Assembly (NCBI GenBank): GCA_016180645.1
Contig: JACPAV010000002.1
Location: forward strand, 174,628-238,627
Source of the DNA: Nitrospirota bacterium
Lineage (GTDB): Bacteria > JACPQY01
Direction of reading: 5' to 3'
DNA: 64,000 nucleotides
In this document: piece after piece, positions 1-64,000 of the stretch
How positions within the stretch are numbered: the stretch's first letter is position 1
How the letters are laid out: every line of letters begins with the position of its first letter
Translations under genes and position numbers: made by a program
Notes under the pieces: generated by a model
What the model was told of the DNA's origin: nothing
Databases searched by the model: none
What the model saw: the letters and a program-made list of their open reading frames with translations, nothing else

Positions 1-258
1 CCCGCGCCTGCGGGCCGCAAGGGAGAAATGGCCGGCATGGCACGCCACGTCAAGGACCGTCATCCTCTCAAGGGATCCCCCACAGATCGTGGTGAGGAGC
101 TCGAAGGCGACGTCCTCGATATAGAGCAGGCGGGCCCCGTCTTCCGCGGCGCGAGGCACGACCATGGTGCCGTCACGCTTGCGATGAACGATGTGATAAT
201 CGCTTTCAACCGTTTGACCGACAGGGGCGTCGGCTAAGTCCAGGTAGGGTAGTCTCAT
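1..258 (-). CDS. putative SAM-dependent methyltransferase, N-terminal fragment; gene continues beyond window start
   Basis: My own minus-strand translation from ATG at 258-256 runs MRLPYLDLADAPVGQTVESDYHIV...LERMTVLDVACHAGHFSLAARRRG with no stop before position 1. VLDVACHAGHFS resembles methyltransferase motif I. Start overlaps the upstream stop (ATGA). Absent from ORF track, probably because no stop lies in the window. Confidence 0.4.
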   Translation of the reverse strand, partial: MRLPYLDLADAPVGQTVESDYHIVHRKRDGTMVVPRAAEDGARLLYIEDVAFELLTTICGGSLERMTVLDVACHAGHFSLAARRRG

Positions 259-1061
259 CTGATTGCAACCTCCTTCGTGGGATCGGCGGCGTCGACGCGC
301 CCAGGCACTCTCAGAGTCGCGCGCGGGACCCTTCTCATCCAGGGAAACGAAATCAGGCCTCCCTTCACAAGAGCCTCGGCCCTCTCGAATTCAGGAAGGG
401 AGTCGATCGACATTGCCCTCTGCTCAGGCGTTTCATAGAGAAGCGTATTCCGGCTGCTCCGCCAGGAGTCCGTCTGCCGCCGAACGAATCCCGCCCGCCA
501 CAAGTAGAGCGACCCGTTGATCCGGTATACCGGCGGGACGTCCTGACGACGCGTGTAACGGGCCGCATCGCCAAAAAGGTTCGCGAGGCGCCCCTTCCTC
601 TCCACCACGCACACCCAGATCGGGTTGAAGTCGGGCTTGGACACGGCAAGGATTCCGTCCGCGTCAGGAGCGGCCTTGAGCTTGGTCAAGGCGCCGGACA
701 CGTCTTCAGGAAGCCGGCCTGGGGATGTGGGATCCAGGAGAAGCACAAACTCGTACGGGGAGCCTTCCTGCCCCTCGACCGTCGCCAAGGCATGGTGGAC
801 CACTTCCCACATGGGAGTATCGTCTTGGGCCAAGGCGGCCGGACGGATGAAGGGCACATCGGCGCCGAATTGCCGGGCCACCTCGGCGATGGCAGGCGAG
901 TCGGTCGAAACGACCAGCCGCTCGACCTCGGGACAAGACCGGCCGAAGAGCACGGAATGGCCGATGAGCGGCACCCCGGCGAGGGGCCTTATGTTTTTCC
1001 CCGGCAACCCTTTGGATCCCCCGCGCGCGGGGATAAGGGCGAGAAGTCTGCCCGGGCTCAC
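255..1061 (-). CDS. CMP-nonulosonate (acylneuraminate-type) cytidylyltransferase, NeuA family
   Basis: N-terminal LALIPARGGSKGLPGKNI motif typical of CMP-NeuAc/Leg/Pse synthetases; 268 aa. Confidence 0.75.
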   Translation of the reverse strand: MSPGRLLALIPARGGSKGLPGKNIRPLAGVPLIGHSVLFGRSCPEVERLVVSTDSPAIAEVARQFGADVPFIRPAALAQDDTPMWEVVHHALATVEGQEGSPYEFVLLLDPTSPGRLPEDVSGALTKLKAAPDADGILAVSKPDFNPIWVCVVERKGRLANLFGDAARYTRRQDVPPVYRINGSLYLWRAGFVRRQTDSWRSSRNTLLYETPEQRAMSIDSLPEFERAEALVKGGLISFPWMRRVPRATLRVPGRVDAADPTKEVAIR

Positions 1062-2086
1062 GGGTACTCAATCCTTTCCTCCCGCCCGGTACGGGAGGAA
1101 CGTCGCGCCGCGTCGCAAACGGCCAGGGCCTTCACCCCTTCGTTCGCCGTCGCCAGTTGCGCCGAGGCCCCAGGGTCCTTGCCGCCGTTCACGAAAGCCC
1201 GGTCTTGTGCCAGGAGCATGTCCTCCTTGGCCTGCGGGAAAGTCGTCACGTGCCGGTCTTCCCCAACTCGGGAAACCGCGGTCGTACCCGTGAGACCGTC
1301 CCACTCGATCGTGCCCTCGGAGCCGTGGGCGCGCATCATGCGCCTCCACGGTCGGGTGACATAGTCCAGCGTGAGCGAGACCATCCAGCCTCCCGGAGCC
1401 TCCCAAAGGAGGTCGGCCGACTCTTCAGACTCTATGCCCAACTGCTTCCCTTTCTTCAACTTCGCCTGAATGTGCGCGGGCCATCCGTACAGCCATCCCG
1501 CGTAGTCGATTTCGTGGATCAGATCCCTCAACACACCGCCTTCCCCTTCACGTGCCGAGTAGGTTGACCGATAAGGCCGCGCCGGCCTCCAATCCGGAAG
1601 ATAGGACTGGCATTCAATCCGTACGCTGTGCAAATCCCCGATTCGAGGGAGGATTCGCCGGAACGCGTTCAGGGAATCACAAAATCGCAAGGTGTTCCCG
1701 ATGAAGAGACTTCGGCCCAAATTCACGGCCCTCCTCCTGAGTGCCTCGGACCGAGGAGCGTCTTCCGCAAGGGGCTTCTCGATGAGCACATCCATCCCGG
1801 TCTCCAAGGCCGTCCAGCCGTCCTCATAGTGACAGCCTGTATCCGTTGCAATGACGGCGATCTTCGCGCCCTCGCGGGCGGCCTCCTGAAGATCCGAAGC
1901 CGTTTCCAGGCCAAGGGCCAGAAGCTCCGTCCGTCTTTCCTTCCTCCGCGGCACCGCAACGGGAACGGCCTCGCCCATCCGTCGGATCACTTCCAAATGC
2001 CGCAGCCCGATGGTGCCCGTTCCGCGAACAGCCACCCTCACGGGGGAGGCCGTCCCGTCTACGCCGCCAGGCTCTTGGGTGCGCAT
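1058..2086 (-). CDS. Gfo/Idh/MocA family NAD(P)-dependent oxidoreductase
   Basis: Rossmann VRVAVRGTGTIG near N-terminus and EKP motif. Track ORF runs to 2188 but that would overlap the upstream gene; internal ATG (MRTQEP) at 2086 chosen, no clear SD. Confidence 0.6.
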   Translation of the reverse strand: MRTQEPGGVDGTASPVRVAVRGTGTIGLRHLEVIRRMGEAVPVAVPRRKERRTELLALGLETASDLQEAAREGAKIAVIATDTGCHYEDGWTALETGMDVLIEKPLAEDAPRSEALRRRAVNLGRSLFIGNTLRFCDSLNAFRRILPRIGDLHSVRIECQSYLPDWRPARPYRSTYSAREGEGGVLRDLIHEIDYAGWLYGWPAHIQAKLKKGKQLGIESEESADLLWEAPGGWMVSLTLDYVTRPWRRMMRAHGSEGTIEWDGLTGTTAVSRVGEDRHVTTFPQAKEDMLLAQDRAFVNGGKDPGASAQLATANEGVKALAVCDAARRSSRTGREERIEYP

Positions 2087-2099
2087 CGCCCCGGAAATA

Positions 2100-3701
2100 T
2101 CAAGCGGCCGGTTTGTCCGCCGGCAGCGGCGGTGGGGAGGGGAAAGCGGACGCGGGAGGACGATCATGGCCGGTTTCGGCAACCCCATTTCCCCTCCCGG
2201 AGCGCCGATCGTTTCCTCTCTGCTCGACTTCGGCCAATCTCTTGAAATCGAACCTCACCATCAGTTCCCGAAGCCCGTAGAGTTCGAGGGCGCTGAACCG
2301 TTCCGAAATGACCGCCGAGATCTTTGTCGCGTCGCCCAAATCCAAAAGGAATGCCTCCAAGTCGCCTCCGTACTGCTCCAGGATTCGATCCTTGTAGACG
2401 GCGTACCACTCCGAGCCCGGATAAGGGGTGGCGAAGAATGGCTTGACCACGAGGCCCAGCTCCTCCCAGGCCTTCACGTTGTCCATCAACGAATCGAAAT
2501 CCTCCGTCGGAAAACCCATCATTTGATTGGGAATGGGCCGGATACCCGCATCGATGGTCCAGTGGAACGAACGGATGTTTGTCTCGGGAGTCGCTCCTTT
2601 ACCGAGCGTCTTGAGTATTCTCTTTGAGAAAGACTCATATCCATAGACCAGATGGGAGCAACCCGACTGCCGCATTTTCCTCAAGATCTCCGGGGTGCAG
2701 AGCGTCGCGTGGCTTGTTCCGCTCCAGTGCATCCCCTCGCAATCGGCGCCGTGCCTGACGCCCTCCCGGACGCATTTCGGTTGCAGCCCTTCGCCGATCC
2801 ACAAGTCGCAAATCGCGCTCAGCCAGGTCCTCCCGGATGTCTGATCCATCGTCATCAAGTTCTCATCAAGAAACCCGATAAAATCGACTTGGTATCGTTC
2901 CCGAAGGTGCCGGGCCAGGTTCACAACATAGCGCGGGCTGTGATACCGAATGTCACGCGTGTAGGAACCCGGCAGGTCAAAACTCACGTCCCGCTCTCCC
3001 TCCTGATTGATCACGTACTTCATGTCCCCGCTGAGCCCCAGATGAAAACAGAATTTGCACACCAACGAGCATCCGTAGGAGGCGTTGATGTCCAATCGCC
3101 GCCGGGCCATCATTCCTTCTTCCGAGAACAGGGCTTGGCTGTTGCGAAAATAAACCTCTTCGAGGGGAAAGAGATCGTAGGCCGGAAAGGGAAGAGTATC
3201 CAGGTCCCTGAGGAGATCTCTCGGACGCGTCATGGCCAGACGTCCATCGCCGGAACGATAGATCAGGCCGTCAATCCCGGAAGGATCGGGTTGGCCGCCG
3301 CCAAGCCGGGAGAGCAACTCCGGAAAGGTCTGAAAGGCTTCCCCCACTACGCCCAGGTCGAATTCAGGCAGGAGCCGCATGATTTCCCTCGGCATCGCCG
3401 TCAGGATCCCCCCGCCGAGCACCCTTAGAGCGCGTGGGGCGAATTCTTTGGATAGCCGGCCGATCTTCCTGACGTAGCCATAGGTCGTCGTGATCCCCCC
3501 GGTCGCCACCACGTCCCAACCATCCGCCTCCAGGACCTGCCTCAATACCTCGTCGCCCAGACGCCAAGCGTTGGCGTCGTACACCTGGACCTGGTGGCCG
3601 TTCCGCATCGCCAGGGCCGCCAGAAGGGCCATGCCGTACGGAACGTGGCGCGGAACGTCTTCCGCCCGCACGATAGGATTGATGAACAAGACTTTGGCCA
3701 T
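2100..3701 (-). CDS. B12-binding domain radical SAM enzyme (probable methyltransferase-type)
   Basis: N-terminal cobalamin-binding-like domain (MAKVLFINP...) followed by CSLVCKFC (CxxxCxxC) radical SAM cluster motif; 533 aa. Confidence 0.8.
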   Translation of the reverse strand: MAKVLFINPIVRAEDVPRHVPYGMALLAALAMRNGHQVQVYDANAWRLGDEVLRQVLEADGWDVVATGGITTTYGYVRKIGRLSKEFAPRALRVLGGGILTAMPREIMRLLPEFDLGVVGEAFQTFPELLSRLGGGQPDPSGIDGLIYRSGDGRLAMTRPRDLLRDLDTLPFPAYDLFPLEEVYFRNSQALFSEEGMMARRRLDINASYGCSLVCKFCFHLGLSGDMKYVINQEGERDVSFDLPGSYTRDIRYHSPRYVVNLARHLRERYQVDFIGFLDENLMTMDQTSGRTWLSAICDLWIGEGLQPKCVREGVRHGADCEGMHWSGTSHATLCTPEILRKMRQSGCSHLVYGYESFSKRILKTLGKGATPETNIRSFHWTIDAGIRPIPNQMMGFPTEDFDSLMDNVKAWEELGLVVKPFFATPYPGSEWYAVYKDRILEQYGGDLEAFLLDLGDATKISAVISERFSALELYGLRELMVRFDFKRLAEVEQRGNDRRSGRGNGVAETGHDRPPASAFPSPPPLPADKPAA

Positions 3702-3784
3702 CTAGTAGGTTCTCATGTCCGCTCCCCGCTCACCTGCGGAACGACAAGCCATGGGGCCGATGTGATCCGACGGCTCTCCGGTGG

Positions 3785-3979
3785 TCAGGAACCGGCCTCC
3801 CCGCTGTTCCCCGTGCCCGCATCCCCCTTGTAGATGAACTTCTTCCTGGAAACGAAGGAAATGCTTCCCCCCAATTTTTTCAGGGCTTCCCTCTCGAACG
3901 TCTCCGTCAAGTCGTCGGATGGTTCGCCGGCCCGCACGGGATTCTTCGGTGTGAAATTTCCTTTCAAGACTTCACGCAT
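3785..3979 (-). CDS. small 64-aa ORF, candidate leader-type peptide or small protein of unknown function
   Basis: ATG at 3979-3977 preceded by AGGAGAGGAGG about 6 nt upstream (strong Shine-Dalgarno). Peptide MREVLKGNFTPKNPVRAGEPSDDLTETFEREALKKLGGSISFVSRKKFIYKGDAGTGNSGEAGS. Track ORF extends to a GTG at 4030 that lacks an RBS. Confidence 0.4.
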   Translation of the reverse strand: MREVLKGNFTPKNPVRAGEPSDDLTETFEREALKKLGGSISFVSRKKFIYKGDAGTGNSGEAGS

Positions 3980-4117
3980 GGCTTTCCTCCTCTCCTGTCC
4001 TTTTCGGATTTCCGCAGCCGGCGGTTGCACAACCCCAGCCTATAGCTCCGCAGTGTCCCGTGCCGGCGCCGCCATCGCATCGGACTACAGCCCATCCTGA
4101 ACCGAACGGGGGAACGT

Positions 4118-4624
4118 TCAGCAGGGCTCGACGGACCGCGGCTCGACTTCAACCGCCACGGATTGACCGAGCAGGTCTATCGAGACGATCAGGACGCCTT
4201 TCTTGTCGCAGTTCCTGACGAACTGACCGGCCAGACCTCTCAGAGGACCCCGCGTTACACAGACCACATCCCCCCCCCTGAGATAGGGGTGGGGCCGGGG
4301 CAGACCGTTGCCTAGAAGTTGCCTGACGGCCCCAATCTGATCTTCCGGAATCGCCTCAGGCCGAGCGGGATCGTACCCGATCAAGTCCACCACTCCATGG
4401 GTTTTCTTTGCGTCAAGCCAGTCCTCATAGCTCTCCTCGCATTGGAGAAAAACGTACCCCGGGAAAAGTGGGCGATTCGTCTCTACCTCACGGGATCGAA
4501 TCCAGCGCGAAGCCCGATAGGTGGGGAAAAAAACCTCGGGGAATCGATTCTTCAGAGCACCGGCGACTGCGGCCTCGTGATTGGAGCGTGTCCTTGCTGC
4601 GTACCATTCCATGGTCACTCGCAA
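4118..4624 (-). CDS. NusG-paralog transcription antiterminator (RfaH/UpxY/LoaP-like)
   Basis: N-terminal NGN domain (WYAARTRSNHE...FPEVFFP) and C-terminal KOW-like segment (GDVVCVTRGPLRGLAGQFV); 168 aa; sits at head of a long polysaccharide-type operon. Confidence 0.75.
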   Translation of the reverse strand: MRVTMEWYAARTRSNHEAAVAGALKNRFPEVFFPTYRASRWIRSREVETNRPLFPGYVFLQCEESYEDWLDAKKTHGVVDLIGYDPARPEAIPEDQIGAVRQLLGNGLPRPHPYLRGGDVVCVTRGPLRGLAGQFVRNCDKKGVLIVSIDLLGQSVAVEVEPRSVEPC

Positions 4625-4674
4625 TTCCCTTTCGAAAACCCTATCTGCCTACAACTTCAAGTACTTTCCAGAGA

Positions 4675-4704
4675 TATTCTACCGTATATTGATCCAACGT
4701 GTCA
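4675..4704 (-). promoter_or_regulatory. sigma70-like promoter upstream of NusG-paralog: TTGACA-N18-TAGAAT
   Basis: Minus-strand reading gives TTGACACGTTGGATCAATATACGGTAGAAT in the AT-richer 170-bp gap between the KdsB-like gene and the NusG-paralog start. Confidence 0.4.
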
Positions 4705-4796
4705 AGTTGAAGGCTCCATTCCATGCCCTTTCCATCGTTCGTTAACTTAATAATAGATCGGCCTCAAATTGCAGAAAGTTTAGCCGCCGGCAGCGA

Positions 4797-5582
4797 TCAG
4801 GCGTATCCAAGAGACATGACCTGCCGCAGAACCTCGCCCTGCCGGATCTGCCCACTCAGGCAGCTCTCGACAAGCTGCGCGTCCTCTGGAATGTTGATCG
4901 ATGGAAAACCGCGCGAGAACTCGACCCCCCACAGAGGCTCGTCATGCTCGACCACCCGCGACTGATCGATGGATTCCAAGCATTCAAGAGGGGTGCGCTC
5001 CATCCGGGTGAATCGTCCCAGGAAGTTTCGATGGTAACCCAGGATTCCCAGGATTTTCCTGACCGGATCGAAGGCGCCGTTCCTGAGAGGGAGGCCCGAG
5101 AAATCTCGAGAGCAATACAGGACACGGCCTTTTCGGGAGACTACGCATTTGACCACCGTCCGGTCGGCCAACTCCTTTTTCTCATCGATCTTGGCCACGG
5201 CGTTCCAAGCCTGGATGTCCGGCCTTTCGCGAATGGCCGCGGTCATCCGAAGCAGGTCCTCGGGCAGGACCAGCGGCTCATCGCCCTGGATGTTGACGAC
5301 GTGGGTGCAACTCAGCCGCTCCGCGGCTTCCGCCACTCGGTCCGAGGCCGCCACGTGCGACGCGGACGTCATGGCGACCTTGGCGCCGAGCGGCTCGATC
5401 GCTTCCCGGATCCGCTCGTCGCACGTCGCCACAACCACCTCGCTGAAGCCGCCGCTCAGGACCGCCCGCCGACGCACATGCTCCACCATGGGCAATCCCC
5501 GAATCTCCAGGAGGGGTTTTCCGGGAAAACGACCGGAGGCCATCCTCGCAGGAATGACGGCGGCAATGCGAATCATCTCCAT
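4797..5582 (-). CDS. KdsB-family cytidylyltransferase (CMP-Kdo synthetase-like)
   Basis: AAVIPARMASGRFPGKPL motif typical of 3-deoxy-manno-octulosonate cytidylyltransferase family; 261 aa. Confidence 0.7.
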   Translation of the reverse strand: MEMIRIAAVIPARMASGRFPGKPLLEIRGLPMVEHVRRRAVLSGGFSEVVVATCDERIREAIEPLGAKVAMTSASHVAASDRVAEAAERLSCTHVVNIQGDEPLVLPEDLLRMTAAIRERPDIQAWNAVAKIDEKKELADRTVVKCVVSRKGRVLYCSRDFSGLPLRNGAFDPVRKILGILGYHRNFLGRFTRMERTPLECLESIDQSRVVEHDEPLWGVEFSRGFPSINIPEDAQLVESCLSGQIRQGEVLRQVMSLGYA

Positions 5583-5589
5583 TCTTCGA

Positions 5590-6345
5590 TTATTGCGGAA
5601 ACGCGCCGCAGTCTACATTGATGCATTGTCCGGTGATGGCGGACGCCGCGGGACTCACCAGAAAATGCACGAGTCGCGCCACCTCTTCGGCGATCGGAAG
5701 CCTTCCCAAGGCGGTTTGCTCCCCGGCAAAAGCCGCCAGGTAGGCTTTCACGGACGACCCCGCGGCCGGGGACGCGGGCTCCTCCAGTGCCCCGAGAAGA
5801 TGCTCGGTCTCGATGTAGACGGGGCACACCGCATTGACCCGTATTCCGCGAGGTCCCAGCTCCTTGGCCAATGCCTGCGTAAGGCCGTTCACCGCGAACT
5901 TGCTCGCGCAGTAAACGCTGTTGTTCGCACTCCCCCTCTTCCCCGCCAGGCTGGAAACGTTTACAATGGATCCTCCCGGGCGGATGAAGTTCGACACCTC
6001 GGCGCACCCCCACAAGGTTCCATAAACATTCGTCTCAAAGATCCCCGCCACAAATTCCGGATCCAGGTCACCCAGACTCCGCCATCGCGATCTCCCGGCG
6101 CAATTGACCCACACATCCACTCCCCCCCACCGCCTGACGATTTCGGACACGAAGCCCCCCACTTCCCCTCTATGTCGCACGTCCGCCTGAACATGCACCA
6201 TGCCGTCGGGGAGAGGGTCCGGCCTTGACGATCGCGAGCAGACTCCCACACGGTACCCTTCGGCCAGGAAAACGTCGGCGATGGCCCTTCCGATGCCGCG
6301 CGTGCCGCCCGTTACGGCCGCGATCCCTCCGGAACCCGCCTTCAT
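5590..6345 (-). CDS. short-chain dehydrogenase/reductase (SDR)
   Basis: TGGTRGIGRAI glycine-rich motif, NVSS and YCASK catalytic region. Start set to internal ATG (MKAGSGG) at 6345, giving a 4-bp overlap with the upstream stop. Confidence 0.7.
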   Translation of the reverse strand: MKAGSGGIAAVTGGTRGIGRAIADVFLAEGYRVGVCSRSSRPDPLPDGMVHVQADVRHRGEVGGFVSEIVRRWGGVDVWVNCAGRSRWRSLGDLDPEFVAGIFETNVYGTLWGCAEVSNFIRPGGSIVNVSSLAGKRGSANNSVYCASKFAVNGLTQALAKELGPRGIRVNAVCPVYIETEHLLGALEEPASPAAGSSVKAYLAAFAGEQTALGRLPIAEEVARLVHFLVSPAASAITGQCINVDCGAFPQ

Positions 6346-7082
6346 AGGGTCATCGCCGTGAAACCGCCATCGACCGAGATGACCGCTCCCGTGACGAATC
6401 GAGCCGCAGCGGAGGACAGCCAAAGGACGGCGCCCACCAACTCCTCGGGCCGGCCGAACCGTCCCATGGGCGTGTGACCCAGGATCCTGGCTTTTCGGTC
6501 GTCGTCGATGAAATGCTCCATGCTCCATGGTGTGGGAAAGAAACCCGGCCTCAGGGCGTTGACCCGGACGTCGTACGGCGCCCATTCTCGGGCGAGATTC
6601 TGCGTCAGATTGGTAATCGCCGCCTTCGCCGCTGAATAGACAAACGCCTTCGACAGAGGAGGGCCGGACGAGACGGAACTGAAATTAATGATGGAGCCGC
6701 CGCGTTGCCGGATCATCGTCTCTCCAAACACCTGGCACGCGTAGAGCGGTCCCACAAGATTGACCCCCATGATCCTCTCGATCTCCGCCGCTGAGATCTC
6801 CATGAACGAGGTCGGAGCATTCGTCCCGGCGGCATTGAGGAGGACATCCACCCGTCCAAACCGCCGAAGGATTTCATCGCGACACCGACCGAGATCGTTC
6901 TTGGAGGTCACGTCACACGGCAGGCACCGGGCATCCTTCGACCCCGCTCCCGCAACGTCAAGGACCACGACTTCCATCCCCGCCCCCCGCATGGCCTCGG
7001 TGAGAGCGGAACCCAGGTGCCCGTGCCCCCCGGCCACCACGGCCACCTTGCCCCTCAGAGCGAAGAGATCCTCCAGATTCAC
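6342..7082 (-). CDS. short-chain dehydrogenase/reductase (SDR)
   Basis: VAVVAGGHGHLGSAL glycine-rich motif and YSAAK catalytic region. GTG codon at 7082-7080 begins VNLEDLFALRGKV and overlaps the upstream TGA (GTGA), so the long N-terminal extension in the track is probably not translated. Confidence 0.65.
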   Translation of the reverse strand: MNLEDLFALRGKVAVVAGGHGHLGSALTEAMRGAGMEVVVLDVAGAGSKDARCLPCDVTSKNDLGRCRDEILRRFGRVDVLLNAAGTNAPTSFMEISAAEIERIMGVNLVGPLYACQVFGETMIRQRGGSIINFSSVSSGPPLSKAFVYSAAKAAITNLTQNLAREWAPYDVRVNALRPGFFPTPWSMEHFIDDDRKARILGHTPMGRFGRPEELVGAVLWLSSAAARFVTGAVISVDGGFTAMTL

Positions 7083-7936
7083 GGACGCGCGGGAAAGGGA
7101 CCGCCTTCGGCAGACCGCCCGGCCGAAGCCCGTCCCTTCTTCACGTGAACGACGGCCCCTTTGCCTCGGCACGCGCAAATGAGAGCCCGCATCCGCTCGC
7201 TCCATTTCCAGAGCACAAAAACGTCGGACGCTAGGACCGCAAAGGTGTATCCCATCTTGAGCACCCGTCCCACGCCCGCACGGGAGGGCGACACCAATTG
7301 CGTGCCGCACGCTTTTCCCCGTCGTCGGCACGCCTGAATGACCCGGGTGCACGCCTGGACGACTCGCCGGTCCTCCAATTGCCCGGGGATCCCCAGGGAT
7401 CCGGACAGGTCGTAGGGTCCCACCATCACGCCGTCCACCTCGGGGCAGGCCAGAAGCTCATCCGCGGCGTCCACTCCCTCGATGGACTCAATCTGAATGA
7501 TGATCGACGAACGCGCGTTCCAGTTCCTAACGTACTCTTCGAAACGGAACCCGTAACCTTGGGCGCGCGCTACGCCGTAGCTCCGTTTTCCCACCGGCGG
7601 GTACTTGCACCACTCGACCAGGCGTTCCACCTGCTCCCGAGTCGAGACTTGCGGCACGATGAGTCCGGCGGCTCCGGAGTCCAGCAGCCGCTTGGCTTGC
7701 TCCGAGTTATGGGAGGAGATTCGAGGAAGACAGGGCACCCCCGCCGCGTGGGCTGCCGCGATGATTCGTTGCGCCTGTTCCTGACCGATCGTACTGTGCT
7801 CAAGGTCAATGCCGAGGAAATCGAAACCCGCCAGGCCGAAGGTTTCCGCGATCGAGGGATGGGCGAGCGACATCCAGGCCCCGAAGACGGGGCTCCGCCG
7901 TTGGAAGATTTTCCCGTTCAGGGGGGGACGGGCCAC
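7079..7936 (-). CDS. HpcH/HpaI family class II (pyruvate) aldolase
   Basis: GLAGFDFLGIDLEHS and LDSGAAGLIVPQV segments characteristic of HpcH/HpaI aldolases; GTG start per my reading; 285 aa. Confidence 0.7.
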   Translation of the reverse strand: MARPPLNGKIFQRRSPVFGAWMSLAHPSIAETFGLAGFDFLGIDLEHSTIGQEQAQRIIAAAHAAGVPCLPRISSHNSEQAKRLLDSGAAGLIVPQVSTREQVERLVEWCKYPPVGKRSYGVARAQGYGFRFEEYVRNWNARSSIIIQIESIEGVDAADELLACPEVDGVMVGPYDLSGSLGIPGQLEDRRVVQACTRVIQACRRRGKACGTQLVSPSRAGVGRVLKMGYTFAVLASDVFVLWKWSERMRALICACRGKGAVVHVKKGRASAGRSAEGGPFPARP

Positions 7937-7942
7937 CGTCGT

Positions 7943-8275
7943 TCAGGCCGGTCGGCCGTTCCGTGTCCAACGCAACTGGAGCAGGCGTTTCCCGCCCGCC
8001 GGCCACTGTCTCAAGGCTTGGTCCAACGTGTAGACGGGATTCGCATCCCGGCGATCTTTCACCGCAACCGTCCCGGGCGCGTTCGTCTTGAGAAACACCC
8101 CGACCGCCGATTCGACGGCGCCCGATTCGGGACAATAGCAATCCTTCGGAAGAAACCGGTTGTGTGGGCCGCCCAGCACCATTCGGTTTCTGTAGATCCA
8201 TATTTCCGGGCCAGGTTGCCTCGGCCCAGGCCGACGCGGAAGTCGAACGCCTCCGCATGCTTCCGGTTCTGCCAC
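7943..8275 (-). CDS. hypothetical protein (about 110 aa)
   Basis: ORF fits the operon gap: 27 nt after the transaldolase stop and 6 nt before the HpcH start. No recognisable motif. An alternative ORF in another frame (8059-8302) overlaps it. Confidence 0.3.
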   Translation of the reverse strand: MAEPEACGGVRLPRRPGPRQPGPEIWIYRNRMVLGGPHNRFLPKDCYCPESGAVESAVGVFLKTNAPGTVAVKDRRDANPVYTLDQALRQWPAGGKRLLQLRWTRNGRPA

Positions 8276-8302
8276 TTTTGATACCAGCGGTGGGGCTCCA
8301 TC

Positions 8303-8998
8303 TCACTTCTTTTGAAGTCGGGTTCCGTCTTCCAGGAATTGCCGGACCGTCTCTTTGCTGTAGGGATGCACCAGGATCGTTTCCACCAGCGAGGGGACCA
8401 CCGTGACGATGTCCGCGCCGGCCTCAAACCACTCGATCACGTTCAACGCCTCCCGCGTGGACCCGGCGATAATTTTCGCCCCGTTCCCGAAGGCATCGAG
8501 CAGACTCCTCGTCCGCCGGATCTCCGTCCGGGAATCATATCCCATGTTGTTGACCCGCCCGCCGAAGATCGAAACATACGTTGCCCCGGCCATCGCGGCG
8601 AGCAGGCACTGTTGCGCGCTCAACATGGCCGTCACATTCACACGAATGTTTCCTTTCGATTCCAGCTCGTGCGCCAGTTTCAGGTATTCCGTTCCCCCGT
8701 TGGGTCCGTGGATGGGAATTTTCACGACCGCATTCTTGCCCCATCCCGCCATGAGGCGGGCCTGCTCCCGCATTTCGGCGGGGTCTCCCGCCGTCACCTC
8801 GAAGGAAACCGGCAAGGGGTCCACAAGGCGGGCCATCTCCCGGCAGTGCGTTTGCATGCCTTCCCAACCGCCCCCGATTCCATCTCTCAGAAGGATCGTG
8901 GGATTCGTCGTCACTCCGCGGATGATTCCCAGTCGATGGTACTTCTCAATTTCCTCCAGTTTGCCGGTATCGAGAAAAAGGCCCGTGAGCCGCGTCAT
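8303..8998 (-). CDS. transaldolase / fructose-6-phosphate aldolase (TalC/FSA) family enzyme
   Basis: GVTTNP motif and VVKIP lysine region. Start set to internal ATG (MTRLTGLFLDTG) at 8998, a 4-bp overlap with the upstream stop. Confidence 0.75.
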   Translation of the reverse strand: MTRLTGLFLDTGKLEEIEKYHRLGIIRGVTTNPTILLRDGIGGGWEGMQTHCREMARLVDPLPVSFEVTAGDPAEMREQARLMAGWGKNAVVKIPIHGPNGGTEYLKLAHELESKGNIRVNVTAMLSAQQCLLAAMAGATYVSIFGGRVNNMGYDSRTEIRRTRSLLDAFGNGAKIIAGSTREALNVIEWFEAGADIVTVVPSLVETILVHPYSKETVRQFLEDGTRLQKK

Positions 8999-9711
8999 GG
9001 CGCCGCTCCCACCGAGGCGCCCCCCGCCTCCCTGGAGGCGGATTTCGACTCGGACTCCCACCTGTTCCCCGCGATCGCGAGGCGCGGATCGCAAACCATG
9101 GCGTGCCACACCACGGACTGGAACGACTCCGTGTAGGGCGTCACGCTCTCAGCGTTGACCGTTGGGACAATCAAAACGATGTCCCCCCGCCTCGACGTGT
9201 GGCCGCCGTCGCGTCCGACGATGCCCAGGACGTCCATCCGGCGTCGCTTGGCCTCCTCGATGGCGTCCACCAGGTTCAAGCTGACTTGAGGTTCCACGCT
9301 CCCTCCCCCCACCGAAAGGACAAAGAGGACATCCCGCGGGCCGGCGTGACTCACGCCCAGCCACGCGGAAAAGACGGTCCGCCACCCCTCGTCATTGGTC
9401 CTCGCCGTCAATTCGGAAACGTTGTCCACGGGCGAATAGGCTTCGATTCCGGCCAACTTTCGGAAATCGTTCACGGCGTGACTGCAGTTTCCCGCACTCC
9501 CGCCGACACCGCACAAGAAAAGGCGTCCACCCGCTTCGCGAAGTCCCACCAGGCGTTCCACCATGCGATCCATCACGGAAACGTCGATTCGGCGGGCCAC
9601 CTGCGCAGCCTCCCGCATATAGCGCCGGAGATATCCGGAATCGCGGACCTTCCCTCGTGCGCCCGCGGCGCGGTTGTTCGTGCCCCGGTTGCGGCCTACG
9701 AGCATGCTCAT
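8995..9711 (-). CDS. SIS-domain sugar-phosphate isomerase (GmhA / phosphoheptose isomerase-like)
   Basis: GGRLFLCGVGGSAGNCSHAVNDF matches the SIS/GmhA nucleotide-sugar isomerase signature; 238 aa. Confidence 0.7.
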   Translation of the reverse strand: MSMLVGRNRGTNNRAAGARGKVRDSGYLRRYMREAAQVARRIDVSVMDRMVERLVGLREAGGRLFLCGVGGSAGNCSHAVNDFRKLAGIEAYSPVDNVSELTARTNDEGWRTVFSAWLGVSHAGPRDVLFVLSVGGGSVEPQVSLNLVDAIEEAKRRRMDVLGIVGRDGGHTSRRGDIVLIVPTVNAESVTPYTESFQSVVWHAMVCDPRLAIAGNRWESESKSASREAGGASVGAAP

Positions 9712-10790
9712 GCCTCGCTTCCCTTTCGCCCATCGGATTTCCTGCCGACCACCCGCGCAAAAGAGCTCATTCGCATCTCCTGGAGGAAGGACTGAAATGC
9801 TTCTTGCACCTCGGAACCGCTCTCCAGAAGCCGGCGCTCGAAGGGAGACAGGGGAATGGCCCCATCTTCTTGTGCGTGAACACGAACCGTCTCGATATCC
9901 AGAGCGCCCGGCGTGCTGACCTCGATCAATTCAAACCCTGTGGCCCGGAGGAGCTGCTCAAGCCCCGCAAGCCCAAAGCAATTCGTCCGATCCGGCGGAT
10001 AGAGATACTTGTTGCGCAATCCCAAGACGGTCATATCGAACCCCGAGCTGACCGCCGCCGTCAGAAAGAGGAGACCACCCTCCACCAAGCGTTCGCGGAC
10101 CCCGCGGAGGAGCCGGGCCGGGTCTCGCGCCCGGTCGAGCGCCTCCAGCAGAACCGCAACCCCCGCCCGCGCGACCGTTCTCCTCCGGGTGCCTTCTTCC
10201 AATTCCCGGACCTCGCTCCCCACGGCCGTTTCGGTCAATCGTGCCTCATCCACCGTTGACACTTCGGAAAACAGCCGCGACCCCCGGAGCAGGGGGGCCA
10301 TGTCGCCCGGCGGTATCCCCACATCCAGCGCGTGAGTTCGGCCCATTCCGTGAAGCCGCAGACTGTTCCGGATCCATTCGATCTTGGGGAGATACACCTT
10401 GTCCTGCCTCGAAGCCGCCAATCCCGGGGAGAATTCCAGGTTCCTCCGTCGTCCCTCTGCGGTGCTCCTCAAGACTTCCGCCCACCGATCGGCGTTGGGA
10501 ATCTCCTGAAGGAAGAATCCTCGGCAGCGGCCGCAGCCGGCGTACGGAAGTTGCTCCACCACCCCGATCGGCGCCAGGTCCAAGTGACACGCCGGACAGG
10601 AGGTTCGGGGTGTCCCCGACACCCGCAAGGCGTTTCTCACCGTGTCGATGCAGAACGACCGGTATCCGCCCAGCCGGTCCAGCGGCTTGACGGAAGACAG
10701 GGGAACCGCAAGACCGGATTGGACCGAGAAAGGGACCGGAGACAACGATTCAGGCGTGGGAGAAGCGGAGCGATATTCTTCACCCCACAT
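9708..10790 (-). CDS. putative SAM-dependent methyltransferase with N-terminal zinc-ribbon
   Basis: CPACHLDL...GCGRC (CxxC-N17-CxxC) followed by HALDVGIPPGD motif-I-like and downstream methyltransferase-like segments; resembles sugar C-methyltransferase architecture. Family assignment tentative. Confidence 0.5.
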   Translation of the reverse strand: MWGEEYRSASPTPESLSPVPFSVQSGLAVPLSSVKPLDRLGGYRSFCIDTVRNALRVSGTPRTSCPACHLDLAPIGVVEQLPYAGCGRCRGFFLQEIPNADRWAEVLRSTAEGRRRNLEFSPGLAASRQDKVYLPKIEWIRNSLRLHGMGRTHALDVGIPPGDMAPLLRGSRLFSEVSTVDEARLTETAVGSEVRELEEGTRRRTVARAGVAVLLEALDRARDPARLLRGVRERLVEGGLLFLTAAVSSGFDMTVLGLRNKYLYPPDRTNCFGLAGLEQLLRATGFELIEVSTPGALDIETVRVHAQEDGAIPLSPFERRLLESGSEVQEAFQSFLQEMRMSSFARVVGRKSDGRKGSEA

Positions 10791-12342
10791 AGGTCAACCT
10801 CCGGGTGACTTCGTCCTCGCCGTACATGATTTGGTAGTACTCGCGAGAAAGCCGCTCAAAGACCTTGTTTCCCAACTCATCGAAACTCTCCGCCCTTCGG
10901 ATATCGCCGGCGCGCGAAATCGGAAGTTTGACATGGAGCGGGAACGTTCGCTGCAGCCCAAGGATCTCCTTGGCCGAGAGGTAGGGGGCGGGCATGTCGA
11001 GAATGGACTCCCCGATGACGGACGTCGTCTGCCGTTCGGGATCCAGCCAACCCGCCCGGACCGCCGCATCTCGGAGCCCCGTGCCATGGTAGGGCACAAA
11101 AATATTGACGCTGACCGAGTCGAACGACCCGATTTCGCGATTCAGCGCGATGGTGTCGAAGAACAGTTCCCGCGTTTCAAACGGAAACCCCACCATGTTG
11201 TTGAGCGTAAACGGGATGCCCACTTTGGCCACGGTGGAACATTTCTCGAGGATTTTCGCGTTCGTCACGTGCCGCTCGATCACCTTCTTCCGAAACGCTT
11301 CATTTCCGTGCTCAAGGCCGAAAGAGATCCGGTAACATCCGACCTCTTGAAGCCAAGTCAGTTTCTCCTCATCGATGTCTTCGAGGCGCGTCTGGAACCA
11401 GAAGGGGATTTTGAAATCACGGTACATACGCGCGAAAGATGCGATTTCCGCCTTGGGGCGGGCCATGAACGCATCGTCCACGAAGTAGAAGAACTCCGGG
11501 GAATAGCGCCGGATCATCTGCTCCATCTCGTTTCGGAGGGTTTCCATGCTCTTCCGGCGGAGGAAGAAGCCCTGCTTCTTCTCCTTGGCGATCACGAGCT
11601 GCGTGGGTGAATTGCAGAAGGAGCAGGTATAGGGGCAGCCCCGGTAGGTCTCGATCGGGATGGTCTTCCATATCTTCTTTCCGAGGGGTCGGAAGAACCG
11701 CTTTTCGGAGAAGAGTGACCAATCGGGAAGGACCCGGTTGATGTCGACCAGCGGTCTCGGGAGGTTCCGCGCGAAGGCGCCGTCGGGCGTTCGAACCCAG
11801 GCGCCCGGCAGGGTCGCGAGATCGGCTCCTTGACGGACGCGCTCGCAGAATTCCACGAGGGTCTCCTCCCCTTCACCGGTTCCCATGACGGAAACTTGGG
11901 GGGCTGCGGCGACGATGTCGGGGGCCATGGTGGCAAATACGCCTCCAACGAGAGTCCGGATGTCCGGGTAGGTGGAGAGGATCTCCAGCATGCGTTTCGC
12001 CTGCGGCCAGGCATCCTCGACCAGTGTGCACAGGACGGCCGCGTGAGGCTTGAACGCGTCGAGCTTGCGGGCGAAATCTCCATCCAGATCTTCGCGGACG
12101 TCCGGGAAGATGTCGCCCGGCTCGAACCGCCGGCTGTTGACCATCTTGTTGGCGCGCGTGATGGGCAAGGCCTCCCCGAGAAACTCGATGGCGGGGCGAT
12201 AGGGCGTGGCATCGAAAAGATCGATTTCGTAGCCCTGATTCTTCAAGAGAGAAGTGAAGAGCGCGACGGCGTACGAAGGGGTAAGCATGAGGCTCAAATT
12301 GGGGTAGACCAGGAGTACGCGGAATCGGGTTTTCTCAATCAC
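10780..12342 (-). CDS. B12-binding domain radical SAM enzyme (second paralog)
   Basis: N-terminal RVLLVYPN B12-binding-like region and CPYTCSFC (CxxxCxxC) motif; 520 aa. Confidence 0.8.
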   Translation of the reverse strand: MIEKTRFRVLLVYPNLSLMLTPSYAVALFTSLLKNQGYEIDLFDATPYRPAIEFLGEALPITRANKMVNSRRFEPGDIFPDVREDLDGDFARKLDAFKPHAAVLCTLVEDAWPQAKRMLEILSTYPDIRTLVGGVFATMAPDIVAAAPQVSVMGTGEGEETLVEFCERVRQGADLATLPGAWVRTPDGAFARNLPRPLVDINRVLPDWSLFSEKRFFRPLGKKIWKTIPIETYRGCPYTCSFCNSPTQLVIAKEKKQGFFLRRKSMETLRNEMEQMIRRYSPEFFYFVDDAFMARPKAEIASFARMYRDFKIPFWFQTRLEDIDEEKLTWLQEVGCYRISFGLEHGNEAFRKKVIERHVTNAKILEKCSTVAKVGIPFTLNNMVGFPFETRELFFDTIALNREIGSFDSVSVNIFVPYHGTGLRDAAVRAGWLDPERQTTSVIGESILDMPAPYLSAKEILGLQRTFPLHVKLPISRAGDIRRAESFDELGNKVFERLSREYYQIMYGEDEVTRRLTYVG

Positions 12343-12381
12343 CGGCCATCGCCTCCGCGCGTCGCGTCCCGTCTCGACCGG

Positions 12382-13470
12382 TCATCGCGATTCGGCAAGG
12401 GTCGCAGACGGGCCCGGGCGCCGATCTCCCCAGATCCTCGGTCGACGGGGCTCTTGGGGTTCGAGGCCCGGCCGGCGTCCCACACAGGCATAGACTTCAC
12501 GCACGAGACTCATGATATGGGCGGCCTCCGGGAGCGTGCCGTGCGTTGGGGATCGCCCTTCGAGGATGGAGTCGACGAATTCAAACGTTTCTTTCTTCCA
12601 TGAATCGTCCCGATCGAAGTAGATGATTTCCTCCCGAGGATTGCCCAGGGCCAGCGCCTCGTCTTCGAATTGGCGCCGACCGACCACCAGTTGTTCCCGC
12701 CCATAACTGCCTGTCTGGGACAGGAGGCCCGAGAGAACCAAGTACCCGTCCCTGCACCCGACCTCGACTCGAAAGGTATGCTTCCAGAGGGTCGCGGACG
12801 AGTGCAGGAAAGCCGGGACTCCCCGTTCCGATTCGAGAAGCACGAAGGCATTGTCCTCCACCCCGCATCCCCAGAATGAATCGCGGAGAACGGCCTGAAC
12901 CACCCTCATCGGGCCGCAGAAAAATTGAAAGAGATCCAGCATGTGGACTCCCTGGTCCAGCAGGATTCCCCCCCCCGACACCTCGTATCGATTCCGCCAA
13001 TTTTCCCGATAGTTCAATCCGCCGGACTTGCCGTAGGTGGCCTTAAGGTGAATGACCTCCCCCAACCCGCCTTCTCCCAGAAATGCCTTCGCCGCCTGGA
13101 CGGATGGGTGGAGCCTGTGGTTGAACCCGAAGACGATCCTCCGACGGGTCTTCCCCGACACGGCCTCTGCGATCCGAGAAAAATCCTCCCAGTTCCGGCC
13201 CGGCGGTTTCTCACAAAAGACATTTCCGCACCGTTCCAACGCTTCCACGCAGAGGTCTACGGTCACATCGTTCGGTGTGCAGACAAACGCCGCGCCTACG
13301 TCGCTCCAGTCTACCTCCTCCGAGGACGTCACCCAGGCCACATCCCCGCCGGTCACCGGGACAGGACCGGCAGGCTCCACGATCCAGATCCTGCCGACGC
13401 GCGGATGTTCCCGGAGAACCCGATGGCGAATTTTCCCCATGTATCCGAATCCGAAAATGACGCAGTTCAC
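12382..13470 (-). CDS. Gfo/Idh/MocA family oxidoreductase (second paralog)
   Basis: MNCVIFGFGYMGKIRH Rossmann start, VCTPND and EKPPG motifs; 362 aa. Confidence 0.7.
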   Translation of the reverse strand: MNCVIFGFGYMGKIRHRVLREHPRVGRIWIVEPAGPVPVTGGDVAWVTSSEEVDWSDVGAAFVCTPNDVTVDLCVEALERCGNVFCEKPPGRNWEDFSRIAEAVSGKTRRRIVFGFNHRLHPSVQAAKAFLGEGGLGEVIHLKATYGKSGGLNYRENWRNRYEVSGGGILLDQGVHMLDLFQFFCGPMRVVQAVLRDSFWGCGVEDNAFVLLESERGVPAFLHSSATLWKHTFRVEVGCRDGYLVLSGLLSQTGSYGREQLVVGRRQFEDEALALGNPREEIIYFDRDDSWKKETFEFVDSILEGRSPTHGTLPEAAHIMSLVREVYACVGRRPGLEPQEPRRPRIWGDRRPGPSATLAESR

Positions 13471-15170
13471 GCCGCTCCTCCACGGTGCGTGAATCCCGCC
13501 GCCTCGAGAAAGGTCGAAATCGAACGCTCCGTCACGAGCCCCAAGTAGGTTTCAACATATTTCAGGGCATTCTCCCAAGCCCCGGGATCGGGCCTGTAGT
13601 CCGGCTGGAAGGCGGTGTCCAACACCTCGGCCAGCGCGCCGGGTGACTCCGTCCAAAGCCGCCATTCGTTCATGCCCGCAAGGGGATCGCCGGAATGGGC
13701 GGATTGGCCCCTCAGATAGACCGGCCGCAATCCCTGGAGCACCGCATGGAGCGCCGCGGAGGAGCCTCGATAGATGACGAAGGAAGACCGCGCAAAGTCC
13801 TCCTCGACCGGTCTCTCGGAGATCTCCAGATTGGGCCATTTCCGGGCGGACTCTCGTACGCTCGCCAAGACCCGGCGGTCTGGAAGCATGGGGTGTGCCC
13901 TGAGAATAAATTCGCGGTCCGGGAATCGGCGGGCGCACTCCTCCGCCGCGCGATAGAAATCGTCCACTTCCGTCTCCAATCCCTCCGGAACGAAGAGGAC
14001 CGCGCCGAGGTTGGACCGTGGCTGAGACGCTCCCGATCGGAGCCGCCGCCGACAACTTCCGAACCGAATCAGGTCAATTCCGTGGACGTCGTGTCCGGAA
14101 CGCATCGCGGCCAGGGTCTCTTCCCCCAGGCACAAGACCAAGTCGGGTGTGGAACCGGGCCCCAGTTCCTTCGTGGGTCGGATCAACGACAAGGACTCGG
14201 GAAAAAGCATCGTGTGCGCGTAGCCGGCAATTCGCGTGGCCGGCGAGATCTCCTTGATTCCCCGGCCCGCGCACTTCTCCCAACCGTGCCCTTCATAGAG
14301 GGTCAGGAACACGCGGGGACTCCATCGACGGGCGACCTCCCGGCCGATCCAGTAGAACAGGCCGTTGCGATGGGGAAGAAGCCCCAGGCAATCCTGACTC
14401 GCTTGGCGGCAGAGTCCGCGTTCCACGGGGTCGGTCGCGCGCGAGGCTTCCCGCGCCAATCGCCAGGACCATTTCGTTTGGAGGATGGCCATTTGAATCG
14501 GCGCCGACGGCGGCACGAGGGCCACTTCCGCCATCGCGTGCTTCTCCTTCGTCGACAGACGGGATCGGGCAAAAGCGTGAGGATCTCCGCTTGATCCGTC
14601 TCCGCATATCATCAGCGTCCGCACGCCCTTCCGCTCGAGCCTCCCTTGGAGATCACCAAAATAAAAATCGCTGCCGTCCTCCGCCCGGGCCGGGCCATAA
14701 CACCAAGTCTTGATTACAACGTCGAAGTTTCTTCGCGTAAGCTCTTGAATCTCGCGCCTCTGCGAGGCCCGGATTGTCCGAACGGTTTTCCCCGTGCGGA
14801 GCGCGAACCGCCACAGGGTCCGGGTTGAAGACCAAATGCTCCGGAGGGAAAAGGAACCGGCCTTCCCCGCGGCTTGGAGGACTGCATCCGGCCCGCCCTC
14901 CTGCGTCAGAACGGATTCCTGAACGGCGTGGACGGGATGTTTGAGATACAACCAGGGGATAGCCATGACGGGTAGGACCGGAAACCTTCGCCTGATCCGT
15001 TCAAGGACGAGACCCAATTGATGCAGGTCGGGGGACACCGCCGGACCCGATTCCCACCGTCCTGAAAGCTCGCGCCCGGCGCGATTCGGGACGGCCCCGC
15101 CCAACCCCCGCCCAACGGCGTCGGCCATGGCGGTGGGTGTTGAGAGTGGAGCTAGGTCCACCATCCCCAT
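13467..15170 (-). CDS. hypothetical protein, possibly TagF-like transferase (HP motif)
   Basis: 567 aa; contains FILRAHPMLPD resembling the HP motif seen in the two TagF-like paralogs at 34212-37046 and 38749-40122. No clear RBS; start uncertain. Confidence 0.35.
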   Translation of the reverse strand: MGMVDLAPLSTPTAMADAVGRGLGGAVPNRAGRELSGRWESGPAVSPDLHQLGLVLERIRRRFPVLPVMAIPWLYLKHPVHAVQESVLTQEGGPDAVLQAAGKAGSFSLRSIWSSTRTLWRFALRTGKTVRTIRASQRREIQELTRRNFDVVIKTWCYGPARAEDGSDFYFGDLQGRLERKGVRTLMICGDGSSGDPHAFARSRLSTKEKHAMAEVALVPPSAPIQMAILQTKWSWRLAREASRATDPVERGLCRQASQDCLGLLPHRNGLFYWIGREVARRWSPRVFLTLYEGHGWEKCAGRGIKEISPATRIAGYAHTMLFPESLSLIRPTKELGPGSTPDLVLCLGEETLAAMRSGHDVHGIDLIRFGSCRRRLRSGASQPRSNLGAVLFVPEGLETEVDDFYRAAEECARRFPDREFILRAHPMLPDRRVLASVRESARKWPNLEISERPVEEDFARSSFVIYRGSSAALHAVLQGLRPVYLRGQSAHSGDPLAGMNEWRLWTESPGALAEVLDTAFQPDYRPDPGAWENALKYVETYLGLVTERSISTFLEAAGFTHRGGAA

Positions 15171-15264
15171 GCGGTCGGGTGTGTGGATGGGATGGGAGAC
15201 GGAAGGCGTGCTCCGCGTCCCTGGCGCACTTTGTATCTTCGCATCATCCTTGAGCTTATCCTAG

Positions 15265-15293
15265 ATTATAGTTTCAGGTTGAGAGCCTGTCAA
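15265..15293 (-). promoter_or_regulatory. consensus sigma70-type promoter for the leftward operon: TTGACA-N17-TATAAT
   Basis: Minus-strand reading gives TTGACAGGCTCTCAACCTGAAACTATAAT, about 90 nt upstream of the ATG at 15170. Confidence 0.5.
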
Positions 15294-15357
15294 GGCGCGA
15301 TCCTTGTTTCCAAGCACCCCTAAAGTCGCGGCCCCAGCGTCCGAACATCCCCCTATA

Positions 15358-15378
15358 TGTTCGTTCATCAAACGAACA
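15358..15378. promoter_or_regulatory. perfect inverted repeat TGTTCGTT-CATCA-AACGAACA between divergent promoters (candidate operator)
   Basis: 8-bp arms are exact reverse complements with a 5-bp spacer; located between the two consensus promoters. Confidence 0.4.
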
Positions 15379-15398
15379 AACTTTAGGCTCGGGCCGGC

Positions 15399-15426
15399 TT
15401 GACACCGCGACATGCATCACTATAAT
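15399..15426 (+). promoter_or_regulatory. consensus sigma70-type promoter for rightward genes: TTGACA-N16-TATAAT
   Basis: TTGACACCGCGACATGCATCACTATAAT about 24 nt upstream of the GTG start at 15450, with GAAGG/AGGGAAG as possible SD. Confidence 0.5.
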
Positions 15427-15449
15427 TTTCCCCCTGAAGGCACAGGGAA

Positions 15450-16211
15450 GTGGCGCCGCTAGGAAAGAAGTCCGTACTGGTCCTCATACCCGCCCGAGGC
15501 GGGTCCAAAGGCATTCCCCACAAAAACATCGTTGATCTTTGCGGGTACCCCCTTCTGGCCTACGCGATCGCCGCCGCGCGAAAGAGCGCTTTCAACCCGC
15601 GGATCCTCGTCACCACGGACGACGAGGAAATCGCGAGAGTCGCGAGGTCGTTCGGCGCCGATGCGCCCTTTCTTAGACCCGCCGAACTGGGCCAAGACAC
15701 AAGTCCTCTCACGGTGGCCCAACTCCACGCCCTCCATTGGCTTCGCGAGCACGAAGGCTACAGGCCGGCGGCCACCGCCACCGTGCTTCCGACGTATCCG
15801 TTCGTTCGCGCGAAGACGATCGATCAGGTGATCGGGCATGCGTTGAAAGGTATGTCGGCCCGAACGGTGATTCGCACTCCGGCATCGAGTCGCCTCTTTT
15901 TTCTCGAGGATGAAGGAGTATTGAGCCGCGTCCAATTCCGAACGCGATCCAAGCGGTGGTATCTGGGTACGGCCGCCGCGGGGGCCGTGCGGTACTTCCC
16001 CTCCTTTGATCCCGCGGCCATGAACGAGCGCGAGATCCTCCGTCTCATGAAACGATATGCGACCCGTCTCCGGAACTTGGGGATCAACACCCGAGGGCAT
16101 GCCACCATCGAGGTGACTTGGGTTGAAGCCGTGGACATCGATACGCCTCGTGAGCTGACCCTGGCCCGAAAACTGATCGCCTCGGGCGTAAGGCCTGCCC
16201 TTCTTCAATGA
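15450..16211 (+). CDS. CMP-nonulosonate cytidylyltransferase, NeuA family (second copy)
   Basis: VLIPARGGSKGIPHKNI motif; GTG start; 253 aa. Confidence 0.75.
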   Translation: MAPLGKKSVLVLIPARGGSKGIPHKNIVDLCGYPLLAYAIAAARKSAFNPRILVTTDDEEIARVARSFGADAPFLRPAELGQDTSPLTVAQLHALHWLREHEGYRPAATATVLPTYPFVRAKTIDQVIGHALKGMSARTVIRTPASSRLFFLEDEGVLSRVQFRTRSKRWYLGTAAAGAVRYFPSFDPAAMNEREILRLMKRYATRLRNLGINTRGHATIEVTWVEAVDIDTPRELTLARKLIASGVRPALLQ

Positions 16212-16945
16212 GTGCGATCGATTCCACCCTGGTCTTTTGCGCCGTGGTTCGACCCGGCACGTTCTGGAGCGTAGGCCCCCACTGGCGGTCGGCCCTGGCC
16301 AACGTTACGGGCCGGGCCTTGGAAGTTCACCACACTCTCCACCCCTTCCGCACGAATTTCGTCAGCGACTCAATGGACATGCTCCGGGAAGCGGCCGGGC
16401 TCCTATCCGGCCATGGGGTCCGCTTTTGCCGTTCGAACTCGCCGGCCAAGGCCCTCCGACGGCTGGCGCCGAAGAAGACCGAGGGGACGCTGATGGTCGT
16501 AAACCCCTTCTTCTGCTTTATCGAGCCGGGGGCCCTCTTGACGGCCCTGCGGCGACAAGGGGAGGCCCAGCAAATCCATGCGACCGTCCGCCGGCCGGAT
16601 CCTCATCCCCTTCATTTCTGCCATGAACGACGGATTCCCCAGGGGCGGGGCAAGTACGTTTGCGCGATCCACACCAATCAGTGGTACAACTACAGCCTCT
16701 ACTTCTCTCACAAGGGCAAGAATTTCGAATTCCGCCGGCAGAACTACCCGACGGTGCATGAAGCATGCAGCGCCATGACCGTCTTTCCATACTCGCTCGT
16801 AAATTCGTGGGAGCGATCCCTGAGGTCCGGACGATTCCGCGCCCTTCGACTCGAGGAGCCCGCCAGTCTGGATGCCTCCTACGAGCGGGATTTCTTCCTG
16901 GCCCAAGTCCTGCTGGAGGGCCGCCGGGAGGGGACGGCGGCCTGA
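16208..16945 (+). CDS. hypothetical protein
   Basis: 245-aa ORF whose ATG overlaps the upstream stop (ATGA); no motif recognised. Confidence 0.35.
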   Translation: MSAIDSTLVFCAVVRPGTFWSVGPHWRSALANVTGRALEVHHTLHPFRTNFVSDSMDMLREAAGLLSGHGVRFCRSNSPAKALRRLAPKKTEGTLMVVNPFFCFIEPGALLTALRRQGEAQQIHATVRRPDPHPLHFCHERRIPQGRGKYVCAIHTNQWYNYSLYFSHKGKNFEFRRQNYPTVHEACSAMTVFPYSLVNSWERSLRSGRFRALRLEEPASLDASYERDFFLAQVLLEGRREGTAA

Positions 16946-16946
16946 A

Positions 16947-18119
16947 TCAGCCGGGTGCGTGGCGGCTTCCCGTCCGCTCGGACACCAGACGATCCAGCGC
17001 GCGAGCCAGGTCCGGGAAGCCGATTTTCGACATCCGATCCCGCGCCCTTTCACGGCCCTTCTTGCCCATGCGCTTCCGCGCGGCGGAATCGGTTAGGAGG
17101 AACCGCAGCCGGTCCGCCAACGCGTTTACCTCGCCTACGGGGAAGAGAAGTCCGTTCAGCCCTTCGATCACCCACTCACGGACGGATGGGATGTCGGCCG
17201 ATATCACCGGCAGACCGCAGCTCATGGCCTCCAGCATCGAAACGCCCGTGGCCTCCGACTCCACGCACTTGAGGTAGACGTCCGCCGCATTGTACAGGCC
17301 GGCCATCTCCTCGTGAGCGAGATGGCCCATGAAATCCACCCGATCGAGCGCGCCCAGGTCGGCGGCCAATCGCCGGAGTGAGGGCCTCAGGCTTCCATCC
17401 CCGCAGAAGACGAGCCGGCATCCAGGCACCCGCTTCGAGAGGAGGGCGAAGGCCCGGACGGCGTCCGCCGGGCGATAGAGCGGTTCCAGATGCCGCGCCA
17501 TCAGGATCACTTTCTGATTTCCCCAACGGTACCTTTTTCTCACGGCGTTGCGGAGGGAGAGGGAGGGTCGGAAACGAGTCACATCCACCAACGCGGCGAA
17601 TACCTGGGATCGATCGGCGGCCCCGCCCAGTCGGACGACCTCGCTCAGCACGTACTCATTGTCGGCAAGAATCAGTGAAGACCGGGCCAAGGTGAACCTC
17701 CCTAGACGTCGCACCCAGGCGCGGTCCTTGGCGCGAATCAGAATGTCGCTGCCGAACACCCAGAGAGAAACCGGCCGGTAGCCGGTGAGCGCGGGCCAGG
17801 AGCCGACCGCAGGGAACCAGCCGGTGTGGATCAAATCGGGTCCGAATTGTCGCGCGATCCGAAGATACCTCAACAGCGCAGGCAGCTTGCCCGCAAAGCG
17901 ACGCCCGGAGCGCCATACCCCTTCACCGCGGATGGCGTGGTACCCCAGCCAGGTTCGGGGCACGGCGGGAGGGCAGTGCTCCTTTCCCTCCTCCTGCAAG
18001 TAGACATAGTGGAGATCGAAGCCCTCTCCGAGAAGACCTTGCAGAAAGAACCGGTCGAACGGCACCCCCATCGAGAGGTACAGAATGCGCGCGCGGGCCT
18101 GCCGCTCCTCGCCGATCAA
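16947..18119 (-). CDS. glycosyltransferase, GT4-like (GT-B fold)
   Basis: C-terminal EAMSCGLPVI (E-x7-E type) region and GDGSLR segment; 390 aa. Confidence 0.7.
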   Translation of the reverse strand: MIGEERQARARILYLSMGVPFDRFFLQGLLGEGFDLHYVYLQEEGKEHCPPAVPRTWLGYHAIRGEGVWRSGRRFAGKLPALLRYLRIARQFGPDLIHTGWFPAVGSWPALTGYRPVSLWVFGSDILIRAKDRAWVRRLGRFTLARSSLILADNEYVLSEVVRLGGAADRSQVFAALVDVTRFRPSLSLRNAVRKRYRWGNQKVILMARHLEPLYRPADAVRAFALLSKRVPGCRLVFCGDGSLRPSLRRLAADLGALDRVDFMGHLAHEEMAGLYNAADVYLKCVESEATGVSMLEAMSCGLPVISADIPSVREWVIEGLNGLLFPVGEVNALADRLRFLLTDSAARKRMGKKGRERARDRMSKIGFPDLARALDRLVSERTGSRHAPG

Positions 18120-19324
18120 CCGATGGTCTGGAATTGGCGCACCAGTCTGCCCGCGTCGTCCGCCCAGGCGTATTGTTTTTCGACGGCCTCACGCCCACGG
18201 GAACCGAATTCCCGGAGGACCTTGGGCTCCGACAACAGGCTGAAGGCCTCGGCGAAGGAAGGTCCATCGAAGGAACACGACAGGCCGCACTCCGTCGATC
18301 GGAGGAGGGTCGAAACATGCCGCATGGCGGAGGAGAGGACGGGACGCGAAAAATACATGTACTCGAAAACCTTGCTGGGGGAGGTCTGATGCGTGAACGG
18401 ATTGACACGGAAGGGGATGAGGCACACTTTGCACGCCTCAATCAGCTCGCCGAACCGTTGCTTCTGAACCCAACCCAACGGGGTCACCGCCTCGTCCAGT
18501 TGCAAATGGGCGACAAGGGATCGAACCTCGGTCTCCTGCTCACCCGCGCCGGCCAGGAGGAGTTTCGGCCGCCTCGCTTTGGGAATGCCCGCGACGGCGC
18601 GAATCAGGCCCGGGATGTCCTTCATGAGATCGTAAGAACCGAGGTAGCCCAGATCGAAACTGAACGGAGCAAACTCGCGGCGGCCATTCGGGCGGGGCAG
18701 GTCTCCGGGTCGAGGGGTATTGCGCACCACCGCAAGCTTGTCCTTTGCGCAACCCCGGTCTGAAAAAACCGCGATGAGCGCTTCGTCAACCATCAGAATG
18801 CGGGTCGCGCCGAAAAAACATGATTGCTCGATTTCCTCCCACAGTCGGAAAACCTCTTCTCGCTGAGACCACCAAGGTGTCGTGGCCCCCCGGATCTCCG
18901 CCAAGGCCCTGACCATCTCCGGCCAGCCCTCATGATGATAGTCCACCACGACCGGGAGGGATCGTTCCACGGCAATGCGGCACACGACGGCGCTGAGGGG
19001 GAGATCGTTCACATGCAGCACATCCGGCTTCACCTCCCGCAAGAACCGCTCGATTTCCGGGACCCAGGGGGAACGGGGCGAAAGATACGTTTCGCTGAGA
19101 AATTCCAGTGTCCAGACCTTGGAGAAGCCCGCCGGAATCGGCAGCTCCGAATAGGCGGTCCCATCGGGCGAGACACCCGCGGACGCCGCCTCCCCTCCTC
19201 CGCACAAGACGAAAATGGAGTGCCCGGATTGTTTCAGTTCATCGAGGAGCTTCCGCAACCGGATATCCGAGGCCCATGGACGCTCAGATATGACACCGAT
19301 CCGCACGGCGGTTTCCTCTCTCAA
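18116..19324 (-). CDS. glycosyltransferase, GT4-like (GT-B fold)
   Basis: SPSKVFEYMYFSRPVLSS resembles the GT4 sugar-donor binding motif; 402 aa; 4-bp overlap with downstream gene. Confidence 0.6.
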   Translation of the reverse strand: MREETAVRIGVISERPWASDIRLRKLLDELKQSGHSIFVLCGGGEAASAGVSPDGTAYSELPIPAGFSKVWTLEFLSETYLSPRSPWVPEIERFLREVKPDVLHVNDLPLSAVVCRIAVERSLPVVVDYHHEGWPEMVRALAEIRGATTPWWSQREEVFRLWEEIEQSCFFGATRILMVDEALIAVFSDRGCAKDKLAVVRNTPRPGDLPRPNGRREFAPFSFDLGYLGSYDLMKDIPGLIRAVAGIPKARRPKLLLAGAGEQETEVRSLVAHLQLDEAVTPLGWVQKQRFGELIEACKVCLIPFRVNPFTHQTSPSKVFEYMYFSRPVLSSAMRHVSTLLRSTECGLSCSFDGPSFAEAFSLLSEPKVLREFGSRGREAVEKQYAWADDAGRLVRQFQTIG

Positions 19325-19371
19325 GTTTCATCCGACCGGAGGATACCCTCGATCGTGCCGGGACCGGCCGG

Positions 19372-20469
19372 CTAGTTTCCACGTGGGAAGCCCGGCGACT
19401 CCGCAAAAATATTGCGGTTGAGCGCCTCGCCCACGTAACCCGTGTACTCTCCCAACGATCCCAATCTCCTTGCGCCGGTATCGTCCCGGATGCCGTATCC
19501 AAGGCCGGTCAAGGCGTCCCATACTCGCTCAAGATTGTTTCGATACCGGCTCACTTCGATGTAGAGCCGCGGCCGGAATCGGGACAGGACCTGCGCGGCC
19601 CCTTCAAGAACATCCGCCTCGCCCCCATCGACATCGATCTTGATGAAATCGAGCCGATCCATCCCCCGTTCGGACACGAACGAGTCCAAAGTAATCTGGG
19701 GTACGATCTCCACGGGCCCCAGCGTTGCAATCTGCAGATAGTCCTGACCGGGAATCATCCCGTGTTCCCTGACCCATCGTTCGATCTCCCATCGGAACAT
19801 CCCCGTGATCAGGACGGTTGAGCCGGGACGGGGGCGGAAACCGTCCAGAAGATTGTAGACCGGCAGTCCCTCCAACGTCCCACCGGACTTCGCGTAGGTG
19901 TCCATGAACCCGAGAATGTTGTGAGACGGATCCGAGCGGAGAAACTGGAAAAGCTCGCGCGCAGATCCACCCGTGGAATAGATGTAGACGCCCGTCTTCA
20001 GCCGATCCGCAAGCAGACGGTTGACTTGCGGATCCCAGTGGGTCTCCGGCGAGCCATCGGTGTAGAAGCCTGCCGTCGATCCGGTCCACCCGGAGTGGAC
20101 CAACGTGGCCGACCCTTTCCTGGCCCCGACCGCCCCGCGCACCAACTGGACGCGAGGTCCGGCATCGTTGGCTTGAACATTCTGTATCAGAAGTCGGGAG
20201 TATGTGGAGGAAGGCTCGAAACTGTAGACCCGCCCCGCCGCGCCCACCCGCAGGGCGGCCGCTACGGTGAACCACCCGATGTTGGCCCCGATATCCACGA
20301 AGACCTCTCCGGATCTCAGTCTGGAGATGCACCCCCCCACGTCATCCGGGAGCGGACATTCCTGGACCAGGGGCGTTCCCGGACGGATGCACATGGATAG
20401 CCGGACCGACTCCAGCGCGACAGAATCCATATCAGACGGCCTCTCTCCGCCGACCACCCCATGGGTCAC
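19372..20469 (-). CDS. FkbM-family methyltransferase with an inserted Rossmann-like domain
   Basis: FVDIGANIGWFTV and DFIKIDVDGGE FkbM-type motifs, split by about 110 aa (VYIYSTGGSARELF...ILGFMD...VLITG) resembling a PglD/NeuD-type N-terminal nucleotide-binding domain. Confidence 0.6.
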   Translation of the reverse strand: MTHGVVGGERPSDMDSVALESVRLSMCIRPGTPLVQECPLPDDVGGCISRLRSGEVFVDIGANIGWFTVAAALRVGAAGRVYSFEPSSTYSRLLIQNVQANDAGPRVQLVRGAVGARKGSATLVHSGWTGSTAGFYTDGSPETHWDPQVNRLLADRLKTGVYIYSTGGSARELFQFLRSDPSHNILGFMDTYAKSGGTLEGLPVYNLLDGFRPRPGSTVLITGMFRWEIERWVREHGMIPGQDYLQIATLGPVEIVPQITLDSFVSERGMDRLDFIKIDVDGGEADVLEGAAQVLSRFRPRLYIEVSRYRNNLERVWDALTGLGYGIRDDTGARRLGSLGEYTGYVGEALNRNIFAESPGFPRGN

Positions 20470-20478
20470 GATTCACAT

Positions 20479-21297
20479 TCACCCCGCGAAGGAATCCCCG
20501 TCACGCTTCAAGAAAGCCGCGGAGTGCGGGCGAATTCCATGTCCACTCCGACCCGCGGGAAGTCCCGCCTCCGGGGCCAAGGCCGATGGGCCGAGAGCCT
20601 TTTCCACGAAGAACAGGAACCTTCGCGGATGCACGAGCGAAGGTACCTGCGAAGCCCGCAGCGAACGCTCGTTTTTCAGCGCAGGGTACTTTCGGATATG
20701 GTCGCGATGGACAAACAGCAAGATGTTCTGCGCATACCACCATTCCACGCGCGGATCCGACCAGATACGCGGCCGGATACAATCCAGTGCCGAGAATCCG
20801 GCGCGATCAAACAGCCTGGCCCACCACATCGGCCACCGTTCGTGCACGTGCTCCGGCCCACCCTGAAAGGGCGAGGCTGCCGAGAAGAGCACCACTGGCG
20901 CGTGCCGTGTCAGGCTCCGCACGAGATTCGCGCCTCCCTTTGGCGCCAAGTGCTCGCCGACCTCCACGGAGACGGCCAGATCGAACCGCTCATGAAGGCG
21001 GATGGGCTCCGCCAAGTTCCCCGGGCGAAAGAACTCGTAAGGCAGGTGGAATGTTTCAGCCGTGACATAGGGACCGTCCACCCCCACCAGCCGCTCCGCT
21101 CCGTATTTCCTGAAGGCATGGAGCCACTTGCCGTCGTTGCAGCCCAGATCGAGGACGGATTTGGGTGCTATCCATTTCATCACCATGGGAACGACAACGT
21201 CCTGAGAGCCCAGCCGGGGAGGGCCGCATAACTTGGGCGCTGTCAGGAACTCCTGCGTGTAGTAGGGCGAAACGGATCCGCTCGCCGATCTCGTCAT
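20479..21297 (-). CDS. class I SAM-dependent methyltransferase
   Basis: VLDLGCNDGKWL motif I and downstream acidic motif; 272 aa. Confidence 0.6.
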   Translation of the reverse strand: MTRSASGSVSPYYTQEFLTAPKLCGPPRLGSQDVVVPMVMKWIAPKSVLDLGCNDGKWLHAFRKYGAERLVGVDGPYVTAETFHLPYEFFRPGNLAEPIRLHERFDLAVSVEVGEHLAPKGGANLVRSLTRHAPVVLFSAASPFQGGPEHVHERWPMWWARLFDRAGFSALDCIRPRIWSDPRVEWWYAQNILLFVHRDHIRKYPALKNERSLRASQVPSLVHPRRFLFFVEKALGPSALAPEAGLPAGRSGHGIRPHSAAFLKRDGDSFAG

Positions 21298-21331
21298 GGC
21301 AGCCCCCCTCCCGGAATATGCTTCTGCGCGC

Positions 21332-22762
21332 TCATAATGCAGCCTCCTCCGCTAAATGATCCTCCGTGGGGAGAGACCTCTCCCAATCCGTCTCCGCGGG
21401 CATCGGCTCGGCGGAACCCAATCCCAGGGCGAAGTACTCCAGCCCCGCTCGGCCTTCGAGTTGCCGCCGGAGAACTCTCCAAGCGTCCACGACAACGCTC
21501 GGAAACCCCGGGGTCCCCCATGACTTCAGGTCCATGCTCATGAACTCGTCCATCGGGTGACACACCACCACCCCTCGCGCTCCCCGCACCGCCTGCTCCA
21601 GTGAGTCGGCGTACGTCACCGCAGTGCCCAGGAGACCCCGGGCGGATTCGATGGCCAGAGCGTCATAGACCACGACGCGCCGACCCGAAGAGGCCAGGCG
21701 CCGGGCAATCGCCAGCCCCTGCGACTCCTCCACCACCATCGTGTTCGGTTTGTAGGCCAAGCCCAGAACCGCCACCGTGTCCTCCGGAGCAAGTTTCGAC
21801 TGCACCAGAGCCACGATTCTCTCCACCTGGCGCCGATTGAATCGATCCGTGGCCAGCGGCAGGCTGTCCGGACACCCGAGCTTCTTCTGAAGAAAACTTA
21901 TCGCCAGGTTGTCGCGAGGAAAACACGGGCCTCCGTACCCCATCCCCCCTTTCAGGAACCGCGGACCGATGCGCGAATCGCGGCCCAGGGCCTGTGTGAC
22001 GGTATCCACGTCCCCTCCCGGCAATTTCTCGCAGATTTCAGTCAACATGTTGGCAAAGCTGATCTTCATCGTGACGTACGTGTTCACCGCCAATTTCGCC
22101 AGCTCGGCATTCTCGAAATTCATCCGCACGACCGGAGGATCATTCTGGAGCCGGCGCCGGTACAAATCCTCGAGCCACCGGCCAGCGCGCTCGTCCCCCT
22201 GACCGATCAGAACGAAATCGGGGTTCAGAAAATCGTGGATCACGCTCCCCAACGCGATGAATTCCGGGCTGTAGCACAGGCCGAAATCGGAACCGCAGAT
22301 CCGGCCTGAACTGCGCTCCAGGAGCCGACGTATCGGCCCCCGGGTGGCGCCCGGCAGAACCGTGCTGCTGATGACAAACAGGTGGTAGCCCCGCTTCCGG
22401 GAGAGGGCCTCCCCCGCTTTCTCCAGCGCCGGCTCCAGGAATCTCAAAGAGAACCCCCCATCCGCGTCGGAGGGCGTCGGGAGAACAAAGAACGTGACCT
22501 GGGTCCCGCGGACCGCTTCGGCCAGATCGGCGGTGGCGGTCAGGCGGCTCCTGGAATCCGCGATTGCCTCTCCAAGTCGGGGCTCGTACAGAGGGGCTTT
22601 CCCTTCCCGAATCGATTGCACAACATCGGGACGGATGTCCACGCCCACCACGGTCGATCCTCGCCAGGCCATGCAGGCCGCCATACACGCCCCCAATTTC
22701 CCAAGACCGACCACGGATACGGGATCGAGGCATTCCGCGGGGGGGACCCCTTCGTCACGCAT
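21332..22762 (-). CDS. nucleotide-sugar dehydrogenase (UDP-glucose/GDP-mannose dehydrogenase family)
   Basis: N-terminal VVGLGKLG Rossmann motif, GGPCFPRD catalytic-cysteine region, C-terminal UDP-binding domain. Start set to ATG (MRDEG) at 22762. Confidence 0.75.
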   Translation of the reverse strand: MRDEGVPPAECLDPVSVVGLGKLGACMAACMAWRGSTVVGVDIRPDVVQSIREGKAPLYEPRLGEAIADSRSRLTATADLAEAVRGTQVTFFVLPTPSDADGGFSLRFLEPALEKAGEALSRKRGYHLFVISSTVLPGATRGPIRRLLERSSGRICGSDFGLCYSPEFIALGSVIHDFLNPDFVLIGQGDERAGRWLEDLYRRRLQNDPPVVRMNFENAELAKLAVNTYVTMKISFANMLTEICEKLPGGDVDTVTQALGRDSRIGPRFLKGGMGYGGPCFPRDNLAISFLQKKLGCPDSLPLATDRFNRRQVERIVALVQSKLAPEDTVAVLGLAYKPNTMVVEESQGLAIARRLASSGRRVVVYDALAIESARGLLGTAVTYADSLEQAVRGARGVVVCHPMDEFMSMDLKSWGTPGFPSVVVDAWRVLRRQLEGRAGLEYFALGLGSAEPMPAETDWERSLPTEDHLAEEAAL

Positions 22763-23888
22763 CGTTGACCCCCTCCGCGAACGGTTCGAGAGGCACGGCG
22801 CCCGCGAAAGGAACTTTTCCACCTGCCGTTTCAACCTGCGCGGAATGGGCCACCCGTCGCCTCGCGCCGACGGATTTCACCTCCCGCCACCGGGCCACAA
22901 GATCCCGCGCGCGTTCGAGATACGTGTGGTCCGCTCTCACTCGCCTGCAACCCGAACGCGCTATCTTCTCACGCTCCGAATCCCGCTCCAGATAGTGACG
23001 GACGAGAGAGGGGATCTCCGCAGGATCCCGGTAGGTCACCACGTCCCTTCCGGCGTCGAAGAAGCGCGCCAATTCCTCTTTGTGCGGGGTGACCACCATG
23101 CACCCGTTCCCCATCGCCTGGAAAACCCGATCCGAAATCACGCCATCCTCATCGTTGGCGTCCACGCAGATCCGGGTTTCGCCGTACATCCCATAGACGG
23201 CCCGAGTGTCTTCCAGACGCCCCCGGTAGGATTGGCGCAGGCCTGAGCGGTCGATCGCGGGCTGCCCCGCGGACCCAAACAGATCCAGCCCCAGCGATTG
23301 AAGATTCAACAGCGCCCGCTGCCTCCATCCCCCCTCCTCGCGCACGTTTCCCACGAAGGCCACCTTTCTGACCCGGCCCTCTCCGGGCGGAACGGAAATG
23401 AGGCTGTCGAACGCGTTTGGAAGATAGAAGGCCCGGCCCGCGAGCGCGCGAACCCGCGTCGCATCCTGCTCCCGGTGCATCGCGAAACAGTTCCGTTCGG
23501 ACCCCACCAACACCTGGAATATTCGACTCCGAATCGAGCCGTCCCCTCGAAGATACCCCGACACGAGATCGTCCACGTAGGTCACGCTCCGGAACCCCCA
23601 GGCGTCAAAGAGCGAGCAGAGCCTTCCGCGATTCTCGGCGACGAGGCATGCGTTCAGATTGCACCCCAGAACAAAGTCGACCTCGGCTCGTTCAAGATAC
23701 CGCCTGAGCGCGCCCAGAAGGGACTCACGATGCGCGGCCAGAAGCGAGAGAAGCTTCGAACGATCGAACAGGTGGACCCGGTGTCCTCCCACGCCCAGGG
23801 CGCGCGCCAACCCCCCGATGATTCCCGCCTCCGCGTACCAACTCGACGGATCCGTGATGACCGCGACGGAAAGTTTCCTATGAGGCAT
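22755..23888 (-). CDS. CgeB-family glycosyltransferase-like protein
   Basis: C-terminal DRVFQAMGNGCMVVT segment typical of CgeB/DUF3880-type GT1-like proteins. Start set to ATG (MPHRKLSVAVI) at 23888; the track's 5-prime extension is less plausible. Confidence 0.5.
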   Translation of the reverse strand: MPHRKLSVAVITDPSSWYAEAGIIGGLARALGVGGHRVHLFDRSKLLSLLAAHRESLLGALRRYLERAEVDFVLGCNLNACLVAENRGRLCSLFDAWGFRSVTYVDDLVSGYLRGDGSIRSRIFQVLVGSERNCFAMHREQDATRVRALAGRAFYLPNAFDSLISVPPGEGRVRKVAFVGNVREEGGWRQRALLNLQSLGLDLFGSAGQPAIDRSGLRQSYRGRLEDTRAVYGMYGETRICVDANDEDGVISDRVFQAMGNGCMVVTPHKEELARFFDAGRDVVTYRDPAEIPSLVRHYLERDSEREKIARSGCRRVRADHTYLERARDLVARWREVKSVGARRRVAHSAQVETAGGKVPFAGAVPLEPFAEGVNDA

Positions 23889-24110
23889 AGATCCGAAAAA
23901 AGCTTGGAAAACAGAAATCCCAGGTCTCGGATCCAAGCCGGACCGTGAAGGGAGGAATGGGCCGCGTTTCACCCGCCTTCCCCCCCATGATGCCCCGCTC
24001 CTTCAAGGACCGGGCCAGTTCCGCGGAGGCATCCGCGACGGGCGATCCTCCTTTCCGCCGTAAAGGTTCCCCCCGAGCCGCACTTGGTCTGGAACGGAAG
24101 ATCCGGCGTT

Positions 24111-25148
24111 TCATAGCCGGCGATACTCGACCATGAGGGCATCCACGATCTTGCGGGGGTGCCAGTGCTGAACCATGAACTCCCGCGAGTTCCTTCCGGT
24201 TTCCATGCGATGGTCCCCATCCGAGATCAGCCGCCCGAGCACGGTTTCAAGCTCGGCCGAATCCCCCGCGGCCAGCCAAGGCAGTGCATCGGTTCCCGCA
24301 AACCGCGCCGCCTCCGAGCGGGTCCTCTCCGCCAGACGGGCAATGGTGGGGGTGCCTTGGCTCAAAGCTTCGAGCGACGACACGCCGAAGTATCCCTGCA
24401 AATGATCGAAAAAGATGTGGCAGTTTCGCTTCCGCTCCAGGCACTCGGAGTGGGGGACGTTTTCAATGAGGTCGAGGTCCAGGAAACCGTTGTATCGGGC
24501 CTTGAGACCCGCGTAGACGCGCACCAGGAGTTCGGTGTCCTTGATCTCCTTCTTGGTCGGCGACTGACCGATTCTTACTCGTGACTCGTGAGTCGCGACT
24601 CGTGACTCGTGGGGAAGGTAGAGTGGATCGTCGATGGGAACGAGATTGGGTATCCACGTGGCCTCCGGAAGAAAATCCAAGAGGTCCGGCGTGCTGACCA
24701 GAAATGTTCTTCGAGAACTCTGCGCGCGGAATCGAGCCGGATCGGATCGAAGGGGCTCGCCATGTTGATGGTAGATCGCCCTTTTCCCCTTCATGAAATC
24801 CTTGGCCCTGAAAGGACCCAGAGGCGTTTCCTCATCGGCAAAGGCGTGAAAGTGAAAGAGATCGGCATCGCGGAGAACCTGTTCGATCTCCTCCACGTTC
24901 GAGGTTCGATGACCTCCACGAAGGGGGAAATGCCGCGGGAGGGCAGGAGCCCGGAGCGGCCGTTCGACATCCGACGATTCCGGAACATGGATGTCCTTCC
25001 TGTAGTTGAAGTTGTATTTGACGGCCGTGGTCACCAGACGGCAGGAATGTTCGGTGTGACGGTTGATCGCATCGGTGAAGGCGATCCCCATCCCGGCGGG
25101 ATCATTGGTGCAAATCATGAGGATGCGCATCCCAATTCCCCTCGGCAC
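24111..25148 (-). CDS. glycosyltransferase-like protein carrying an in-frame heptanucleotide repeat
   Basis: C-terminal SSLEALSQGTPTIA region resembles a GT-B donor-binding motif; contains HESRVATHESRV encoded by the tandem heptamer array. Confidence 0.5.
   Translation of the reverse strand: MPRGIGMRILMICTNDPAGMGIAFTDAINRHTEHSCRLVTTAVKYNFNYRKDIHVPESSDVERPLRAPALPRHFPLRGGHRTSNVEEIEQVLRDADLFHFHAFADEETPLGPFRAKDFMKGKRAIYHQHGEPLRSDPARFRAQSSRRTFLVSTPDLLDFLPEATWIPNLVPIDDPLYLPHESRVATHESRVRIGQSPTKKEIKDTELLVRVYAGLKARYNGFLDLDLIENVPHSECLERKRNCHIFFDHLQGYFGVSSLEALSQGTPTIARLAERTRSEAARFAGTDALPWLAAGDSAELETVLGRLISDGDHRMETGRNSREFMVQHWHPRKIVDALMVEYRRL
24577..24611. repeat. tandem heptanucleotide array (ACTCGTG x2, AGTCGCG, ACTCGTG x2) inside a coding region
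   Basis: Five adjacent 7-nt units read directly; central GAGTCGCGACTC is palindromic; encodes HESRVATHESRV in frame. Confidence 0.7.
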
Positions 25149-25152
25149 GTCC

Positions 25153-27099
25153 TCAGAGAAAGCGGCTCAGGCGGCTGAGGGCCTCCAGCGCCCGTTTCCC
25201 TTTCCACTGGTGGCCGCGCCAGATCTCGGGGACGAACCCCTCGTCGTAGTCTTTCAATTCGCCGAATACGGCTTCGAAGGGAATCTCACCCTCGCCGATT
25301 TGGACTCCCTCCCCATGCACGCCATGGGCGTCCGCCACGTGCAAGTGGCGAATGTAGGGCCTCACCGCGCGGACGAAAGAAACAATGTCCTTGCCGACGT
25401 GCTTGCAGTAGAGCTGGGCATGCGACGTATCCAAACAGATGTTGAACTTCGTTTCCGCGCAAAACGCGGCGATCTCTTCGGGATTCAGAAAAAGGTAGCC
25501 CGTCCATTGGCCCCCGAAATACCACGGAAAGGGCGGCAGGTTCTCGAGGAGGACTTCCACTCCGGTCGTGTCAAGCCGGCGGAGGGAGTCGATGAATCGG
25601 CCCGACATTCCATTCGCGCCGGGATATCCATTCAGACTCATCCCCCCCGGATGGAGGATCACTTTGGGCTTCGACCCGTGATTGAAGGAAGGACCCATCT
25701 TCCGAGCCATGTTGATCACGCGCTGAGCCACGGAAATCGAGCACTGGCGGGTGGCCATGTCTTTCGATGCCAGATCGAGAATGACGTCTCCGTCGTACTC
25801 GGGGGCATGAACGACAAGGTTCTGGGGAAATCGACCCGGGGGCGGCTCGATCTCCAAGTCGCGGTCCGTCATGTGGAATTCGAAGAGGTCGGGCTTGTAT
25901 TCGACAAACTTGTCCACGTCCGTCACCCGGACGATCAAGCCCCACTTCTTGGAGCTGACGGGGCGGGCCATCGGCGCCTCCGGCTCCCTCAGATCGTCCT
26001 CCACAAAAAGCTCACCCGCCATCATGTCCCGATGTGCGGTTCTCCCGATGAGCTGGTCGGCCAGATGGGGCGAGAGGCCTTTCCCCGGCCCCATGACGGT
26101 GATTTTGTCCTGCGTGATGACCTCGCCGATCTTGATATCGGCGGCGGCCACGAGGCTCTTGGCGAACAGCTCCCGATTGAGCTGTTCTCCCTGAGTCATT
26201 CGCTTGACGCCGGTGCCCAAGCACTCCTCCACAACGCGTATCCCATGAACCAAGCGGGCAAATTCATCTTTCTCGAGACTGACTTTGTGGTCGGGCCCCC
26301 ACGCCGTCCGATCATGCGTGAAATGTTTTTCGACAATCCGCGCGCCGCGCGCGACGGCGGCGAGTGAAACTTCGATCCCGCGGTCGTGCCCCGAGTAGCC
26401 TACGGTGACCCCGAACTTCTGGAGTTCATCCATGACTTTCAGATTCACTTCCCGGTAGAGGGCCGGATACAGGCTTACGCAATGGAGAATGGCGAATTCG
26501 GCTCTTTTCGATTTGAGGAAGTTCACCGTGCCTTCGATTTCCGGCATGAGCGACATCCCGGTGGAGAGAAGAAGCGGTTTCCCATGGGCGGACATTCTCG
26601 CCAGCAGCGGCCAATTGGTGAGATCCGCCGACGAGACCTTGAAGGCCTGCACCCCCAGTTGGGCGACAAAGTCCACGCTGGGCGGATCGAAGGCCGTGCA
26701 CAGAAGTTCGATTTCCAGCTCCCGACAGCGTTCGGCCAGCCGCGAGTAGGCTTCTTCATCCAGCTCCACCCGGCGGAGGATCGGGATCATGTACTGAAAG
26801 TGTCTCTCGTGCTGGATCACCTGCTCCAGCACGTCGGAGGTGTAAAGGGATTTCAGATCGCGCTTTTGGAACTTGACGGCATCGGCGCCTGCCGCCTTGG
26901 CGTCCTCAATCAGGCGAAGAGCAAGGTCCTCGCTCCCATTATGATTGATTCCTATTTCGGCGATGACGAAGGTTCGCTGCCCTTCGCCGATGAGCCGCCG
27001 GCCTATCCTAAGAGGATCCGGCACGCTCCGCTCCAGCCAAGGAAGGCGCGGTCCCTCACGCCATGGGGCCACGACGGCCCCGCGCCGACAGGCGCACAT
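25153..27099 (-). CDS. NeuB-family nonulosonate synthase fused to a C-terminal xylose-isomerase-like TIM-barrel domain
   Basis: N-terminal FVIAEIGINHNGS and SAF-like IKIGEVITQDKITVMGPGKG of NeuB-type synthases; C-terminal about 300 aa with LLENLP, DTSHA, HLHVAD, GEGEIPF resembling sugar-phosphate isomerase/epimerase TIM barrels; 648 aa. Confidence 0.65.
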   Translation of the reverse strand: MCACRRGAVVAPWREGPRLPWLERSVPDPLRIGRRLIGEGQRTFVIAEIGINHNGSEDLALRLIEDAKAAGADAVKFQKRDLKSLYTSDVLEQVIQHERHFQYMIPILRRVELDEEAYSRLAERCRELEIELLCTAFDPPSVDFVAQLGVQAFKVSSADLTNWPLLARMSAHGKPLLLSTGMSLMPEIEGTVNFLKSKRAEFAILHCVSLYPALYREVNLKVMDELQKFGVTVGYSGHDRGIEVSLAAVARGARIVEKHFTHDRTAWGPDHKVSLEKDEFARLVHGIRVVEECLGTGVKRMTQGEQLNRELFAKSLVAAADIKIGEVITQDKITVMGPGKGLSPHLADQLIGRTAHRDMMAGELFVEDDLREPEAPMARPVSSKKWGLIVRVTDVDKFVEYKPDLFEFHMTDRDLEIEPPPGRFPQNLVVHAPEYDGDVILDLASKDMATRQCSISVAQRVINMARKMGPSFNHGSKPKVILHPGGMSLNGYPGANGMSGRFIDSLRRLDTTGVEVLLENLPPFPWYFGGQWTGYLFLNPEEIAAFCAETKFNICLDTSHAQLYCKHVGKDIVSFVRAVRPYIRHLHVADAHGVHGEGVQIGEGEIPFEAVFGELKDYDEGFVPEIWRGHQWKGKRALEALSRLSRFL

Positions 27100-27144
27100 T
27101 TGTCTCCCAGCGTGAGGGGCCGACTTTGCATCGGCGTATTCGCG

Positions 27145-27759
27145 CTACAGCTGAATGACACAAATCCCTCCCTGTTCCAGCCCCTTGACCTGTTCCAGGA
27201 TCTCGTTCTTGCGCGCGAAGGAGGTGATGATCACGCCGTCCGGGCTCAGCTCCCTGATGGAATCCGGACGCGAGACCTTCCATTGCCCGAAGGATTGCCC
27301 CCATTTGCGTTCATCGTTGTCCACCACGCCAACAATCTCCACCGGAACGTTGCGAAGGGCCGCGCTGACCACTTCTCCCGTTTCCGAGGCCCCAAACAGA
27401 ACCACTCGGCGGATATGCCCGTTCAGATGTTTCTGTACCGCCCGCTGGATGGCGCCCTTGATGTACGAATAAGCCCGCACCAGCTCGACGGACGACTCCA
27501 TCAGAAAATTCATCCTGGCTTCGTTCCCCAGTGGAGTGACTTGGTACGTCATCCTCTTTCTTGAGAGTTCCTCCTTGGCAATCCACCCCTTCCGGATGCC
27601 TTCGTCGATGTAGTAATTGACTTGGGCGCTGGAGACGCCGACCAGTCCGGACAACTTGTGTTGGCTCAAGTTCGGATTCTCGCTGAGAAAATTCAGGAGA
27701 TAGAGCAACTTAAACTTGTGTGTGGGTTTCCAGCATGAGAAGCTGGAGAATTCTTTCAT
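27145..27759 (-). CDS. winged-helix transcriptional regulator with C-terminal Rossmann/CoA-binding-like domain (Rex-like architecture)
   Basis: N-terminal wHTH-like segment (LSQHKLSGLVGVSSAQVNYYI) and C-terminal RVVLFGASETGEVV...VGVVDNDERKWG. Start set to ATG (MKEFSSF) at 27759; first gene after the AT-rich gap. Confidence 0.45.
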   Translation of the reverse strand: MKEFSSFSCWKPTHKFKLLYLLNFLSENPNLSQHKLSGLVGVSSAQVNYYIDEGIRKGWIAKEELSRKRMTYQVTPLGNEARMNFLMESSVELVRAYSYIKGAIQRAVQKHLNGHIRRVVLFGASETGEVVSAALRNVPVEIVGVVDNDERKWGQSFGQWKVSRPDSIRELSPDGVIITSFARKNEILEQVKGLEQGGICVIQL

Positions 27760-27842
27760 GTCTATTCGCAATCCTTCCTTAGTTGCGGCCCTTTCGGCAC
27801 CGGGGATTATCCCCCGGATGCTATCCTTAGCAATTCCTTTGA

Positions 27843-27871
27843 GTCTATTACAACATATGGTGGTTTGTCAA
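27843..27871 (-). promoter_or_regulatory. possible promoter for the regulator gene: TTGACA with weak -10 (TAATAG)
   Basis: Minus-strand TTGACAAACCACCATATGTTGTAATAG; overlaps the 10-mer AACGAACAAA shared with the 15371 operator region. Confidence 0.25.
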
Positions 27872-28120
27872 GCGAACGAACAAAGGAACAAGCCCCCTGC
27901 CAGGTTTCGGCAGGGGGCCCAAGGATCAACACCAACCATCCACAGATTCTCTTTCAAGTTTCGTTTGTTAACTTACTGAACAATATCGGACAGAGCTGCA
28001 ATAACTTTAGGGAGAAGTGAGGACGCGATTGTTCATGAAACAATACCAATATTGTATTGAAATTAAATATATATCTAATCGATTGGCGGAGCCTCAAGGT
28101 TCCGCAATTGAACGATTTCT

Positions 28121-29983
28121 CTACGCGCGAGAGGAGCGCATGCTCTGCTGCAGTTCAAACAGGGCATGCTCAACCAGCCTTCCCATCAACGGGATGTCTC
28201 CCACAAGATTCACAAGGAATGCCTGCCCCGATTCCAGGTGCCGCGCAAGCTGCTCCGAGCCCGACGTTGATTCGCGCCAGGGCCGAAGAACCCGCCGGAC
28301 CAAGGGTTTCGCCACCGCTGAAATCAGCCTGGAGGGAGCCGCCCGATCGGCCACATCGCTGACGAAACTGCCGATCCGCAGCCTTCGTTCCTCCAAGATC
28401 GAGGCGGCGTCTCCATCCGCGGGCCGGCGCCCTATCTCCCCCCACCTCTCGAAGAGATCTCCCATCCGGGCTGAAAATGAGTGGAGTGCTGTTCTTTCTT
28501 CCACAAGGGAGTCGTACAGCCGGCACAGGCTCTCGCGATCCACGGGGGCATCCGCGAGAAAATTCCCGGAAAGATCTCCTCCATTCCAAGCGCTGTCCCG
28601 CGGCAATGCGGCGACCTCGGACCGCAATTCGTCCAGCGTCATCCGCACCGATCCTCCGGTCTCACCACCCGCCACATCACTCAACACGACTTTGAATCCC
28701 CCCCCCTGCCGGTAGCCCGCCCCCATCTCCAAAAGGAAGCGCCTATCCGCCAATCGGTCGTACGCGCTGGGATCGGAAGCATCGGCCGGGTCGAGGTCGA
28801 CCCAGAACGTGCGGTCAAACCATGCCCCGCAAAGAACCGCGGCATCCACGGGGGCGGAGAGACCGAGAGGAAGGTGGAGAGCAGTCGAATCACCCGACAC
28901 CACCCTCTCCATCCATGCGCCAAGATCATCCTGCGCGCGCGCATACACCACCGGTCGCTCAGGGGAATCTTTGAAGGCCAGGGGATCGGCGTCCAAGGGG
29001 AGCACGGCCAGCGCCGGGTCACGAGGGGAACGGGCATCCGCCCCGAAGCGCAAGCGCGGTTGGATTCCCGATGCCGTGCCGGACGTCGCCGTCCCCTCCG
29101 CTCCGCTCCACGGACGGCGAAATGAATTTTCATAGGGTCCTGTCGCCGCGACCACGGTTCGCGCTTCGATCGCTCCCATCAGATCCGCCGGAAGACGACC
29201 GGCGCAGCCGCTGTTCAACACCACCGCGTTCAGCCAGACCTGCCGATCGGGCCGGGGCTGGACCCCGCGGCCTTTCCACAGCCACGGCAGATTCTCGAGC
29301 GAGCGGAGCAGGATCCGACGGGATTCGGTTGCCGGGATTTCCACCTGTCGCCTGAACAGGGACAACCGGCAAGCCGCTCTGCCTTGGATTCTCGCCACCC
29401 TGTCGGTGAACGATTTTGCATAGCCGGGAAGAATCAACCACGAGACCCGGAGGCCGATCCGAAGTGAAGCGTCCATCGCCTTGTTGAAGTGGGGTTCATC
29501 GTGAACGAGTACCAACCGATCTGGCACAAAGAGGCTTCCGTAGTCAATCCGGCCCATGAGGTCGGCCAGCAGGGCTCGGTCCGGCTCATACAGGATGACC
29601 TTCGCGGAGGTCCGGTCCAGAAGTTCGCGCACGTGGTAGCCCAAGCCAAGACCCACCACGAGGACCAACTCCGCACCGGTATCCACCGCCGTCTGGACAA
29701 GTCCCTTGGCCTCGAGCACAGGATGGAAGGGGCTGTGGAGGAATTCGCTCTTGTACTTGAGCGTCGGCGGTCCGGCGCGGGAGGGCAGGATGTCAACCGC
29801 CCCGACTTCACCATCGCCAAGCTCCGGGATCGAACCTCGGACAACTCGGCGGAACGCTTCGGAGTTGCTCGCCCAGCGGAGCCGGCGACGCGGGGATCCG
29901 GTCGCCGTTCCGTTGACCGTCTCCGGCGCGGAGCCGCCGGGGAGGCGTTCAGCGAGCGGCAGGTTGCCGGCCGAGCGGCTCAT
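28121..29983 (-). CDS. Maf-like (motility-associated-factor / DUF115 type) putative nonulosonate transferase, paralog 2
   Basis: ELVLVVGLGLGYHVREL aligns with VDVVVMMGVGLGYDLKE of the adjacent paralog. Start uncertain: track start 30052 overlaps the upstream gene; ATG at about 29983 chosen. Confidence 0.4.
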   Translation of the reverse strand: MSRSAGNLPLAERLPGGSAPETVNGTATGSPRRRLRWASNSEAFRRVVRGSIPELGDGEVGAVDILPSRAGPPTLKYKSEFLHSPFHPVLEAKGLVQTAVDTGAELVLVVGLGLGYHVRELLDRTSAKVILYEPDRALLADLMGRIDYGSLFVPDRLVLVHDEPHFNKAMDASLRIGLRVSWLILPGYAKSFTDRVARIQGRAACRLSLFRRQVEIPATESRRILLRSLENLPWLWKGRGVQPRPDRQVWLNAVVLNSGCAGRLPADLMGAIEARTVVAATGPYENSFRRPWSGAEGTATSGTASGIQPRLRFGADARSPRDPALAVLPLDADPLAFKDSPERPVVYARAQDDLGAWMERVVSGDSTALHLPLGLSAPVDAAVLCGAWFDRTFWVDLDPADASDPSAYDRLADRRFLLEMGAGYRQGGGFKVVLSDVAGGETGGSVRMTLDELRSEVAALPRDSAWNGGDLSGNFLADAPVDRESLCRLYDSLVEERTALHSFSARMGDLFERWGEIGRRPADGDAASILEERRLRIGSFVSDVADRAAPSRLISAVAKPLVRRVLRPWRESTSGSEQLARHLESGQAFLVNLVGDIPLMGRLVEHALFELQQSMRSSRA

Positions 29984-31817
29984 TTTCCAGCGGGGTGTCC
30001 TCAATATCGGAAAGCGCCTCCTCGATTCGGGGCGCCAGGATCTCGCAGCCATCCACAGCCTGGGAGACCCACTCCTCCAGTCGTTTGAGCGTATCCTCGT
30101 AATGAACCGTCCGCCCTCCGGCGCATCCCCTGACGCACCACTCGGCCACCAGAGATTCTCCCATGACGTGGTAGTTGAGTAGGAAGCTGGACGAAACGTA
30201 GTCGGAGATGTCGTCCAAGAGCGCCTCCACGAGGGCCTGCTCGCCGAACATCCCCGCCAATCGATGAATCGTGGTCTCGCCGCTCCGGTACCGCTGGACG
30301 CGTTCCATCTGTTCTTCCAGCAGCGGCCTGAGTTCCCGCACCCGAAACGCTTCGGCGCGCAACAGCTCCCTCAGCGCTCTCAGCTTGTCTCCATGCAACA
30401 GCGGCGACATCGTCCGACGGAAAAAGGATTTGTCCACCTTCCGCCCGAGATATCGGGGAGCGGCCTCTTCGAGCGGAACGTGCTGGAACCCCTCAATCCA
30501 GACGCCGTCGCCGGTGGCGTTGACAAGTGTAATGCCCCGGGCCGACGTCCGGGCGGCCAATTCGAACCAGTTGACCGTTTTCTCGAACTGCCTCCACGTG
30601 AGCACTTCGCCGCCCTTGTATCCCTTCACGGTGGTGAACTGGGGATCATCCTTCAGCGCCTTCGGGGGGGGCAAGGCATGCTCTCTCGAAACGCCCCGGG
30701 CGTGGGTCCGCCCGCCGGGAAAGGAGAGATCCTGCCCGGCCATGAGAATCCGATCGCATCCGAGCCGCATGGCAAAGCTGAAAGCCGTGGTGGACACGGA
30801 ATAGGCATGCGGCAACACGGCGTTGAATCCCGTCAGGTTGAAAAGCGGACGCTCGAAGGGGCTGGAGGATTCGACGTACAACCAGATCCGCGTGAGCGGG
30901 AGGTCGAACAACTTGGGGCACACCTTGAGGGGGAAGATCGCGGAAAGGGTTTCCGGAAGGTCCACCTCATCGAAGAAATCCGTCACATCGATCGCCTCAT
31001 CGCTGAAGACAAAGTCCGGGACCACTCCAGACCGTAGGAGGGGTTTGAGAGACGCATCCGTGGCCAGGAGGATCGCGCGTTCCTGCACCTCCTTCAAAAG
31101 CGGCAGATGACCGGCGAGGGACGGTCCCGCACCGATGATGATGGCCGGCAACCCCATCCCGCTCCCCTCCAATGCGGCCGCCATCGGGTATTCGACGACC
31201 CGATGGAGATTCAGGAGGTTGGTCCCCACCCATTCCCGTGCGCGGTTCTTCCAAATGCCGAGGCACATCCTCGAATTCTCGATGTCCACCGTGAAATTGG
31301 CGACAAGTTCCCGCACCTGCTCGGGGAAGAGGATCTCGTGCGCGGCGCCCACGAAAATTCTTCCCTCCAGCCCCAGCCGGAACCAGACGCGGAACGCCAG
31401 GGCCAATTCCTCCGATTTGCGGGTCAGGAACACGCGGTCCTGACGGAAGAGGTCCGAAAAGTCGTGGATCATCAGCGCGACTTTCAACAGGGGGAGTTCC
31501 GGTTCGAGAATGAGCAGGTCCTTTCCGGTCTCCCTCGATGCCTCCTTCAAATCGTAGCCGAGGCCGACTCCCATCATGACCACAACATCCACTCCCTCGC
31601 TCCTGAAGGCCATCCAGCGGGCCCGGGCCTCGGCCCCCGGATGTTCACGGCTGTGGAGAAGCACTCCCTTCCACGAGAGCGTCCACTGCCCGTTCGCGCT
31701 CTCCTCCAGGAGATGCAGCGGTGCTTCAGCTTCCTCAAGCTCCGCGGCCAGCTCCGGAAAGCGGGGCCGGAGGGCCGCCAGGTTCTTGTGAAGGCGCTCG
31801 AGGCTGGGCTTAAGCAT
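29949..31817 (-). CDS. Maf-like (motility-associated-factor / DUF115 type) putative nonulosonate transferase, paralog 1
   Basis: LPAIIIGAGPSLAGHL (GxGPSL) motif characteristic of Maf/MptE-like glycosyltransferases. Start set to ATG (MLKPSLERL) at 31817. Confidence 0.55.
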   Translation of the reverse strand: MLKPSLERLHKNLAALRPRFPELAAELEEAEAPLHLLEESANGQWTLSWKGVLLHSREHPGAEARARWMAFRSEGVDVVVMMGVGLGYDLKEASRETGKDLLILEPELPLLKVALMIHDFSDLFRQDRVFLTRKSEELALAFRVWFRLGLEGRIFVGAAHEILFPEQVRELVANFTVDIENSRMCLGIWKNRAREWVGTNLLNLHRVVEYPMAAALEGSGMGLPAIIIGAGPSLAGHLPLLKEVQERAILLATDASLKPLLRSGVVPDFVFSDEAIDVTDFFDEVDLPETLSAIFPLKVCPKLFDLPLTRIWLYVESSSPFERPLFNLTGFNAVLPHAYSVSTTAFSFAMRLGCDRILMAGQDLSFPGGRTHARGVSREHALPPPKALKDDPQFTTVKGYKGGEVLTWRQFEKTVNWFELAARTSARGITLVNATGDGVWIEGFQHVPLEEAAPRYLGRKVDKSFFRRTMSPLLHGDKLRALRELLRAEAFRVRELRPLLEEQMERVQRYRSGETTIHRLAGMFGEQALVEALLDDISDYVSSSFLLNYHVMGESLVAEWCVRGCAGGRTVHYEDTLKRLEEWVSQAVDGCEILAPRIEEALSDIEDTPLENEPLGRQPAAR

Positions 31818-32877
31818 ATCCGCCGCCCCTGAAGAGGGAGGCCTCCTTGAGAACGTCGCGCCATTGGGCGACGAAGCGGTCCATGGAAAACTGACTCTCA
31901 ACCGTCCGGCGCGCCTCCCCTCCCATCCTCGCCGCCTCTTCGGAAGAGTCGAGCAACTCGCGGAGGCGAGATCGTAGCGCGCCGACGTCCGACGTAATGT
32001 ATCCATTCACGCCGTTCCTGATCGGCGAGGACGTATTCCACGTCGAGAGGACCGGCGTGCCCGCGGCCATGGCCTCCAACATGCAAAGCGTGTACCCGTC
32101 CTCCAGCCCCTCCACGGTCGTGTTCACGAACAGACGCGCGCTTCGATAAATATCCTTCAGTTCATCGAACGACGAGGCCGATTCACTTTTCACGCCCTGG
32201 TCGTTATCCCCCACCACGCGGAGCGGAAATCCGTCGCAAATGGCCAGGAGGTCCCGCAGGCCCTCTTTCGCGCGGGAAAGGCCGTTGCACACCCTCAGCG
32301 CGCTCGCCACTTCGCCCGTGTGGTCGGGAAAATCGGAAATGTCGATGCCGTGCACAATCACGCGCGAGGGGCATCGCAGCCCCCAGTTCTTCCGCTTGAA
32401 CTCCGAGATAAAAACAAAGAAGACATTTCCGGATTTCAGGAAAAGCCTCTGCAGAGATCTCAGGAATTCCCGCTTCCGGAGGGCCTGGCCGAGAAGGTCC
32501 GTTTCGGAATAGGGGAACGCATTATGGAACACGAGCACTTTCCCGGAAGGGCTCGCGATGCACGCCAGGAGATCCTCCACATCGTGGCAAACGATCGCAT
32601 CATAGTAGGCGTCTCGGCTCCGTTCCTTCATGTCGCTCTCGGAGATCAGCCGGGCGTTGGGAGGAAGCGGGCGAAGTCGGGGATTCCACGCGCGCACGTA
32701 GCCCAAGCTGGGAATGTGCCGTTCGCAGATATCGAATTCGTGTCCCGTCCTTGCGAGGTTGCACAGATACGGTTCGTGCCGGCAGAAGGTCAGTATCCGG
32801 AGGGTTCGACGCGAGGCCCCGATGACGTTTCCATTCGTCGTCCCGGAAGCGAAGCGGAGGGGGCGCGTCGTACCCAT
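31810..32877 (-). CDS. glycosyltransferase, GT4-like
   Basis: CMLEAMAAGTPVLST motif. Start set to ATG (MGTTRPL) at 32877, adjacent to the upstream stop. Confidence 0.6.
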   Translation of the reverse strand: MGTTRPLRFASGTTNGNVIGASRRTLRILTFCRHEPYLCNLARTGHEFDICERHIPSLGYVRAWNPRLRPLPPNARLISESDMKERSRDAYYDAIVCHDVEDLLACIASPSGKVLVFHNAFPYSETDLLGQALRKREFLRSLQRLFLKSGNVFFVFISEFKRKNWGLRCPSRVIVHGIDISDFPDHTGEVASALRVCNGLSRAKEGLRDLLAICDGFPLRVVGDNDQGVKSESASSFDELKDIYRSARLFVNTTVEGLEDGYTLCMLEAMAAGTPVLSTWNTSSPIRNGVNGYITSDVGALRSRLRELLDSSEEAARMGGEARRTVESQFSMDRFVAQWRDVLKEASLFRGGGYA

Positions 32878-34190
32878 CAGACCGGAGCGCGGAGTTTGTC
32901 CCCGAGGATGAACGAGGCCATTTGGAAACACTCAAGCTGCTCCGGGGAGACGGGCGGTCCGGACATCAGGTCCGTGACGACGGCCTGGTAGTAGGCCTCC
33001 GCCCGCCCCGGGTCCTGTCCCGAGAGGAGCAAGGCCAGAATCCAGGCCGCGATCGGGCGATCACCGGGCTGCCCCATCGCTTCCGTGAGATGTTGAATGG
33101 CCGCGGCGGGCTGCCGCTTCAAGATTGAAAGGAGCGCCAGGTAGGGAGACACACCTGCCTTGCCGCCGGCCTGCGCGGCCTTCGTCAGCAGTCCGGCCGC
33201 CAGATCCATGCGCTCTGCGAAAACGGGCGAGTCCGGGTAGACCAGCATGAGGCAGGTTTTTCCCAGAAGAGAGTATTCCCGCGCGGACCAGACACGAGGC
33301 ACATGATCGAGGAGGGCGCGTTGCAGCACCTCCGCCGCCTCCCGCGCGCGGTGATCAGACGTGTGCCGCTCCATGACCTTGCGCCGGCCGGCCTCCGCGA
33401 TGGCCGCCCGGTCCGTCTCATGTTCGAGGTAGTAGCGGATGAGCTCCGCTACCTGGTCCGCATCACCGTGACGGTAAATCACTAGATCCCGGCCTGGCTC
33501 GAACAGGTCCGCTTGGCCGTTCTCCAATTCTTCGGCGAGCAGCATTCCTCCGCATGCCATCGCCTCGAAGGTCCGCTGATTCAAGTCTCGATTGACCGAT
33601 TCGTTCAGGATGATCTTCGATCGATTGTAGGTCTCCGCATAGGCTCCGCTGTCGACCACGAATCGAATGCTGCCGTTCAACCGGACTTTGAGCCGATCGA
33701 GGAAAGCAACCCGATGGGGATGGATCCGCGGATCCAGCTTTCCCACGAAGCAGGCGTCGATGTCGCGCGGGAGGCCAAGATCCTTGTCGGTGCCTGCCGA
33801 GCAGGCCAGTGGAAGCCAGGAGGCCGATACCGCGCCCCATTGCCTGAACGGTTCCACGTAGTCCTTCTGGGCCACGAACAGCACATCGAAAAGCGGGGCA
33901 TAGTTCCTCTGCCACGCGAAATTGAGATGGGAATCCACCGCGTAGTACGCTTTCAATTGCGGAACGCGGTCCATGTCCCGCCATAGATGCTTGACGCCCC
34001 TCTCAATGAACAGGAGGACCTCCGGCTCGAAGAAATCCTTCCGACAGCGGGCGACCACCGTTTCCAATGAAGGATGGAGCTCGTTGCAGATAATTTGGAA
34101 CCGATCCTCCCATCGGCCGCAGGTCACCACCTCATGCTCCCGGCGCAGTTCATCCACGAGAGCGGGATTGTCCAGGACCAGAATCTTCAA
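32877..34190 (-). CDS. CgeB-family glycosyltransferase-like protein
   Basis: NQRTFEAMACGGMLL segment typical of CgeB-type proteins; TTG start preceded by GGGGAGG SD per my reading; 437 aa. Confidence 0.55.
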   Translation of the reverse strand: MKILVLDNPALVDELRREHEVVTCGRWEDRFQIICNELHPSLETVVARCRKDFFEPEVLLFIERGVKHLWRDMDRVPQLKAYYAVDSHLNFAWQRNYAPLFDVLFVAQKDYVEPFRQWGAVSASWLPLACSAGTDKDLGLPRDIDACFVGKLDPRIHPHRVAFLDRLKVRLNGSIRFVVDSGAYAETYNRSKIILNESVNRDLNQRTFEAMACGGMLLAEELENGQADLFEPGRDLVIYRHGDADQVAELIRYYLEHETDRAAIAEAGRRKVMERHTSDHRAREAAEVLQRALLDHVPRVWSAREYSLLGKTCLMLVYPDSPVFAERMDLAAGLLTKAAQAGGKAGVSPYLALLSILKRQPAAAIQHLTEAMGQPGDRPIAAWILALLLSGQDPGRAEAYYQAVVTDLMSGPPVSPEQLECFQMASFILGDKLRAPV

Positions 34191-34204
34191 TCGACCTCCC
34201 CGTT

Positions 34205-34225
34205 CCCCTCCTTACGAAGGAGGGG
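34205..34225 (-). other. intercistronic stem-loop CCCCTCCTT-ACG-AAGGAGGGG spanning the upstream stop codon
   Basis: Perfect 9-bp inverted repeat with 3-nt loop; contains the TAA stop of the 944-aa gene and lies about 15 nt upstream of the SD of the next gene; one arm is itself SD-like. Confidence 0.4.
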
Positions 34226-37046
34226 AACCTCCTTCGTCCAGCCGGCGAGGAAAGACATCTGCCCCCTCCTCCCCTTTGTGCGGGGAGGCCGGGGGGGGTG
34301 GAGCTTCCGAGACTCGAACCAAGAGCCTCCGCGCGCCCCCGTGCCCCGGGTTCAGGGCCAGGAGCCGCTTGATTTCATCCATGCAGTCGGTTTCCTGCCC
34401 CGTTTCGGAAAGGAAAAGGATCAGGAGGTACCGGACCTCGTAGTCGGCGGCATGGAGGGCCAGGTAGTTCCTCAGGTGGCGAAGGGCCTCGCGCTTGTGT
34501 TCCATGGAAGCGGCACACGAGGCGAGGCCGATGACCGCCCGGCGATGATCACCGTTCCCGTCGATGAGGCCGCAGAAAATATCGCGGGCTCGGGCGTGGT
34601 CTTTCAGTTGAACCCGGAGCGCTGCAATTTCAACCAGCCGATCCGGGTCGCTCCCGGCTTCGCGGGCCAACTCGTCGACTTCGTGAGATACCTTGCCGGC
34701 GCCTTCCGACACGATCCTCACCTGAAGCAGCCCCACGCGACCGGCGAAGGATTCAGGGTCCACCGCGAGGAGGGATTCGAAGGCCCGCGCCGCTTCGTCC
34801 ATCCTCGCCGCCGCCAGCTTGCCCTCTCCGAGCAGCAAGTAGTACTCGCATAGCCGTCGCTCATGCAGCGAGAAGCGGGAGGAGACATGGGAAAGCACCT
34901 GAAAGGCCTTCGCAAGTTTCTTGGAACCCAGCAGGGCTCGCACCAGGGCCAGGTGGGATTCCGGCTTAGTTTCGTCGAGTCGAACGGCTTCCTCGAACTT
35001 CTTGGCCGCCTCATCCCACTGGGCCGAGTCCAGATGGGCTCGGCCTTCCGAGAGCAGGCGGGCAATGACCTGCTGCCTCGGGCGCGCCCGGAGGAGGTAC
35101 TGGAACGTCCTCATTTCATCGGCTGCGTTTTCCGCGTCGCTCCGCAGCTCCGCGGCAACCTTCTGAAGGCCCGGCAGGATGGCGTGCGGCGGCGTGGTAC
35201 GCGCGCCCATTTCCTCGATCACCCAGCCGGTGGTTTCGAACAGGCTCCGAATTTCCTGGAGCGTGAAAAATCGCACGTGGTCCCGATCCAGAATCCCCTC
35301 CTCCGCGTAGGACCATCGTCCGGACAGGAGTTGGCCGATCACGGACCAGTGGCCGACGTTCGGGACACTGGATACGACGCACCCCTGGGGCGTGAGCCGG
35401 GCCTGAAGGCCTTCGAGCAGGCCCCACGGGTCGTCAAGGTGCTCCAACACGTCGGACAGAACGATACAATCGAAGGTCTCGTCGCCCAGCGTCTTCGGGT
35501 CCCGCGCGTCCCCCGTGATCACCCGGTCCAATCGGCGCGCGGCCTCTGCCGCTGCTTCTTCCACCATCTCCACTCCCGTGATATGGACCCACGGTCGTCG
35601 GGTTTTCAGGTACGCACCGAAGCCGCCGGTGGCGCATCCGACATCGAGGATCCGTTCGGCCTCCCGCGGGATGAGCGGCTCGACTTCTTCCCTCGAATGC
35701 GAGTAGTAAACGAATGACCTCCCGCGAAAACTGCGGGTCTCCATCATCCCCATGGCCAGATGGGCCGTCCGCTCCGCCGCCTTGCCGTCGTCCATGTAAT
35801 TCAGTTCGTAGATGGAACGAGGACGCTTCAGCTCGAACTCCTGCGCGAGGGCGGCATCGTACAGTACGCGCCGTATCGCCTCGGCCAGGCCCGGAGCGTC
35901 CGTCACCTGGAGCACCGGATCGTGCGGCTGAAAAAGGGGATCGTGATAGCGCACGACCGGGAGGTTGATCACCGGTTTGCCGCACAAGATGCCGGCGACC
36001 CCCAGGAGGGAGTCCGCGCACACGACGGCATCCGAAACGTAGACGATGGGCTCGGGGTTCGCATCTCTTTCCACGATGCGGACGCGGGCCACTCCGGCCG
36101 AATCCGCCTTCCGGCGATACCACTCCTTTCCCTTCTGATCCGAGGGATGCAGCTTCACCAACCAGTCGCAGGATTCCGACTCCAAAGCCCGCGCCGCCTG
36201 GAGGAAGAGATCGTAGGCGCGCTCGACGAGAGCCGGGTCCGAGTGCGTGGACAGGCCGTGGGTCCAGGTCGAACAGTAGAGAACGATTTTCCGATCCGGC
36301 TGGAGATCGAACTTCTGCCGGAGAGCCGCCGCCCGTCCGCTGTTCCGTAGAGAATGATAGACGTCCCAGTAGGGGGCGCCGGTCACCACGATATTCTTAG
36401 GATCGTTTCCCCACCGAAGATACCACTGCCGGGTCCGCTCCCCCTGCACGGCGATCCGGTCCGCCCAGATCCGATCGTGGGCGTTGTGGAAAAGCGCCCC
36501 CATGCCGTGGAGCATGTGGAGCACGGGGATACCCCGTTTCCTGAAGAAGAGCGCGAGGGTCTTTCCATCGAGTAGGACGTCTTCCCAAAGGAGGGCGAGT
36601 TGGGGGCGATATCGCTGGACGGCCTGGTCGAGCATTTCAACCAGCAGAATTTGCTCCCGGATGCGTTCCCGCTTGAAGTGTTCCGCCGCCAATTGGGCGG
36701 CCACAACCCACGGTTCGGGCCAACCGAGATTCGTGGGCCAGAATCCGGGGAGTGGACGTTTCTCGTAGTCGTCCAAGATGCCCGCCATGGAAGGATTGAG
36801 CGACGCCTCGCGCACGTCCTTTTCCAGCTCGGGGACAACGGACACGCAATCCACTCCCACCTTCGTGAGCGTGGAAAAGATGTTTTCGCCGTAGACGAGA
36901 TAGGTGCTCGGACGGATCCGCTCGATTTCCTGGATCACCGGCAGGTACGCCGTGCCCACATAGGTGAAGATGGCGGGCTTGTCAACCACGGGTCGCCTCG
37001 CGTGGGGGGGGGGAAGAAATGGGAACAAGCTTGGAAAAGACGGCAA
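34212..37046 (-). CDS. multidomain protein: TagF-like (HP motif) transferase domain + class I SAM methyltransferase + TPR repeats
   Basis: CSTWTHG and LVKLHPSDQ resemble CDP-glycerol glycerophosphotransferase motifs; RILDVGCATGGFGAYL methyltransferase motif I; C-terminal TPR-like helical repeats; 944 aa. Start uncertain; G10 tract near 5-prime end. Confidence 0.5.
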   Translation of the reverse strand: MPSFPSLFPFLPPPHARRPVVDKPAIFTYVGTAYLPVIQEIERIRPSTYLVYGENIFSTLTKVGVDCVSVVPELEKDVREASLNPSMAGILDDYEKRPLPGFWPTNLGWPEPWVVAAQLAAEHFKRERIREQILLVEMLDQAVQRYRPQLALLWEDVLLDGKTLALFFRKRGIPVLHMLHGMGALFHNAHDRIWADRIAVQGERTRQWYLRWGNDPKNIVVTGAPYWDVYHSLRNSGRAAALRQKFDLQPDRKIVLYCSTWTHGLSTHSDPALVERAYDLFLQAARALESESCDWLVKLHPSDQKGKEWYRRKADSAGVARVRIVERDANPEPIVYVSDAVVCADSLLGVAGILCGKPVINLPVVRYHDPLFQPHDPVLQVTDAPGLAEAIRRVLYDAALAQEFELKRPRSIYELNYMDDGKAAERTAHLAMGMMETRSFRGRSFVYYSHSREEVEPLIPREAERILDVGCATGGFGAYLKTRRPWVHITGVEMVEEAAAEAARRLDRVITGDARDPKTLGDETFDCIVLSDVLEHLDDPWGLLEGLQARLTPQGCVVSSVPNVGHWSVIGQLLSGRWSYAEEGILDRDHVRFFTLQEIRSLFETTGWVIEEMGARTTPPHAILPGLQKVAAELRSDAENAADEMRTFQYLLRARPRQQVIARLLSEGRAHLDSAQWDEAAKKFEEAVRLDETKPESHLALVRALLGSKKLAKAFQVLSHVSSRFSLHERRLCEYYLLLGEGKLAAARMDEAARAFESLLAVDPESFAGRVGLLQVRIVSEGAGKVSHEVDELAREAGSDPDRLVEIAALRVQLKDHARARDIFCGLIDGNGDHRRAVIGLASCAASMEHKREALRHLRNYLALHAADYEVRYLLILFLSETGQETDCMDEIKRLLALNPGHGGARRLLVRVSEAPPPPASPHKGEEGADVFPRRLDEGGSPPS

Positions 37047-37209
37047 TCAATTCCTGTAGCAGGTCGTATTCAAGCGTGGCGGCCAGCGGGACGCCCTTGT
37101 ACGTAAGCGAACGCGCCACCGCGGGGTCCGTGCTCCACGCCAGGAGGTACTCATCCACCGTGAGGTCCAGCCGGCACCCCGTGCAGAGCGGCATCTCCTT
37201 CCACATCAT
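36982..37209 (-). CDS. small zinc-ribbon-like protein, paralog B (5-prime end possibly disrupted)
   Basis: Homologous by eye to the 40109-40351 ORF (shared CxxC...CxxC, W, LEY, KL positions). Only the second CxxC lies after the first ATG at 37209; the first knuckle is upstream with no canonical start and abuts the heptamer arrays. Confidence 0.3.
   Translation of the reverse strand: MMWKEMPLCTGCRLDLTVDEYLLAWSTDPAVARSLTYKGVPLAATLEYDLLQELIAVFSKLVPISSPPPREATRG
37004..37013. repeat. homopolymeric G10 tract (C10 on coding strand) in the 5-prime region of the TagF-like/MTase/TPR gene
   Basis: Read directly; encodes the PPP of FPFLPPPHARR. Confidence 0.6.
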
Positions 37210-37250
37210 TTCCGCGGTCCGGTGGTGACACCAGCCACAGGAAGGGCTGA

Positions 37251-37313
37251 GTGCCGAGTGCCGAGTGCCGAGTTTCTCGGACTCAGGACTCGGGACTCGG
37301 GACTCGGGACTTT
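37251..37313. repeat. twin heptanucleotide tandem arrays: (GTGCCGA)x3 and (GGACTCG)x4 flanking GTTTCTC
   Basis: Read directly; immediately downstream of the PIG-L stop. The two arrays are imperfect inverted copies of each other. Confidence 0.7.
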
Positions 37314-37319
37314 CGTTGC

Positions 37320-38003
37320 TCACTGTTCGATGCTCCTCACCAGCACGAATGCCTCTGCCGCGCCCAGCCCACAGTGGATGCCCCACTTCTTCGCATAAAC
37401 ACGCAACGATTCCGGCGACCGGGGATGGCCGTTGGCGCCGACCTCGCCCCGGTACTGCAAGAAGGCGTGAATCTTGGTTTCCAAAGTCCGGGAAATATCG
37501 CTGAAGGCGTTCGGCGTGAACGTGTTCTGCGCCCCGTAGATGTTCCACTCGGTCGAAGAGGGCGTTTCAAACGCGAAGATCCTTCTTACGGTTTCCCCGT
37601 GAATCGGCCGGAAGGCGGTCAACACAGCCTGATAGGTAATGCGGTGGTCCACGTTCAGGTCTCCCCAGAAATGGGTGTAGACGACTTCAGGGCGAAACTG
37701 TTTCTTGATCCGTTCAATGGTCTTGACCATGTCGAGGAGAGACATCGTATCGAAACGATTGTCGGGCAGGCCGAGGAAATGCACCCGCTCCACCCCCAGA
37801 ATGTCCGCGCTCCGGCGGCAGTACGTTCGAAGCGCCGAGACCAGCCGCTTGGGTGCGTGTTCCCGTCGTTCGAATCGCGCCGTGGCGCCTTCTCCCAGGA
37901 TGACCGTGTGGATCCGGTGCCCCTTGCGGGCCAGGCGGGCCATGGTGCCGCCGCAGCCAAGCACTTCATCATCCGGATGGGCGGCAACGACCAATACATT
38001 CAT
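37320..38003 (-). CDS. PIG-L/LmbE family N-acetyl-sugar deacetylase
   Basis: MNVLVVAAHPDDEVLGCGGT with the HPDDE zinc-binding motif; ATGA overlap with upstream gene; 227 aa. Confidence 0.7.
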   Translation of the reverse strand: MNVLVVAAHPDDEVLGCGGTMARLARKGHRIHTVILGEGATARFERREHAPKRLVSALRTYCRRSADILGVERVHFLGLPDNRFDTMSLLDMVKTIERIKKQFRPEVVYTHFWGDLNVDHRITYQAVLTAFRPIHGETVRRIFAFETPSSTEWNIYGAQNTFTPNAFSDISRTLETKIHAFLQYRGEVGANGHPRSPESLRVYAKKWGIHCGLGAAEAFVLVRSIEQ

Positions 38004-38752
38004 GCGGACACTCCCGATCGGATGATTTCCAGCGCCCGCGGACCCTCGTTGAGCATCAGATCGATGACAGACATGTTCGGAATGAAGGGATCGAAGCCTT
38101 GCCGATACGTAGGGTGCTGATAGTCTTGAAAAATAACCGCAATTTTCTCCCTATTGAAGGCCTCAAGGTCCATGTAGAGCCGTCCATGGGTACCCGCGTA
38201 GTATGTATCAGCTTGGAAATGCTTGCAGATCGAGACAAGCCGATGTGTGGCTAGTTCCTTTACATTCAATCGGTCGGTTGGACCGATTGAATCGGTCGAT
38301 CGGACCGATTCGATCGATCGATCGGTCAGTCTCAAGTCTGAACTCCTATACGTTCGAGGGGTAAGATTCATGCATCGAGAGACAACCTCGATAGACTTGA
38401 GACAGAGCAGGGACAGGTTCGAGCCTGACTCGGCGTAGATCGAACCGATGGGGGCTTCATACTCGGAGTAGAACGGGGCCTTCCTGTAGTTTGACTCGAT
38501 CGCTTTCAGGTGCTTCCGCCGCCAGGGCGAGCGCTCGTCCGTTTGGGTTTCGTTGATGGTTTGTCCGAAGTGGTGCTGGACCGGCACGGTGAGCCATTGC
38601 CATCCCTCGGCCGTGCGGATCTTGTTCCGGTTCTGCCAATCGTTCTTCGTGTATTGCACATCGTCGAGAAACACGAACACATCGGCACGGTCCATCTTCT
38701 CGAAATACCCGAGCCACGGGAGGTACTGCGGCTGGTGGATGGAGACGATCAT
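38000..38752 (-). CDS. WbqC-like family protein, paralog 1
   Basis: MIVSIHQPQYLPWLGYFEKMDRADVFVFLDDVQY matches the WbqC-like N-terminus. Start set to ATG at 38752 (ATGA overlap); carries an about 19-aa in-frame insertion relative to paralog 2. Confidence 0.65.
   Translation of the reverse strand: MIVSIHQPQYLPWLGYFEKMDRADVFVFLDDVQYTKNDWQNRNKIRTAEGWQWLTVPVQHHFGQTINETQTDERSPWRRKHLKAIESNYRKAPFYSEYEAPIGSIYAESGSNLSLLCLKSIEVVSRCMNLTPRTYRSSDLRLTDRSIESVRSTDSIGPTDRLNVKELATHRLVSICKHFQADTYYAGTHGRLYMDLEAFNREKIAVIFQDYQHPTYRQGFDPFIPNMSVIDLMLNEGPRALEIIRSGVSA
38265..38330. repeat. array of alternating-orientation 8-mers GACCGATT/AATCGGTC forming overlapping perfect palindromes, in frame inside WbqC-like paralog 1
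   Basis: CAATCGGTC-GGTTG-GACCGATTG, GACCGATT-G-AATCGGTC, AATCGGTC-GATCG-GACCGATT and GACCGA-TCGATCGATCGA-TCGGTC read directly; encodes TDRSIESVRSTDSIGPTDR. Confidence 0.7.
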
Positions 38753-40122
38753 GGGAGTGGCAAGTGGTGAGTGGCGAACGGCGAGTCGAGGGGGCCACGG
38801 CTCGGTTCTTTTGGCCCTTCGCTCGTCGCTCCTCGCTCGCTCCTCGTTGCTCGTTGCTCGTTGCTCGTTGCTGTCATGGCGTCCACCAACGCGCACACCC
38901 GGTCCGTGGCGCGTCCGTCGTTCAAGGCATTGAGGGTCAGGAGATCCGCCTCTCTCAACATCTCCTCCTCCATCGTCCTCGGTGCGCGAAGGGCCTCCAT
39001 GGTTTTCCGAAAGACCTCTTCCTCAGTGCGCGCTTTGAGGATCGAGGCCGCATCATTGAAGATCGTCTCCGGCACATGGAGCGAGAGCGACATAACCCGG
39101 GCGCCGTAGATCAGCGCCTCGACGGCCATCGTCGATTGAAAGCAAATCACCACGTCCGACGCCCTGAGCAGCGGCGCCAGCGCGGGCGCCAAGGAAAGGT
39201 GTCGCGGGTAGGTCGAGTGGACCCGGAGACCCTCGGCTTGAGCCAGCGCCTCATACTCTTTGTCCGCATAGGGATCGGAGGGATGGGGTTTCAAAACCAA
39301 CTGGAAGGCCCGGGCCTTTTGGGCCCGAGCGAGCGCGCGGAACGTATCGGCCATGACGTCTCCCGGCCGATAGGAATGCTCCCGGAGGTACAGACCGCTC
39401 CGCCACGTGGTGGCCAGACACACCACGGGGAGACCGCTCTGCAGCCCGATCTCGCGCAACGCCCTCGACTTCTCCCATTCGCCGCGGAGGCGGTAGTGCA
39501 GGTCCATGACGACCGATCCCGTGACGGCCAATCGATCTTCCGCCACGCCCGCCCGCCGGTACCAATTCCGGCAGCGCTCCCCGAACACAGACATGATGTC
39601 CGCATACACACGGTCATGCAGATTGGCCAGTCCGGGCAGCCCATGCGCGAGGCAGAGGCTGGGAACGCCATAGGCCCTCGCCAATTGAATCGCCACCCGC
39701 TGGAGGGGCCGGACGTCGTTGTCCACCATCAGCAGGCCCAATCCGCCCTCGACCGCCATTCTCTTGACGGCCACCGCAATGCCCAGCATCTGGCGGCTCA
39801 GGTTGGAGAACCGTGGCGCGAGACTCTCGTAGATTTTCACATCGGCGTATCCCCGCTCGGACAAGGCCGCCTCGAAGCCCATCGCCAAGCGGGCGCAGTC
39901 CTCCGGACTCTTCTCCAGGACGTAGCGGTCGATCGCCGCCAAGTCGCCCGGATCGAACAACGTCTCCAGGGAGGCCACGCTCCCCCCCCCCGATTTCCGG
40001 ATGAAATCGTAGGTCGTCGGGTTCACCACGAGGTCGTGCCGGGATGCCAATCTCCGGCAGAGGTGCTCATACCTCTGGTTCAGCAGCGCGAGAATTCGGA
40101 CCGGCACGTCAGGACCCTCCAT
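38749..40122 (-). CDS. TagF-like (CDP-glycerol glycerophosphotransferase-type, HP motif) putative transferase, paralog 1
   Basis: VVCLATTWRSG (PTWR-like) and QLVLKPHPSDP motifs; 457 aa. The C-terminal about 45 aa is encoded by heptamer arrays and may not be native; G10 tract near 5-prime end. Confidence 0.5.
   Translation of the reverse strand: MEGPDVPVRILALLNQRYEHLCRRLASRHDLVVNPTTYDFIRKSGGGSVASLETLFDPGDLAAIDRYVLEKSPEDCARLAMGFEAALSERGYADVKIYESLAPRFSNLSRQMLGIAVAVKRMAVEGGLGLLMVDNDVRPLQRVAIQLARAYGVPSLCLAHGLPGLANLHDRVYADIMSVFGERCRNWYRRAGVAEDRLAVTGSVVMDLHYRLRGEWEKSRALREIGLQSGLPVVCLATTWRSGLYLREHSYRPGDVMADTFRALARAQKARAFQLVLKPHPSDPYADKEYEALAQAEGLRVHSTYPRHLSLAPALAPLLRASDVVICFQSTMAVEALIYGARVMSLSLHVPETIFNDAASILKARTEEEVFRKTMEALRAPRTMEEEMLREADLLTLNALNDGRATDRVCALVDAMTATSNEQRATRSERGATSEGPKEPSRGPLDSPFATHHLPLP
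38755..38873. repeat. two heptanucleotide arrays (GAGTGGC-like x3-4 and GCTCGTT x4 exact plus degenerate copies) at the TagF-like/WbqC junction
   Basis: GCTCGTTGCTCGTTGCTCGTTGCTCGTT read directly at about 38847-38873; degenerate units extend upstream to about 38821; second array at about 38755-38790 directly upstream of the WbqC ATG. Confidence 0.7.
39982..39991. repeat. homopolymeric C10 tract (G10 on coding strand) in the 5-prime region of TagF-like paralog 1
   Basis: Read directly; encodes the GGG of IRKSGGGSVAS. Confidence 0.6.
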
Positions 40123-40351
40123 CCGGCGGGGAGAAGCGCGCCCCCAACTTCTCCATCGTCAACATGAAGATCTCGTACTCCAAGGCCCCCGCGAAGCTCT
40201 CCCCATCCCAGCGAAGGATGTCTTCCGCGGCTTCGCTCGCGCTCCATTCCGACAGCGCCGCGAGGACCTCCTGGTCGGTATGGCAGAGTTCACACACGGT
40301 GCCGTTCAGGCGCGACCCTCCAAGACCGCAGCGTTCGCACCTATCCTGCAT
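40109..40351 (-). CDS. small zinc-ribbon protein, paralog A
   Basis: MQDRCERCGLGGSRLNGTVCELC with two CxxC knuckles; 80 aa; lies between WbqC-like paralog 2 and TagF-like paralog 1. Confidence 0.4.
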   Translation of the reverse strand: MQDRCERCGLGGSRLNGTVCELCHTDQEVLAALSEWSASEAAEDILRWDGESFAGALEYEIFMLTMEKLGARFSPPDGGS

Positions 40352-41117
40352 GGCCTGCCGCCTCCCATGCGCTCTGCGTCGGGGCCCGACGCGCCTCAGA
40401 AGCCCGAAATGCGGGCCTCCGACCGGAACGAAGGATCTCCAGGCTCGCGGGACCGCAGTTCAGGAGCAGGTCCACCGCCGAGAGGTGTGAAACGAAGCCC
40501 TCGAATCGTTGGGGATAGACGGGGTGATCGTAGTGGTGGAAGCGCAATCGGACCCCCGAGTCCGAAAAGATTTCGGAATGTTGAAGATACGCTCGCGCGC
40601 CAAGCGGGGAGAGGTACTCATCCGCCCCCAGGCTCTCGCAAATGGAGACAAGGTAGTCCACCCGGTCCACTTGCTCCACGTCCAACTCGGAAGCCCGGAT
40701 GAACGGCGTGCGAATTCCCAACCGCGCCGCCAGCGCTTCCACAAGCGGAATCGTCACCTCCACCAAGCGGTCTTCCTCCGACCGTGCAAGCAGCGTGGAG
40801 AGAAGGGCATCGCCATGATCCCTCCACGACTCCGCGCGGCGATAGGCAACTTCGATCGATCGCGCGTGCCGGCGGATCCATTTCCCCTGAACGATCCTCG
40901 CCTCGCGGAGGGATTGGCCCAGCGGGTCCTTCCGCGTGAGCGGCAGCGTCAGCCAGCACCAGCCTTGGTCGGTTCGGATGCGGTTCCGGTGATGCCACGA
41001 ATGCCGCACGCGCTGCACCGTGTCCAGAAACACGAAGGTGTCGACCTGGTCGATCATGTCGAAATATCCAAGCCAGGGCAGGTAGTGCGGTTGGATGATG
41101 GCCACCGTCTTTCTCAT
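40341..41117 (-). CDS. WbqC-like family protein, paralog 2
   Basis: MRKTVAIIQPHYLPWLGYFDMIDQVDTFVFLDTVQ; start set to ATG at 41117. Confidence 0.65.
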   Translation of the reverse strand: MRKTVAIIQPHYLPWLGYFDMIDQVDTFVFLDTVQRVRHSWHHRNRIRTDQGWCWLTLPLTRKDPLGQSLREARIVQGKWIRRHARSIEVAYRRAESWRDHGDALLSTLLARSEEDRLVEVTIPLVEALAARLGIRTPFIRASELDVEQVDRVDYLVSICESLGADEYLSPLGARAYLQHSEIFSDSGVRLRFHHYDHPVYPQRFEGFVSHLSAVDLLLNCGPASLEILRSGRRPAFRASEARRAPTQSAWEAAGHAG

Positions 41118-41154
41118 CACCCGGCTCCCCTGTCGCATGACACCTGACGCATGA

Positions 41155-41844
41155 CTATTTTCGCCCCTCCACCAGCCAGTCCGAATCGGTCCGACCCGGC
41201 GCGCTTCCCACCTTCGCATATCCGATAAACCGCTGACGAAACCCGGCCGTCAGCGCATCGACGGCCGCCGCGTCGACAAACGTCACCGACATCCCCTCCT
41301 CACCGGTCTCGTTCGAATTCATGAGAAAGCAATGGGGAGCCAGCTCCCGCCCCCGCCCGTATCGGGAGTCATCCGTTCCCCGCAACGAGAAGAAGGCCCA
41401 CCCCCCCGGTTTCAAGAGTCGACGAATTTCCATGATGCCCGCGGCGGTCTCCTCGGGCCTGCCGTAGTAGAGGACGCCATAGCAGATGACCGCATCGAAG
41501 GCGTCCGACTTGAGAGGCACGTCCAGGAAGGTGCCCACGGCCAGCCGCCCGGGACTCCTCTCCGTTCGGATGCATCGGCGCAGGGAACGTCTCGCTCCAT
41601 CGATCCCGACGACGTCGAATCCTTCTCTTTTCAGCATCACGAGGTGCCGTCCTCCGCCGCATCCGAGGTCCAGAACGCGCTTCGGCCGCCGACGATTCCA
41701 AGAGCGAACGAGCCTCCGAGATACGAACCGGACGACATGATCGACAGGGTAGCGGGGGACCTTGTCGAGATTCTCCCGCGCGTAGAAGATTTCCCAGGGA
41801 GTGCCGGTGTTGTTCCTCTCTTGAACCGGTGTGGCGATCCCCAT
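41155..41844 (-). CDS. class I SAM-dependent methyltransferase
   Basis: RVLDLGCGGGRH motif I and DAVICYGVLYY; start set to ATG (MGIATPV) at 41844. Confidence 0.6.
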   Translation of the reverse strand: MGIATPVQERNNTGTPWEIFYARENLDKVPRYPVDHVVRFVSRRLVRSWNRRRPKRVLDLGCGGGRHLVMLKREGFDVVGIDGARRSLRRCIRTERSPGRLAVGTFLDVPLKSDAFDAVICYGVLYYGRPEETAAGIMEIRRLLKPGGWAFFSLRGTDDSRYGRGRELAPHCFLMNSNETGEEGMSVTFVDAAAVDALTAGFRQRFIGYAKVGSAPGRTDSDWLVEGRK

Positions 41845-41855
41845 GGTGGACACTT

Positions 41856-42941
41856 TCAGCGGGCGGAATTCGGTCCCGTCATGCGGAGCCCTATCCGGAG
41901 CAGCCCGCTGATCCTCGCCACCGACTTGGGCGGGAGGGCAGGATAAACGGGGATCGAAAGCGTCGTCTCGACCACCTTCTCGGCTTGGGAAAAACCTGCC
42001 GGATCCTGGCCAAGATATCGGTGGAGGAGTTCGAACCTCCGAATGGGAACCACGGTTTTCACGCCGCGGGTCTCGAGCCATTTTCTCAGGCGGTCCACCC
42101 GCCGGGACGGCGCGCGCAGCACGTACCGATAGAAGGTGGAACGGGTCCCGGCCGTTTCGAAGGGTCCGTGGGTATCGCTTCCCAACGGCAATGCCCGCAA
42201 GTAGAGGGAAGCGGCGCGGCGCCGGCGGCGGATCATCTCGGGGAGCTTGCGAAGCTGCACGCGCCCCACGGCCGCCGCGACGTCTGTCATCGCATAGTTG
42301 TATCTTACCTTGTAGGTCGGCCGCTGGTCGTAATCCCGAAGGTCTCGCGCCTGCTCAGCCCATTCCTTTCTTCGGGTAACCAGCATCCCGCCGTGACCCG
42401 TGGTCATCATCTTGGTGGCATGGAAGGAGAAGATGGAGATGTCGCCCGTAATCCCGACCCGGCGACCGCCGATCTCCGCCCCGATGGCCTGGGCACAATC
42501 TTCGATGACCGGAACGCCGAGCCGACGCACGGCATGAATGCCGGCGGGGAATCCAAACAGGTGCGGTACCACCACGACTTTCGTCCGGCGACGCAGCTTC
42601 TTCTCCACGTGATCGGCGGTCAGGTTGAAATCGCGGTCATTCACGTCGACCAGGACCGGCTTCGCGCCCACGTAGAACGCCGCGTTGAGGAGAGCTGAAC
42701 ACACGTAGGTGGGCATGATGACTTCGTCCCCACGGCCCACCCCCAGAATCTGCAACGCCAAGTGAAGCGCAGCGCTCCCACTGCTCAGAGCGACACCGTG
42801 ACAGCCCTTCCCAATCCAAGACGCAAGCTCCCGTTCAAAGGCCGCCACCTCCGGCCCGGGGGCGGGCCAGCGACGCAGAATGACCCGTCGGACGGCGTCG
42901 GCCTCTTCCTTCCCGATCCAAGGTTGATTGTGGGGAATCAT
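41856..42941 (-). CDS. pseC: DegT/DnrJ/EryC1/StrS-family PLP-dependent sugar aminotransferase (PseC-like)
   Basis: FSFHATKMMTTGHGGM contains the PLP-lysine region; context with PseB/PseI/PseG-like genes supports PseC; 361 aa. Confidence 0.7.
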   Translation of the reverse strand: MIPHNQPWIGKEEADAVRRVILRRWPAPGPEVAAFERELASWIGKGCHGVALSSGSAALHLALQILGVGRGDEVIMPTYVCSALLNAAFYVGAKPVLVDVNDRDFNLTADHVEKKLRRRTKVVVVPHLFGFPAGIHAVRRLGVPVIEDCAQAIGAEIGGRRVGITGDISIFSFHATKMMTTGHGGMLVTRRKEWAEQARDLRDYDQRPTYKVRYNYAMTDVAAAVGRVQLRKLPEMIRRRRRAASLYLRALPLGSDTHGPFETAGTRSTFYRYVLRAPSRRVDRLRKWLETRGVKTVVPIRRFELLHRYLGQDPAGFSQAEKVVETTLSIPVYPALPPKSVARISGLLRIGLRMTGPNSAR

Positions 42942-43005
42942 CCTGCGTATAACAGGTAACAGTATACTTTATGAGGATCAACCCGTAGGCTAATAAAGTA
43001 TACTG

Positions 43006-43704
43006 TCACCTGTTATACTCCTCGTAGACTTCGAGCCGCAGGTAGTAACGCTTTCCGTTCACCTCGACGAATGCATTGTCATACGGCGGAAACGTGAGGG
43101 CCCGGAGCCGATTGATGAGATCGGCGCCCCGATACGTTCGATCCAAATCAATTCGCATCAGCTCCCAGAACTCCTGATCCCGATGGTAGGTGCCCTCGCC
43201 GGAAGAAACGTCCAGCGGATTCCCCTCCCCGGATCGAATCAAGGGCCAGTGCTCCCGGAAGAGGTCGAATCCGGCGGCCTCAAGTTTCTCGTAGAGAGAT
43301 TTCCCCGTGTCGCTGAATTCAACCGCCACGCGACGTCGAGCGAAGATCGGCCCGCTGTCCACGCGACGGACCATCTTGTGAATGGAAACGCCCGCCGGCG
43401 TATTGTCGAGGATGCTCCACGCGTTGGTGTAAGTCCCCCGATTATGCGGCAGGTAGGACGTGTGCACATTGATGCATCCCAGCGGTGGCATCTCCAGATA
43501 CTTGGGCGGCACGAGAAATCGGAATCCGCAACTCACCACCAGGTCGGGCCTGAGTCGGCGGAGAAGAGGCAGTTGTTCCCGGCGCGTCAATACACAGGCA
43601 ATCTGCTCCCCTTGCTCCGCCAGCCAGCCGAGAATTCGGCTCCCGAGCCCGTTCAGGCCCAGAAAAACAAGAGTGGGGCCGGATTTGGGAGACGGACTAC
43701 GCAT
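43006..43704 (-). CDS. formyltransferase (Fmt/ArnA N-domain family)
   Basis: VVSCGFRFLVPPKYLEMPPLGCINVHTSYLPHNRG matches the formyl-transferase HxSLLPxxRG region; start set to ATG (MRSPSPK) at 43704. Confidence 0.6.
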   Translation of the reverse strand: MRSPSPKSGPTLVFLGLNGLGSRILGWLAEQGEQIACVLTRREQLPLLRRLRPDLVVSCGFRFLVPPKYLEMPPLGCINVHTSYLPHNRGTYTNAWSILDNTPAGVSIHKMVRRVDSGPIFARRRVAVEFSDTGKSLYEKLEAAGFDLFREHWPLIRSGEGNPLDVSSGEGTYHRDQEFWELMRIDLDRTYRGADLINRLRALTFPPYDNAFVEVNGKRYYLRLEVYEEYNR

Positions 43705-44716
43705 GACCGGCCACCCCGGAGGAAGTCTCCAGATGTTCGGCCACCCGTTCGACCCCACGGCCGTCCAGCCGGAACCGACCTGTCTCGCTGATCCTTCTTC
43801 GCAGCGTCGCCGATCGAACAAGTTCATCCAGCCGTTCCGGCACCGAGTTTTCATTGCCGGCGCGAAGCGCCAGACCTTGCTTGTCCATCGCATCCAGGAA
43901 AATGGAATGGCCCGGCGTGGGATCGACCAATACGGCGGGCACGCCCATGGTAGCCAGCTCGTACATCGTTACGCCGACTGCTCCCACGGCCGCGTCTGCC
44001 CGCAGGACGAGAGGAACGATGGAGACCACATTTCGGATCGTCTTCACATTTCCGGGAAGGCTCCGATCCCGATTCAGAGTCCCGCGATAACCGGGGCCCA
44101 GGAGGGATACAAATCGGACGCGCGCAAAGCGCCGGGCCAGTACCGGCACGAGCCGGCCTGCCATGTCCTGCGGGTCGCTCCCCCCGAAGGTCACCAGCAC
44201 CTGCCGCACGTTTTTTCGCAGACGATAACGAGGTCGAGCCCGCGCCCACTGGGGCTTCAGCAGGGCATATCGAAGACCCATCAATCGAACTTGACGGCGT
44301 TTGCGCACGATTTCATCGCGCCAGAGCACGTGGCCGTTTACCAGAACATCGGCCGGCGTACAGTCCGCGTCCCAGTCGTCGATCACCACCAATCGCCCGA
44401 CCTTCTCGCCCCACGCACTCAGGAGCCTCTCGTCCCTCCGGGGAATGTCAACGACCAAAGTCTCCACCCGGTCCCGTCGGATCGCGGCGCCCAGCGAGGT
44501 CTGGTTCCTCAGCCGGGTGAAGCGCGGAGCGGCCGCGGCAAAGAACCGTGCGGCCAGAAGGTCATGCTCCGAATAGAAACGAACCCCTCGGCCCCGCCGG
44601 ACACACACCTCCGCAAGGGCCAGCGCGCGCGAAACGTGTCCGAATCCTATGCGCGGCCCGGCCTGGACGTAGAAGCCCAGGGTCCCTCCGCGCGCGTCAT
44701 CGGCTGAGAATCGCAT
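43697..44716 (-). CDS. PseG-like UDP-sugar hydrolase (MurG-like GT-B fold)
   Basis: N-terminal GFGHVSRALALAE (GxGHxxR) typical of PseG; C-terminal GT28-like domain; 339 aa. Confidence 0.6.
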   Translation of the reverse strand: MRFSADDARGGTLGFYVQAGPRIGFGHVSRALALAEVCVRRGRGVRFYSEHDLLAARFFAAAAPRFTRLRNQTSLGAAIRRDRVETLVVDIPRRDERLLSAWGEKVGRLVVIDDWDADCTPADVLVNGHVLWRDEIVRKRRQVRLMGLRYALLKPQWARARPRYRLRKNVRQVLVTFGGSDPQDMAGRLVPVLARRFARVRFVSLLGPGYRGTLNRDRSLPGNVKTIRNVVSIVPLVLRADAAVGAVGVTMYELATMGVPAVLVDPTPGHSIFLDAMDKQGLALRAGNENSVPERLDELVRSATLRRRISETGRFRLDGRGVERVAEHLETSSGVAGHA

Positions 44717-45389
44717 CGAACATGTATGGGGTTTGCCAGGGGGAACCGCTCAGTTTCTGAACGTGGACGGTGAAGCCGGCGCTCTGGCCCGCCTCCGTGA
44801 ACTCCTGCCGGTGGAACCACAGCGCCCGTCGATTTCGATCCCGGATGTGTTCCTTCGTGGAGTCATCGGCGCCCAGCCGGTCGATGCCTTCGAAGTAGGC
44901 GTCCCTCTTTTCGGCGTCGAGAATCCATCCCGCCCAAAGCGCCCCGCCCCGCCGGATGACCTGCGCCAGTCCAAGGAAAACCCGGCGTACGTCGTCGAAT
45001 CCGTCCAGACATTGGAGCACACCCACGAGGAGCACCTTTGTGAACATGGGCTGCCGGAGAGGAAGTTGTCGCACATCGGCGGCAAAAAGATGAACATTGC
45101 GCGACCCGTTCTGCATGGCACGGGCCTGTGACAACATCGAGGGGATGAGGTCACAGGCCCATATCTCCCTAACCCACGGGGCAAGCGCGAGAGCGATGAG
45201 CCCATTCGCGCACCCTGCATCTAGAACGACATCCTGGCGATCAACCTTCAGTCCGCGGGCAATGCCCGCAACCATGTGCAAGAATTCCGATGGCCTGTTC
45301 GACGGCCGGCCGCCGACCGCCAGCTCACTGGGCAGCGCCGATCGCTCCGTCCAGTGCTCTTTCCAGAAGTGATTCTCCATCCCCCCCAT
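44697..45389 (-). CDS. class I SAM-dependent methyltransferase
   Basis: VVLDAGCANGLI motif I; begins ATG-GGGGGGG-ATG, a G7 tract immediately after the start codon. Confidence 0.6.
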   Translation of the reverse strand: MGGMENHFWKEHWTERSALPSELAVGGRPSNRPSEFLHMVAGIARGLKVDRQDVVLDAGCANGLIALALAPWVREIWACDLIPSMLSQARAMQNGSRNVHLFAADVRQLPLRQPMFTKVLLVGVLQCLDGFDDVRRVFLGLAQVIRRGGALWAGWILDAEKRDAYFEGIDRLGADDSTKEHIRDRNRRALWFHRQEFTEAGQSAGFTVHVQKLSGSPWQTPYMFDAILSR

Positions 45390-45398
45390 TGCGATAGC

Positions 45399-46220
45399 CT
45401 ACGCCCGCGCTTCCTCGAACGGGCTCCCCACGGTCCGACCCGCCGGCGTCACCTTGTACACCATCTTCAACCGCGTATGTCGGACATCCCGGTTCAAGTC
45501 CCGCACCTCGGGGTGTGCATCCAGCCATCGGATCGCCTCGACCGCATCCACCGGCCGACCTGGCTCGTAGAGGGCATCGAACACCCCGCGCAGAACCTCG
45601 TAGTCCTGGCCTCGATCCAGCGTCAGTCTCACATCGCCGCGGGCCAGTTCCGGCGTCCGTGCCGGCAAATTCGTCACGCTGAACGTTTCGGGATTCTCCA
45701 GGATCAAGCTGGTCACATGCTCCCGATGCTGGGGCTGGAGGTCGAACTTTTCCTGAGCCAGCAAGGCCTCCCGGCGGATGACTTCCCCTCCCAAACCGAG
45801 GGCCGCCCCGCGGGAAAGCGTTTCGTACCCCGTGTCACCGCAATTATGGGTGTAGTCCGCTCCCGACTTGAGGTGATGCTCCACACAGAGGTCCAGACCG
45901 GGTACGTCGATCAATGGGCAATCGCTCGTAACCCGCACGATGTGGTCTGCCGCAAATCTTTCCGCCGCGCGCGTGTATCGCCCAAGCACGTTGAGCTCTC
46001 CCCCCATCACAATCGGCCAGCCGCGCAGACCGGCGAGCGCGCGAAGGGGTCTGTCGCGATCGACACCGGTGGTCGCCAAGACCGCCGCATCGAGGGTCCG
46101 CGAAGCCGCAAGCCGCTCAAAAATGTGTTCGACGACGGACTTCCTCGCCAGGGGCAAAATCACCTTTCCCGGCAGACGGGTGCTCCCCATCCGCGCTTGT
46201 ACCACCGCCACCACCTTCAT
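45399..46220 (-). CDS. cytidylyltransferase-domain protein (SpsF/PseF-like)
   Basis: MKVVAVVQARMGSTRLPGKVI N-terminal motif of the SpsF-type CTP-transferase family; 273 aa. Confidence 0.6.
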   Translation of the reverse strand: MKVVAVVQARMGSTRLPGKVILPLARKSVVEHIFERLAASRTLDAAVLATTGVDRDRPLRALAGLRGWPIVMGGELNVLGRYTRAAERFAADHIVRVTSDCPLIDVPGLDLCVEHHLKSGADYTHNCGDTGYETLSRGAALGLGGEVIRREALLAQEKFDLQPQHREHVTSLILENPETFSVTNLPARTPELARGDVRLTLDRGQDYEVLRGVFDALYEPGRPVDAVEAIRWLDAHPEVRDLNRDVRHTRLKMVYKVTPAGRTVGSPFEEARA

Positions 46221-46224
46221 TCCG

Positions 46225-47277
46225 TCACTCCAAATCCGAGAGATGAACCAAGTCGTCCGGAAGAATGGCGCGTCTCGATCGTCGCCCGATCACCTTGCCC
46301 ACCTCCGAGGGGGAAAGTCCCGTTCCCGGACGCTTCAACGCGATCATGTCGCGGCCGATGACCATCCCCGGATCGATGGCCACGCGAGCGACAATGCTTC
46401 GCCGGCAGAGTTTCTTCATGTCCTGCTCCTCCGGACCGGGAGCGATGCGGCCTCCGCCGAGCATAAGTTCGGTTTGGCGTACCGCCTTGACCAAGGCCCG
46501 CAGCTCCGACGGATCGCAGGAGAAGGCGTGGTCCGGCCCGGCGAGCGACTTGTCCAGTGTGAAATGCTTCTCGATCATCACCGCGCCCAGGGCCGTGGCG
46601 AGGCGCGCCGCCTCGATGCCTTCCGTATGGTCCGAATAACCGACCGGGTAGGGAAAGAGCCGTCGCAGGCCGGAGATCCTTCGCATGTTGCAGGCCAGGT
46701 CGGGCGTGGGGTAGAGGGACACGCAGTGAAGGAGGACGATCTGCGAATTGCGGCTCGAACGCACGGCGCGGATGGCGTCGCGGATCTCCGCTTCGGAAGC
46801 CATGCCCGTCGAAAGGATCATGGGCAGCCTGAACCGGGCCAGATCCTTGAGGAGGGGGAGATTCGTCAGATCGTCCGATCCGACTTTGACGCACGGAACC
46901 TCCGTTTCAATCAGGGCTTCGACGGCATCCACGCTCGAAGGCGTGGAGAAAAACAGGACCCCCGCATGATCCGCCTCCGCCTTCAGGTCCGCCAGAAGCG
47001 GCAATGGAAGCTCATACCGGCGGAACATCTCGCGCATGGATTCAGTGATGGTGTTTCCCTTGGACACATACGTGTAGGTCGTGCCGCCATCCCCCACGAA
47101 ATCGTCCGCAAAAAAAGTCTGAAACTTTACCGCATCGACTCCACACTCCGCAGCTGTGCGGATCATCGCTTTGGCGGTTTCGGGGTCACCGTTGTGGTTG
47201 ATGCCGACCTCGGCCACGATGAGCGTCGGCTGCCCGCGGCCGATCAGCCGGTTCCCCAGCGCCACAGTGGTCTTCAT
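46225..47277 (-). CDS. pseI: NeuB-family nonulosonate (pseudaminic-acid-type) synthase
   Basis: LIVAEVGINHNGD and SAF-like domain; start set to ATG (MKTTVALG) at 47277 overlapping the PseB stop (ATGA). Confidence 0.7.
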   Translation of the reverse strand: MKTTVALGNRLIGRGQPTLIVAEVGINHNGDPETAKAMIRTAAECGVDAVKFQTFFADDFVGDGGTTYTYVSKGNTITESMREMFRRYELPLPLLADLKAEADHAGVLFFSTPSSVDAVEALIETEVPCVKVGSDDLTNLPLLKDLARFRLPMILSTGMASEAEIRDAIRAVRSSRNSQIVLLHCVSLYPTPDLACNMRRISGLRRLFPYPVGYSDHTEGIEAARLATALGAVMIEKHFTLDKSLAGPDHAFSCDPSELRALVKAVRQTELMLGGGRIAPGPEEQDMKKLCRRSIVARVAIDPGMVIGRDMIALKRPGTGLSPSEVGKVIGRRSRRAILPDDLVHLSDLE

Positions 47278-48290
47278 GTCACCCGTGCCTCCATTTCCAC
47301 GTTCTGACTCTTCCCGTTTGCGCGGGAGGCCACGAAAGTTTTCATCTCCTCCGCCTTCAGCCACCACTCATTGGTGTTGCTCGCATAACGGAAATCGTCG
47401 GGCAGCAGCCGCCCCTCGCGGGTTCGCTCCGGGTTCCACCATGGGAACTCCGGCTCTACCACGAAGTAGGAATCAAACTCGCGGGCGTGGCGGGCTTCAT
47501 CCTCGGTGAGAAGCACTTCGTGAAGTTTCTCGCCGGGGCGGACCCCCACTTCGGAAATTTGGGCTTCGGGCGCCACGCTGCGCGCCAGGTCAAGCACCTG
47601 CATGCTTGGAATTTTCGGCACAAAGATTTCCCCGCCCTTCATCCGTTCCAGGCATTCAAGGACGAATTGCGCGGCGCGGTCCAACGTGATCCAGAACCGC
47701 GTCATGCGCCGGTCCGTGATCGTCAAGACCCCCTTCATCCTTTGCAGTAGGAATAACGGGAGAACGCTTCCACGACTGCCAACCACGTTCCCATACCGGA
47801 CAACGGAAAACCGCGTTCCCCCCTGCCCGCCGTACGAGTTCCCTTGGATGAAGATTTTCTCCAGACAAAGTTTCGTCGCGCCGTAGAGATTCACCGGGTT
47901 GACCGCCTTGTCCGTGCTCAGGGCCACCACTTTCTTTACGCCACAATCGATGGCGGCCTCCATGACGTTCTCGGCGCCGAGGATGTTCGTCTTGACGGCC
48001 TCGAAAGGGTTGTATTCGCAAGCGGGGACCTGCTTGAGGGCGGCGGCGTGAATCACGAAGTCCACCCCCTCCATGGCGCGACGCAGCCGGTCCACGTCGC
48101 GGACATCTCCGAGCAGGAACCGCAGGGCCGGATGAGCCAGCTGCCGTCCCATGTCGTGTTGTTTGAGCTCGTCCCGGCTGAGGATGCGAACGGCCTTGGG
48201 AGGACCCGCCCTCAGGAGGAGTTGGGCAAACTCCCTTCCGAAGGAACCCGTTCCCCCGGTCACGAGAAAAGTGGTGTCATCCAGATTCAT
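47274..48290 (-). CDS. pseB: UDP-N-acetylglucosamine 4,6-dehydratase (inverting), PseB/FlaA1 family
   Basis: FLVTGGTGSFG, SRDELKQ, HAAALKQVPACEYNP, YGATKLC, TDRRMTRFWITLD, GGEIFVPKIPSM all match the PseB/FlaA1 family; 338 aa. Confidence 0.85.
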   Translation of the reverse strand: MNLDDTTFLVTGGTGSFGREFAQLLLRAGPPKAVRILSRDELKQHDMGRQLAHPALRFLLGDVRDVDRLRRAMEGVDFVIHAAALKQVPACEYNPFEAVKTNILGAENVMEAAIDCGVKKVVALSTDKAVNPVNLYGATKLCLEKIFIQGNSYGGQGGTRFSVVRYGNVVGSRGSVLPLFLLQRMKGVLTITDRRMTRFWITLDRAAQFVLECLERMKGGEIFVPKIPSMQVLDLARSVAPEAQISEVGVRPGEKLHEVLLTEDEARHAREFDSYFVVEPEFPWWNPERTREGRLLPDDFRYASNTNEWWLKAEEMKTFVASRANGKSQNVEMEARVT

Positions 48291-48393
48291 CCGCTCTTCC
48301 CCTTTCGCGAGGTTACGCCCCTCGTAGGCAACGAACGCACCTCTCCGTCAGGCGATATGCGCCCAATGGTTGATGATGGCGGTTGGACGGAGG

Positions 48394-48861
48394 CTACTTG
48401 CCGGCGGCAGCCGCCAAAGGAACGGGATCGATCATCACATCTGAGTGCCCGTTTCCCGTGGCCGGTTCCGGCTCGCGAATCATGTCCGCCACCCGGCGGG
48501 CGACGGCGGCGGCGATCCGGTCCACCAACGACTCGGGCAGTCCCGTCGTATCCACATGACCGTTGCCGTTCCCGTTGGACTTGCCGTTGGAGTGGCCGTT
48601 CCCGTTCATCCCGGCTGCGACTTCTTGCGAAGCTTCCACCGTGAGAGTATCGAGGAACCGCTTCGCGCCCTGAATGCTGTAGCCGTCTTCCTTGAGCAGC
48701 TTCTTGATCAGGGCCACGCGCGAAACATCCTCATCCGAGTAGAACCGGTGTTTCCCCTGGGAACGGGAGGGGGCGAGCAGCTCGCCGAACTCCTTCTCCC
48801 AGTACCTCAGCGTGTGGGAGAGAACTCCCGTGCGCTGGCTTACTTCTTTGATTCTGTACAT
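48394..48861 (-). CDS. MerR-family transcriptional regulator (HspR-like) with C-terminal Asn-Gly repeat
   Basis: MYRIKEVSQRTGVLSHTLRYWEKEFG HTH; strong AAGGAGG SD upstream; C-terminal NGNGHSNGKSNGNGNGH low-complexity region. Confidence 0.7.
   Translation of the reverse strand: MYRIKEVSQRTGVLSHTLRYWEKEFGELLAPSRSQGKHRFYSDEDVSRVALIKKLLKEDGYSIQGAKRFLDTLTVEASQEVAAGMNGNGHSNGKSNGNGNGHVDTTGLPESLVDRIAAAVARRVADMIREPEPATGNGHSDVMIDPVPLAAAAGK
48560..48607. repeat. hexanucleotide tandem repeat (CCGTTG/CCGTTC units) encoding the Asn-Gly repeat
   Basis: About eight 6-nt units read directly; in frame, so copy-number change would alter repeat length without frameshift. Confidence 0.6.
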
Positions 48862-49371
48862 GCAAACACCTCCTTGTGTTGCGTCAAAATTGATCGCCGC
48901 GAGATGCTCCCAAGCACCACGGATCCCTGTAGTTCATATTCGCCCTTCCATAGTAGAACGGACTTCATGCCCCTTCTTGGATTTACTATCGGATAGTTTC
49001 ATAAAACACTTTAGTGTGAGCAAGTGGCGTTCCAACTGGACCGAGCGAAAAAGCTTGTAAGTTCATTGCGATAGAGGTCGGATAGGCGGAGCGGCGCGAA
49101 GGTCGGCAATTCCTGCCAACCTCCAGTGAAAATTCGCCCTGGGCTTGAATGTCCGATAGCACACTCAGAGTCACCCTCCTCACCCGCCAACCTGACGCCT
49201 CTTCGCCCCTTCCCCACCTTCGGGCCACGTCAACCTGACGCAGGCTTCAGGCCGCGCGCTGATTCCCCAGTCATGACATGCCCTCATTCGCCGCTGCGAT
49301 GGCATCAGCGTTGCGCTCATGAGGAGCAGAAAAGAATCTAGAACGGAAAGCCAAAAGAAAGGAGCACAAAC

Positions 49372-49803
49372 ATGTTGGTACGATGGATCCCCGCTGCGGA
49401 GGGGTCGGATTTGAATCGGGCGATGGACCGATTTTTCGGCCGCCCCTTGTTCAACCTCTTTGACGGCGCGGACACCGAATTGCCGCGAGCGGACGTTTCG
49501 GAAACCGAGGACGCGTATCAGTTTGAGATCGACGTTCCGGGATTGGACAAGAACGACCTCAAAGTGGAGTTGAAGGAGAGCGTCCTCACCGTCTCCGGCG
49601 AGTACAAAGAGGAGAAGGACGAAAAGAACAAGGCCTATCTGTCGCGCGAGCGGCTGCTGGGTCGATTCGCCCGGTCCTTCGTGGTCCCCGGCGATATTGA
49701 CGACAAGAAACTGAAGGCCGAATTCAAATCCGGCATTCTCCGCATCCTTCTCCCCAAGACGGAACGTGCGCGGAGCCGCGAAATCCCAATCCAGGTATCG
49801 TAG
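49372..49803 (+). CDS. Hsp20/alpha-crystallin family small heat-shock protein
   Basis: YQFEIDVPGLDKNDLKVELKESVLTVSGE and GILRILLPK are alpha-crystallin-domain signatures; AAGGAG SD 7 nt upstream; 143 aa. Confidence 0.85.
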   Translation: MLVRWIPAAEGSDLNRAMDRFFGRPLFNLFDGADTELPRADVSETEDAYQFEIDVPGLDKNDLKVELKESVLTVSGEYKEEKDEKNKAYLSRERLLGRFARSFVVPGDIDDKKLKAEFKSGILRILLPKTERARSREIPIQVS

Positions 49804-49824
49804 TCTTCCTGGCGTTCACACCGT

Positions 49825-49905
49825 AGGGGGCGGGGCTTCGGCCTTCGAAGCCGCTTCGGCGAAGCAGGCCCGACCCGCCCCCTCCGCCTTCCTTCGCACT
49901 TTTTC
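49825..49905 (+). terminator. GC-rich stem-loop (AGGGGGCGGG ... CCCGCCCCCT) followed by a T-rich stretch; possible bidirectional terminator
   Basis: Perfect 10-bp inverted repeat with nested smaller hairpins, then CTTTTTCT about 15 nt downstream; lies between convergent hsp20 and higA. Confidence 0.3.
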
Positions 49906-50039
49906 TGGGGACACCATGCCAATTCTTGCGAAATGAGTGAGGTGCTCCCCGGATTCGTCCCGGATTCCCCGATGGCCGGCCCGCTGTCAAGTTATGGTCA
50001 GGTTTACTGACCTAAACAATATCGTAAGTGGGTGGGCGA

Positions 50040-50351
50040 TCAGGCGGCTACCGCCTCCGACCGGCTCAGCACCCGTGCCCGCCGCCAGGATCTCGATTCT
50101 CGGCAGGCGTGCCAGAGATCGTAATTGCGCTGTAGGTTGAGCCAGAGCTCCGGCGAGGTGCCGAAGGCCCTGGACAGGCGCAATGCCATGTCCGTGGTCA
50201 CGGGCGCGTGCTCATTAATGATCTTGGAAAGCGTCTTGCGCGAAACCCCCAATGCCGAGGCGGCCCCGGAGACCGTCAAGGAAAGAGGCTCGAGATAATC
50301 TCTCTTGAGGATCCCACCGGGGTGCGTGGGCGGTCGCTTTCTCGGAATCAT
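50040..50351 (-). CDS. higA: HigA-type antitoxin (XRE-family HTH)
   Basis: LSLTVSGAASALGVSRKTLSKIINEHAPVTTDMALRLSRAFGTSPELWLNLQ is a typical HigA HTH; 103 aa; directly downstream of the toxin gene. Confidence 0.75.
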   Translation of the reverse strand: MIPRKRPPTHPGGILKRDYLEPLSLTVSGAASALGVSRKTLSKIINEHAPVTTDMALRLSRAFGTSPELWLNLQRNYDLWHACRESRSWRRARVLSRSEAVAA

Positions 50352-50366
50352 GGGGTCTCGCTCAGT

Positions 50367-50645
50367 TCAGTGGTAGTCGACATAGTCCACCTCGGAGGCG
50401 CCGCCGTCCTCCCAGCGGAAGGTGACGCGCCAGTTGCCGGAAACTTTCAGCGACCAATGCCCCTTCAAGTCACCCTTCAACGGGTGGAGATTGGAGCCGG
50501 GGTAATCCATGTCCTGGGGCCTCACGGCGGCGTTGAGCCGGTCCAGGATGTCCGCCAGCTTGCCCGCGTGAGCGGGTTGGATGCCCTTTTTCGATCCATC
50601 ATAGAAGAATGTTTCCAAGCCCTTGTGCCGGAAGCTCTTGATCAA
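50367..50645 (-). CDS. higB: HigB-type toxin (RelE/ParE superfamily)
   Basis: MIKSFRHKGLETFFYDGSKKGI...LKGDLKGHWSLKVSGNWRVTF matches HigB killer proteins; TTG start per my reading; 92 aa. Confidence 0.75.
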   Translation of the reverse strand: MIKSFRHKGLETFFYDGSKKGIQPAHAGKLADILDRLNAAVRPQDMDYPGSNLHPLKGDLKGHWSLKVSGNWRVTFRWEDGGASEVDYVDYH

Positions 50646-50651
50646 TGTCCA

Positions 50652-50680
50652 CAGTGTAACCTATAGGGTTACGTTGTCAA
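50652..50680 (-). promoter_or_regulatory. candidate higBA promoter (TTGACA-N16-TACACT) with operator palindrome GTAACC-TATAG-GGTTAC
   Basis: Read directly, immediately upstream of higB; palindrome overlaps the spacer and -10. Confidence 0.35.
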
Positions 50681-50835
50681 GCGCGGGGCGAGCCGGATCG
50701 GGCTGTGAAGTATGGTGTTCTACGGGGGATCGCCGGCACCGTATGCTCGCGTTTAGAGATATTAACCCGTTCATGGCCTACACCCCCCCGTCTTGTGATG
50801 CTCTCCATCTTGGGAACGACAGGTCTCCATTTCCA

Positions 50836-51540
50836 TCATTCTCCTGCATCAGATCGAAAAACATAGTGGACTCCCAACCCCACTAGCCAGGACTTTGAGT
50901 AGACGTCCCCGTCCACGAGAATCAAGCGGTAGGTGACTGGCAAACTCATCCTAACCAGCTTGTGGGCCTCGTACTCGAAGCCACCGGTCATCGAGACAGA
51001 CATTCCCATACGCTGGGAGTATCCCGTGCCAAGAACAATACCACCTCCCGCGGCCAACTCGCCTGCGAACCCGGGCAACCCGCCCCCCCATGGACTCACT
51101 GGTCCATTGATAGAAGATGGATCCGACGTGAAACCAATCAAAGACGCCGGATTCGATTCTTCCAAGAAAAGGAGGGCGGGCCCTGCGCCGGCACGAAGGA
51201 ACGGCAGGATCTCCACTGTTCTGTAGCTCAGTTGGACGCCGAGGTTTGAGTCCAGAGCATGGATATCGCTTCCGCGTACCACAACGGGCGCCACTGGATG
51301 TAAGATACGCATCCCACCAGCGAGATGAGTGTACCCGAGGTCGATAAAGCCACCGAGCAGCGCCGCCTTGCTTGGTTGTACCGAGAGGCCCGCTCGGAGG
51401 GTCATCACCTTCTCAATCCCGGGGGGAGTCTCGGCGTCCCCAATACCATATTCGTGCACCCCTCCACTAACAACCAGTGAGTTCGCTGCGCGAGGCGTCG
51501 CAATCAACATCATGAGGAAAAGGGGTGTGCCGAACTTCAA
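50836..51540 (-). CDS. putative outer-membrane beta-barrel-like protein (low confidence)
   Basis: Gly/aromatic-rich alternating pattern and C-terminal aromatic-rich end (VHYVFRS); signal-like PLFLMMLIATPRAANS; start ambiguous (TTG at about 51540 or ATG at about 51513); lower-GC region. Confidence 0.3.
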   Translation of the reverse strand: MKFGTPLFLMMLIATPRAANSLVVSGGVHEYGIGDAETPPGIEKVMTLRAGLSVQPSKAALLGGFIDLGYTHLAGGMRILHPVAPVVVRGSDIHALDSNLGVQLSYRTVEILPFLRAGAGPALLFLEESNPASLIGFTSDPSSINGPVSPWGGGLPGFAGELAAGGGIVLGTGYSQRMGMSVSMTGGFEYEAHKLVRMSLPVTYRLILVDGDVYSKSWLVGLGVHYVFRSDAGE

Positions 51541-52250
51541 GGGTTTGAACTCCCAACCGTCCACAGCAAACCAATCCCGATGTCGAACATCTCGATATCC
51601 CTCCCACCAGCCATGACACGTCGGTATACCATCGGTAGTCTGGCATGCCATTGATTGGAACAGTTGACCTGGATTCCGGTAGTGAGTTCGGCCACGGGGT
51701 GGAATCCCGCTTCCTGTACCTCTGAGGCTGCACCCGCCGATAGAGGCATCACCAGCTTCGCCGATGTATTGACGTAGGACAGGCCCCCCCCAAGAGCAAG
51801 AAAGGGCGCGATCCTTGCTTCAGTCGGGTGGTACCAGATCCCAATAGTTGAAGGCAGTTCAAGTGTATGCTGGCTGGCAGAGAGTTGCACCTGAGAGTTT
51901 TCTCCACTAGTAGCAGAGGCGCCTAGTGAGAGCCCAAGGGCAGCAGTGCCGAGCAATCTCCGTTCCACGTGAATCCGGAATGCGTAGCCCACGCCTGCAA
52001 CTGAGTCATAAGAACCGATCGGTACTGCCAAGCCAGCGTACCCAATGCCTAGGCTGGTGGCAGGGGAATCGCCTACCGCAATTCTCGGCAATCCGTGATA
52101 GAGCAGGGCTAGGAGGAATAACAATACTGTGTTTCTAATCAAGTCTCTCTCGATGGATGGATTTGGAAAGTGCAGCCTAATGTTTCCTGACCATGGTCCC
52201 ATCCAAAATAGTCCGTGCATATCGTAGTTGGTCAGTGGCCTATTGCGCAA
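51537..52250 (-). CDS. putative outer-membrane beta-barrel-like protein (low confidence), tandem paralog or frameshifted partner of the downstream ORF
   Basis: Signal-like TVLLFLLALLYHGLPRIAVG followed by a Gly/Ala/Ser-rich region; stop overlaps the putative start of the next ORF; lower-GC region. Confidence 0.3.
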   Translation of the reverse strand: MRNRPLTNYDMHGLFWMGPWSGNIRLHFPNPSIERDLIRNTVLLFLLALLYHGLPRIAVGDSPATSLGIGYAGLAVPIGSYDSVAGVGYAFRIHVERRLLGTAALGLSLGASATSGENSQVQLSASQHTLELPSTIGIWYHPTEARIAPFLALGGGLSYVNTSAKLVMPLSAGAASEVQEAGFHPVAELTTGIQVNCSNQWHARLPMVYRRVMAGGRDIEMFDIGIGLLWTVGSSNP

Positions 52251-52378
52251 GCCCGTACTGATCTAGTATGCGGAGGTGCAAGTCCAATGGTATTGGGGTC
52301 TGGCTTGCTATATTGACTTATTCGAGAAGGACAGAAGGGGAATCGGAAGGAAAAACATATAGGCTGCGTGTTCCACTA

Positions 52379-54037
52379 CTACACTTTGACGTCCCGGTCT
52401 TTCCAGTAGCGGTCGCGGAGCTCTCGCTTGAGGACCTTGCCGGAGGGATTGCGCGGAAGATCGTCGACGAACTCGACTGTTTTCGGCTTCTTGTAGCCGG
52501 CGAGCTTCGCCTTGCAGAATTGGATGAGAGCCTCGGCCGTTGGTTTTGACCCGCTGCGGGGGACCACGAACGCCTTGAGCGCCTCGCCCCACTCCTCGTC
52601 CGGCACTCCGATCACGGCGACGTCGTCCACGTCGGGATGCTCGCGGAGCGCCACTTCAATTTCCGCCGGATAGATGTTCACTCCCGCGGAGAGCACCATG
52701 TCGCTCTTGCGGTCCACGATGGTGAGGAACCCCTCCTCATCCATGACGCCCACGTCCCCCACGCTGAAATACTTCCCGCGGAAGCATTTCTTGGTTTCCT
52801 CCGGGAGTTCGTTGTATCCGTCGATCAGGGCCGAGCTGTAGGCGAATATTTCCCCTCGCTCTCCCGGTCCCACTTCGCGGCCCTCGTCGTCGTACAGCTT
52901 GACTTTGTTTCCCGGCGCAATCCGGCCGACGGACCTTGATTTCCTGCGGACATCCTGCGGGTAGAGGATCGTATTGATCCCCGCCTCGGTCGACCCGTAG
53001 AACTCATAGAGCACCTCACCGAACCGGTCGAGGGTCTTCAGCTTCGCATCGGCGGGAAGCGGAGCCGCCGACGAGATGATCGCGCGCAGGCTGGAGGTGT
53101 CATATTTCTTGAAGACCTCCTCGGGCAGCTTGAGGATGGCTTGGAGCATGTAGGGAACCAGGAACACGCTGGTCACTTTCTCCCGATGGATGGTCGCCAG
53201 CACTTCTTCGGGATCAAACTTCTTCATGATGACGAGAGGAACGCCCACGATAAGATTCATCGAGGCCAGCGCGATGGGAGCCCCGTGGTAGAGCGGGCAG
53301 ACTACAAGATGGACGTCATCCGCGTTGAATCCAAATTCGCTGATCATGACCATTCCCATGGTCACGGCCTTCTTCACGTTTCGCACGGCCCCCTTGGGCC
53401 GGCCCGTCGTCCCGGATGTGTAGAGGAGCCCTTTCGGTTCCACCTTGTGCGCCTTCTTCGTGGCTTCGGGTGGAAGCGCCGGTTCCTTGTCGATCATCAA
53501 CGCCGCATAGCTGGGGTCGTCGAGGTCCATTTCCTCGGAGGAATACCAGTGCTTGACCTCCGGCAGGCGCTTCTTGAGTTCCCGGACCGTCTCTGTCAGG
53601 TCCTCACTGTAGAAAACGATCCGGCTCTTGGAATCCTTGAGGATGTATTCGGCTTCCGCGGTCTTCAGACGGTAGTTGATGAGCACGCCGTCCGCCTGGA
53701 TAGAGTTGAAGGCCGCGATGAGTTGCGGGTACGAAAACGTGTTTCGGCTGAAAATCGCCATGGGCACCTGCGCCCGGATGCCGATGTCCCACAGGCCCCG
53801 CGAAAGGCACCCAACCCGCTCGGCGAATTCCGAAAAGCGCAACCGCCGGTCGCCGCACACCAAAACAATCCGGTCCGGCTCGATGCCCGCGCGCGCCTGG
53901 ATCAGATCCAGCAGGCTCCCCCGGCCCATCATTCGCTGCGCGAGGAGGCGCAAGAATTCCCCATGACCCAGACGGCCTCGGAACTGCTTCGCTCCGCGGC
54001 GGACGCTCCGCGCTAGATTCACGTAATAGTCAAGCAT
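52379..54037 (-). CDS. acyl-CoA synthetase / AMP-dependent ligase (ANL superfamily)
   Basis: LLYTSGTTGRPKG AMP-binding motif, YGSTE, and C-terminal PRNPSGKVLKREL; 552 aa. Confidence 0.8.
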   Translation of the reverse strand: MLDYYVNLARSVRRGAKQFRGRLGHGEFLRLLAQRMMGRGSLLDLIQARAGIEPDRIVLVCGDRRLRFSEFAERVGCLSRGLWDIGIRAQVPMAIFSRNTFSYPQLIAAFNSIQADGVLINYRLKTAEAEYILKDSKSRIVFYSEDLTETVRELKKRLPEVKHWYSSEEMDLDDPSYAALMIDKEPALPPEATKKAHKVEPKGLLYTSGTTGRPKGAVRNVKKAVTMGMVMISEFGFNADDVHLVVCPLYHGAPIALASMNLIVGVPLVIMKKFDPEEVLATIHREKVTSVFLVPYMLQAILKLPEEVFKKYDTSSLRAIISSAAPLPADAKLKTLDRFGEVLYEFYGSTEAGINTILYPQDVRRKSRSVGRIAPGNKVKLYDDEGREVGPGERGEIFAYSSALIDGYNELPEETKKCFRGKYFSVGDVGVMDEEGFLTIVDRKSDMVLSAGVNIYPAEIEVALREHPDVDDVAVIGVPDEEWGEALKAFVVPRSGSKPTAEALIQFCKAKLAGYKKPKTVEFVDDLPRNPSGKVLKRELRDRYWKDRDVKV

Positions 54038-54049
54038 GTGACTGGAGTG

Positions 54050-55150
54050 CTACCTTGCGTAGGAAGTGGAATCAAGTGAATCGCGACGGCGGGCCGACGA
54101 TGAGCGGAATTCCCTCAGGTGTCGTTGCACTTCCTCCAACACTTTTTGAAGATTCGGTTTGCCATCCACGAATTTCCTCTGGAAGTCTTCCGATACACGC
54201 CTGAACTCCTCCTCGGCCGGGCCGTCGAGCTGCAATACTTGCACACCCCTCTTGCTGATGCCCTTGAGCGCCGTCTCTTCGTCCCTCCGCATGATTTCGA
54301 ACAGCTTGGGAAGTGCCACTTCCACTTCGGCCAGGATCAATTTGCGCACGCCCTCCGGGGCTTGGTCCCATTGCTTCCTCCCCGTCACCAACACGGCCTG
54401 CGCAAACACGCCGCCGAGCCTCGTCACGTACCCGACATCGCGATACCAGCCCAGAACCACCGCACCCAGGGCGTTGGCGAAAACGACTTCCAGACGATCC
54501 GCGCGTAGGGCCTCCTGCACCTGGGCCAGAGGGAGTGGAACGGTCTGAATGCCAAGATACTCCGCGAAGGCCGGGAGAATCCGTTCGCCCGGCCATACCC
54601 AGATCTTCCGCTTCTTGAACTCTTCGAACGTGGGAACGGGAACACGGGTAAACAACAAACCCGATCCGATGTCCGCCCACACGATCAGACGGAAACCTAC
54701 ACGGCTGAACGCCTCAGCAATGGTGTCGTTCATCTTGTTTCGGACGTACTCGATCTCCCTCTCGTTGCGGAAAAGATAGGGAAGGAGGAGGACCGTGAAC
54801 TCCGGAGAGATCTCCCCGATGCCGGAGAGGGTGAACACGCCCGCGGACAAATCGCCCTTCCGGACCATTTCCACCATGGCAGGTTCGTCGCCAAGCACGC
54901 CGCTCGCATGAAGTTTGAAACGGACCTGCCCCTTGCTCAGCGCCTCCACGTGATCCGTCGCTTCCTTGAGGATCTTCATGTAAGGGGAGTTGCCGGGGGC
55001 GATGGTGCCGAGTGAAAACTCCCAGGACTTTTGGGCTTGGCCGTAGGCGGAGAGGGGTAAAAGGAGCGTGGCGGCCGCGAACAGCAGACACAGGACTGAG
55101 GGCCGAGGGCTGAGGACTGAGCGGTGGAGATCCGCCAGTCTGCAACTCAT
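54050..55150 (-). CDS. TRAP-transporter solute-binding protein (DctP/TatP-like) with signal peptide
   Basis: N-terminal hydrophobic signal (VLCLLFAAATLLLPLSAYG) and DctP-family fold features; 366 aa; heptamer-like repeat lies in the signal-peptide n-region. Confidence 0.65.
   Translation of the reverse strand: MSCRLADLHRSVLSPRPSVLCLLFAAATLLLPLSAYGQAQKSWEFSLGTIAPGNSPYMKILKEATDHVEALSKGQVRFKLHASGVLGDEPAMVEMVRKGDLSAGVFTLSGIGEISPEFTVLLLPYLFRNEREIEYVRNKMNDTIAEAFSRVGFRLIVWADIGSGLLFTRVPVPTFEEFKKRKIWVWPGERILPAFAEYLGIQTVPLPLAQVQEALRADRLEVVFANALGAVVLGWYRDVGYVTRLGGVFAQAVLVTGRKQWDQAPEGVRKLILAEVEVALPKLFEIMRRDEETALKGISKRGVQVLQLDGPAEEEFRRVSEDFQRKFVDGKPNLQKVLEEVQRHLREFRSSSARRRDSLDSTSYAR
55091..55125. repeat. 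degenerate heptanucleotide array (AGGACTG, AGGGCCG, AGGGCTG, AGGACTG, AGCGGTG)
   Basis: Read directly at the 5-prime end of the TRAP binding-protein gene. Confidence 0.5.
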
Positions 55151-55159
55151 CGCTCAATC

Positions 55160-56053
55160 CTAGAAGATCTCATCCTTCCTCTTCTGGAGATCCGCCGCCA
55201 TTTGCTTGGCCAGTTGATTCAGGACGCCCGCCTCGGGCAGAAGTTCGTCCGGCGCCTCGAGAACGGCCCTCAGGTCCTCGTCGAACTGCTTTTCGTCGTT
55301 CATCAGCGTGTCGTAGTATTGCGCCCGGAGCACACGGATCATGAGAAATCGACCCTGAGTCGCCTTGAGCGCTTCCTCGAATTGCAACCGCGCCTGATCG
55401 GCCCCCCCCCCGGCCACGGCGGGAAGCGTCGCGTAAAAGACACCAAGGAAAACCCGCGGGCTGCTGAAGAAGTAGTCCGGATCCACCTGATTCACGCGGA
55501 ACAGGAGCGCCCGCACATCCGGAAGGTCGAACAGGGAGTCCACATCCATGAGATGGAGATTCACGTACGCGGCCCATGCCGTGAGCGTCCAGAACATGGC
55601 GTCCATGTCCTCCTTGTCAAGTCGCCTGACCGCAAGATCGAACGCCTCGCCTTTCTCGAGCGCTTTCGCGAACCCACGATGGGTCTTGAGCGCGCGCAAG
55701 CCGAAATCCCTCGCCTTGATGTACATGGCCGAGGCCCGCGATGGATCCGTTCTCTCAAGAAACGCCTGCGCGTAGCCTGCGAACGACCGGCAGGCCAGAA
55801 CGAGGAGGTCCCGGTGCTCCGGGTTCTGTTCCACCATCGCTTCGAGGAGCAGGAGGCTCGTAGGGGCGGCATCCCGTAGGAGAGCCAGATCAGTCTGCCG
55901 CTCGGCCACAGCCGAGAGGGCCTGGAGCTGACCGATGATCTGGTTCGCAGCCATCCGGCGGACGGCGCCGCACGAAGACGTAAAGAGTGATGAGTAAAGG
56001 GTGATGAGGAGGAGCAGAGGCCGTACGACTTGCCGGGGCTTCACATCACTCAT
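55160..56053 (-). CDS. TatT-like TPR lipoprotein associated with TRAP transporters
   Basis: Lipoprotein-like signal (LLLLITLYSSLFTSSC) and helical TPR-like body; adjacent to the TRAP binding protein; contains a G10 tract encoding AGGGA. Confidence 0.5.
   Translation of the reverse strand: MSDVKPRQVVRPLLLLITLYSSLFTSSCGAVRRMAANQIIGQLQALSAVAERQTDLALLRDAAPTSLLLLEAMVEQNPEHRDLLVLACRSFAGYAQAFLERTDPSRASAMYIKARDFGLRALKTHRGFAKALEKGEAFDLAVRRLDKEDMDAMFWTLTAWAAYVNLHLMDVDSLFDLPDVRALLFRVNQVDPDYFFSSPRVFLGVFYATLPAVAGGGADQARLQFEEALKATQGRFLMIRVLRAQYYDTLMNDEKQFDEDLRAVLEAPDELLPEAGVLNQLAKQMAADLQKRKDEIF
55402..55411. repeat. homopolymeric C10 tract (G10 on coding strand) inside the TatT-like gene
   Basis: Read directly; encodes GGG in AVAGGGADQ. 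Confidence 0.6.
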
Positions 56054-56060
56054 CACGCTT
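55981..56060. repeat. 14-mer direct repeat (TAAAGAGTGATGAG / TAAAGGGTGATGAG) plus inverted GTGATGAG/CTCATCAC copies at the TatT start
   Basis: Read directly; spans the start codon and signal-peptide region of the TatT-like gene and the gap before purS. Confidence 0.5.
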
Positions 56061-56075
56061 CACCCATCTCGCCGC

Positions 56076-56321
56076 TCAGTCCTGGATATCAAATGTGTAG
56101 TCCTCGATCACCTGATTCGCGAGGAGCTTGCGGCACATCTCGTCCACCTTCGAACGGGCATCCTCCCGGCCCAACGAATTCTCGAGGTCGATCAGGAAAA
56201 TCTTTCCCTGACGGCAATCTTCCACCATCCCGAATCCAATCGATTGGAGAACCCCCTTGATGGCCTCGCCCTGCGGATCGTACAGCCCGGGTTTGAGAAA
56301 GACTTGAACGCGCGCTTTCAT
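56076..56321 (-). CDS. purS: phosphoribosylformylglycinamidine synthase subunit PurS
   Basis: 81-aa protein MKARVQVFLKPGLYDPQGEAIKGVLQSIGFGMVEDCRQGKIFLIDLE matches PurS. Confidence 0.75.
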   Translation of the reverse strand: MKARVQVFLKPGLYDPQGEAIKGVLQSIGFGMVEDCRQGKIFLIDLENSLGREDARSKVDEMCRKLLANQVIEDYTFDIQD

Positions 56322-56330
56322 GGTCAGGTT

Positions 56331-56942
56331 TCAGGCCGGGGTGGCAGGCTTTTCCTTCGGAGAGCCGAACTTTCCTTCGGTCCCCTCGATCAGTTTTCGA
56401 ATGTTCTCCCGGTGGCGCAGGTAGATGATGAGGGCGATCAGGAGCGCGAGGACGGTCAGAAACTTGTCATCGCGGATGATCCACAGTGCAACCGGGAAAG
56501 CCGTCGCCGCCGAGAGGGAACCCACCGACGAATATCGAAAGATCGCAAACATGACGAGCCACACACCCGCGGCGATCAGGGCGACGCTGGGCTGTATGCC
56601 GAGGAAGACGCCGAACGCCGTCGCCACCCCCTTGCCGCCCTTAAGCTTGAGAAAAACAGTGAACACATGACCGCAAAAGGCCGCCAGAGCCGCCGCCGCG
56701 ATCCACAAGGAACTGAAATCCATAATGCGCGCGAGGACCACCGGCAGCACGCCCTTGAGGAGGTCGCCGATCAAGGTCACCGCCCCCAAAGCTTTCCCGA
56801 GATTGCGCGTGACGTTGGTGGCTCCGATGTTCCCGCTCCCCACGGTCCGGATATCGATGCCTTTCGCCTTCGCAAGAAGCAAACCGGTGGGAATGGATCC
56901 CAACAGATAGGCCAGAAGTACGACGGCGATCTCCTTCGCCAT
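56331..56942 (-). CDS. plsY: glycerol-3-phosphate acyltransferase PlsY (acyl-phosphate dependent)
   Basis: IRTVGSGNIGATNVTRNLGK signature and multi-pass hydrophobic profile; 203 aa. Confidence 0.85.
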   Translation of the reverse strand: MAKEIAVVLLAYLLGSIPTGLLLAKAKGIDIRTVGSGNIGATNVTRNLGKALGAVTLIGDLLKGVLPVVLARIMDFSSLWIAAAALAAFCGHVFTVFLKLKGGKGVATAFGVFLGIQPSVALIAAGVWLVMFAIFRYSSVGSLSAATAFPVALWIIRDDKFLTVLALLIALIIYLRHRENIRKLIEGTEGKFGSPKEKPATPA

Positions 56943-57187
56943 GCGGCTGCTATATCACTACTCCGGACGGCGGAGCAAATGGGAGGAAGTATCCGACACC
57001 CCGGCGCCGATCTGTTTGAGGAGGATCGGACTGCGCGCGAACGGCGATTTCGTTTCACTGGACGACCGCACGACGAGCGCCCCGATCAACTCCTCTCTGA
57101 TTCAGTCGCAGGCTTGCGGCAACACCGGCTTGTGAGGTAGACAATCACCCGGAACCTCGGCACAGATGGCCGGGGCCGTTTTTCCTC

Positions 57188-58777
57188 ATGCCGACGAAAC
57201 TGCTGCTACGAATGTTCTGCGCCCTCACGGTTGCCGCGGGTTCCTGCGGCGATCCCACCTCCTCGAAGGGCCCCGGCTGGGACGCTTTGGAACGCTGGGA
57301 TGCGCTGCCGGTTCTGGGAAACGGCGCCTACCGCCAGTTCTCCAGCTACGATCGGCTCAAACGGACGGACTATCCCGTCGCCGATCCAGGCAATAAGGAC
57401 GCAAACAATTTTCTCGCCGTATGTGCTAGGCAGGAGACCCCCCCTCTCACCGAACAGGACGACCCGGGTCTATGCGACGCAGGCCTGGAGGGATTCCTCA
57501 TCGCCCGTGTCTCCGGGCAAAGCGGATTCGTTTCCCGCCTCTGGCTGACCGCCGCGCCGTTCTATTCGAATGAAACCATCCGCATCTACGCCGATGATCT
57601 CACGCGGCCCGCCTATGAGGGTCGTCCGGCCGATTGGGCAAACCGAACGGATCCGATCTTCACCGAGCCCCTGGCCGGACCGCGCTCGGGCGCCGTGGTC
57701 AGTTATAGGCCCATTCCCTTCAAGCACGATCTGCGGGTCTACCTCGACAAGCTGCTCCCGGTCGGGCTTTACTTTTACCAGGTCGACACCCAACTCGATC
57801 TCCCGGTGGAGGACACGTTCGCGGCGGTGCCCCTCGCGCCCGCCAATCTCGCCCGGTACGACGTTCTCCTCAACAGTCCGGGTTCCGGAACGGAGTCGCG
57901 ACGTGCCGGCGAGACGAACTCCCGAAGCGCGTCCCTCGAGCCGTCCGAGGGTACGACGGTCTTTGACCTCAAGGGCCCGGGCACGATACGCAAACTCAGC
58001 TTTTCGCTCGATGCAACCACACTCAGCCAACTCCGATCCCTGACTTTGGGCATCCGGTGGGATGAAGAAACCGAATACTCGGTTCAACTCCCCCTTTCAG
58101 CTTTCTTCGGCAACCATCTTTCGATCCAGCCCTATTCAACCCTGCCCATGGAAATTCAACGGCAGAGCAACACGCTCACTCTCTCGACCTATTTCCCAAT
58201 GCCATTCCAGAAGGCGGCCGAGATTCGGTTGATGAATGCAAGTGGCTCGCCGGTATCCTTCGCGGCATTGGCCCGCGTCGAGCCGCGAACGCCGACAGCC
58301 GAGTGGGGCTATTTCGGCACCGAATTCAATGAAACGGTCGGACCCTTCCAACCAAACCTGAAACATCCGATTGTTTCGCTTGATGGACGGGGCAAATACG
58401 TGGGGACGTTCATGTTCATGGAAGGCCACAAAGACGTCCAAACGGTGATCGCCGACGCCTTCAACTTCCTCGAGGGCGACGAATTCGGAACGATCGACGG
58501 CGAGCTGCGGATTCCCGGAACAGGCACGGAGGACTATTTCAACGCCGGCTTCTATTATCTCAAGGGTCTGTTTGATTCTCCCTTCGCCGGGTTGAATCAC
58601 AAGCAGACGACGGAAGACGGCCGGTCAGGCGCCATCTCCACCTATCGCTGGCACGTGTTGTCGGATGAAATCAATTTCTCCCGCTCCTTCGACCTCAACA
58701 TCGAGTATGGCGCCAACCGCCCCGACCTCGCCGATCGCTACGCGTCGGTCGCCTACTACTACCTGAGTCGCCCTTGA
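57188..58777 (+). CDS. secreted lipoprotein, possibly DUF2961/glycoside-hydrolase-like
   Basis: Signal peptide with lipobox-like VAAGSC; 529 aa; weak resemblance to DUF2961-type proteins; family call tentative. Confidence 0.35.
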   Translation: MPTKLLLRMFCALTVAAGSCGDPTSSKGPGWDALERWDALPVLGNGAYRQFSSYDRLKRTDYPVADPGNKDANNFLAVCARQETPPLTEQDDPGLCDAGLEGFLIARVSGQSGFVSRLWLTAAPFYSNETIRIYADDLTRPAYEGRPADWANRTDPIFTEPLAGPRSGAVVSYRPIPFKHDLRVYLDKLLPVGLYFYQVDTQLDLPVEDTFAAVPLAPANLARYDVLLNSPGSGTESRRAGETNSRSASLEPSEGTTVFDLKGPGTIRKLSFSLDATTLSQLRSLTLGIRWDEETEYSVQLPLSAFFGNHLSIQPYSTLPMEIQRQSNTLTLSTYFPMPFQKAAEIRLMNASGSPVSFAALARVEPRTPTAEWGYFGTEFNETVGPFQPNLKHPIVSLDGRGKYVGTFMFMEGHKDVQTVIADAFNFLEGDEFGTIDGELRIPGTGTEDYFNAGFYYLKGLFDSPFAGLNHKQTTEDGRSGAISTYRWHVLSDEINFSRSFDLNIEYGANRPDLADRYASVAYYYLSRP

Positions 58778-58848
58778 ATCCCTCCGGCCTCGGATTCGCG
58801 GCCGTTTCCCGGATTGTCGAATTGTATTCTTTAGGATACAATTACTCC

Positions 58849-59322
58849 ATGCGTCCATGGCACTTGACGCTTCGCCGTCTACGACTTGAGCTGGGCCTCA
58901 CTCAGGAGCAATTGGCCCGGCGGGCGGGCATGGCCAGACCTTCGCTCACAAGGGTTGAACGGGGGCAGAAGGACCTGACGGTCTCTTCGCTCTTGCGGCT
59001 TTCCCAGGCGTTGGGAATGGATCCCGCGCGATTTTTCGAGGAGGCGCCCGCGCCGAAACCCCTGGGGCGGCATGGCATCGACCGGATCGCAAGAGCGGTT
59101 GTGGCGGGGCATGGCGGAGACCGCAAAGAGGAATCTCACTTGATTCAAGGCCTTGCCTATCAACTTCGCCCCTCCCTTGAGGCTTCAAAGGCCCCCGGGG
59201 CGGCCGCCGCCCGGCGAGCGGCCCGACGAAACTACGAGGCGATCCGCCAGGAGTATCGGCCGGAGGACCTCGAGAAACTCATGCGGCGGGTCCACGCTCT
59301 CCTCGCCGCGCTGCCGGCATGA
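58849..59322 (+). CDS. XRE-family helix-turn-helix transcriptional regulator
   Basis: LRRLRLELGLTQEQLARRAGMARPSLTRVERGQKDLTVSSLLRLSQALGMD is a classic XRE HTH; start set to internal ATG (MRPWHLT). Confidence 0.6.
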   Translation: MRPWHLTLRRLRLELGLTQEQLARRAGMARPSLTRVERGQKDLTVSSLLRLSQALGMDPARFFEEAPAPKPLGRHGIDRIARAVVAGHGGDRKEESHLIQGLAYQLRPSLEASKAPGAAAARRAARRNYEAIRQEYRPEDLEKLMRRVHALLAALPA

Positions 59323-59939
59323 CACGCCGTCAGCTCGACCGATTCCTCCGGGCCCTGTCAGAACGAGTTCCCTTCCATGCCTCGCTGATTCTGACGGGTG
59401 GAGTCGCAGCCGGAATCCTCGGTCGGGTACGTCCAACGGAAGATATCGATTTCGAGGCGCGATCAAGGGACCGGAGGCGGCAGGAGGAACTGGAGCGGCA
59501 GATTCAAGCCACCGCCCGGGAGACCGGTACGGCCGTGCAGTACTCGGAGGATATCGACCGTTGGTCTTCGATCACCTTGCCGGACCACCGCAGCACGGCG
59601 CGTCGATGGAAGGCCTACGGCCGATTGCGGGTCGACGTGCTCCATCCTCTTGTCCTTGCCGTGCCGAAACTCGCCCGTGGCACGGAAGACGACCTGCGGG
59701 ACGTCGTCGCGTGTTTCAAGAAGCAAAGAGTGTCCTGGCGTTCGGCCGCTTGCACCTTCGGTCTTGCCGCCCGGCGCAGTCCGCGATCCACCGCTCTGAC
59801 ACTCTACGCCCGCCGCGTGGAGTACTTCTTTGATCGATTCGGTTCCAGAATCTGGGGATCTCGTTTCAGAAGTCCGGACGCGCAATCGCTTTTCCGCCGC
59901 CACGCCCGGCGCAGGAGTCGGATCAATCGGAGGGCGTAA
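59319..59939 (+). CDS. hypothetical protein with nucleotidyltransferase-like motif
   Basis: LILTGGVAAGILGRVRPTEDIDFE resembles the GG...D.D nucleotidyltransferase-fold signature; ATG overlaps the stop of the XRE gene. Confidence 0.35.
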   Translation: MTRRQLDRFLRALSERVPFHASLILTGGVAAGILGRVRPTEDIDFEARSRDRRRQEELERQIQATARETGTAVQYSEDIDRWSSITLPDHRSTARRWKAYGRLRVDVLHPLVLAVPKLARGTEDDLRDVVACFKKQRVSWRSAACTFGLAARRSPRSTALTLYARRVEYFFDRFGSRIWGSRFRSPDAQSLFRRHARRRSRINRRA

Positions 59940-61503
59940 ACCGCCGTTCGACCGTCTTCCCATCCAGCACGGATCGCACCTCACCCTCGGCTGCCTTGTC
60001 CGAGAAGGTCAAATCCACCGTCAACGTGCCCGAGTGCTTTCCTGACAACTCCACCTTCTCGTTGAATCGAGCGTCGGTAAGAAGGGTGCGAAATTGTTGT
60101 GTCCCGTTGAGCACCTCATCTCCGTTCTCGCTGTAATCCCCGTACTCAATGGTCATTTGTCCTGCAGGGAGAGAGCCGGAGAAAACGATCTTGACCGTGC
60201 CGCCGCGGGCGCCGGAGAGAGTCGTTTCAAGCGGTGGAGGATTCGGCGCGTAGTCGCTCAAGAAGGGAGCCCAATCGAGACTGGGCGATCGAATCCCAAT
60301 CGGGACCGCAGCGTGGGAGGAGCGGAGCGTAATGAGACGGATTCGCGTTTGGTCGTCACTCCTCGGGATGAACTCGCCGACCACCAACCGCCGCCCGTCA
60401 GGTGCCCAACGAGGTGCATCGCCGACAAACCATTCATCTCCGGGATCGTCGAGAGGAATACCCGCGGAACCGTTCGCGTCCCCCTCCGCCGAAAAAAGGA
60501 CGGCGGAGCGTCTTGCCGAACGGCGACTGGTCCCACTCCCGGCCAGTTGATAAGCAACAACAGGCAGCGTCTGTAGAAAATCGCCAAACGGTGGCAACGG
60601 AAGCGTCGCAAATGCCTCCAGCACATTCCGTCCCCGGCTCGTGGCGGTAACAAAGGATGAGCCGTCCGGGGACCAGTGCCCGTCCTCGTCCCAATCCGGA
60701 TGGAAGGTGTGACGGGTCACCTCGCCGGTCTCAAGATCCATCAGATAGTCGTCCAGATTCATCGACTGATCCCGCGTTGCGGAGAAGGCCAGGGCAGTAC
60801 CCCCATGCGAAATGTCCTTCGTCTCGTAGAAGGCGCCCCGCACGCGAATGTCGTCGGCCGAATTCTTGGTTATTCCCCTCGGTGCGCCTACCACACGCGG
60901 CCCGCTCACCCGGAATCGTCCATCTACTCTGATCAAATCACCGATCAGCATCAGAAAACCGTCCGTGCGGACCTTGGTCCACGCAATCCTTCCGCCATCG
61001 GGGGAGATGGACGGCCAGCGATCCTGGAGTGTCCCTTCCCCCTCGCTCAAACCATCCAGCAGGTACTCCCCGGTCATCGAGGGACTCTCCTCCAGCAAGG
61101 GTCGGTCGCCACCGAGCACATACGTTTGCAACTCCCAGGCGGTGCCTTTGCCGGGATTGGAATGGATGAAGACATCTCTCCCATTCGGATGGGGCACGGG
61201 CCGCTCCCGATTCCGCGCCGGCAACGCGCACGTGAGGCATCGAAACTGTGAGGAGGCCAGGTTCAGGATCGCCAGATCCTGCCGGGACGGGTTGTCATCG
61301 GGCAGGAACACAACAAGGAGATGGTCATCGTCCAGCCACACGGGATCGCGCCACCCGGCCACCCCTTCCGGTCGGGCCAAGACGACGCTGGATTCCACCT
61401 CGCGGGACGTTTGGGGTTTTGCGCACCCCATCGCCGCGCATCCGAGGATCCAGGCAAAAGGCAATGCCAGTGAGAACAGAGTCCCGGTCCCCCGTGGCCG
61501 CAT
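59923..61503 (-). CDS. TolB-like beta-propeller lipoprotein (PD40 repeats)
   Basis: Lipoprotein-type signal (LFSLALPFAWILGC) and repeated SPDG/WSPDGS/WAPDGRRL motifs; 526 aa. Confidence 0.55.
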   Translation of the reverse strand: MRPRGTGTLFSLALPFAWILGCAAMGCAKPQTSREVESSVVLARPEGVAGWRDPVWLDDDHLLVVFLPDDNPSRQDLAILNLASSQFRCLTCALPARNRERPVPHPNGRDVFIHSNPGKGTAWELQTYVLGGDRPLLEESPSMTGEYLLDGLSEGEGTLQDRWPSISPDGGRIAWTKVRTDGFLMLIGDLIRVDGRFRVSGPRVVGAPRGITKNSADDIRVRGAFYETKDISHGGTALAFSATRDQSMNLDDYLMDLETGEVTRHTFHPDWDEDGHWSPDGSSFVTATSRGRNVLEAFATLPLPPFGDFLQTLPVVAYQLAGSGTSRRSARRSAVLFSAEGDANGSAGIPLDDPGDEWFVGDAPRWAPDGRRLVVGEFIPRSDDQTRIRLITLRSSHAAVPIGIRSPSLDWAPFLSDYAPNPPPLETTLSGARGGTVKIVFSGSLPAGQMTIEYGDYSENGDEVLNGTQQFRTLLTDARFNEKVELSGKHSGTLTVDLTFSDKAAEGEVRSVLDGKTVERRFTPSD

Positions 61504-61512
61504 GGTGCGGAC

Positions 61513-63015
61513 TTACTTTTTCTTCTTCTTGCGTTCGCGGGGGGATACGTAGCGCGGTTCACCGTCGCCGTCGTACAGCGAGCCCGCCACGTAGGACATG
61601 AGGATCTGGTGCAGGTTCACACTCGCCTTGAGGCGTGTGAGGTAGGACCAGAAACCGACCACGGTGCGGTCGATGAACACAAATTCGGGTTGGTACTGGG
61701 GGAGGAACTTGTTGCGGAGGATGTGCTTCGCCCCCTCCGTGCCCATCTTGAGCACGTCGAGTGAGGCGACCTGATAAGGGCGGTCCTCCAAAACCGGCGT
61801 GAGGTACATCCGGCTCATCGGCCAGAGAAGTTCGGGATCCTCGCCCTCCTTCAGGAAGCCCACCTTCACGTAGTATTCCGCGGCAGACTCCCGATCCTCC
61901 TCCATAACGGCCCGAAGCAGACCTGCCAGATCTTTCACAAAAGCTCCGGGATAGCGCCGCACACACCCAAAATCGAGTACACCGAAGCGTGGCAGGCCGC
62001 TGCGCTCTCCGGGCTTCGCCGGAAGAATGAGGTAGTTCCCTGGGTGGGGGTCGCCGTGAAGCAACCCGAAATGGAAGAATTGGCGCCAGAAGAAGTGGGC
62101 TAGTTTTTCGGCCAGCCACGCATTGCAGGCCTGCGCGTCCGCACCGATCCGGATCGGAAGACCATCGCGGGAGGGATTCATCACCCACGTGATGAAATCC
62201 GCGATCGGCATGCCTTCCAGAAGCTCCATCGTGAGGACGCGTTCCGTTGAGTATTCTTCGTACATCCGGGGAACGACAATTTCTTCATCGTCCTTGAACA
62301 GCTTCTTGAACTCCCTGGCGTTCTTCAACTCCAGCTCGTAATCGATCTCACGGTAAAGATTTTCGGCGATTTCTTCGTACACGTTCGAAAGGTCGAGTTT
62401 GCGCTCGCGCAGGAGATCCGCCGCGATTCCCTTGAGCATGCCGATGCCGGACTTGAGGACGCCCAGATCGGACTCCACGAGCTTGAGAGCGCCGGGGTAC
62501 TGGATTTTCACGGCCACTTCCGTGCCGTCTTTCAATACGGCCTTGTGAACCTGTCCCAAAGATGCGGCGGCGAACGCATGGGTCTCGAAGTGCTTGAAGA
62601 CTTTTTCAGGAGGCGCTTTGAATTCCTTCTGAATCTGTTTCTTGATCTGCGCGTAAGGCATGGGCGGAACGCTGCTGTGCAGCCCCGCCAGGGCGCGCAG
62701 GTATTCCCCCGGGAGAAATTCCTGTTGCGACAGCATTTGTCCCACCTTGAGCAGGGGACCCTTGAGTTGCTTGAATACTCCCAGAATGCGCTCGGCGTTC
62801 TTCAGGTGCTTGGCGAGAAGTGCGGTCTCGCGTTTGTCCGGGTCGATGAACCGCGACGTGGCCTTGTGCAGGAGATAGCTGGCGGAGACCTGCGTGGAAA
62901 GCGCACCCAGACGCAACATCCGGCCGAGACCGGATCGGGGCCCACTCGATCGGGTTTCTTTCTCGTCAGAATCGGGCATCGTGGAATGGTATCCTCGATT
63001 GTCCACGAATTCCAC
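61513..63015 (-). CDS. ABC1/UbiB-family atypical protein kinase
   Basis: AAASLGQVHKAVLKDGTEVAVKIQYPG and HGDPHPGN motifs typical of the UbiB/ABC1 family; poly-Lys C-terminus; 500 aa. Confidence 0.8.
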   Translation of the reverse strand: MEFVDNRGYHSTMPDSDEKETRSSGPRSGLGRMLRLGALSTQVSASYLLHKATSRFIDPDKRETALLAKHLKNAERILGVFKQLKGPLLKVGQMLSQQEFLPGEYLRALAGLHSSVPPMPYAQIKKQIQKEFKAPPEKVFKHFETHAFAAASLGQVHKAVLKDGTEVAVKIQYPGALKLVESDLGVLKSGIGMLKGIAADLLRERKLDLSNVYEEIAENLYREIDYELELKNAREFKKLFKDDEEIVVPRMYEEYSTERVLTMELLEGMPIADFITWVMNPSRDGLPIRIGADAQACNAWLAEKLAHFFWRQFFHFGLLHGDPHPGNYLILPAKPGERSGLPRFGVLDFGCVRRYPGAFVKDLAGLLRAVMEEDRESAAEYYVKVGFLKEGEDPELLWPMSRMYLTPVLEDRPYQVASLDVLKMGTEGAKHILRNKFLPQYQPEFVFIDRTVVGFWSYLTRLKASVNLHQILMSYVAGSLYDGDGEPRYVSPRERKKKKK

Positions 63016-63088
63016 AGCGCCGCCTCCAAGCCGTTCCAGTCCGCGAACTGATTTTGAGGCCCCCCGCCCTCGCGGGGGGCTTCTCGTC

Positions 63089-64000
63089 TCAGAGCTTTCT
63101 GGAGCGGAAATCCTTCAGCCGATGAAGAACCGCCTCGAGGATGCTTTTCGGATACAGCTTGCCCGCATAGTCGTTCCATCCCTTGCGGCCAAGGGATTCG
63201 AATTCAGCCATCGCCTCGGGCGAGGGCATCACCACCTGAATGCCCGAGCGGATCAATCCCCTCAAAGCGGTGTCATCGTCGGCCCGTGCGCGGGCGACCA
63301 TCTTGGGAGTGTACTTGCGCAAGGTGTCCGTCAGGATCCCTTGAAGATCGGCGGGCAATTCGTCCCACATTTTCTTCGAGCCGACCAGGGCCACGGGAAC
63401 ATACGAGAAGTTCAGGCGCGTCATGTATCGCACGTTTTTCTGGAGTTGAAATACGAGCAGGAAAAGCGGATTGATGAAAGCGGAATCCACCATCCCCGTC
63501 TGGAAGGCCTGGACCAGGTTCGTGACATCGATGGGGACACCCTTCATGGGAAACACGCGGAGAAACTCGTTGGCCAGGGGGATCTCCGACCACATCCAGA
63601 CCTTTCGAGAGGCCATATCCGAGACGGAAGCCACCGGCTGACTGGAGAAGAATTGGGTGAACCCGCCTACGTCGAACCAAAGCAAGAGCACCATTCCCTG
63701 TTTCTCAAACGCTCCGGCGAACGCTTCGAAAAGTCCCTCTCGCGCGTAGTCCACCTCTTCGTACGAGCGAAAGAGGAAGGGGAGAGACAGAACGGCCGTA
63801 TCCGGAACCACCGTTCCCATACCGCCGCTGAGGGCCACCGCGTCCACTTGGCCGATCCGGAGTTTCCGGATCATGTCGGTCTCTCCCCCAAGGACCCCGC
63901 CCGTGTAGAGAAGAAACTTCAGTCGCCCGCGGCTCTTCTCTTCGGCTTCCTGAAACCCCCCTCGTGCTTCATGAACGAGGGAAGATCCCTCGGGGGCCAA
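63089..64000 (-). CDS. TRAP-transporter solute-binding protein (DctP family), 5-prime end beyond window
   Basis: DctP-like fold features; no signal peptide in window and the ORF reaches the window edge, so the gene is truncated by the window. Confidence 0.55.
   Translation of the reverse strand: MAPEGSSLVHEARGGFQEAEEKSRGRLKFLLYTGGVLGGETDMIRKLRIGQVDAVALSGGMGTVVPDTAVLSLPFLFRSYEEVDYAREGLFEAFAGAFEKQGMVLLLWFDVGGFTQFFSSQPVASVSDMASRKVWMWSEIPLANEFLRVFPMKGVPIDVTNLVQAFQTGMVDSAFINPLFLLVFQLQKNVRYMTRLNFSYVPVALVGSKKMWDELPADLQGILTDTLRKYTPKMVARARADDDTALRGLIRSGIQVVMPSPEAMAEFESLGRKGWNDYAGKLYPKSILEAVLHRLKDFRSRKL

What the first reader, a model, noticed from the sequence alone, without database searches (positions are those of the whole stretch)
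38755..38873. Heptamer arrays encode the C-terminal tail of a TagF-like protein and sit directly on the WbqC-like start codon
GCTCGTT x4 (exact) with degenerate copies, and a second GAGTGGC-like array, occupy the last about 120 nt before the stop of the TagF-like gene and run up to the overlapping ATG of WbqC-like paralog 1. The about 45-aa tail they encode (TATSNEQRATRSERGATSEGPKEPSRGPLDSPFATHHLPLP) has no counterpart in the paralogous TagF-like protein. Repeat expansion here would change the tail and the coupled downstream start.
Basis: seen in the sequence. Interest (0 to 1): 0.45.

Follow-up and report, generated by a model that had tools for sequence, protein, structure and literature searches.

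The report
Heptamer repeat arrays at gene junction
Two short 7-base tandem repeat arrays, of a known kind found at gene boundaries in this Nitrospirae genome, lie inside the end of a sugar-polymer enzyme gene and give it an unconserved 41-residue tail ending on the next gene's start codon; the feature is real but ordinary.

Summary
The genes lie on the minus strand. On the coding strand, a perfect (GCAACGA)x4.3 run (38872->38843) is followed by about 4 decayed units, a 27-nt spacer, and about 5 GCCACTC-like units (38789->38755). Together these encode residues 417-457 of a 457-aa GT-B/TagF-like ORF. Its TGA overlaps the ATG of wbqC as ATGA.

This is not a local oddity. Period-7 arrays are the only enriched tandem period in the window (8 regions against 0.3-0.65 expected). 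All lie at gene edges or between genes, apart from one inside an uncharacterised ORF.

The tail lies outside the family domain: homology in about 150 relatives and in the in-window paralog ends at aa 412-430. It is not conserved in the three orthologs and shows no codon-position GC bias. One ortholog carries different, complementary heptamer arrays at the same junction. Another has a 19-aa non-repetitive tail.

This matches the described class of heptameric SSRs and inverted pairs near stop codons. Unit changes would fuse the enzyme to WbqC (+1/-2) or read over its start (-1/+2).

One independent assembly of the same strain breaks exactly on the 30-nt perfect run. That hints at a longer allele but does not prove one. 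I rate it a new member of a known kind, of modest interest.

The parts
38843..38872 (-). Perfectly periodic heptamer run, (GCAACGA)x4.3 on the coding strand, 30 nt.
   Evidence: Exact-period scan; TRF; sequence. Two Logan contigs from run SRR12113425 overlap by exactly this 30-mer.
38817..38842 (-). Decayed continuation of the same array: GGAGCGA GCGAGGA GCGACGA GCGAAG.
   Evidence: TRF row 38819-38872 (7.7 copies, 85% matches); sequence.
38790..38816 (-). Non-repetitive spacer between the two arrays. It forms the loop region in the predicted fold.
   Evidence: Sequence; MFE structure.
38755..38789 (-). Second, degenerate heptamer array: about 5 pyrimidine-rich GCCACTC-like units on the coding strand.
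   Evidence: TRF 38755-38786 (4.6 copies, 68% matches). It is one of 8 period-7 regions against 0.65 expected.
38752..38874 (-). Codons 417-457 of the 457-aa ORF: the repeat-encoded tail TATSNEQRATRSERGATSEGPKEPSRGPLDSPFATHHLPLP.
   Evidence: Translation. Not aligned in orthologs. Outside the family domain. GC by codon position is flat at 0.63/0.66/0.63, against 0.66/0.45/0.82 in the gene body.
38749..38752 (-). ATGA overlap: the wbqC ATG (38752-38750) and the upstream gene's TGA (38751-38749).
   Evidence: The ortholog in L001 has the same CCCATGA junction.
38749..40122 (-). 457-aa GT-B/TagF-like surface-carbohydrate biosynthesis ORF. NCBI lists it as a hypothetical protein, HYT87_00935, from a Nitrospirae bacterium MAG.
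38000..38752 (-). WbqC-like paralog 1, 250 aa.
   Evidence: PF08889, 256.6 bits; ortholog alignment.
37243..37313 (-). Sister element: an inverted heptamer pair, (CGAGUCC)n and (GGCACUC)n, between the PIG-L stop and the next small ORF. It folds as a hairpin with one mismatch per unit.
   Evidence: TRF; inverted-repeat arms of 32 nt, 78-88% complementary; fold z -2.74; arm-arm duplex z -4.1, 0 of 500 shuffles as good.
24575..24611 (-). Another heptamer array of the same class, (CACGAGT)x5, inside an ORF with no Pfam match.
55092..55121 (-). Another heptamer array (CTCAGTC-like, x4.3) in the first about 20 codons of a DctP-family solute-binding protein, ahead of its signal-peptide core.
41134..41155 (-). 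Weak 7/14-nt repeat between the methyltransferase stop and the start of WbqC paralog 2.

Best explanation
The block is a pair of heptanucleotide simple-sequence-repeat arrays. One is GCAACGA-type and purine-rich; the other is GCCACTC-type and pyrimidine-rich. They belong to the known class of bacterial heptameric long SSRs that gather at gene boundaries.

Inferred: the arrays arose and grow by slipped-strand mispairing. They persist where they do little harm, which is between genes and at the extreme ends of ORFs.

Shown: at this site they fill the gap between the end of the conserved GT-B/TagF-like domain (about residue 417) and the wbqC start. The units contain no stop codon in any frame, so the upstream ORF reads through them to the TGA of an ATGA overlap.

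Inferred: the 41-aa tail is therefore a passenger product and not a functional domain.

Inferred, from published examples of ATGA overlaps: wbqC translation is coupled to termination of the upstream ORF at the ATGA. The two arrays and their flanks can fold into a moderately stable hairpin that holds the wbqC AUG in its basal stem. Ribosomes reading the tail would melt that stem.

Shown by arithmetic only: 7 is not a multiple of 3, so a change of unit number rewires the junction. +1 or -2 units gives a fusion with WbqC. -1 or +2 gives a read-through across the wbqC start. +/-3 gives only a 7-aa change in the tail.
For: 1. Period 7 is the only enriched tandem period in the window: 8 hits against 0.33 expected and 8 regions against 0.65 expected. 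There are 3 exact arrays in 64 kb. That compares with 4 in 692 kb of unrelated metagenome contigs.
2. The arrays sit at gene edges: a C-terminal tail, an intergenic gap, a 5' junction and a signal-peptide N-region.
3. The tail is outside the family. Matches in about 150 representatives end at query residues 412-430. Homology to the paralog ends at 419. Ortholog tails differ in both length and sequence.
4. The tail has no coding signature. GC3 is 0.63 against 0.82 in the gene body, binomial P = 0.004.
5. The ortholog in L001 (50% identity) has unrelated heptamer arrays, CAGGGGT and CCCCGAT, at the same junction with the same ATGA overlap. The ortholog in L002-L004 has no arrays, a 19-aa tail and an 11-nt gap.
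6. GCAACGA arrays occur in at least 120 genome stretches across many phyla. About 58% are intergenic by crude ORF calls. They are accompanied by 57 other heptamer arrays, against 3-7 arrays for each of periods 5, 6, 8 and 9.
7. Published descriptions match: heptamers are the commonest long SSR, and polymerase slippage was proposed as the cause (Mrazek 2007, as summarised in PMC4679880). Repeats inside ORFs lie at the periphery, for example at the MurG C-terminus. Xanthomonas heptamers lie within 50 bp of stop codons or overlap them, prefer 4 units, and include 70 inverted pairs (PMC4692102).
8. Fold of the junction: -59.1 kcal/mol, z -2.71, with the AUG paired.
9. Frame consequences were simulated.
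Against: 1. Two of two comparable boundaries carry paired arrays in both the window and L001, although L001 is no closer to the window than the array-free L002 lineage. That pattern suggests site-specific selection or a hotspot, not pure neutrality.
2. The hairpin at this particular site is weak. The arm-arm duplex gives z -2.4 (8 of 500 shuffles as good), and a reversed arm pairs equally well. The complementarity is therefore largely compositional. The ungapped inverted-repeat search did not report the two arrays as a pair.
3. Shine-Dalgarno use is weak across this genome, so the lack of one before wbqC says little about coupling.
4. The assembly-graph break at the perfect run could mean the tract really varies in length. 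A varying tract would fit an adaptive switch better than a passenger.
5. No expression or read-level data were available.
Confidence: 0.7

Rival explanations
1. The perfect heptamer tract is a contingency (phase-variation) locus in a surface-glycan operon. Slippage would switch the population between separate enzyme + WbqC, an enzyme-WbqC fusion, and a read-through that blocks wbqC initiation. That would diversify the glycan.
For: - The unit length is not a multiple of 3, and all three frames stay open through the block.
- The operon makes a modified sugar polymer (WbqC x2, PIG-L, DegT, formyltransferase, methyltransferases, NeuB), the gene class typically phase-varied in pathogens.
- In run SRR12113425, two contigs of the same strain end and begin exactly at the borders of the 30-nt perfect run and overlap by it. 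In a k=31 graph (k value from my own knowledge) that requires the 30-mer to have a second context, such as an allele with 5 or more copies.
- The same genes also carry G/C homopolymer tracts of 10 nt.
Against: - There are only 4 perfect copies.
- The tract is at the extreme 3' end, so no frameshift removes the catalytic domain.
- Sister arrays are intergenic or differently placed, which fits a genome-wide mutational bias better than a dedicated switch.
- None of 153 family representatives carries a WbqC domain, so the fusion product has no natural precedent.
- The graph break is equally well explained by another GCAACGA array elsewhere in the metagenome, and such arrays are common.
- The MAG and the Logan contigs all show the same 4-copy flanks.
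Confidence: 0.12
2. The paired arrays are a selected RNA (or DNA) hairpin built from complementary heptamer blocks, comparable to REP elements or to a terminator or attenuator. It would set wbqC translation, mRNA processing or segment stability within the operon. Units would turn over while complementarity is kept.
For: - Clear complementary pairs with one mismatch per unit occur at 37243-37313 (duplex z -4.1), at the L001 junction (z -4.4; fold z -3.68, 0 of 200 shuffles as good) and at the L001 PIG-L site (z -3.7).
- The units differ at orthologous positions.
- Nitrospinota and Nitrospirae MAGs carry (AGCAAYG)n-loop-(CTCATTG)n hairpins directly after stop codons, with z values of -5 to -8. 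Some are followed by U-runs.
- At this site the predicted stem encloses the wbqC AUG.
- Inverted heptamer pairs whose type is preserved between species are described in Xanthomonas.
Against: - At the finding's own site the pairing is weak and compositional.
- Single-block arrays in the window do not fold better than shuffles.
- Among 179 arrays from diverse genomes, reverse-complement partners were no commoner than complement-order controls. That control is not informative for the symmetric seed unit.
- No U-tract follows the stem here, and there was no Rfam match above noise.
- An inverted duplication mechanism could produce such pairs without any selection.
Confidence: 0.25
3. The tail is a functional, intrinsically disordered C-terminal extension of the enzyme, for example a linker or docking peptide for WbqC. 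On this reading, its being encoded by repeats is incidental.
For: - The ORF stays open through the block in two lineages.
- Many family members carry C-terminal extensions or extra domains after the same point.
Against: - The three ortholog tails share no sequence or length.
- Codon-position GC is flat.
- GC-rich heptamers lack stop codons in every frame, so openness needs no selection.
- The AF2 model was too poor to support any claim about structure.
Confidence: 0.05

Closest known systems
Heptameric SSRs of Xanthomonas and Nostoc (GGGAATC / GGGGAYT; Rehm et al. 2015, PMC4692102)
   Same: - 7-nt units, with four units the commonest number.
- Placed between co-oriented ORFs, within 50 bp of a stop codon or overlapping it.
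- Frequently occur as convergent (inverted) pairs able to form stem-loops.
- Position and pair type are kept between related genomes while length varies.
- The L001 ortholog's CCCCGAT array is literally of the GGGNATC type.
   Different: - The units in the window (GCAACGA, GCCACTC) have no G-tracts, so the G-quadruplex rationale does not apply.
- Here the arrays lie entirely inside an ORF and end on the next gene's start codon.
- Units differ between orthologous sites.
TAACTGA direct repeats of marine Beggiatoaceae, cyanobacteria and Bacteroidetes (MacGregor 2015, PMC4679880)
   Same: - Dispersed heptamer arrays of 2-6 copies, mostly just upstream of start codons.
- When inside ORFs they sit at the very end or very beginning, for example at the C-terminus of MurG (a GT-B enzyme) and of a glycosyl hydrolase, and show no homology to relatives.
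[quoted passage not shown]
   Different: - That family has one dominant unit, with stop codons in all frames in the forward orientation.
- The window has many different stop-free units and paired purine/pyrimidine blocks.
Long SSRs of 5-11 nt in prokaryotes (Mrazek et al. 2007) and cyanobacterial STRR heptamers (Mazel et al. 1990)
   Same: - Heptamers are the most abundant long-SSR class.
- They are enriched in non-pathogens with large, GC-rich genomes and in intergenic DNA.
- Polymerase slippage was proposed as the cause (as summarised; the STRR reference is from my own knowledge, plus the Calothrix mention).
   Different: I know of no published description for this Nitrospirae lineage. My four targeted literature searches found none.
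Phase-variable SSR contingency loci (for example the 7-bp repeats upstream of hmw1A in Haemophilus influenzae; PMC8262952, PMC11868660)
   Same: An SSR whose unit length is not a multiple of 3, in a surface-structure locus. Unit changes alter what is expressed.
   Different: - The known cases have longer tracts placed in promoters or 5' coding regions, giving ON/OFF switching.
- Here there are 4 copies at the 3' end and no demonstrated variation.
- I saw these two papers only as search listings and did not read them.
REP/BIME intergenic palindromes
   Same: Hairpin-forming repeats between genes of one operon. In E. coli they modulate mRNA segment stability (my own knowledge; PMC3333891 was listed).
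   Different: REPs are conserved-sequence elements, with an associated transposase in some cases. Here the stems are built from locally variable tandem units.

Membership tests
Heptanucleotide long SSR / STRR-type arrays | Head-to-tail copies of a 7-nt unit, at least 3-4 copies | tested here: met
   30-nt exact run, 4.3 copies, within a 7.7-copy array; second array 4.6 copies at 68% matches.
Heptanucleotide long SSR / STRR-type arrays | Period 7 over-represented in the genome relative to chance and to other periods | tested here: met
   8 hits against 0.33 expected and 8 regions against 0.65 expected. Periods 6, 8 and 9 show no excess. Only 64 kb of the genome could be tested.
Heptanucleotide long SSR / STRR-type arrays | Preference for intergenic DNA and gene peripheries | tested here: met
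   Window arrays lie in a tail, an intergenic gap, a 5' junction and a signal-peptide N-region. About 58% of 128 GCAACGA arrays elsewhere are intergenic by crude ORF calls.
Heptanucleotide long SSR / STRR-type arrays | Copy number differs between strains or related genomes | tested here: inconclusive
   The same unit GCAACGA is x1 in the window and x5 in L001 after the PIG-L stop. Same-strain contigs are identical where they span arrays. The graph break at the perfect run in SRR12113425 is compatible with a longer allele or with another locus.
Phase-variable contingency locus | Observed reversible length polymorphism of the tract within a population | tested here: inconclusive
   Only indirect evidence: two contigs of one sample overlap by exactly the 30-nt run.
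Phase-variable contingency locus | Tract changes switch a gene product on or off | tested here: not met
   Simulated changes leave residues 1-416 intact. They alter only the tail and the junction with wbqC.
Inverted heptamer pair forming a stem-loop (Rehm 2015 type) | Two nearby arrays whose units are reverse complements | tested here: inconclusive
   At this site, 4 of 7 positions per unit pair. Duplex z is -2.4, and a reversed arm pairs as well. The ungapped search did not report the pair. The feature is clearly met at 37243-37313 and in L001.
Inverted heptamer pair forming a stem-loop (Rehm 2015 type) | Located next to a stop codon between co-oriented ORFs | tested here: met
   The block ends at the TGA/ATG overlap, and both genes are on the minus strand.
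G-quadruplex-forming heptamer repeats (GGGNATC) | Four or more consecutive G3+ tracts on one strand | tested here: not met
   The units GCAACGA and GCCACTC and their complements contain no G3 run.
Intrinsic terminator | GC-rich stem-loop followed by a U-run | tested here: not met
   The scan lists no minus-strand (coding-strand) terminator-like site in 38740-38890. The stem is followed by CCAUGAUCGUC.
TagF / Glyphos_transf (PF04464), for the 457-aa ORF | Match to the family model above its curated cut-off | tested here: not met
   Only Epimerase_2 at 22.8 bits (cut-off 30.6). NCBIfam BFO_1060 at 47 bits (cut-off 200). PDB Cps3D at E 0.019. The paralog does reach PF04464 (25.4 bits against 22.1), and the two are homologous at E 5e-26. 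The ORF is therefore TagF-like in the sense of a distant GT-B relative, not a demonstrated member.
WbqC (PF08889), for the downstream gene | Match to the family model above its cut-off over full length | tested here: met
   256.6 bits, profile positions 1-217 of 218.

The most novel reading that the evidence does not exclude
Paired, complementary heptamer arrays might be a self-renewing class of operon-internal hairpins in Nitrospirota/Nitrospinota. Slippage would keep replacing the unit sequence while selection keeps the position and the arm complementarity. At this junction the tract would also vary in length within the population, toggling between separate, fused and occluded forms of a glycan enzyme and WbqC. 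That would be SSR-driven rewiring of translational coupling in a free-living groundwater bacterium.
Probability: 0.12. Interest if true: 0.55.

Novelty: new member of a known kind. Interest (0 to 1): 0.3.

Why it matters
For annotation, the last 41 residues of this protein should not be read as a domain, and similar repeat-encoded ends elsewhere deserve the same caution. Such heptamer tracts are also likely places for assemblies and gene calls to break.

For biology, the finding adds an uncultured Nitrospirae lineage to the scattered set of bacteria rich in heptameric SSRs. It also offers a compact test case. Orthologous operons exist with unrelated arrays at the same junction and with no arrays at all, and public read sets of the same strain are available. 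Those materials bear on the still-open question of whether such arrays are neutral slippage products, structural RNA or DNA elements, or mutational switches.

Tried and rejected
1. Search for more orthologous junctions. A protein-pattern scan of metagenome contigs found no relative of the 457-aa ORF. A degenerate DNA pattern for the WbqC N-terminus brought in 120 WbqC loci, but none has the ORF upstream. I used those loci only as a background for heptamer density.
2. Natural enzyme-WbqC fusions. There are none among 153 family representatives.
3. Structure. AlphaFold2 on the 5-sequence alignment gave mean pLDDT 45.9. I did not use it and ran no fold search.
4. Rfam. Only sub-threshold microRNA-precursor look-alikes matched, at the 37249-37312 hairpin and at the 22-nt repeat (38254-38345).
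5. The argument that a missing Shine-Dalgarno before wbqC proves coupling. I dropped this, because many starts in the window lack one.
6. A strong hairpin claim for this site. I downgraded it after the arm-arm test and the reversed-arm control.
7. A general rule that heptamer arrays come as inverted pairs. This was not supported across 179 arrays, and the control is uninformative for the reversal-symmetric seed unit.
8. Strand bias of GCAACGA arrays relative to genes. There is none worth noting: sense 33 against antisense 17 inside ORFs, and balanced between genes, all on crude ORF calls.
9. Target-site-duplication or mobile-element reading of the CCATGA at both ends of the block. No comparable flanks occur at the sister site, and units differ between copies, so I did not pursue it.
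10. Exact-protein look-ups for the 457-aa ORF, WbqC1 and two alternative start choices found nothing. PIG-L, DegT and WbqC2 look-ups succeeded.
11. Three of the five literature searches returned nothing relevant.
Full report
**What is in the sequence**

All genes in this part of the window run on the minus strand. The ORF 38749..40122 encodes 457 aa. The next ORF downstream is a WbqC-family protein (PF08889, 256.6 bits) starting at the ATG at 38752-38750. That ATG overlaps the upstream TGA (38751-38749) as ATGA.

Read on the coding strand, the last 123 nt of the upstream ORF consist of:
- (GCAACGA)x4.3, perfectly periodic, 38872->38843.
- About four decayed units: GGAGCGA GCGAGGA GCGACGA GCGAAG.
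- A 27-nt non-repetitive spacer.
- About five GCCACTC-like units, 38789->38755.

TRF reports the two arrays with scores of 57 and 36.

**Is it more than chance, and is it a local feature?**

Among tandem periods 4-15, only period 7 is clearly enriched in the 64-kb window. There are 8 hits against 0.33 expected in second-order Markov shuffles. At a looser threshold there are 8 regions against 0.65 expected, and the weak second array is one of them. All exact arrays of three or more copies with periods of 5-12 nt are heptamers.

The other arrays lie at:
- 37243-37313, between the PIG-L stop and a small ORF.
- 41134-41155, between a methyltransferase stop and the start of WbqC paralog 2.
- 55092-55121, in the first codons of a DctP-family binding protein.
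- 24575-24611, inside an ORF with no Pfam match.

As a background, 692 kb of unrelated metagenome contigs hold 4 exact heptamer arrays. That is about 6 per Mb, against about 47 per Mb in the window. The block is one instance of a repeat class that is spread through this genome.

**Is the tail part of the protein family?**

No. The protein is rare: four close relatives were found among 5.8 billion clusters. One is the NCBI record itself (a hypothetical protein, HYT87_00935, Nitrospirae bacterium MAG). The other three are orthologs at 50-54% identity.

The alignment is conserved up to ...NDGRATERVCALID.M, about residue 416. After that the tails differ in length (19, 19, 33 and 41 aa) and in sequence.

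An exhaustive HMMER search found 1112 distant relatives. In the 150 listed, the match ends at query residues 412-430 wherever it reaches the C-terminal part. The in-window paralog is the N-terminal domain of the 944-aa ORF, which carries Glyphos_transf, methyltransferase and TPR domains. It aligns at 29% identity (E 5e-26) up to residue 419 and then continues into its methyltransferase domain.

GC content by codon position is 0.66/0.45/0.82 in the gene body but flat at 0.63/0.66/0.63 in the tail (binomial P = 0.004 for GC3). That is what untuned heptamer DNA gives in any frame. The ORF stays open because these GC-rich units contain no stop codon in any frame.

**Orthologous junctions**

The operon order is conserved on the contigs carrying the orthologs: WbqC2, a small Cys-rich ORF, the enzyme, WbqC1, PIG-L, a second small Cys-rich ORF, then the large TagF-like/methyltransferase/TPR protein.

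- In L001 (50% identity) the junction has the same CCCATGA overlap. The tail there is encoded by different heptamers: (CAGGGGT)x3 followed by (CCCCGAT/C)x5.
- In L002-L004 (54% identity) there are no heptamers. The tail is 19 aa, followed by a stop, an 11-nt gap with a G-rich stretch, and the ATG.
- After the PIG-L stop, both the window and L001 again carry a two-block heptamer element. The unit GCAACGA appears once at this position in the window and five times in L001.

Position therefore recurs while unit sequence does not.

**Paired arrays and hairpins**

At 37243-37313 the two blocks, (CGAGUCC)n and (GGCACUC)n, are reverse complements apart from one position per unit:
- 32-nt arms, 78-88% complementary.
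- Fold z -2.74.
- Arm-arm duplex z -4.1, with 0 of 500 shuffles as good.

The same holds for both L001 elements: z -4.4 and -3.7 for the duplexes, and fold z -3.68 for the junction.

A Nitrospinota MAG (L023) and a Nitrospirae MAG (L029) carry (AGCAAYG)n-loop-(CTCATTG)n hairpins directly after stop codons, with z values from -5 to -8. Some are followed by U-runs, so they resemble terminators.

At the finding's own site the picture is weaker. The 171-nt region folds at -59.1 kcal/mol (z -2.71, 1 of 200 shuffles as good). Its basal stem pairs the ...VDAM codons with the first wbqC codons and includes the AUG. However, the arm-arm test gives only z -2.4, and a reversed arm pairs equally well. The ungapped inverted-repeat search does not report the two arrays as a pair. 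I therefore treat the two arrays as a purine-rich/pyrimidine-rich pair, perhaps a decayed inverted pair, and not as a demonstrated hairpin.

**Wider distribution and literature**

In those 878 kb there are 57 further heptamer arrays with other units, against 3-7 arrays for each of periods 5, 6, 8 and 9. By crude ORF calling, about 58% of the seed arrays are intergenic, with no marked strand bias. I could not run a control with other heptamers, so I make no claim that this unit is special.

The pattern matches published descriptions:
- Heptamers are the most abundant long SSR in many prokaryotes, with polymerase slippage proposed as the cause (Mrazek et al. 2007, as summarised in PMC4679880, and PMC4692102).
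- TAACTGA arrays in Beggiatoaceae sit just upstream of start codons. When they lie inside ORFs they occupy the extreme ends, including the C-terminus of MurG.
- GGGAATC-type arrays in Xanthomonas prefer four units and lie within 50 bp of stop codons or overlap them. They form 70 convergent pairs per genome and keep their position and pair type between species while their length varies.

**What unit changes would do**

Simulation on the coding strand gives:
- +1 or -2 units puts the enzyme frame into the wbqC frame, which is open from 38896. The product is a 709- or 702-aa fusion.
- -1 or +2 units gives a 552- or 559-aa product that reads across the wbqC start in the third frame.
- +/-3 units only lengthens or shortens the tail by 7 aa.

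The catalytic domain is untouched in every case. None of 153 family representatives contains a WbqC domain, so the fusion has no natural precedent.

**A partial answer to the read-level check**

Exact-protein look-ups for neighbouring genes found Logan assemblies of three other runs that are 100% identical to the window over 2.7-6.3 kb each, together spanning more than 10 kb.

In SRR12113425 one contig ends at window position 38843 and another begins at 38872. They overlap by exactly the 30-nt perfectly periodic run. By my own knowledge, Logan contigs come from a k=31 de Bruijn graph, and the 30-nt overlap equals k-1. A lone 4-copy allele gives no branch there. The break therefore means that the 30-mer has a second context in that sample. 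That context could be an allele of five or more copies, or another GCAACGA array elsewhere in the metagenome. Such arrays are common, so this is a lead and not proof.

In SRR12113385 the contigs stop at 38896 and 38869, which are not the repeat borders. The sister arrays at 37243-37313, whose perfect runs are 25-26 nt, are crossed without change in both samples.

**Conclusion**

The block is a genuine pair of heptameric SSR arrays of a described class, absorbed into the 3' end of an ORF. Its 41-aa product is most likely a passenger. I infer slippage as the mechanism that made it.

Its most likely present-day effect is also inferred. It acts as a stop-free spacer, possibly folded, through which ribosomes must read to terminate on the ATGA and reinitiate at wbqC. 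Whether the tract varies in length, and whether paired arrays are selected as hairpins, remains open but is directly testable with the public read sets named above.

Interest is modest and novelty is 'new member of a known kind'.

Noticed in passing
window 38264-38325 (minus-strand wbqC paralog 1): A 22-nt tandem repeat (ATTCAATCGGTCGATCGGACCG, x2.8) lies inside the WbqC coding region. It encodes an insertion (LRLTDRSIESVRSTDSIGPTDRLN) of about 22 aa relative to the L001 ortholog and about 10 aa relative to L002. Only changes of three units at a time would keep the frame.
   Followed up: partly
window 39982-39991 and 37004-37013: Two 10-nt G/C homopolymer tracts lie in the same operon. One is G10 on the coding strand inside the 457-aa ORF (residues about 44-47, SGGGS, a variable loop in orthologs). 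The other is C10 on the coding strand in the last codons of the small Cys-rich ORF, 15 nt upstream of the GTG start of the large TagF-like protein. The window holds three runs of 10, against about 0.6 expected from my own base-composition estimate (no tool test). These tracts look more like classical slippage-prone tracts than the heptamers do.
   Followed up: partly
window 40109-40351 and 36982-37209 (minus strand); L001 2878-3126; L002 4716-5000 and 7731-8033: Each of the two TagF-like genes is preceded by a small (75-113 aa) conserved ORF with a C..C motif and an EY.L....L helix, and no Pfam match. The two are paralogous and are kept in all the orthologous contigs. Their function is unknown.
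   Followed up: no
window 37243-37313: The intergenic inverted heptamer pair (CGAGTCC)n / (GGCACTC)n forms a hairpin of 6-bp helices, each separated by one mismatch. One gene call in the Logan contigs reads through it as an N-terminal extension of the small ORF, from a GTG that overlaps the PIG-L stop.
   Followed up: yes
window 55092-55121 and 55980-56072: A heptamer array lies in the N-region of the signal peptide of a DctP-family TRAP binding protein. A 14-nt repeat lies in the signal peptide of the adjacent TAtT lipoprotein.
   Followed up: partly
L001 5850-5919: The large TagF-like gene of the ortholog ends in a (GCCATGA)n array that runs to the contig end. Each unit carries ATGA, so the array supplies a stop and a start codon in all three frames within three units.
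   Followed up: no
L023 3075-3142 and 4397-4464; L029 5008-5143: Nitrospinota and Nitrospirae groundwater MAGs (about 41% GC) carry the same (AGCAAYG)n-loop-(CTCATTG)n hairpin at several intergenic sites directly after stop codons. Fold z values run from -5 to -8. Some are flanked by A-runs and U-runs, like bidirectional terminators.
   Followed up: partly
Logan run SRR12113385 (L003, L246, L248, L251): The window strain (100% identity) and the 54%-identical orthologous operon (P0003 lineage) are both assembled from the same sequencing run. Two diverged versions of this glycan operon therefore co-occur in one sample.
   Followed up: no
window 24575-24611: (CACGAGT)x5, with a central palindrome GAGTCGCGACTC, lies in the middle of a 345-aa ORF that has no Pfam match. 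The ORF may really be two genes, or partly non-coding.
   Followed up: no

What the first reader, a model, noticed from the sequence alone, without database searches (positions are those of the whole stretch)
41856..48290. Pseudaminic-acid-type pathway lacking an acetyltransferase but containing a formyltransferase and two methyltransferases
PseB, PseC, PseG-like, NeuB/PseI and a cytidylyltransferase are present in operon order, but no GNAT (PseH-type) gene was recognised. A formyltransferase (HxSLLPxxRG-like motif) and two class I methyltransferases are interleaved instead. Established knowledge: N-formyl pseudaminic acid derivatives occur in some bacterial polysaccharides. The cluster may therefore make an N-formylated and/or methylated nonulosonate rather than Pse5Ac7Ac.
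Basis: partly seen in the sequence, partly recalled or inferred. Interest (0 to 1): 0.5.

Follow-up and report, generated by a model that had tools for sequence, protein, structure and literature searches.

The report
Formyl-for-acetyl swap in nonulosonate operon
A bacterial operon for a pseudaminic-acid-like surface sugar carries a sugar formyltransferase in the gene slot where related operons carry an acetyltransferase, so it probably makes an N-formylated sugar; this kind of pathway is already known.

Summary
On the minus strand, 48290-41155 is one tight operon: PseB, NeuB-family synthase, cytidylyltransferase, methyltransferase MT1, PseG-like hydrolase, sugar N-formyltransferase (FT), DegT aminotransferase, methyltransferase MT2.

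No GNAT or hexapeptide acetyltransferase was found anywhere in the 64-kb window. The FT is a sugar-type enzyme, not an Fmt paralog.

The strongest evidence is comparative. Two orthologous metagenomic operons (L086, L087) keep the same genes in the same order but have a hexapeptide acyltransferase where the window has the FT. A closer relative (L088) has the FT. MT1, MT2 and WbqC are kept in both variants, so the methyltransferases are not tied to formylation.

The likely product is a 7-N-formyl, Pse-type nonulosonate. Downstream genes (two WbqC, a PIG-L deacetylase, methyltransferases) probably tailor it, and Maf proteins probably transfer it to flagellin.

This is not new in kind. PseJ already explains Pse5Ac7Fo. 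Formyltransferases sit in the Halorubrum and Kuenenia nonulosonate clusters. Methyltransferases and deacetylases inside pse clusters have been reported. Here the FT is a different lineage from PseJ.

One side lead: WbqC models as a BshC-like fold and recurs next to PIG-L.

The parts
47274..48290 (-). PseB, UDP-GlcNAc inverting 4,6-dehydratase (338 aa). First gene of the operon.
   Evidence: TIGR03589 scores 474 bits against a cut-off of 407.75; Pfam Polysacc_synt_2 scores 331 bits. It is 77% identical to the L086 ortholog.
46225..47277 (-). NeuB-family nonulosonate synthase (350 aa from the internal ATG), with a SAF domain.
   Evidence: Pfam NeuB scores 270 bits. NCBIfam NeuB_NnaB scores 350 (cut-off 400) and PseI scores 271 (cut-off 340). 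PDB matches: SpsE 187 bits, PseI 8h2c 156 bits, NmNeuB 156 bits. Its start overlaps the PseB stop codon.
45399..46220 (-). Cytidylyltransferase (273 aa). No PseF (TIGR03584) match. Presumed CMP-nonulosonate synthetase.
   Evidence: CTP_transf_3 scores 64 bits and there is no TIGR03584 (PseF) hit. It is 60% identical to the L086 and L087 orthologs. The CT of L003 gives the same kind of hits.
44697..45389 (-). MT1, class I SAM-dependent methyltransferase (230 aa). Substrate unknown.
   Evidence: Methyltransf_11 and Methyltransf_25 hits. It does not match TIGR03587. Only 3 close homologues were found, all in syntenic operons. About 90 representative clusters match at E<=1e-10 among 1.8 billion.
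43697..44716 (-). PseG-like protein (339 aa). Presumed UDP-sugar hydrolase.
   Evidence: TIGR03590 gives E 2.6e-27 and 96 bits (cut-off 153.55), covering model positions 5-267 of 280. There is no Pfam hit. It is 78% identical to L088 and 48-49% identical to L086 and L087.
43006..43704 (-). Sugar N-formyltransferase (232 aa). The catalytic Asn79-His81 motif lies at 43470-43435 and Asp116 at 43359-43357.
   Evidence: Formyl_trans_N scores 62 bits and N_formyltrans_C 55 bits. NF005755 (dTDP-4-amino-4,6-dideoxyglucose FT) scores 116 bits. PDB matches: Rv3404c 93 bits, PseJ 87 bits, WbkC 86 bits. N79, H81 and D116 are invariant in alignment A1. The sequence is identical to an NCBI 'MAG: Nitrospirae bacterium' formyl transferase.
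42949..43016 (-). AT-rich hairpin with 22-nt arms (21 of 22 paired). It covers the FT stop codon and the FT-DegT spacer.
   Evidence: The repeat is unique in the window. The RNA fold is -32.8 kcal/mol with z -7.5. It matches no Rfam family. It is absent at the same junction in L086, L087 and L088.
41856..42941 (-). DegT-family PLP aminotransferase (361 aa), PseC-like.
   Evidence: DegT_DnrJ_EryC1 scores 275 bits. NCBIfam: PseC 203 (cut-off 423.5), LegC 184, ArnB 178. It is 84% identical to L088 and 60-63% identical to L086 and L087.
41155..41844 (-). MT2, class I SAM-dependent methyltransferase (229 aa from the internal ATG).
   Evidence: Methyltransf_25 and Methyltransf_11 score about 60 bits; the DVU_1556 family scores 57 bits (cut-off 155). 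It is 42-45% identical to the gene in the same position in L086 and L087. PDB matches are generic small-molecule and N-methyltransferases.
40341..41117 (-). WbqC-family protein a (258 aa).
   Evidence: PF08889 scores 220 bits. A WbqC also follows MT2 in L087.
38749..40122 (-). Weak match to the BFO_1060 and TIGR04396 'surface carbohydrate' families (457 aa). Candidate nonulosonate transferase.
   Evidence: NF046086 scores 47 bits and TIGR04396 34 bits, both below their cut-offs. The BFO_1060 family includes the Tannerella Pse/Leg-derivative transferase (PMC5420450).
38000..38752 (-). WbqC-family protein b (250 aa). Predicted BshC-like, class I aaRS-like fold.
37320..38003 (-). PIG-L/LmbE-family de-N-acetylase (227 aa).
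   Evidence: PF02585 scores 100 bits. The best NCBIfam hits are BshB1, BshB2, Mca and MshB. Homologues (38-55% identical) occur in 16 of 85 FT loci.
34212..37046 (-). 944-aa multidomain protein: a BFO_1060/TagB-like GT region, a class I methyltransferase and TPR repeats.
   Evidence: Capsule_synth, Glyphos_transf, Methyltransf_23 (75 bits) and TPR hits; NF046086 scores 48.5 bits.
28121..32006 (-). Two Maf (motility accessory factor) paralogs, 32006-29949 and 30052-28121. They mark the region as a flagellin glycosylation island.
   Evidence: MptE-like scores 96 bits and Maf_flag10_N 40 bits for the first; Maf_flag10_N scores 22 bits (cut-off 23.5) for the second. The first also gives a PseD domain hit of 85 bits.

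Best explanation
The region is the front end of a roughly 48-kb glycosylation island, probably for flagellin, in a Nitrospirota MAG.

Proposed pathway, shown only as sequence homology:
1. PseB converts UDP-GlcNAc to the 4-keto-6-deoxy-L sugar.
2. The DegT enzyme aminates C4.
3. The formyltransferase transfers formyl from N10-formyl-tetrahydrofolate to that 4-amino group. In the canonical pathway this step is done by PseH. In orthologous operons of this type it is presumably done by a hexapeptide acyltransferase.
4. The PseG-like enzyme removes UDP.
5. The NeuB-family synthase condenses the product with PEP.
6. The cytidylyltransferase activates the product.

The inferred result is a CMP-linked 5-acetamido-7-formamido nonulosonate of the pseudaminic type (Pse5Ac7Fo-like).

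The further steps are speculative. MT1 and MT2 may methylate the sugar or its substituents. The PIG-L deacetylase may remove the N5 acetyl group. The WbqC proteins may re-acylate that amine. The Maf proteins and the BFO_1060-like proteins would then transfer the sugar.
For: Gene identities and tight spacing, with overlaps or gaps of 64 nt or less, come.

The FT is sugar-type. It has an N_formyltrans_C domain. The Asn-His-Asp triad is invariant. Its top PDB hits all act on NDP-4-amino-4,6-dideoxyhexoses: Rv3404c, PseJ and WbkC.

Slot equivalence. L086 and L087 have orthologs of PseB (77% identical, L086 only; the L087 contig starts at NeuB), NeuB (70-71%), CT (60%), MT1 (57-63%), PseG-like (48-49%), DegT (60-63%) and MT2 (42-45%) in the same order. 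A 154- or 169-aa hexapeptide acyltransferase sits between the PseG-like gene and DegT. L088 has PseG-like (78%), FT (75%) and DegT (84%) in that order.

No other N-acyltransferase was found in 64 kb.

Linkage is recurrent. Among 85 loci around FT homologues, 45 have a PseB-like gene, 40 a NeuB, 51 a DegT and 26 a PseG-like gene. In many, the FT lies directly between PseG and NeuB. L003 has PseB, PseC and PseG all above their cut-offs, plus an FT and no PseH in the ~20 kb read around the FT.

Literature. PseJ makes the Pse5Ac7Fo precursor and PseF accepts Pse5Ac7Fo (PMC11040635). C. jejuni PseI accepts the 4-formamido sugar (PMC13576459). Kuenenia CMP-nonulosonates are formylated, carry a free amine and carry +14 Da, and its cluster encodes a deacetylase and a formyltransferase (bioRxiv 10.64898/2026.04.20.719630).
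Against: - Only PseB passes its equivalog threshold. The DegT, PseG-like, NeuB and CT proteins are divergent. NeuB scores higher against NeuB_NnaB than against PseI. The stereochemistry (Pse versus another isomer) is therefore not established.
- The hexapeptide protein of L086 and L087 cannot be assigned as an N- rather than an O-acetyltransferase from sequence. The slot equivalence is positional evidence only.
- Some FT loci (L040, L058) also carry a PseH-like GNAT. FTs of this clade therefore do not always replace the acetyltransferase.
- A PIG-L deacetylase is present. Halorubrum, whose FT belongs to the nearest clade, makes a 5-N-formyl sugar, so the position of the formyl group is open.
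- No flagellin gene lies in the window.
Confidence: 0.62

Rival explanations
1. The formyl group goes to N5, not N7. [quoted passage not shown] N7 would then stay free or be acylated by a WbqC protein.
For: - The nearest large FT clade is haloarchaeal.
- Halorubrum sp. PV6 makes 5-N-formyl-Leg, and its cluster encodes a predicted FT (PMC6137143).
- PIG-L homologues co-occur with the FT in 16 of 85 loci, often adjacent to it.
- A PIG-L gene lies in this island.
Against: - In the window the FT lies between the PseG-like gene and DegT, and PIG-L lies 5 kb downstream beside a WbqC gene.
- In L086 and L087 an acyltransferase fills the FT slot, which fits the step on the 4-amino group.
- Many FT loci have no PIG-L, for example L003, L037 and L040.
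- The structurally characterised relatives act on 4-amino-4,6-dideoxy NDP-sugars.
- Without an N4 acyl donor the PseG and PseI steps would have to handle a free amine.
Confidence: 0.15
2. The FT modifies a different sugar of the glycan, for example a 4-amino-4,6-dideoxyhexose such as Qui4N or perosamine, and is only a passenger in the operon. The nonulosonate would get its second acyl group from an enzyme encoded elsewhere.
For: - The best NCBIfam hit is a dTDP-4-amino-4,6-dideoxyglucose FT, and the best PDB hit is Rv3404c.
- Some FT homologues sit in loci without nonulosonate genes, for example L005 and several of L060-L085.
- L040 and L058 have both a PseH-like GNAT and an FT.
Against: - The FT gene is coupled to the PseG-like gene by an 8-nt overlap.
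- No RmlA/RmlB or GDP-mannose dehydratase genes turned up in the scans of the window.
- The FT slot is filled by an acyltransferase in orthologous operons.
- All hits to named FT families are far below their cut-offs.
Confidence: 0.1
3. The FT is a methionyl-tRNA formyltransferase paralog with no activity on sugars. This is the refutation case named by the first reader.
For: JGI and NCBI name many homologues 'methionyl-tRNA formyltransferase'. TIGR00460 gives a partial hit of 89 bits.
Against: - The Fmt score of 89 bits is far below the cut-off of 201.5.
- The protein is 232 aa, compared with about 315 aa for Fmt.
- Its C-terminus is the sugar-FT dimerisation domain N_formyltrans_C, not the tRNA-binding Formyl_trans_C.
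- Its genomic context is a sugar operon.
Confidence: 0.02

Closest known systems
PseJ of Anoxybacillus kamchatkensis (PDB 6ci2, 6ci4), the formyltransferase of the Pse5Ac7Fo pathway
   Same: Both are sugar N-formyltransferases encoded within a pse-type cluster. Both are proposed to formylate the 4-amino group of the UDP-sugar in place of PseH. The N-terminal catalytic domains are homologous (87 bits).
   Different: They are not orthologs. The match covers only residues 53-177. It is no better than the matches to Rv3404c (93 bits) or WbkC (86 bits). The window FT has a C-terminal N_formyltrans_C domain, while the match to PseJ ends at the end of the catalytic domain. The host here is Nitrospirota and the setting is an island that encodes Maf proteins.
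Canonical CMP-pseudaminic acid pathway (PseB, PseC, PseH, PseG, PseI, PseF) of Helicobacter and Campylobacter
   Same: The first enzyme is the same (PseB passes its equivalog cut-off). The sequence of steps is the same: dehydratase, aminotransferase, N-acylation, UDP hydrolysis, PEP condensation and CMP activation.
   Different: There is no PseH. The PseC-, PseG- and PseI-like proteins score below their equivalog thresholds. The cytidylyltransferase does not match PseF (TIGR03584). The gene order is different. Two methyltransferases are embedded in the operon.
Nonulosonate cluster of Ca. Kuenenia stuttgartiensis (SugarBase preprint, 2026)
   Same: The cluster combines a formyltransferase and a deacetylase. 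Mass spectrometry shows CMP-nonulosonates with one formylated amine, one free amine and +14 Da consistent with a methyl group. This matches the FT, PIG-L and methyltransferase set found here.
   Different: That cluster is described as Leg-type (legB, legC, legG homologs). Its sequence relationship to this window was not tested. No WbqC was mentioned there.
Halorubrum sp. PV6 legionaminic acid cluster with the predicted FT HrrPV6_1050
   Same: Haloarchaeal FTs are the nearest large clade to this FT, at 43-50% identity. They sit in nonulosonate clusters.
   Different: The Halorubrum product is 5-N-formyl-Leg, and its cluster also has NeuD/LegH acetyltransferases (PMC6137143). The window has a PseB-type first step and no acetyltransferase.
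BshB/BshC and MshB/MshC deacetylase-ligase pairs of bacillithiol and mycothiol synthesis
   Different: There is no detectable sequence similarity. Foldseek found no significant match. The substrate here would be an amino sugar or nonulosonate, not GlcN-malate or GlcN-inositol. Activity is untested.

Membership tests
CMP-pseudaminic acid pathway | PseB, the inverting UDP-GlcNAc 4,6-dehydratase | tested here: met
   TIGR03589 scores 474.2 bits against a cut-off of 407.75.
CMP-pseudaminic acid pathway | PseC aminotransferase (equivalog) | tested here: inconclusive
   PseC is the best NCBIfam hit, but at 203 bits against a cut-off of 423.5. LegC scores 184 and ArnB 178. The protein is clearly a DegT family member.
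CMP-pseudaminic acid pathway | PseH, the GNAT N-acetyltransferase | tested here: not met
   No GNAT or hexapeptide acyltransferase is present in the 64-kb window.
CMP-pseudaminic acid pathway | PseG, the UDP-sugar hydrolase | tested here: inconclusive
   TIGR03590 gives E 2.6e-27 and 96 bits, below the cut-off of 153.55. There is no Pfam hit.
CMP-pseudaminic acid pathway | PseI synthase (equivalog) | tested here: not met
   PseI scores 271 bits against a cut-off of 340. NeuB_NnaB scores higher, 350 against a cut-off of 400. The L003 synthase shows the same pattern although its PseB, PseC and PseG pass.
CMP-pseudaminic acid pathway | PseF cytidylyltransferase (equivalog) | tested here: not met
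   The core CT gives no TIGR03584 hit; CTP_transf_3 scores 64 bits. Two PseF-like paralogs lie elsewhere in the window, at 130 and 113 bits, both below the cut-off of 206.
Sugar N-formyltransferases (Rv3404c, WbkC, VioF, PseJ type) | Formyl_trans_N catalytic domain with the Asn-His-Asp triad | tested here: met
   PF00551 scores 62 bits. N79, H81 and D116 are invariant across 24 homologues and align with Rv3404c.
Sugar N-formyltransferases (Rv3404c, WbkC, VioF, PseJ type) | C-terminal sugar-FT dimerisation domain | tested here: met
   PF18216 N_formyltrans_C scores 55 bits against a cut-off of 25.8.
Sugar N-formyltransferases (Rv3404c, WbkC, VioF, PseJ type) | Formylation of an NDP-4-amino-4,6-dideoxyhexose using N10-formyl-THF | not testable with these tools
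   This needs an enzyme assay.
PseJ orthologs | Closer to PseJ than to other sugar FTs, with the same architecture | tested here: not met
   PseJ scores 87 bits over residues 53-177 only. Rv3404c scores 93 bits over residues 53-226.
Methionyl-tRNA formyltransferase (Fmt) | TIGR00460 equivalog score and a tRNA-binding C-terminal domain | tested here: not met
   The score is 88.9 bits against a cut-off of 201.5. There is no Formyl_trans_C domain.
TIGR03587, pseudaminic acid biosynthesis-associated methylase | Match to TIGR03587 | tested here: not met
   TIGR03587 is not among the hits listed for MT1 or MT2 (all 24 families for MT1, the best 25 of 30 for MT2). The methyltransferase of L003 does match, at 195 bits against a cut-off of 112.
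Maf-type flagellin glycosylation island | Maf glycosyltransferase together with a nonulosonate pathway and flagellin genes | tested here: inconclusive
   Two Maf paralogs and the nonulosonate genes are present. No flagellin gene was found in the window.
BshC-like ligases (as a model for WbqC) | Fold similarity and pairing with an LmbE-family deacetylase | tested here: inconclusive

The most novel reading that the evidence does not exclude
The downstream genes may form a deacetylase-ligase tailoring module, analogous to BshB/BshC and MshB/MshC.

- PIG-L would strip the N5 acetyl group from the 7-N-formyl nonulosonate.
- The two WbqC proteins, predicted to have a BshC-like, class I aaRS-like fold, would ligate an amino acid or another acid to the freed amine in an ATP-dependent reaction.
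- MT2 or MT1 would methylate the new substituent.

The product would be a 7-N-formyl-5-N-(methyl-aminoacyl) nonulosonate. If this is right, it would assign a biochemical function to the large uncharacterised WbqC family (PF08889), which has more than 7,500 hits.
Probability: 0.25. Interest if true: 0.6.

Novelty: new variant of a known kind. Interest (0 to 1): 0.35.

Why it matters
N-acyl groups on nonulosonic acids help determine surface charge and recognition by antibodies, phages and host receptors, and most of the enzymes that install them are unknown.

This locus adds three things:
- a second, non-PseJ lineage of formyltransferase linked to pse-type pathways, found widely in bacteria and haloarchaea;
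- a natural pair of orthologous operons that differ by an acetyltransferase-for-formyltransferase swap, which is a clean system for testing substrate tolerance of the downstream enzymes;
- a testable lead for the function of the WbqC family.

None of this overturns current understanding.

Tried and rejected
- **Hidden acetyltransferase.** I looked with Pfam and NCBIfam scans of all plausible genes, an inventory of unassigned gaps, and local GNAT and hexapeptide HMMs against all six-frame ORFs. Nothing was found.
- **WbqC as the missing acyl-CoA acyltransferase.** Rejected. Its model has a class I aaRS-like fold resembling BshC, not a GNAT fold.
- **MT1 or MT2 as the known Pse-associated methylase TIGR03587.** Rejected. 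MT1, MT2 and the L003 methylase share only generic class I similarity.
- **Methyltransferases linked to the FT.** Rejected. No MT1 or MT2 homologue occurs in the 85 FT loci, and both are kept in the acyltransferase variants L086 and L087.
- **N- versus O-acetyltransferase for the hexapeptide protein of L086 and L087.** Tested by NCBIfam and PDB sequence searches. Only generic weak hits came back, so this is unresolved.
- **Typing the synthase as PseI, LegI or NeuB.** Scores are roughly equidistant from the solved synthases, so this is unresolved.
- **The FT-DegT hairpin.** Checked against Rfam. Only sub-threshold miRNA-like matches appeared, which are the sort of weak match a plain hairpin gives.
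- **Literature on WbqC.** The search returned nothing relevant.
- **Foldseek of the WbqC model against PDB.** No significant hit.

Full report
**What is there**

The window has about 62% G+C. Nearly all genes from about 48.3 kb down to 0.25 kb run on the minus strand. The finding covers the first eight genes of that run.

In order of transcription they are:
- PseB, 48290-47274
- a NeuB-family synthase, 47277-46225
- a CTP_transf_3 cytidylyltransferase (CT), 46220-45399
- a class I methyltransferase, MT1, 45389-44697
- a PseG-like protein, 44716-43697
- a formyltransferase (FT), 43704-43006
- a DegT aminotransferase, 42941-41856
- a second class I methyltransferase, MT2, 41844-41155

Neighbouring genes overlap or are separated by at most 64 nt, and G+C and GC3 are uniform across them. 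They therefore look like a single operon. A MerR-family gene lies directly upstream.

Its gene order is not, and MT2 lies just outside the stated coordinates.

Only PseB reaches its curated equivalog score (474 bits against a cut-off of 408). The others fall short:
- The aminotransferase scores 203 against a cut-off of 424 for PseC.
- The PseG-like protein scores 96 against a cut-off of 154.
- The synthase scores 271 against a cut-off of 340 for PseI. It scores higher against NeuB_NnaB, at 350 against a cut-off of 400.
- The cytidylyltransferase gives no PseF hit at all.

**Is an acetyltransferase really missing?**

I scanned every plausible gene of the 64-kb window with Pfam and, for most, NCBIfam. 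No GNAT and no hexapeptide-repeat acyltransferase appeared.

The only unassigned stretches of 450 bp or more lie outside the island. The smaller gaps hold a NusG paralog and a winged-helix protein.

I also built local HMMs from PseH-like GNATs and from hexapeptide acyltransferases found in related loci. Against 595 six-frame ORFs of the window their best E-values were 1.4 and 0.3. The absence therefore holds for the whole window, though not necessarily for the whole genome.

**What kind of formyltransferase is it?**

The 232-aa protein is identical to an NCBI entry from a Nitrospirae MAG. It has a Formyl_trans_N domain and the sugar-FT dimerisation domain N_formyltrans_C.

Its best NCBIfam hit is a dTDP-4-amino-4,6-dideoxyglucose formyltransferase. 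The Fmt model scores 89 bits against a cut-off of 201.5.

Its best matches among solved structures are Rv3404c (93 bits), PseJ (87 bits) and the GDP-perosamine formyltransferase WbkC (86 bits). All three act on NDP-4-amino-4,6-dideoxyhexoses.

Asn79, His81 and Asp116 are invariant across 24 homologues. This rules out an Fmt paralog.

The FT is also not a PseJ ortholog. The PseJ match covers only the catalytic domain and is no stronger than the matches to other sugar FTs.

**Comparative evidence: the slot swap**

MT1 has only three close homologues in the 5.8-billion-protein collection. Two of them lie on contigs L086 and L087, which carry orthologous operons.

The shared genes are PseB (77% identical; present only on L086, since the L087 contig starts at NeuB), NeuB (70-71%), CT (60%), MT1 (57-63%), PseG-like (48-49%), DegT (60-63%) and MT2 (42-45%). 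In L087 a WbqC gene follows. The gene order matches the window. Between the PseG-like gene and DegT, however, these contigs have a 154- or 169-aa hexapeptide-repeat acyltransferase instead of the FT.

A closer relative, L088, has PseG-like (78%), FT (75%) and DegT (84%) in that order.

The run accession numbers suggest that the two variants co-occur in related samples: the L087 contig and the contigs carrying the window's own FT have accessions in one numeric series (SRR121134xx), and L086 and L088 in another (SRR2238xxxx).

This is the best evidence that the FT does the job of the pathway's N-acyltransferase. It also shows that MT1, MT2 and WbqC belong to this operon type whichever acyl donor is used.

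One caveat applies. Sequence alone cannot tell whether the hexapeptide protein is an N- or an O-acetyltransferase.

**Wider distribution of the FT clade**

The FT clade is common in haloarchaea, at 43-50% identity, and in many bacterial phyla.

I examined 85 loci around FT homologues:
- 45 have a PseB-like gene
- 51 have a DegT gene
- 40 have a NeuB gene
- 26 have a PseG-like gene
- 21 have the same type of CT
- 16 have a PIG-L deacetylase
- none has MT1, MT2 or a Maf gene

In many bacterial loci the order is PseB, PseC..., CT, PseG, FT, NeuB.

L003 is the clearest comparison. Its PseB (511 bits), PseC (488 bits) and PseG (162 bits) all pass their cut-offs. It has the known Pse-associated methylase TIGR03587 (195 bits). 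It has an FT and no PseH in the ~20 kb read around the FT. Its synthase and CT show the same atypical scores as those in the window. Those atypical scores therefore do not argue against a Pse-type pathway.

Some loci (L040, L058) have both a PseH-like GNAT and the FT, together with an oxidoreductase and a class III aminotransferase. Within this clade, then, the FT does not always replace the acetyltransferase.

**Literature**

- PseJ is cited as the enzyme that completes the Pse5Ac7Fo pathway, and PseF accepts Pse5Ac7Fo (PMC11040635).
- C. jejuni PseI converts the 4-formamido altrose to Pse5Ac7Fm (PMC13576459).
[quoted passage not shown] - A 2026 preprint reports CMP-nonulosonates in Ca. Kuenenia with one formylated amine, one free amine and +14 Da. 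The cluster it links to them encodes a deacetylase and a formyltransferase.
- Methyltransferases and deacetylases interleaved with pse genes are described for Aeromonas and Clostridium flagellin glycosylation islands (PMC7874193 and PMC13317340).

**Surroundings**

Downstream of MT2, in order, lie:
- WbqC-a
- a protein with weak similarity to the BFO_1060 family, which includes the Tannerella nonulosonate transferase (PMC5420450)
- WbqC-b
- a PIG-L deacetylase
- a 944-aa protein with GT-like, methyltransferase and TPR regions
- two GT1-like genes
- two Maf paralogs

Further downstream lie a second NeuB fused to a TIM-barrel domain, more glycosyltransferases, three more cytidylyltransferases and two B12-radical SAM enzymes. 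This is a large glycosylation island. The Maf genes point to flagellin as the target, but no flagellin gene lies in the window.

**WbqC**

The WbqC family has no characterised member and no sequence match in the PDB.

Foldseek found no significant match, although its weak hits were mostly tyrosyl-tRNA synthetases.

The best NCBIfam hits of the PIG-L protein are BshB1, BshB2, Mca and MshB.

A PIG-L gene lies next to WbqC in the window, L093 and L094, one gene away in L051, and in the same locus in L092.

Together these suggest a deacetylate-then-ligate module like BshB/BshC or MshB/MshC. This is an inference from fold and gene neighbourhood only.

**Verdict**

The most likely product is a 7-N-formyl nonulosonate of the pseudaminic type, further tailored downstream. 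The position of the formyl group and the stereochemistry remain inferred.

The finding is a new variant of a known kind. It combines a non-PseJ FT lineage, a distinct operon architecture and a natural acetyl/formyl swap. Interest is moderate to low.

Noticed in passing
window 42949-43016 (minus strand): An AT-rich inverted repeat with 22-nt arms (21 of 22 paired) covers the FT stop codon and the 64-nt spacer before DegT. It folds at -32.8 kcal/mol (z -7.5). It is unique in the window and matches no Rfam family. It is absent at the same junction in L086, L087 and L088, where the two genes abut or overlap. It could be a scar of the gene swap or an mRNA processing or stability element.
   Followed up: partly
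window 38000-38752 and 40341-41117 (WbqC), 37320-38003 (PIG-L); also L051, L092, L093, L094: WbqC (PF08889, function unknown) models as a BshC-like, class I aaRS-like fold. A PIG-L/LmbE deacetylase lies next to it or in the same locus in unrelated loci. Some homologues are tandem double-WbqC fusions of about 490-520 aa (P0121-P0124). This suggests a deacetylase-ligase pair that acts on amino sugars.
   Followed up: partly
window 25153-27099 (minus strand): A second NeuB-family synthase (NeuB_NnaB 351 bits) is fused at its C-terminus to a xylose-isomerase-like TIM barrel (AP_endonuc_2, 95 bits). This points to a second nonulosonate pathway in the same island.
   Followed up: no
window 255-16211: The distal part of the island encodes a KdsB-like cytidylyltransferase (4797-5582), two PseF-like cytidylyltransferases (255-1061; 15450-16211 on the plus strand), an HpcH aldolase, a transaldolase, a SIS-domain protein, two SDRs, two GFO oxidoreductases, two B12-binding radical SAM enzymes (2100-3701, 10780-12342) and FkbM-type methyltransferases. 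Together these look like a pathway for another, possibly C-methylated or longer-chain, ulosonic acid.
   Followed up: no
window 4118-4624 (minus strand): A NusG paralog (PF02357, 62 bits) is embedded in the glycosylation island. Its place inside a long glycan operon raises the possibility of an RfaH-like antiterminator; this was not tested.
   Followed up: no
window 34212-37046 (minus strand): A 944-aa protein combines a TagB/BFO_1060-like glycosyltransferase region, a class I methyltransferase domain and C-terminal TPR repeats. It is a candidate transferase or modifier for the nonulosonate or its protein target.
   Followed up: no
L009, L021, L052 and other FT loci: Many FT loci carry a second, distantly related FT-like gene, for example L052:11833-12519 with a Formyl_trans_C_2 domain. 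It often lies beside a PIG-L gene. L040 and L058 combine a PseH-like GNAT, a GFO oxidoreductase and a CT fused to a class III aminotransferase with the FT.
   Followed up: partly
window 27145-27771 (minus strand): A 208-aa protein with a winged-helix domain and a Rossmann-like domain (HTH_24, with weak Methyltransf_14 and PglD_N hits) sits between the Maf genes and the second NeuB. It may be a local regulator.
   Followed up: no
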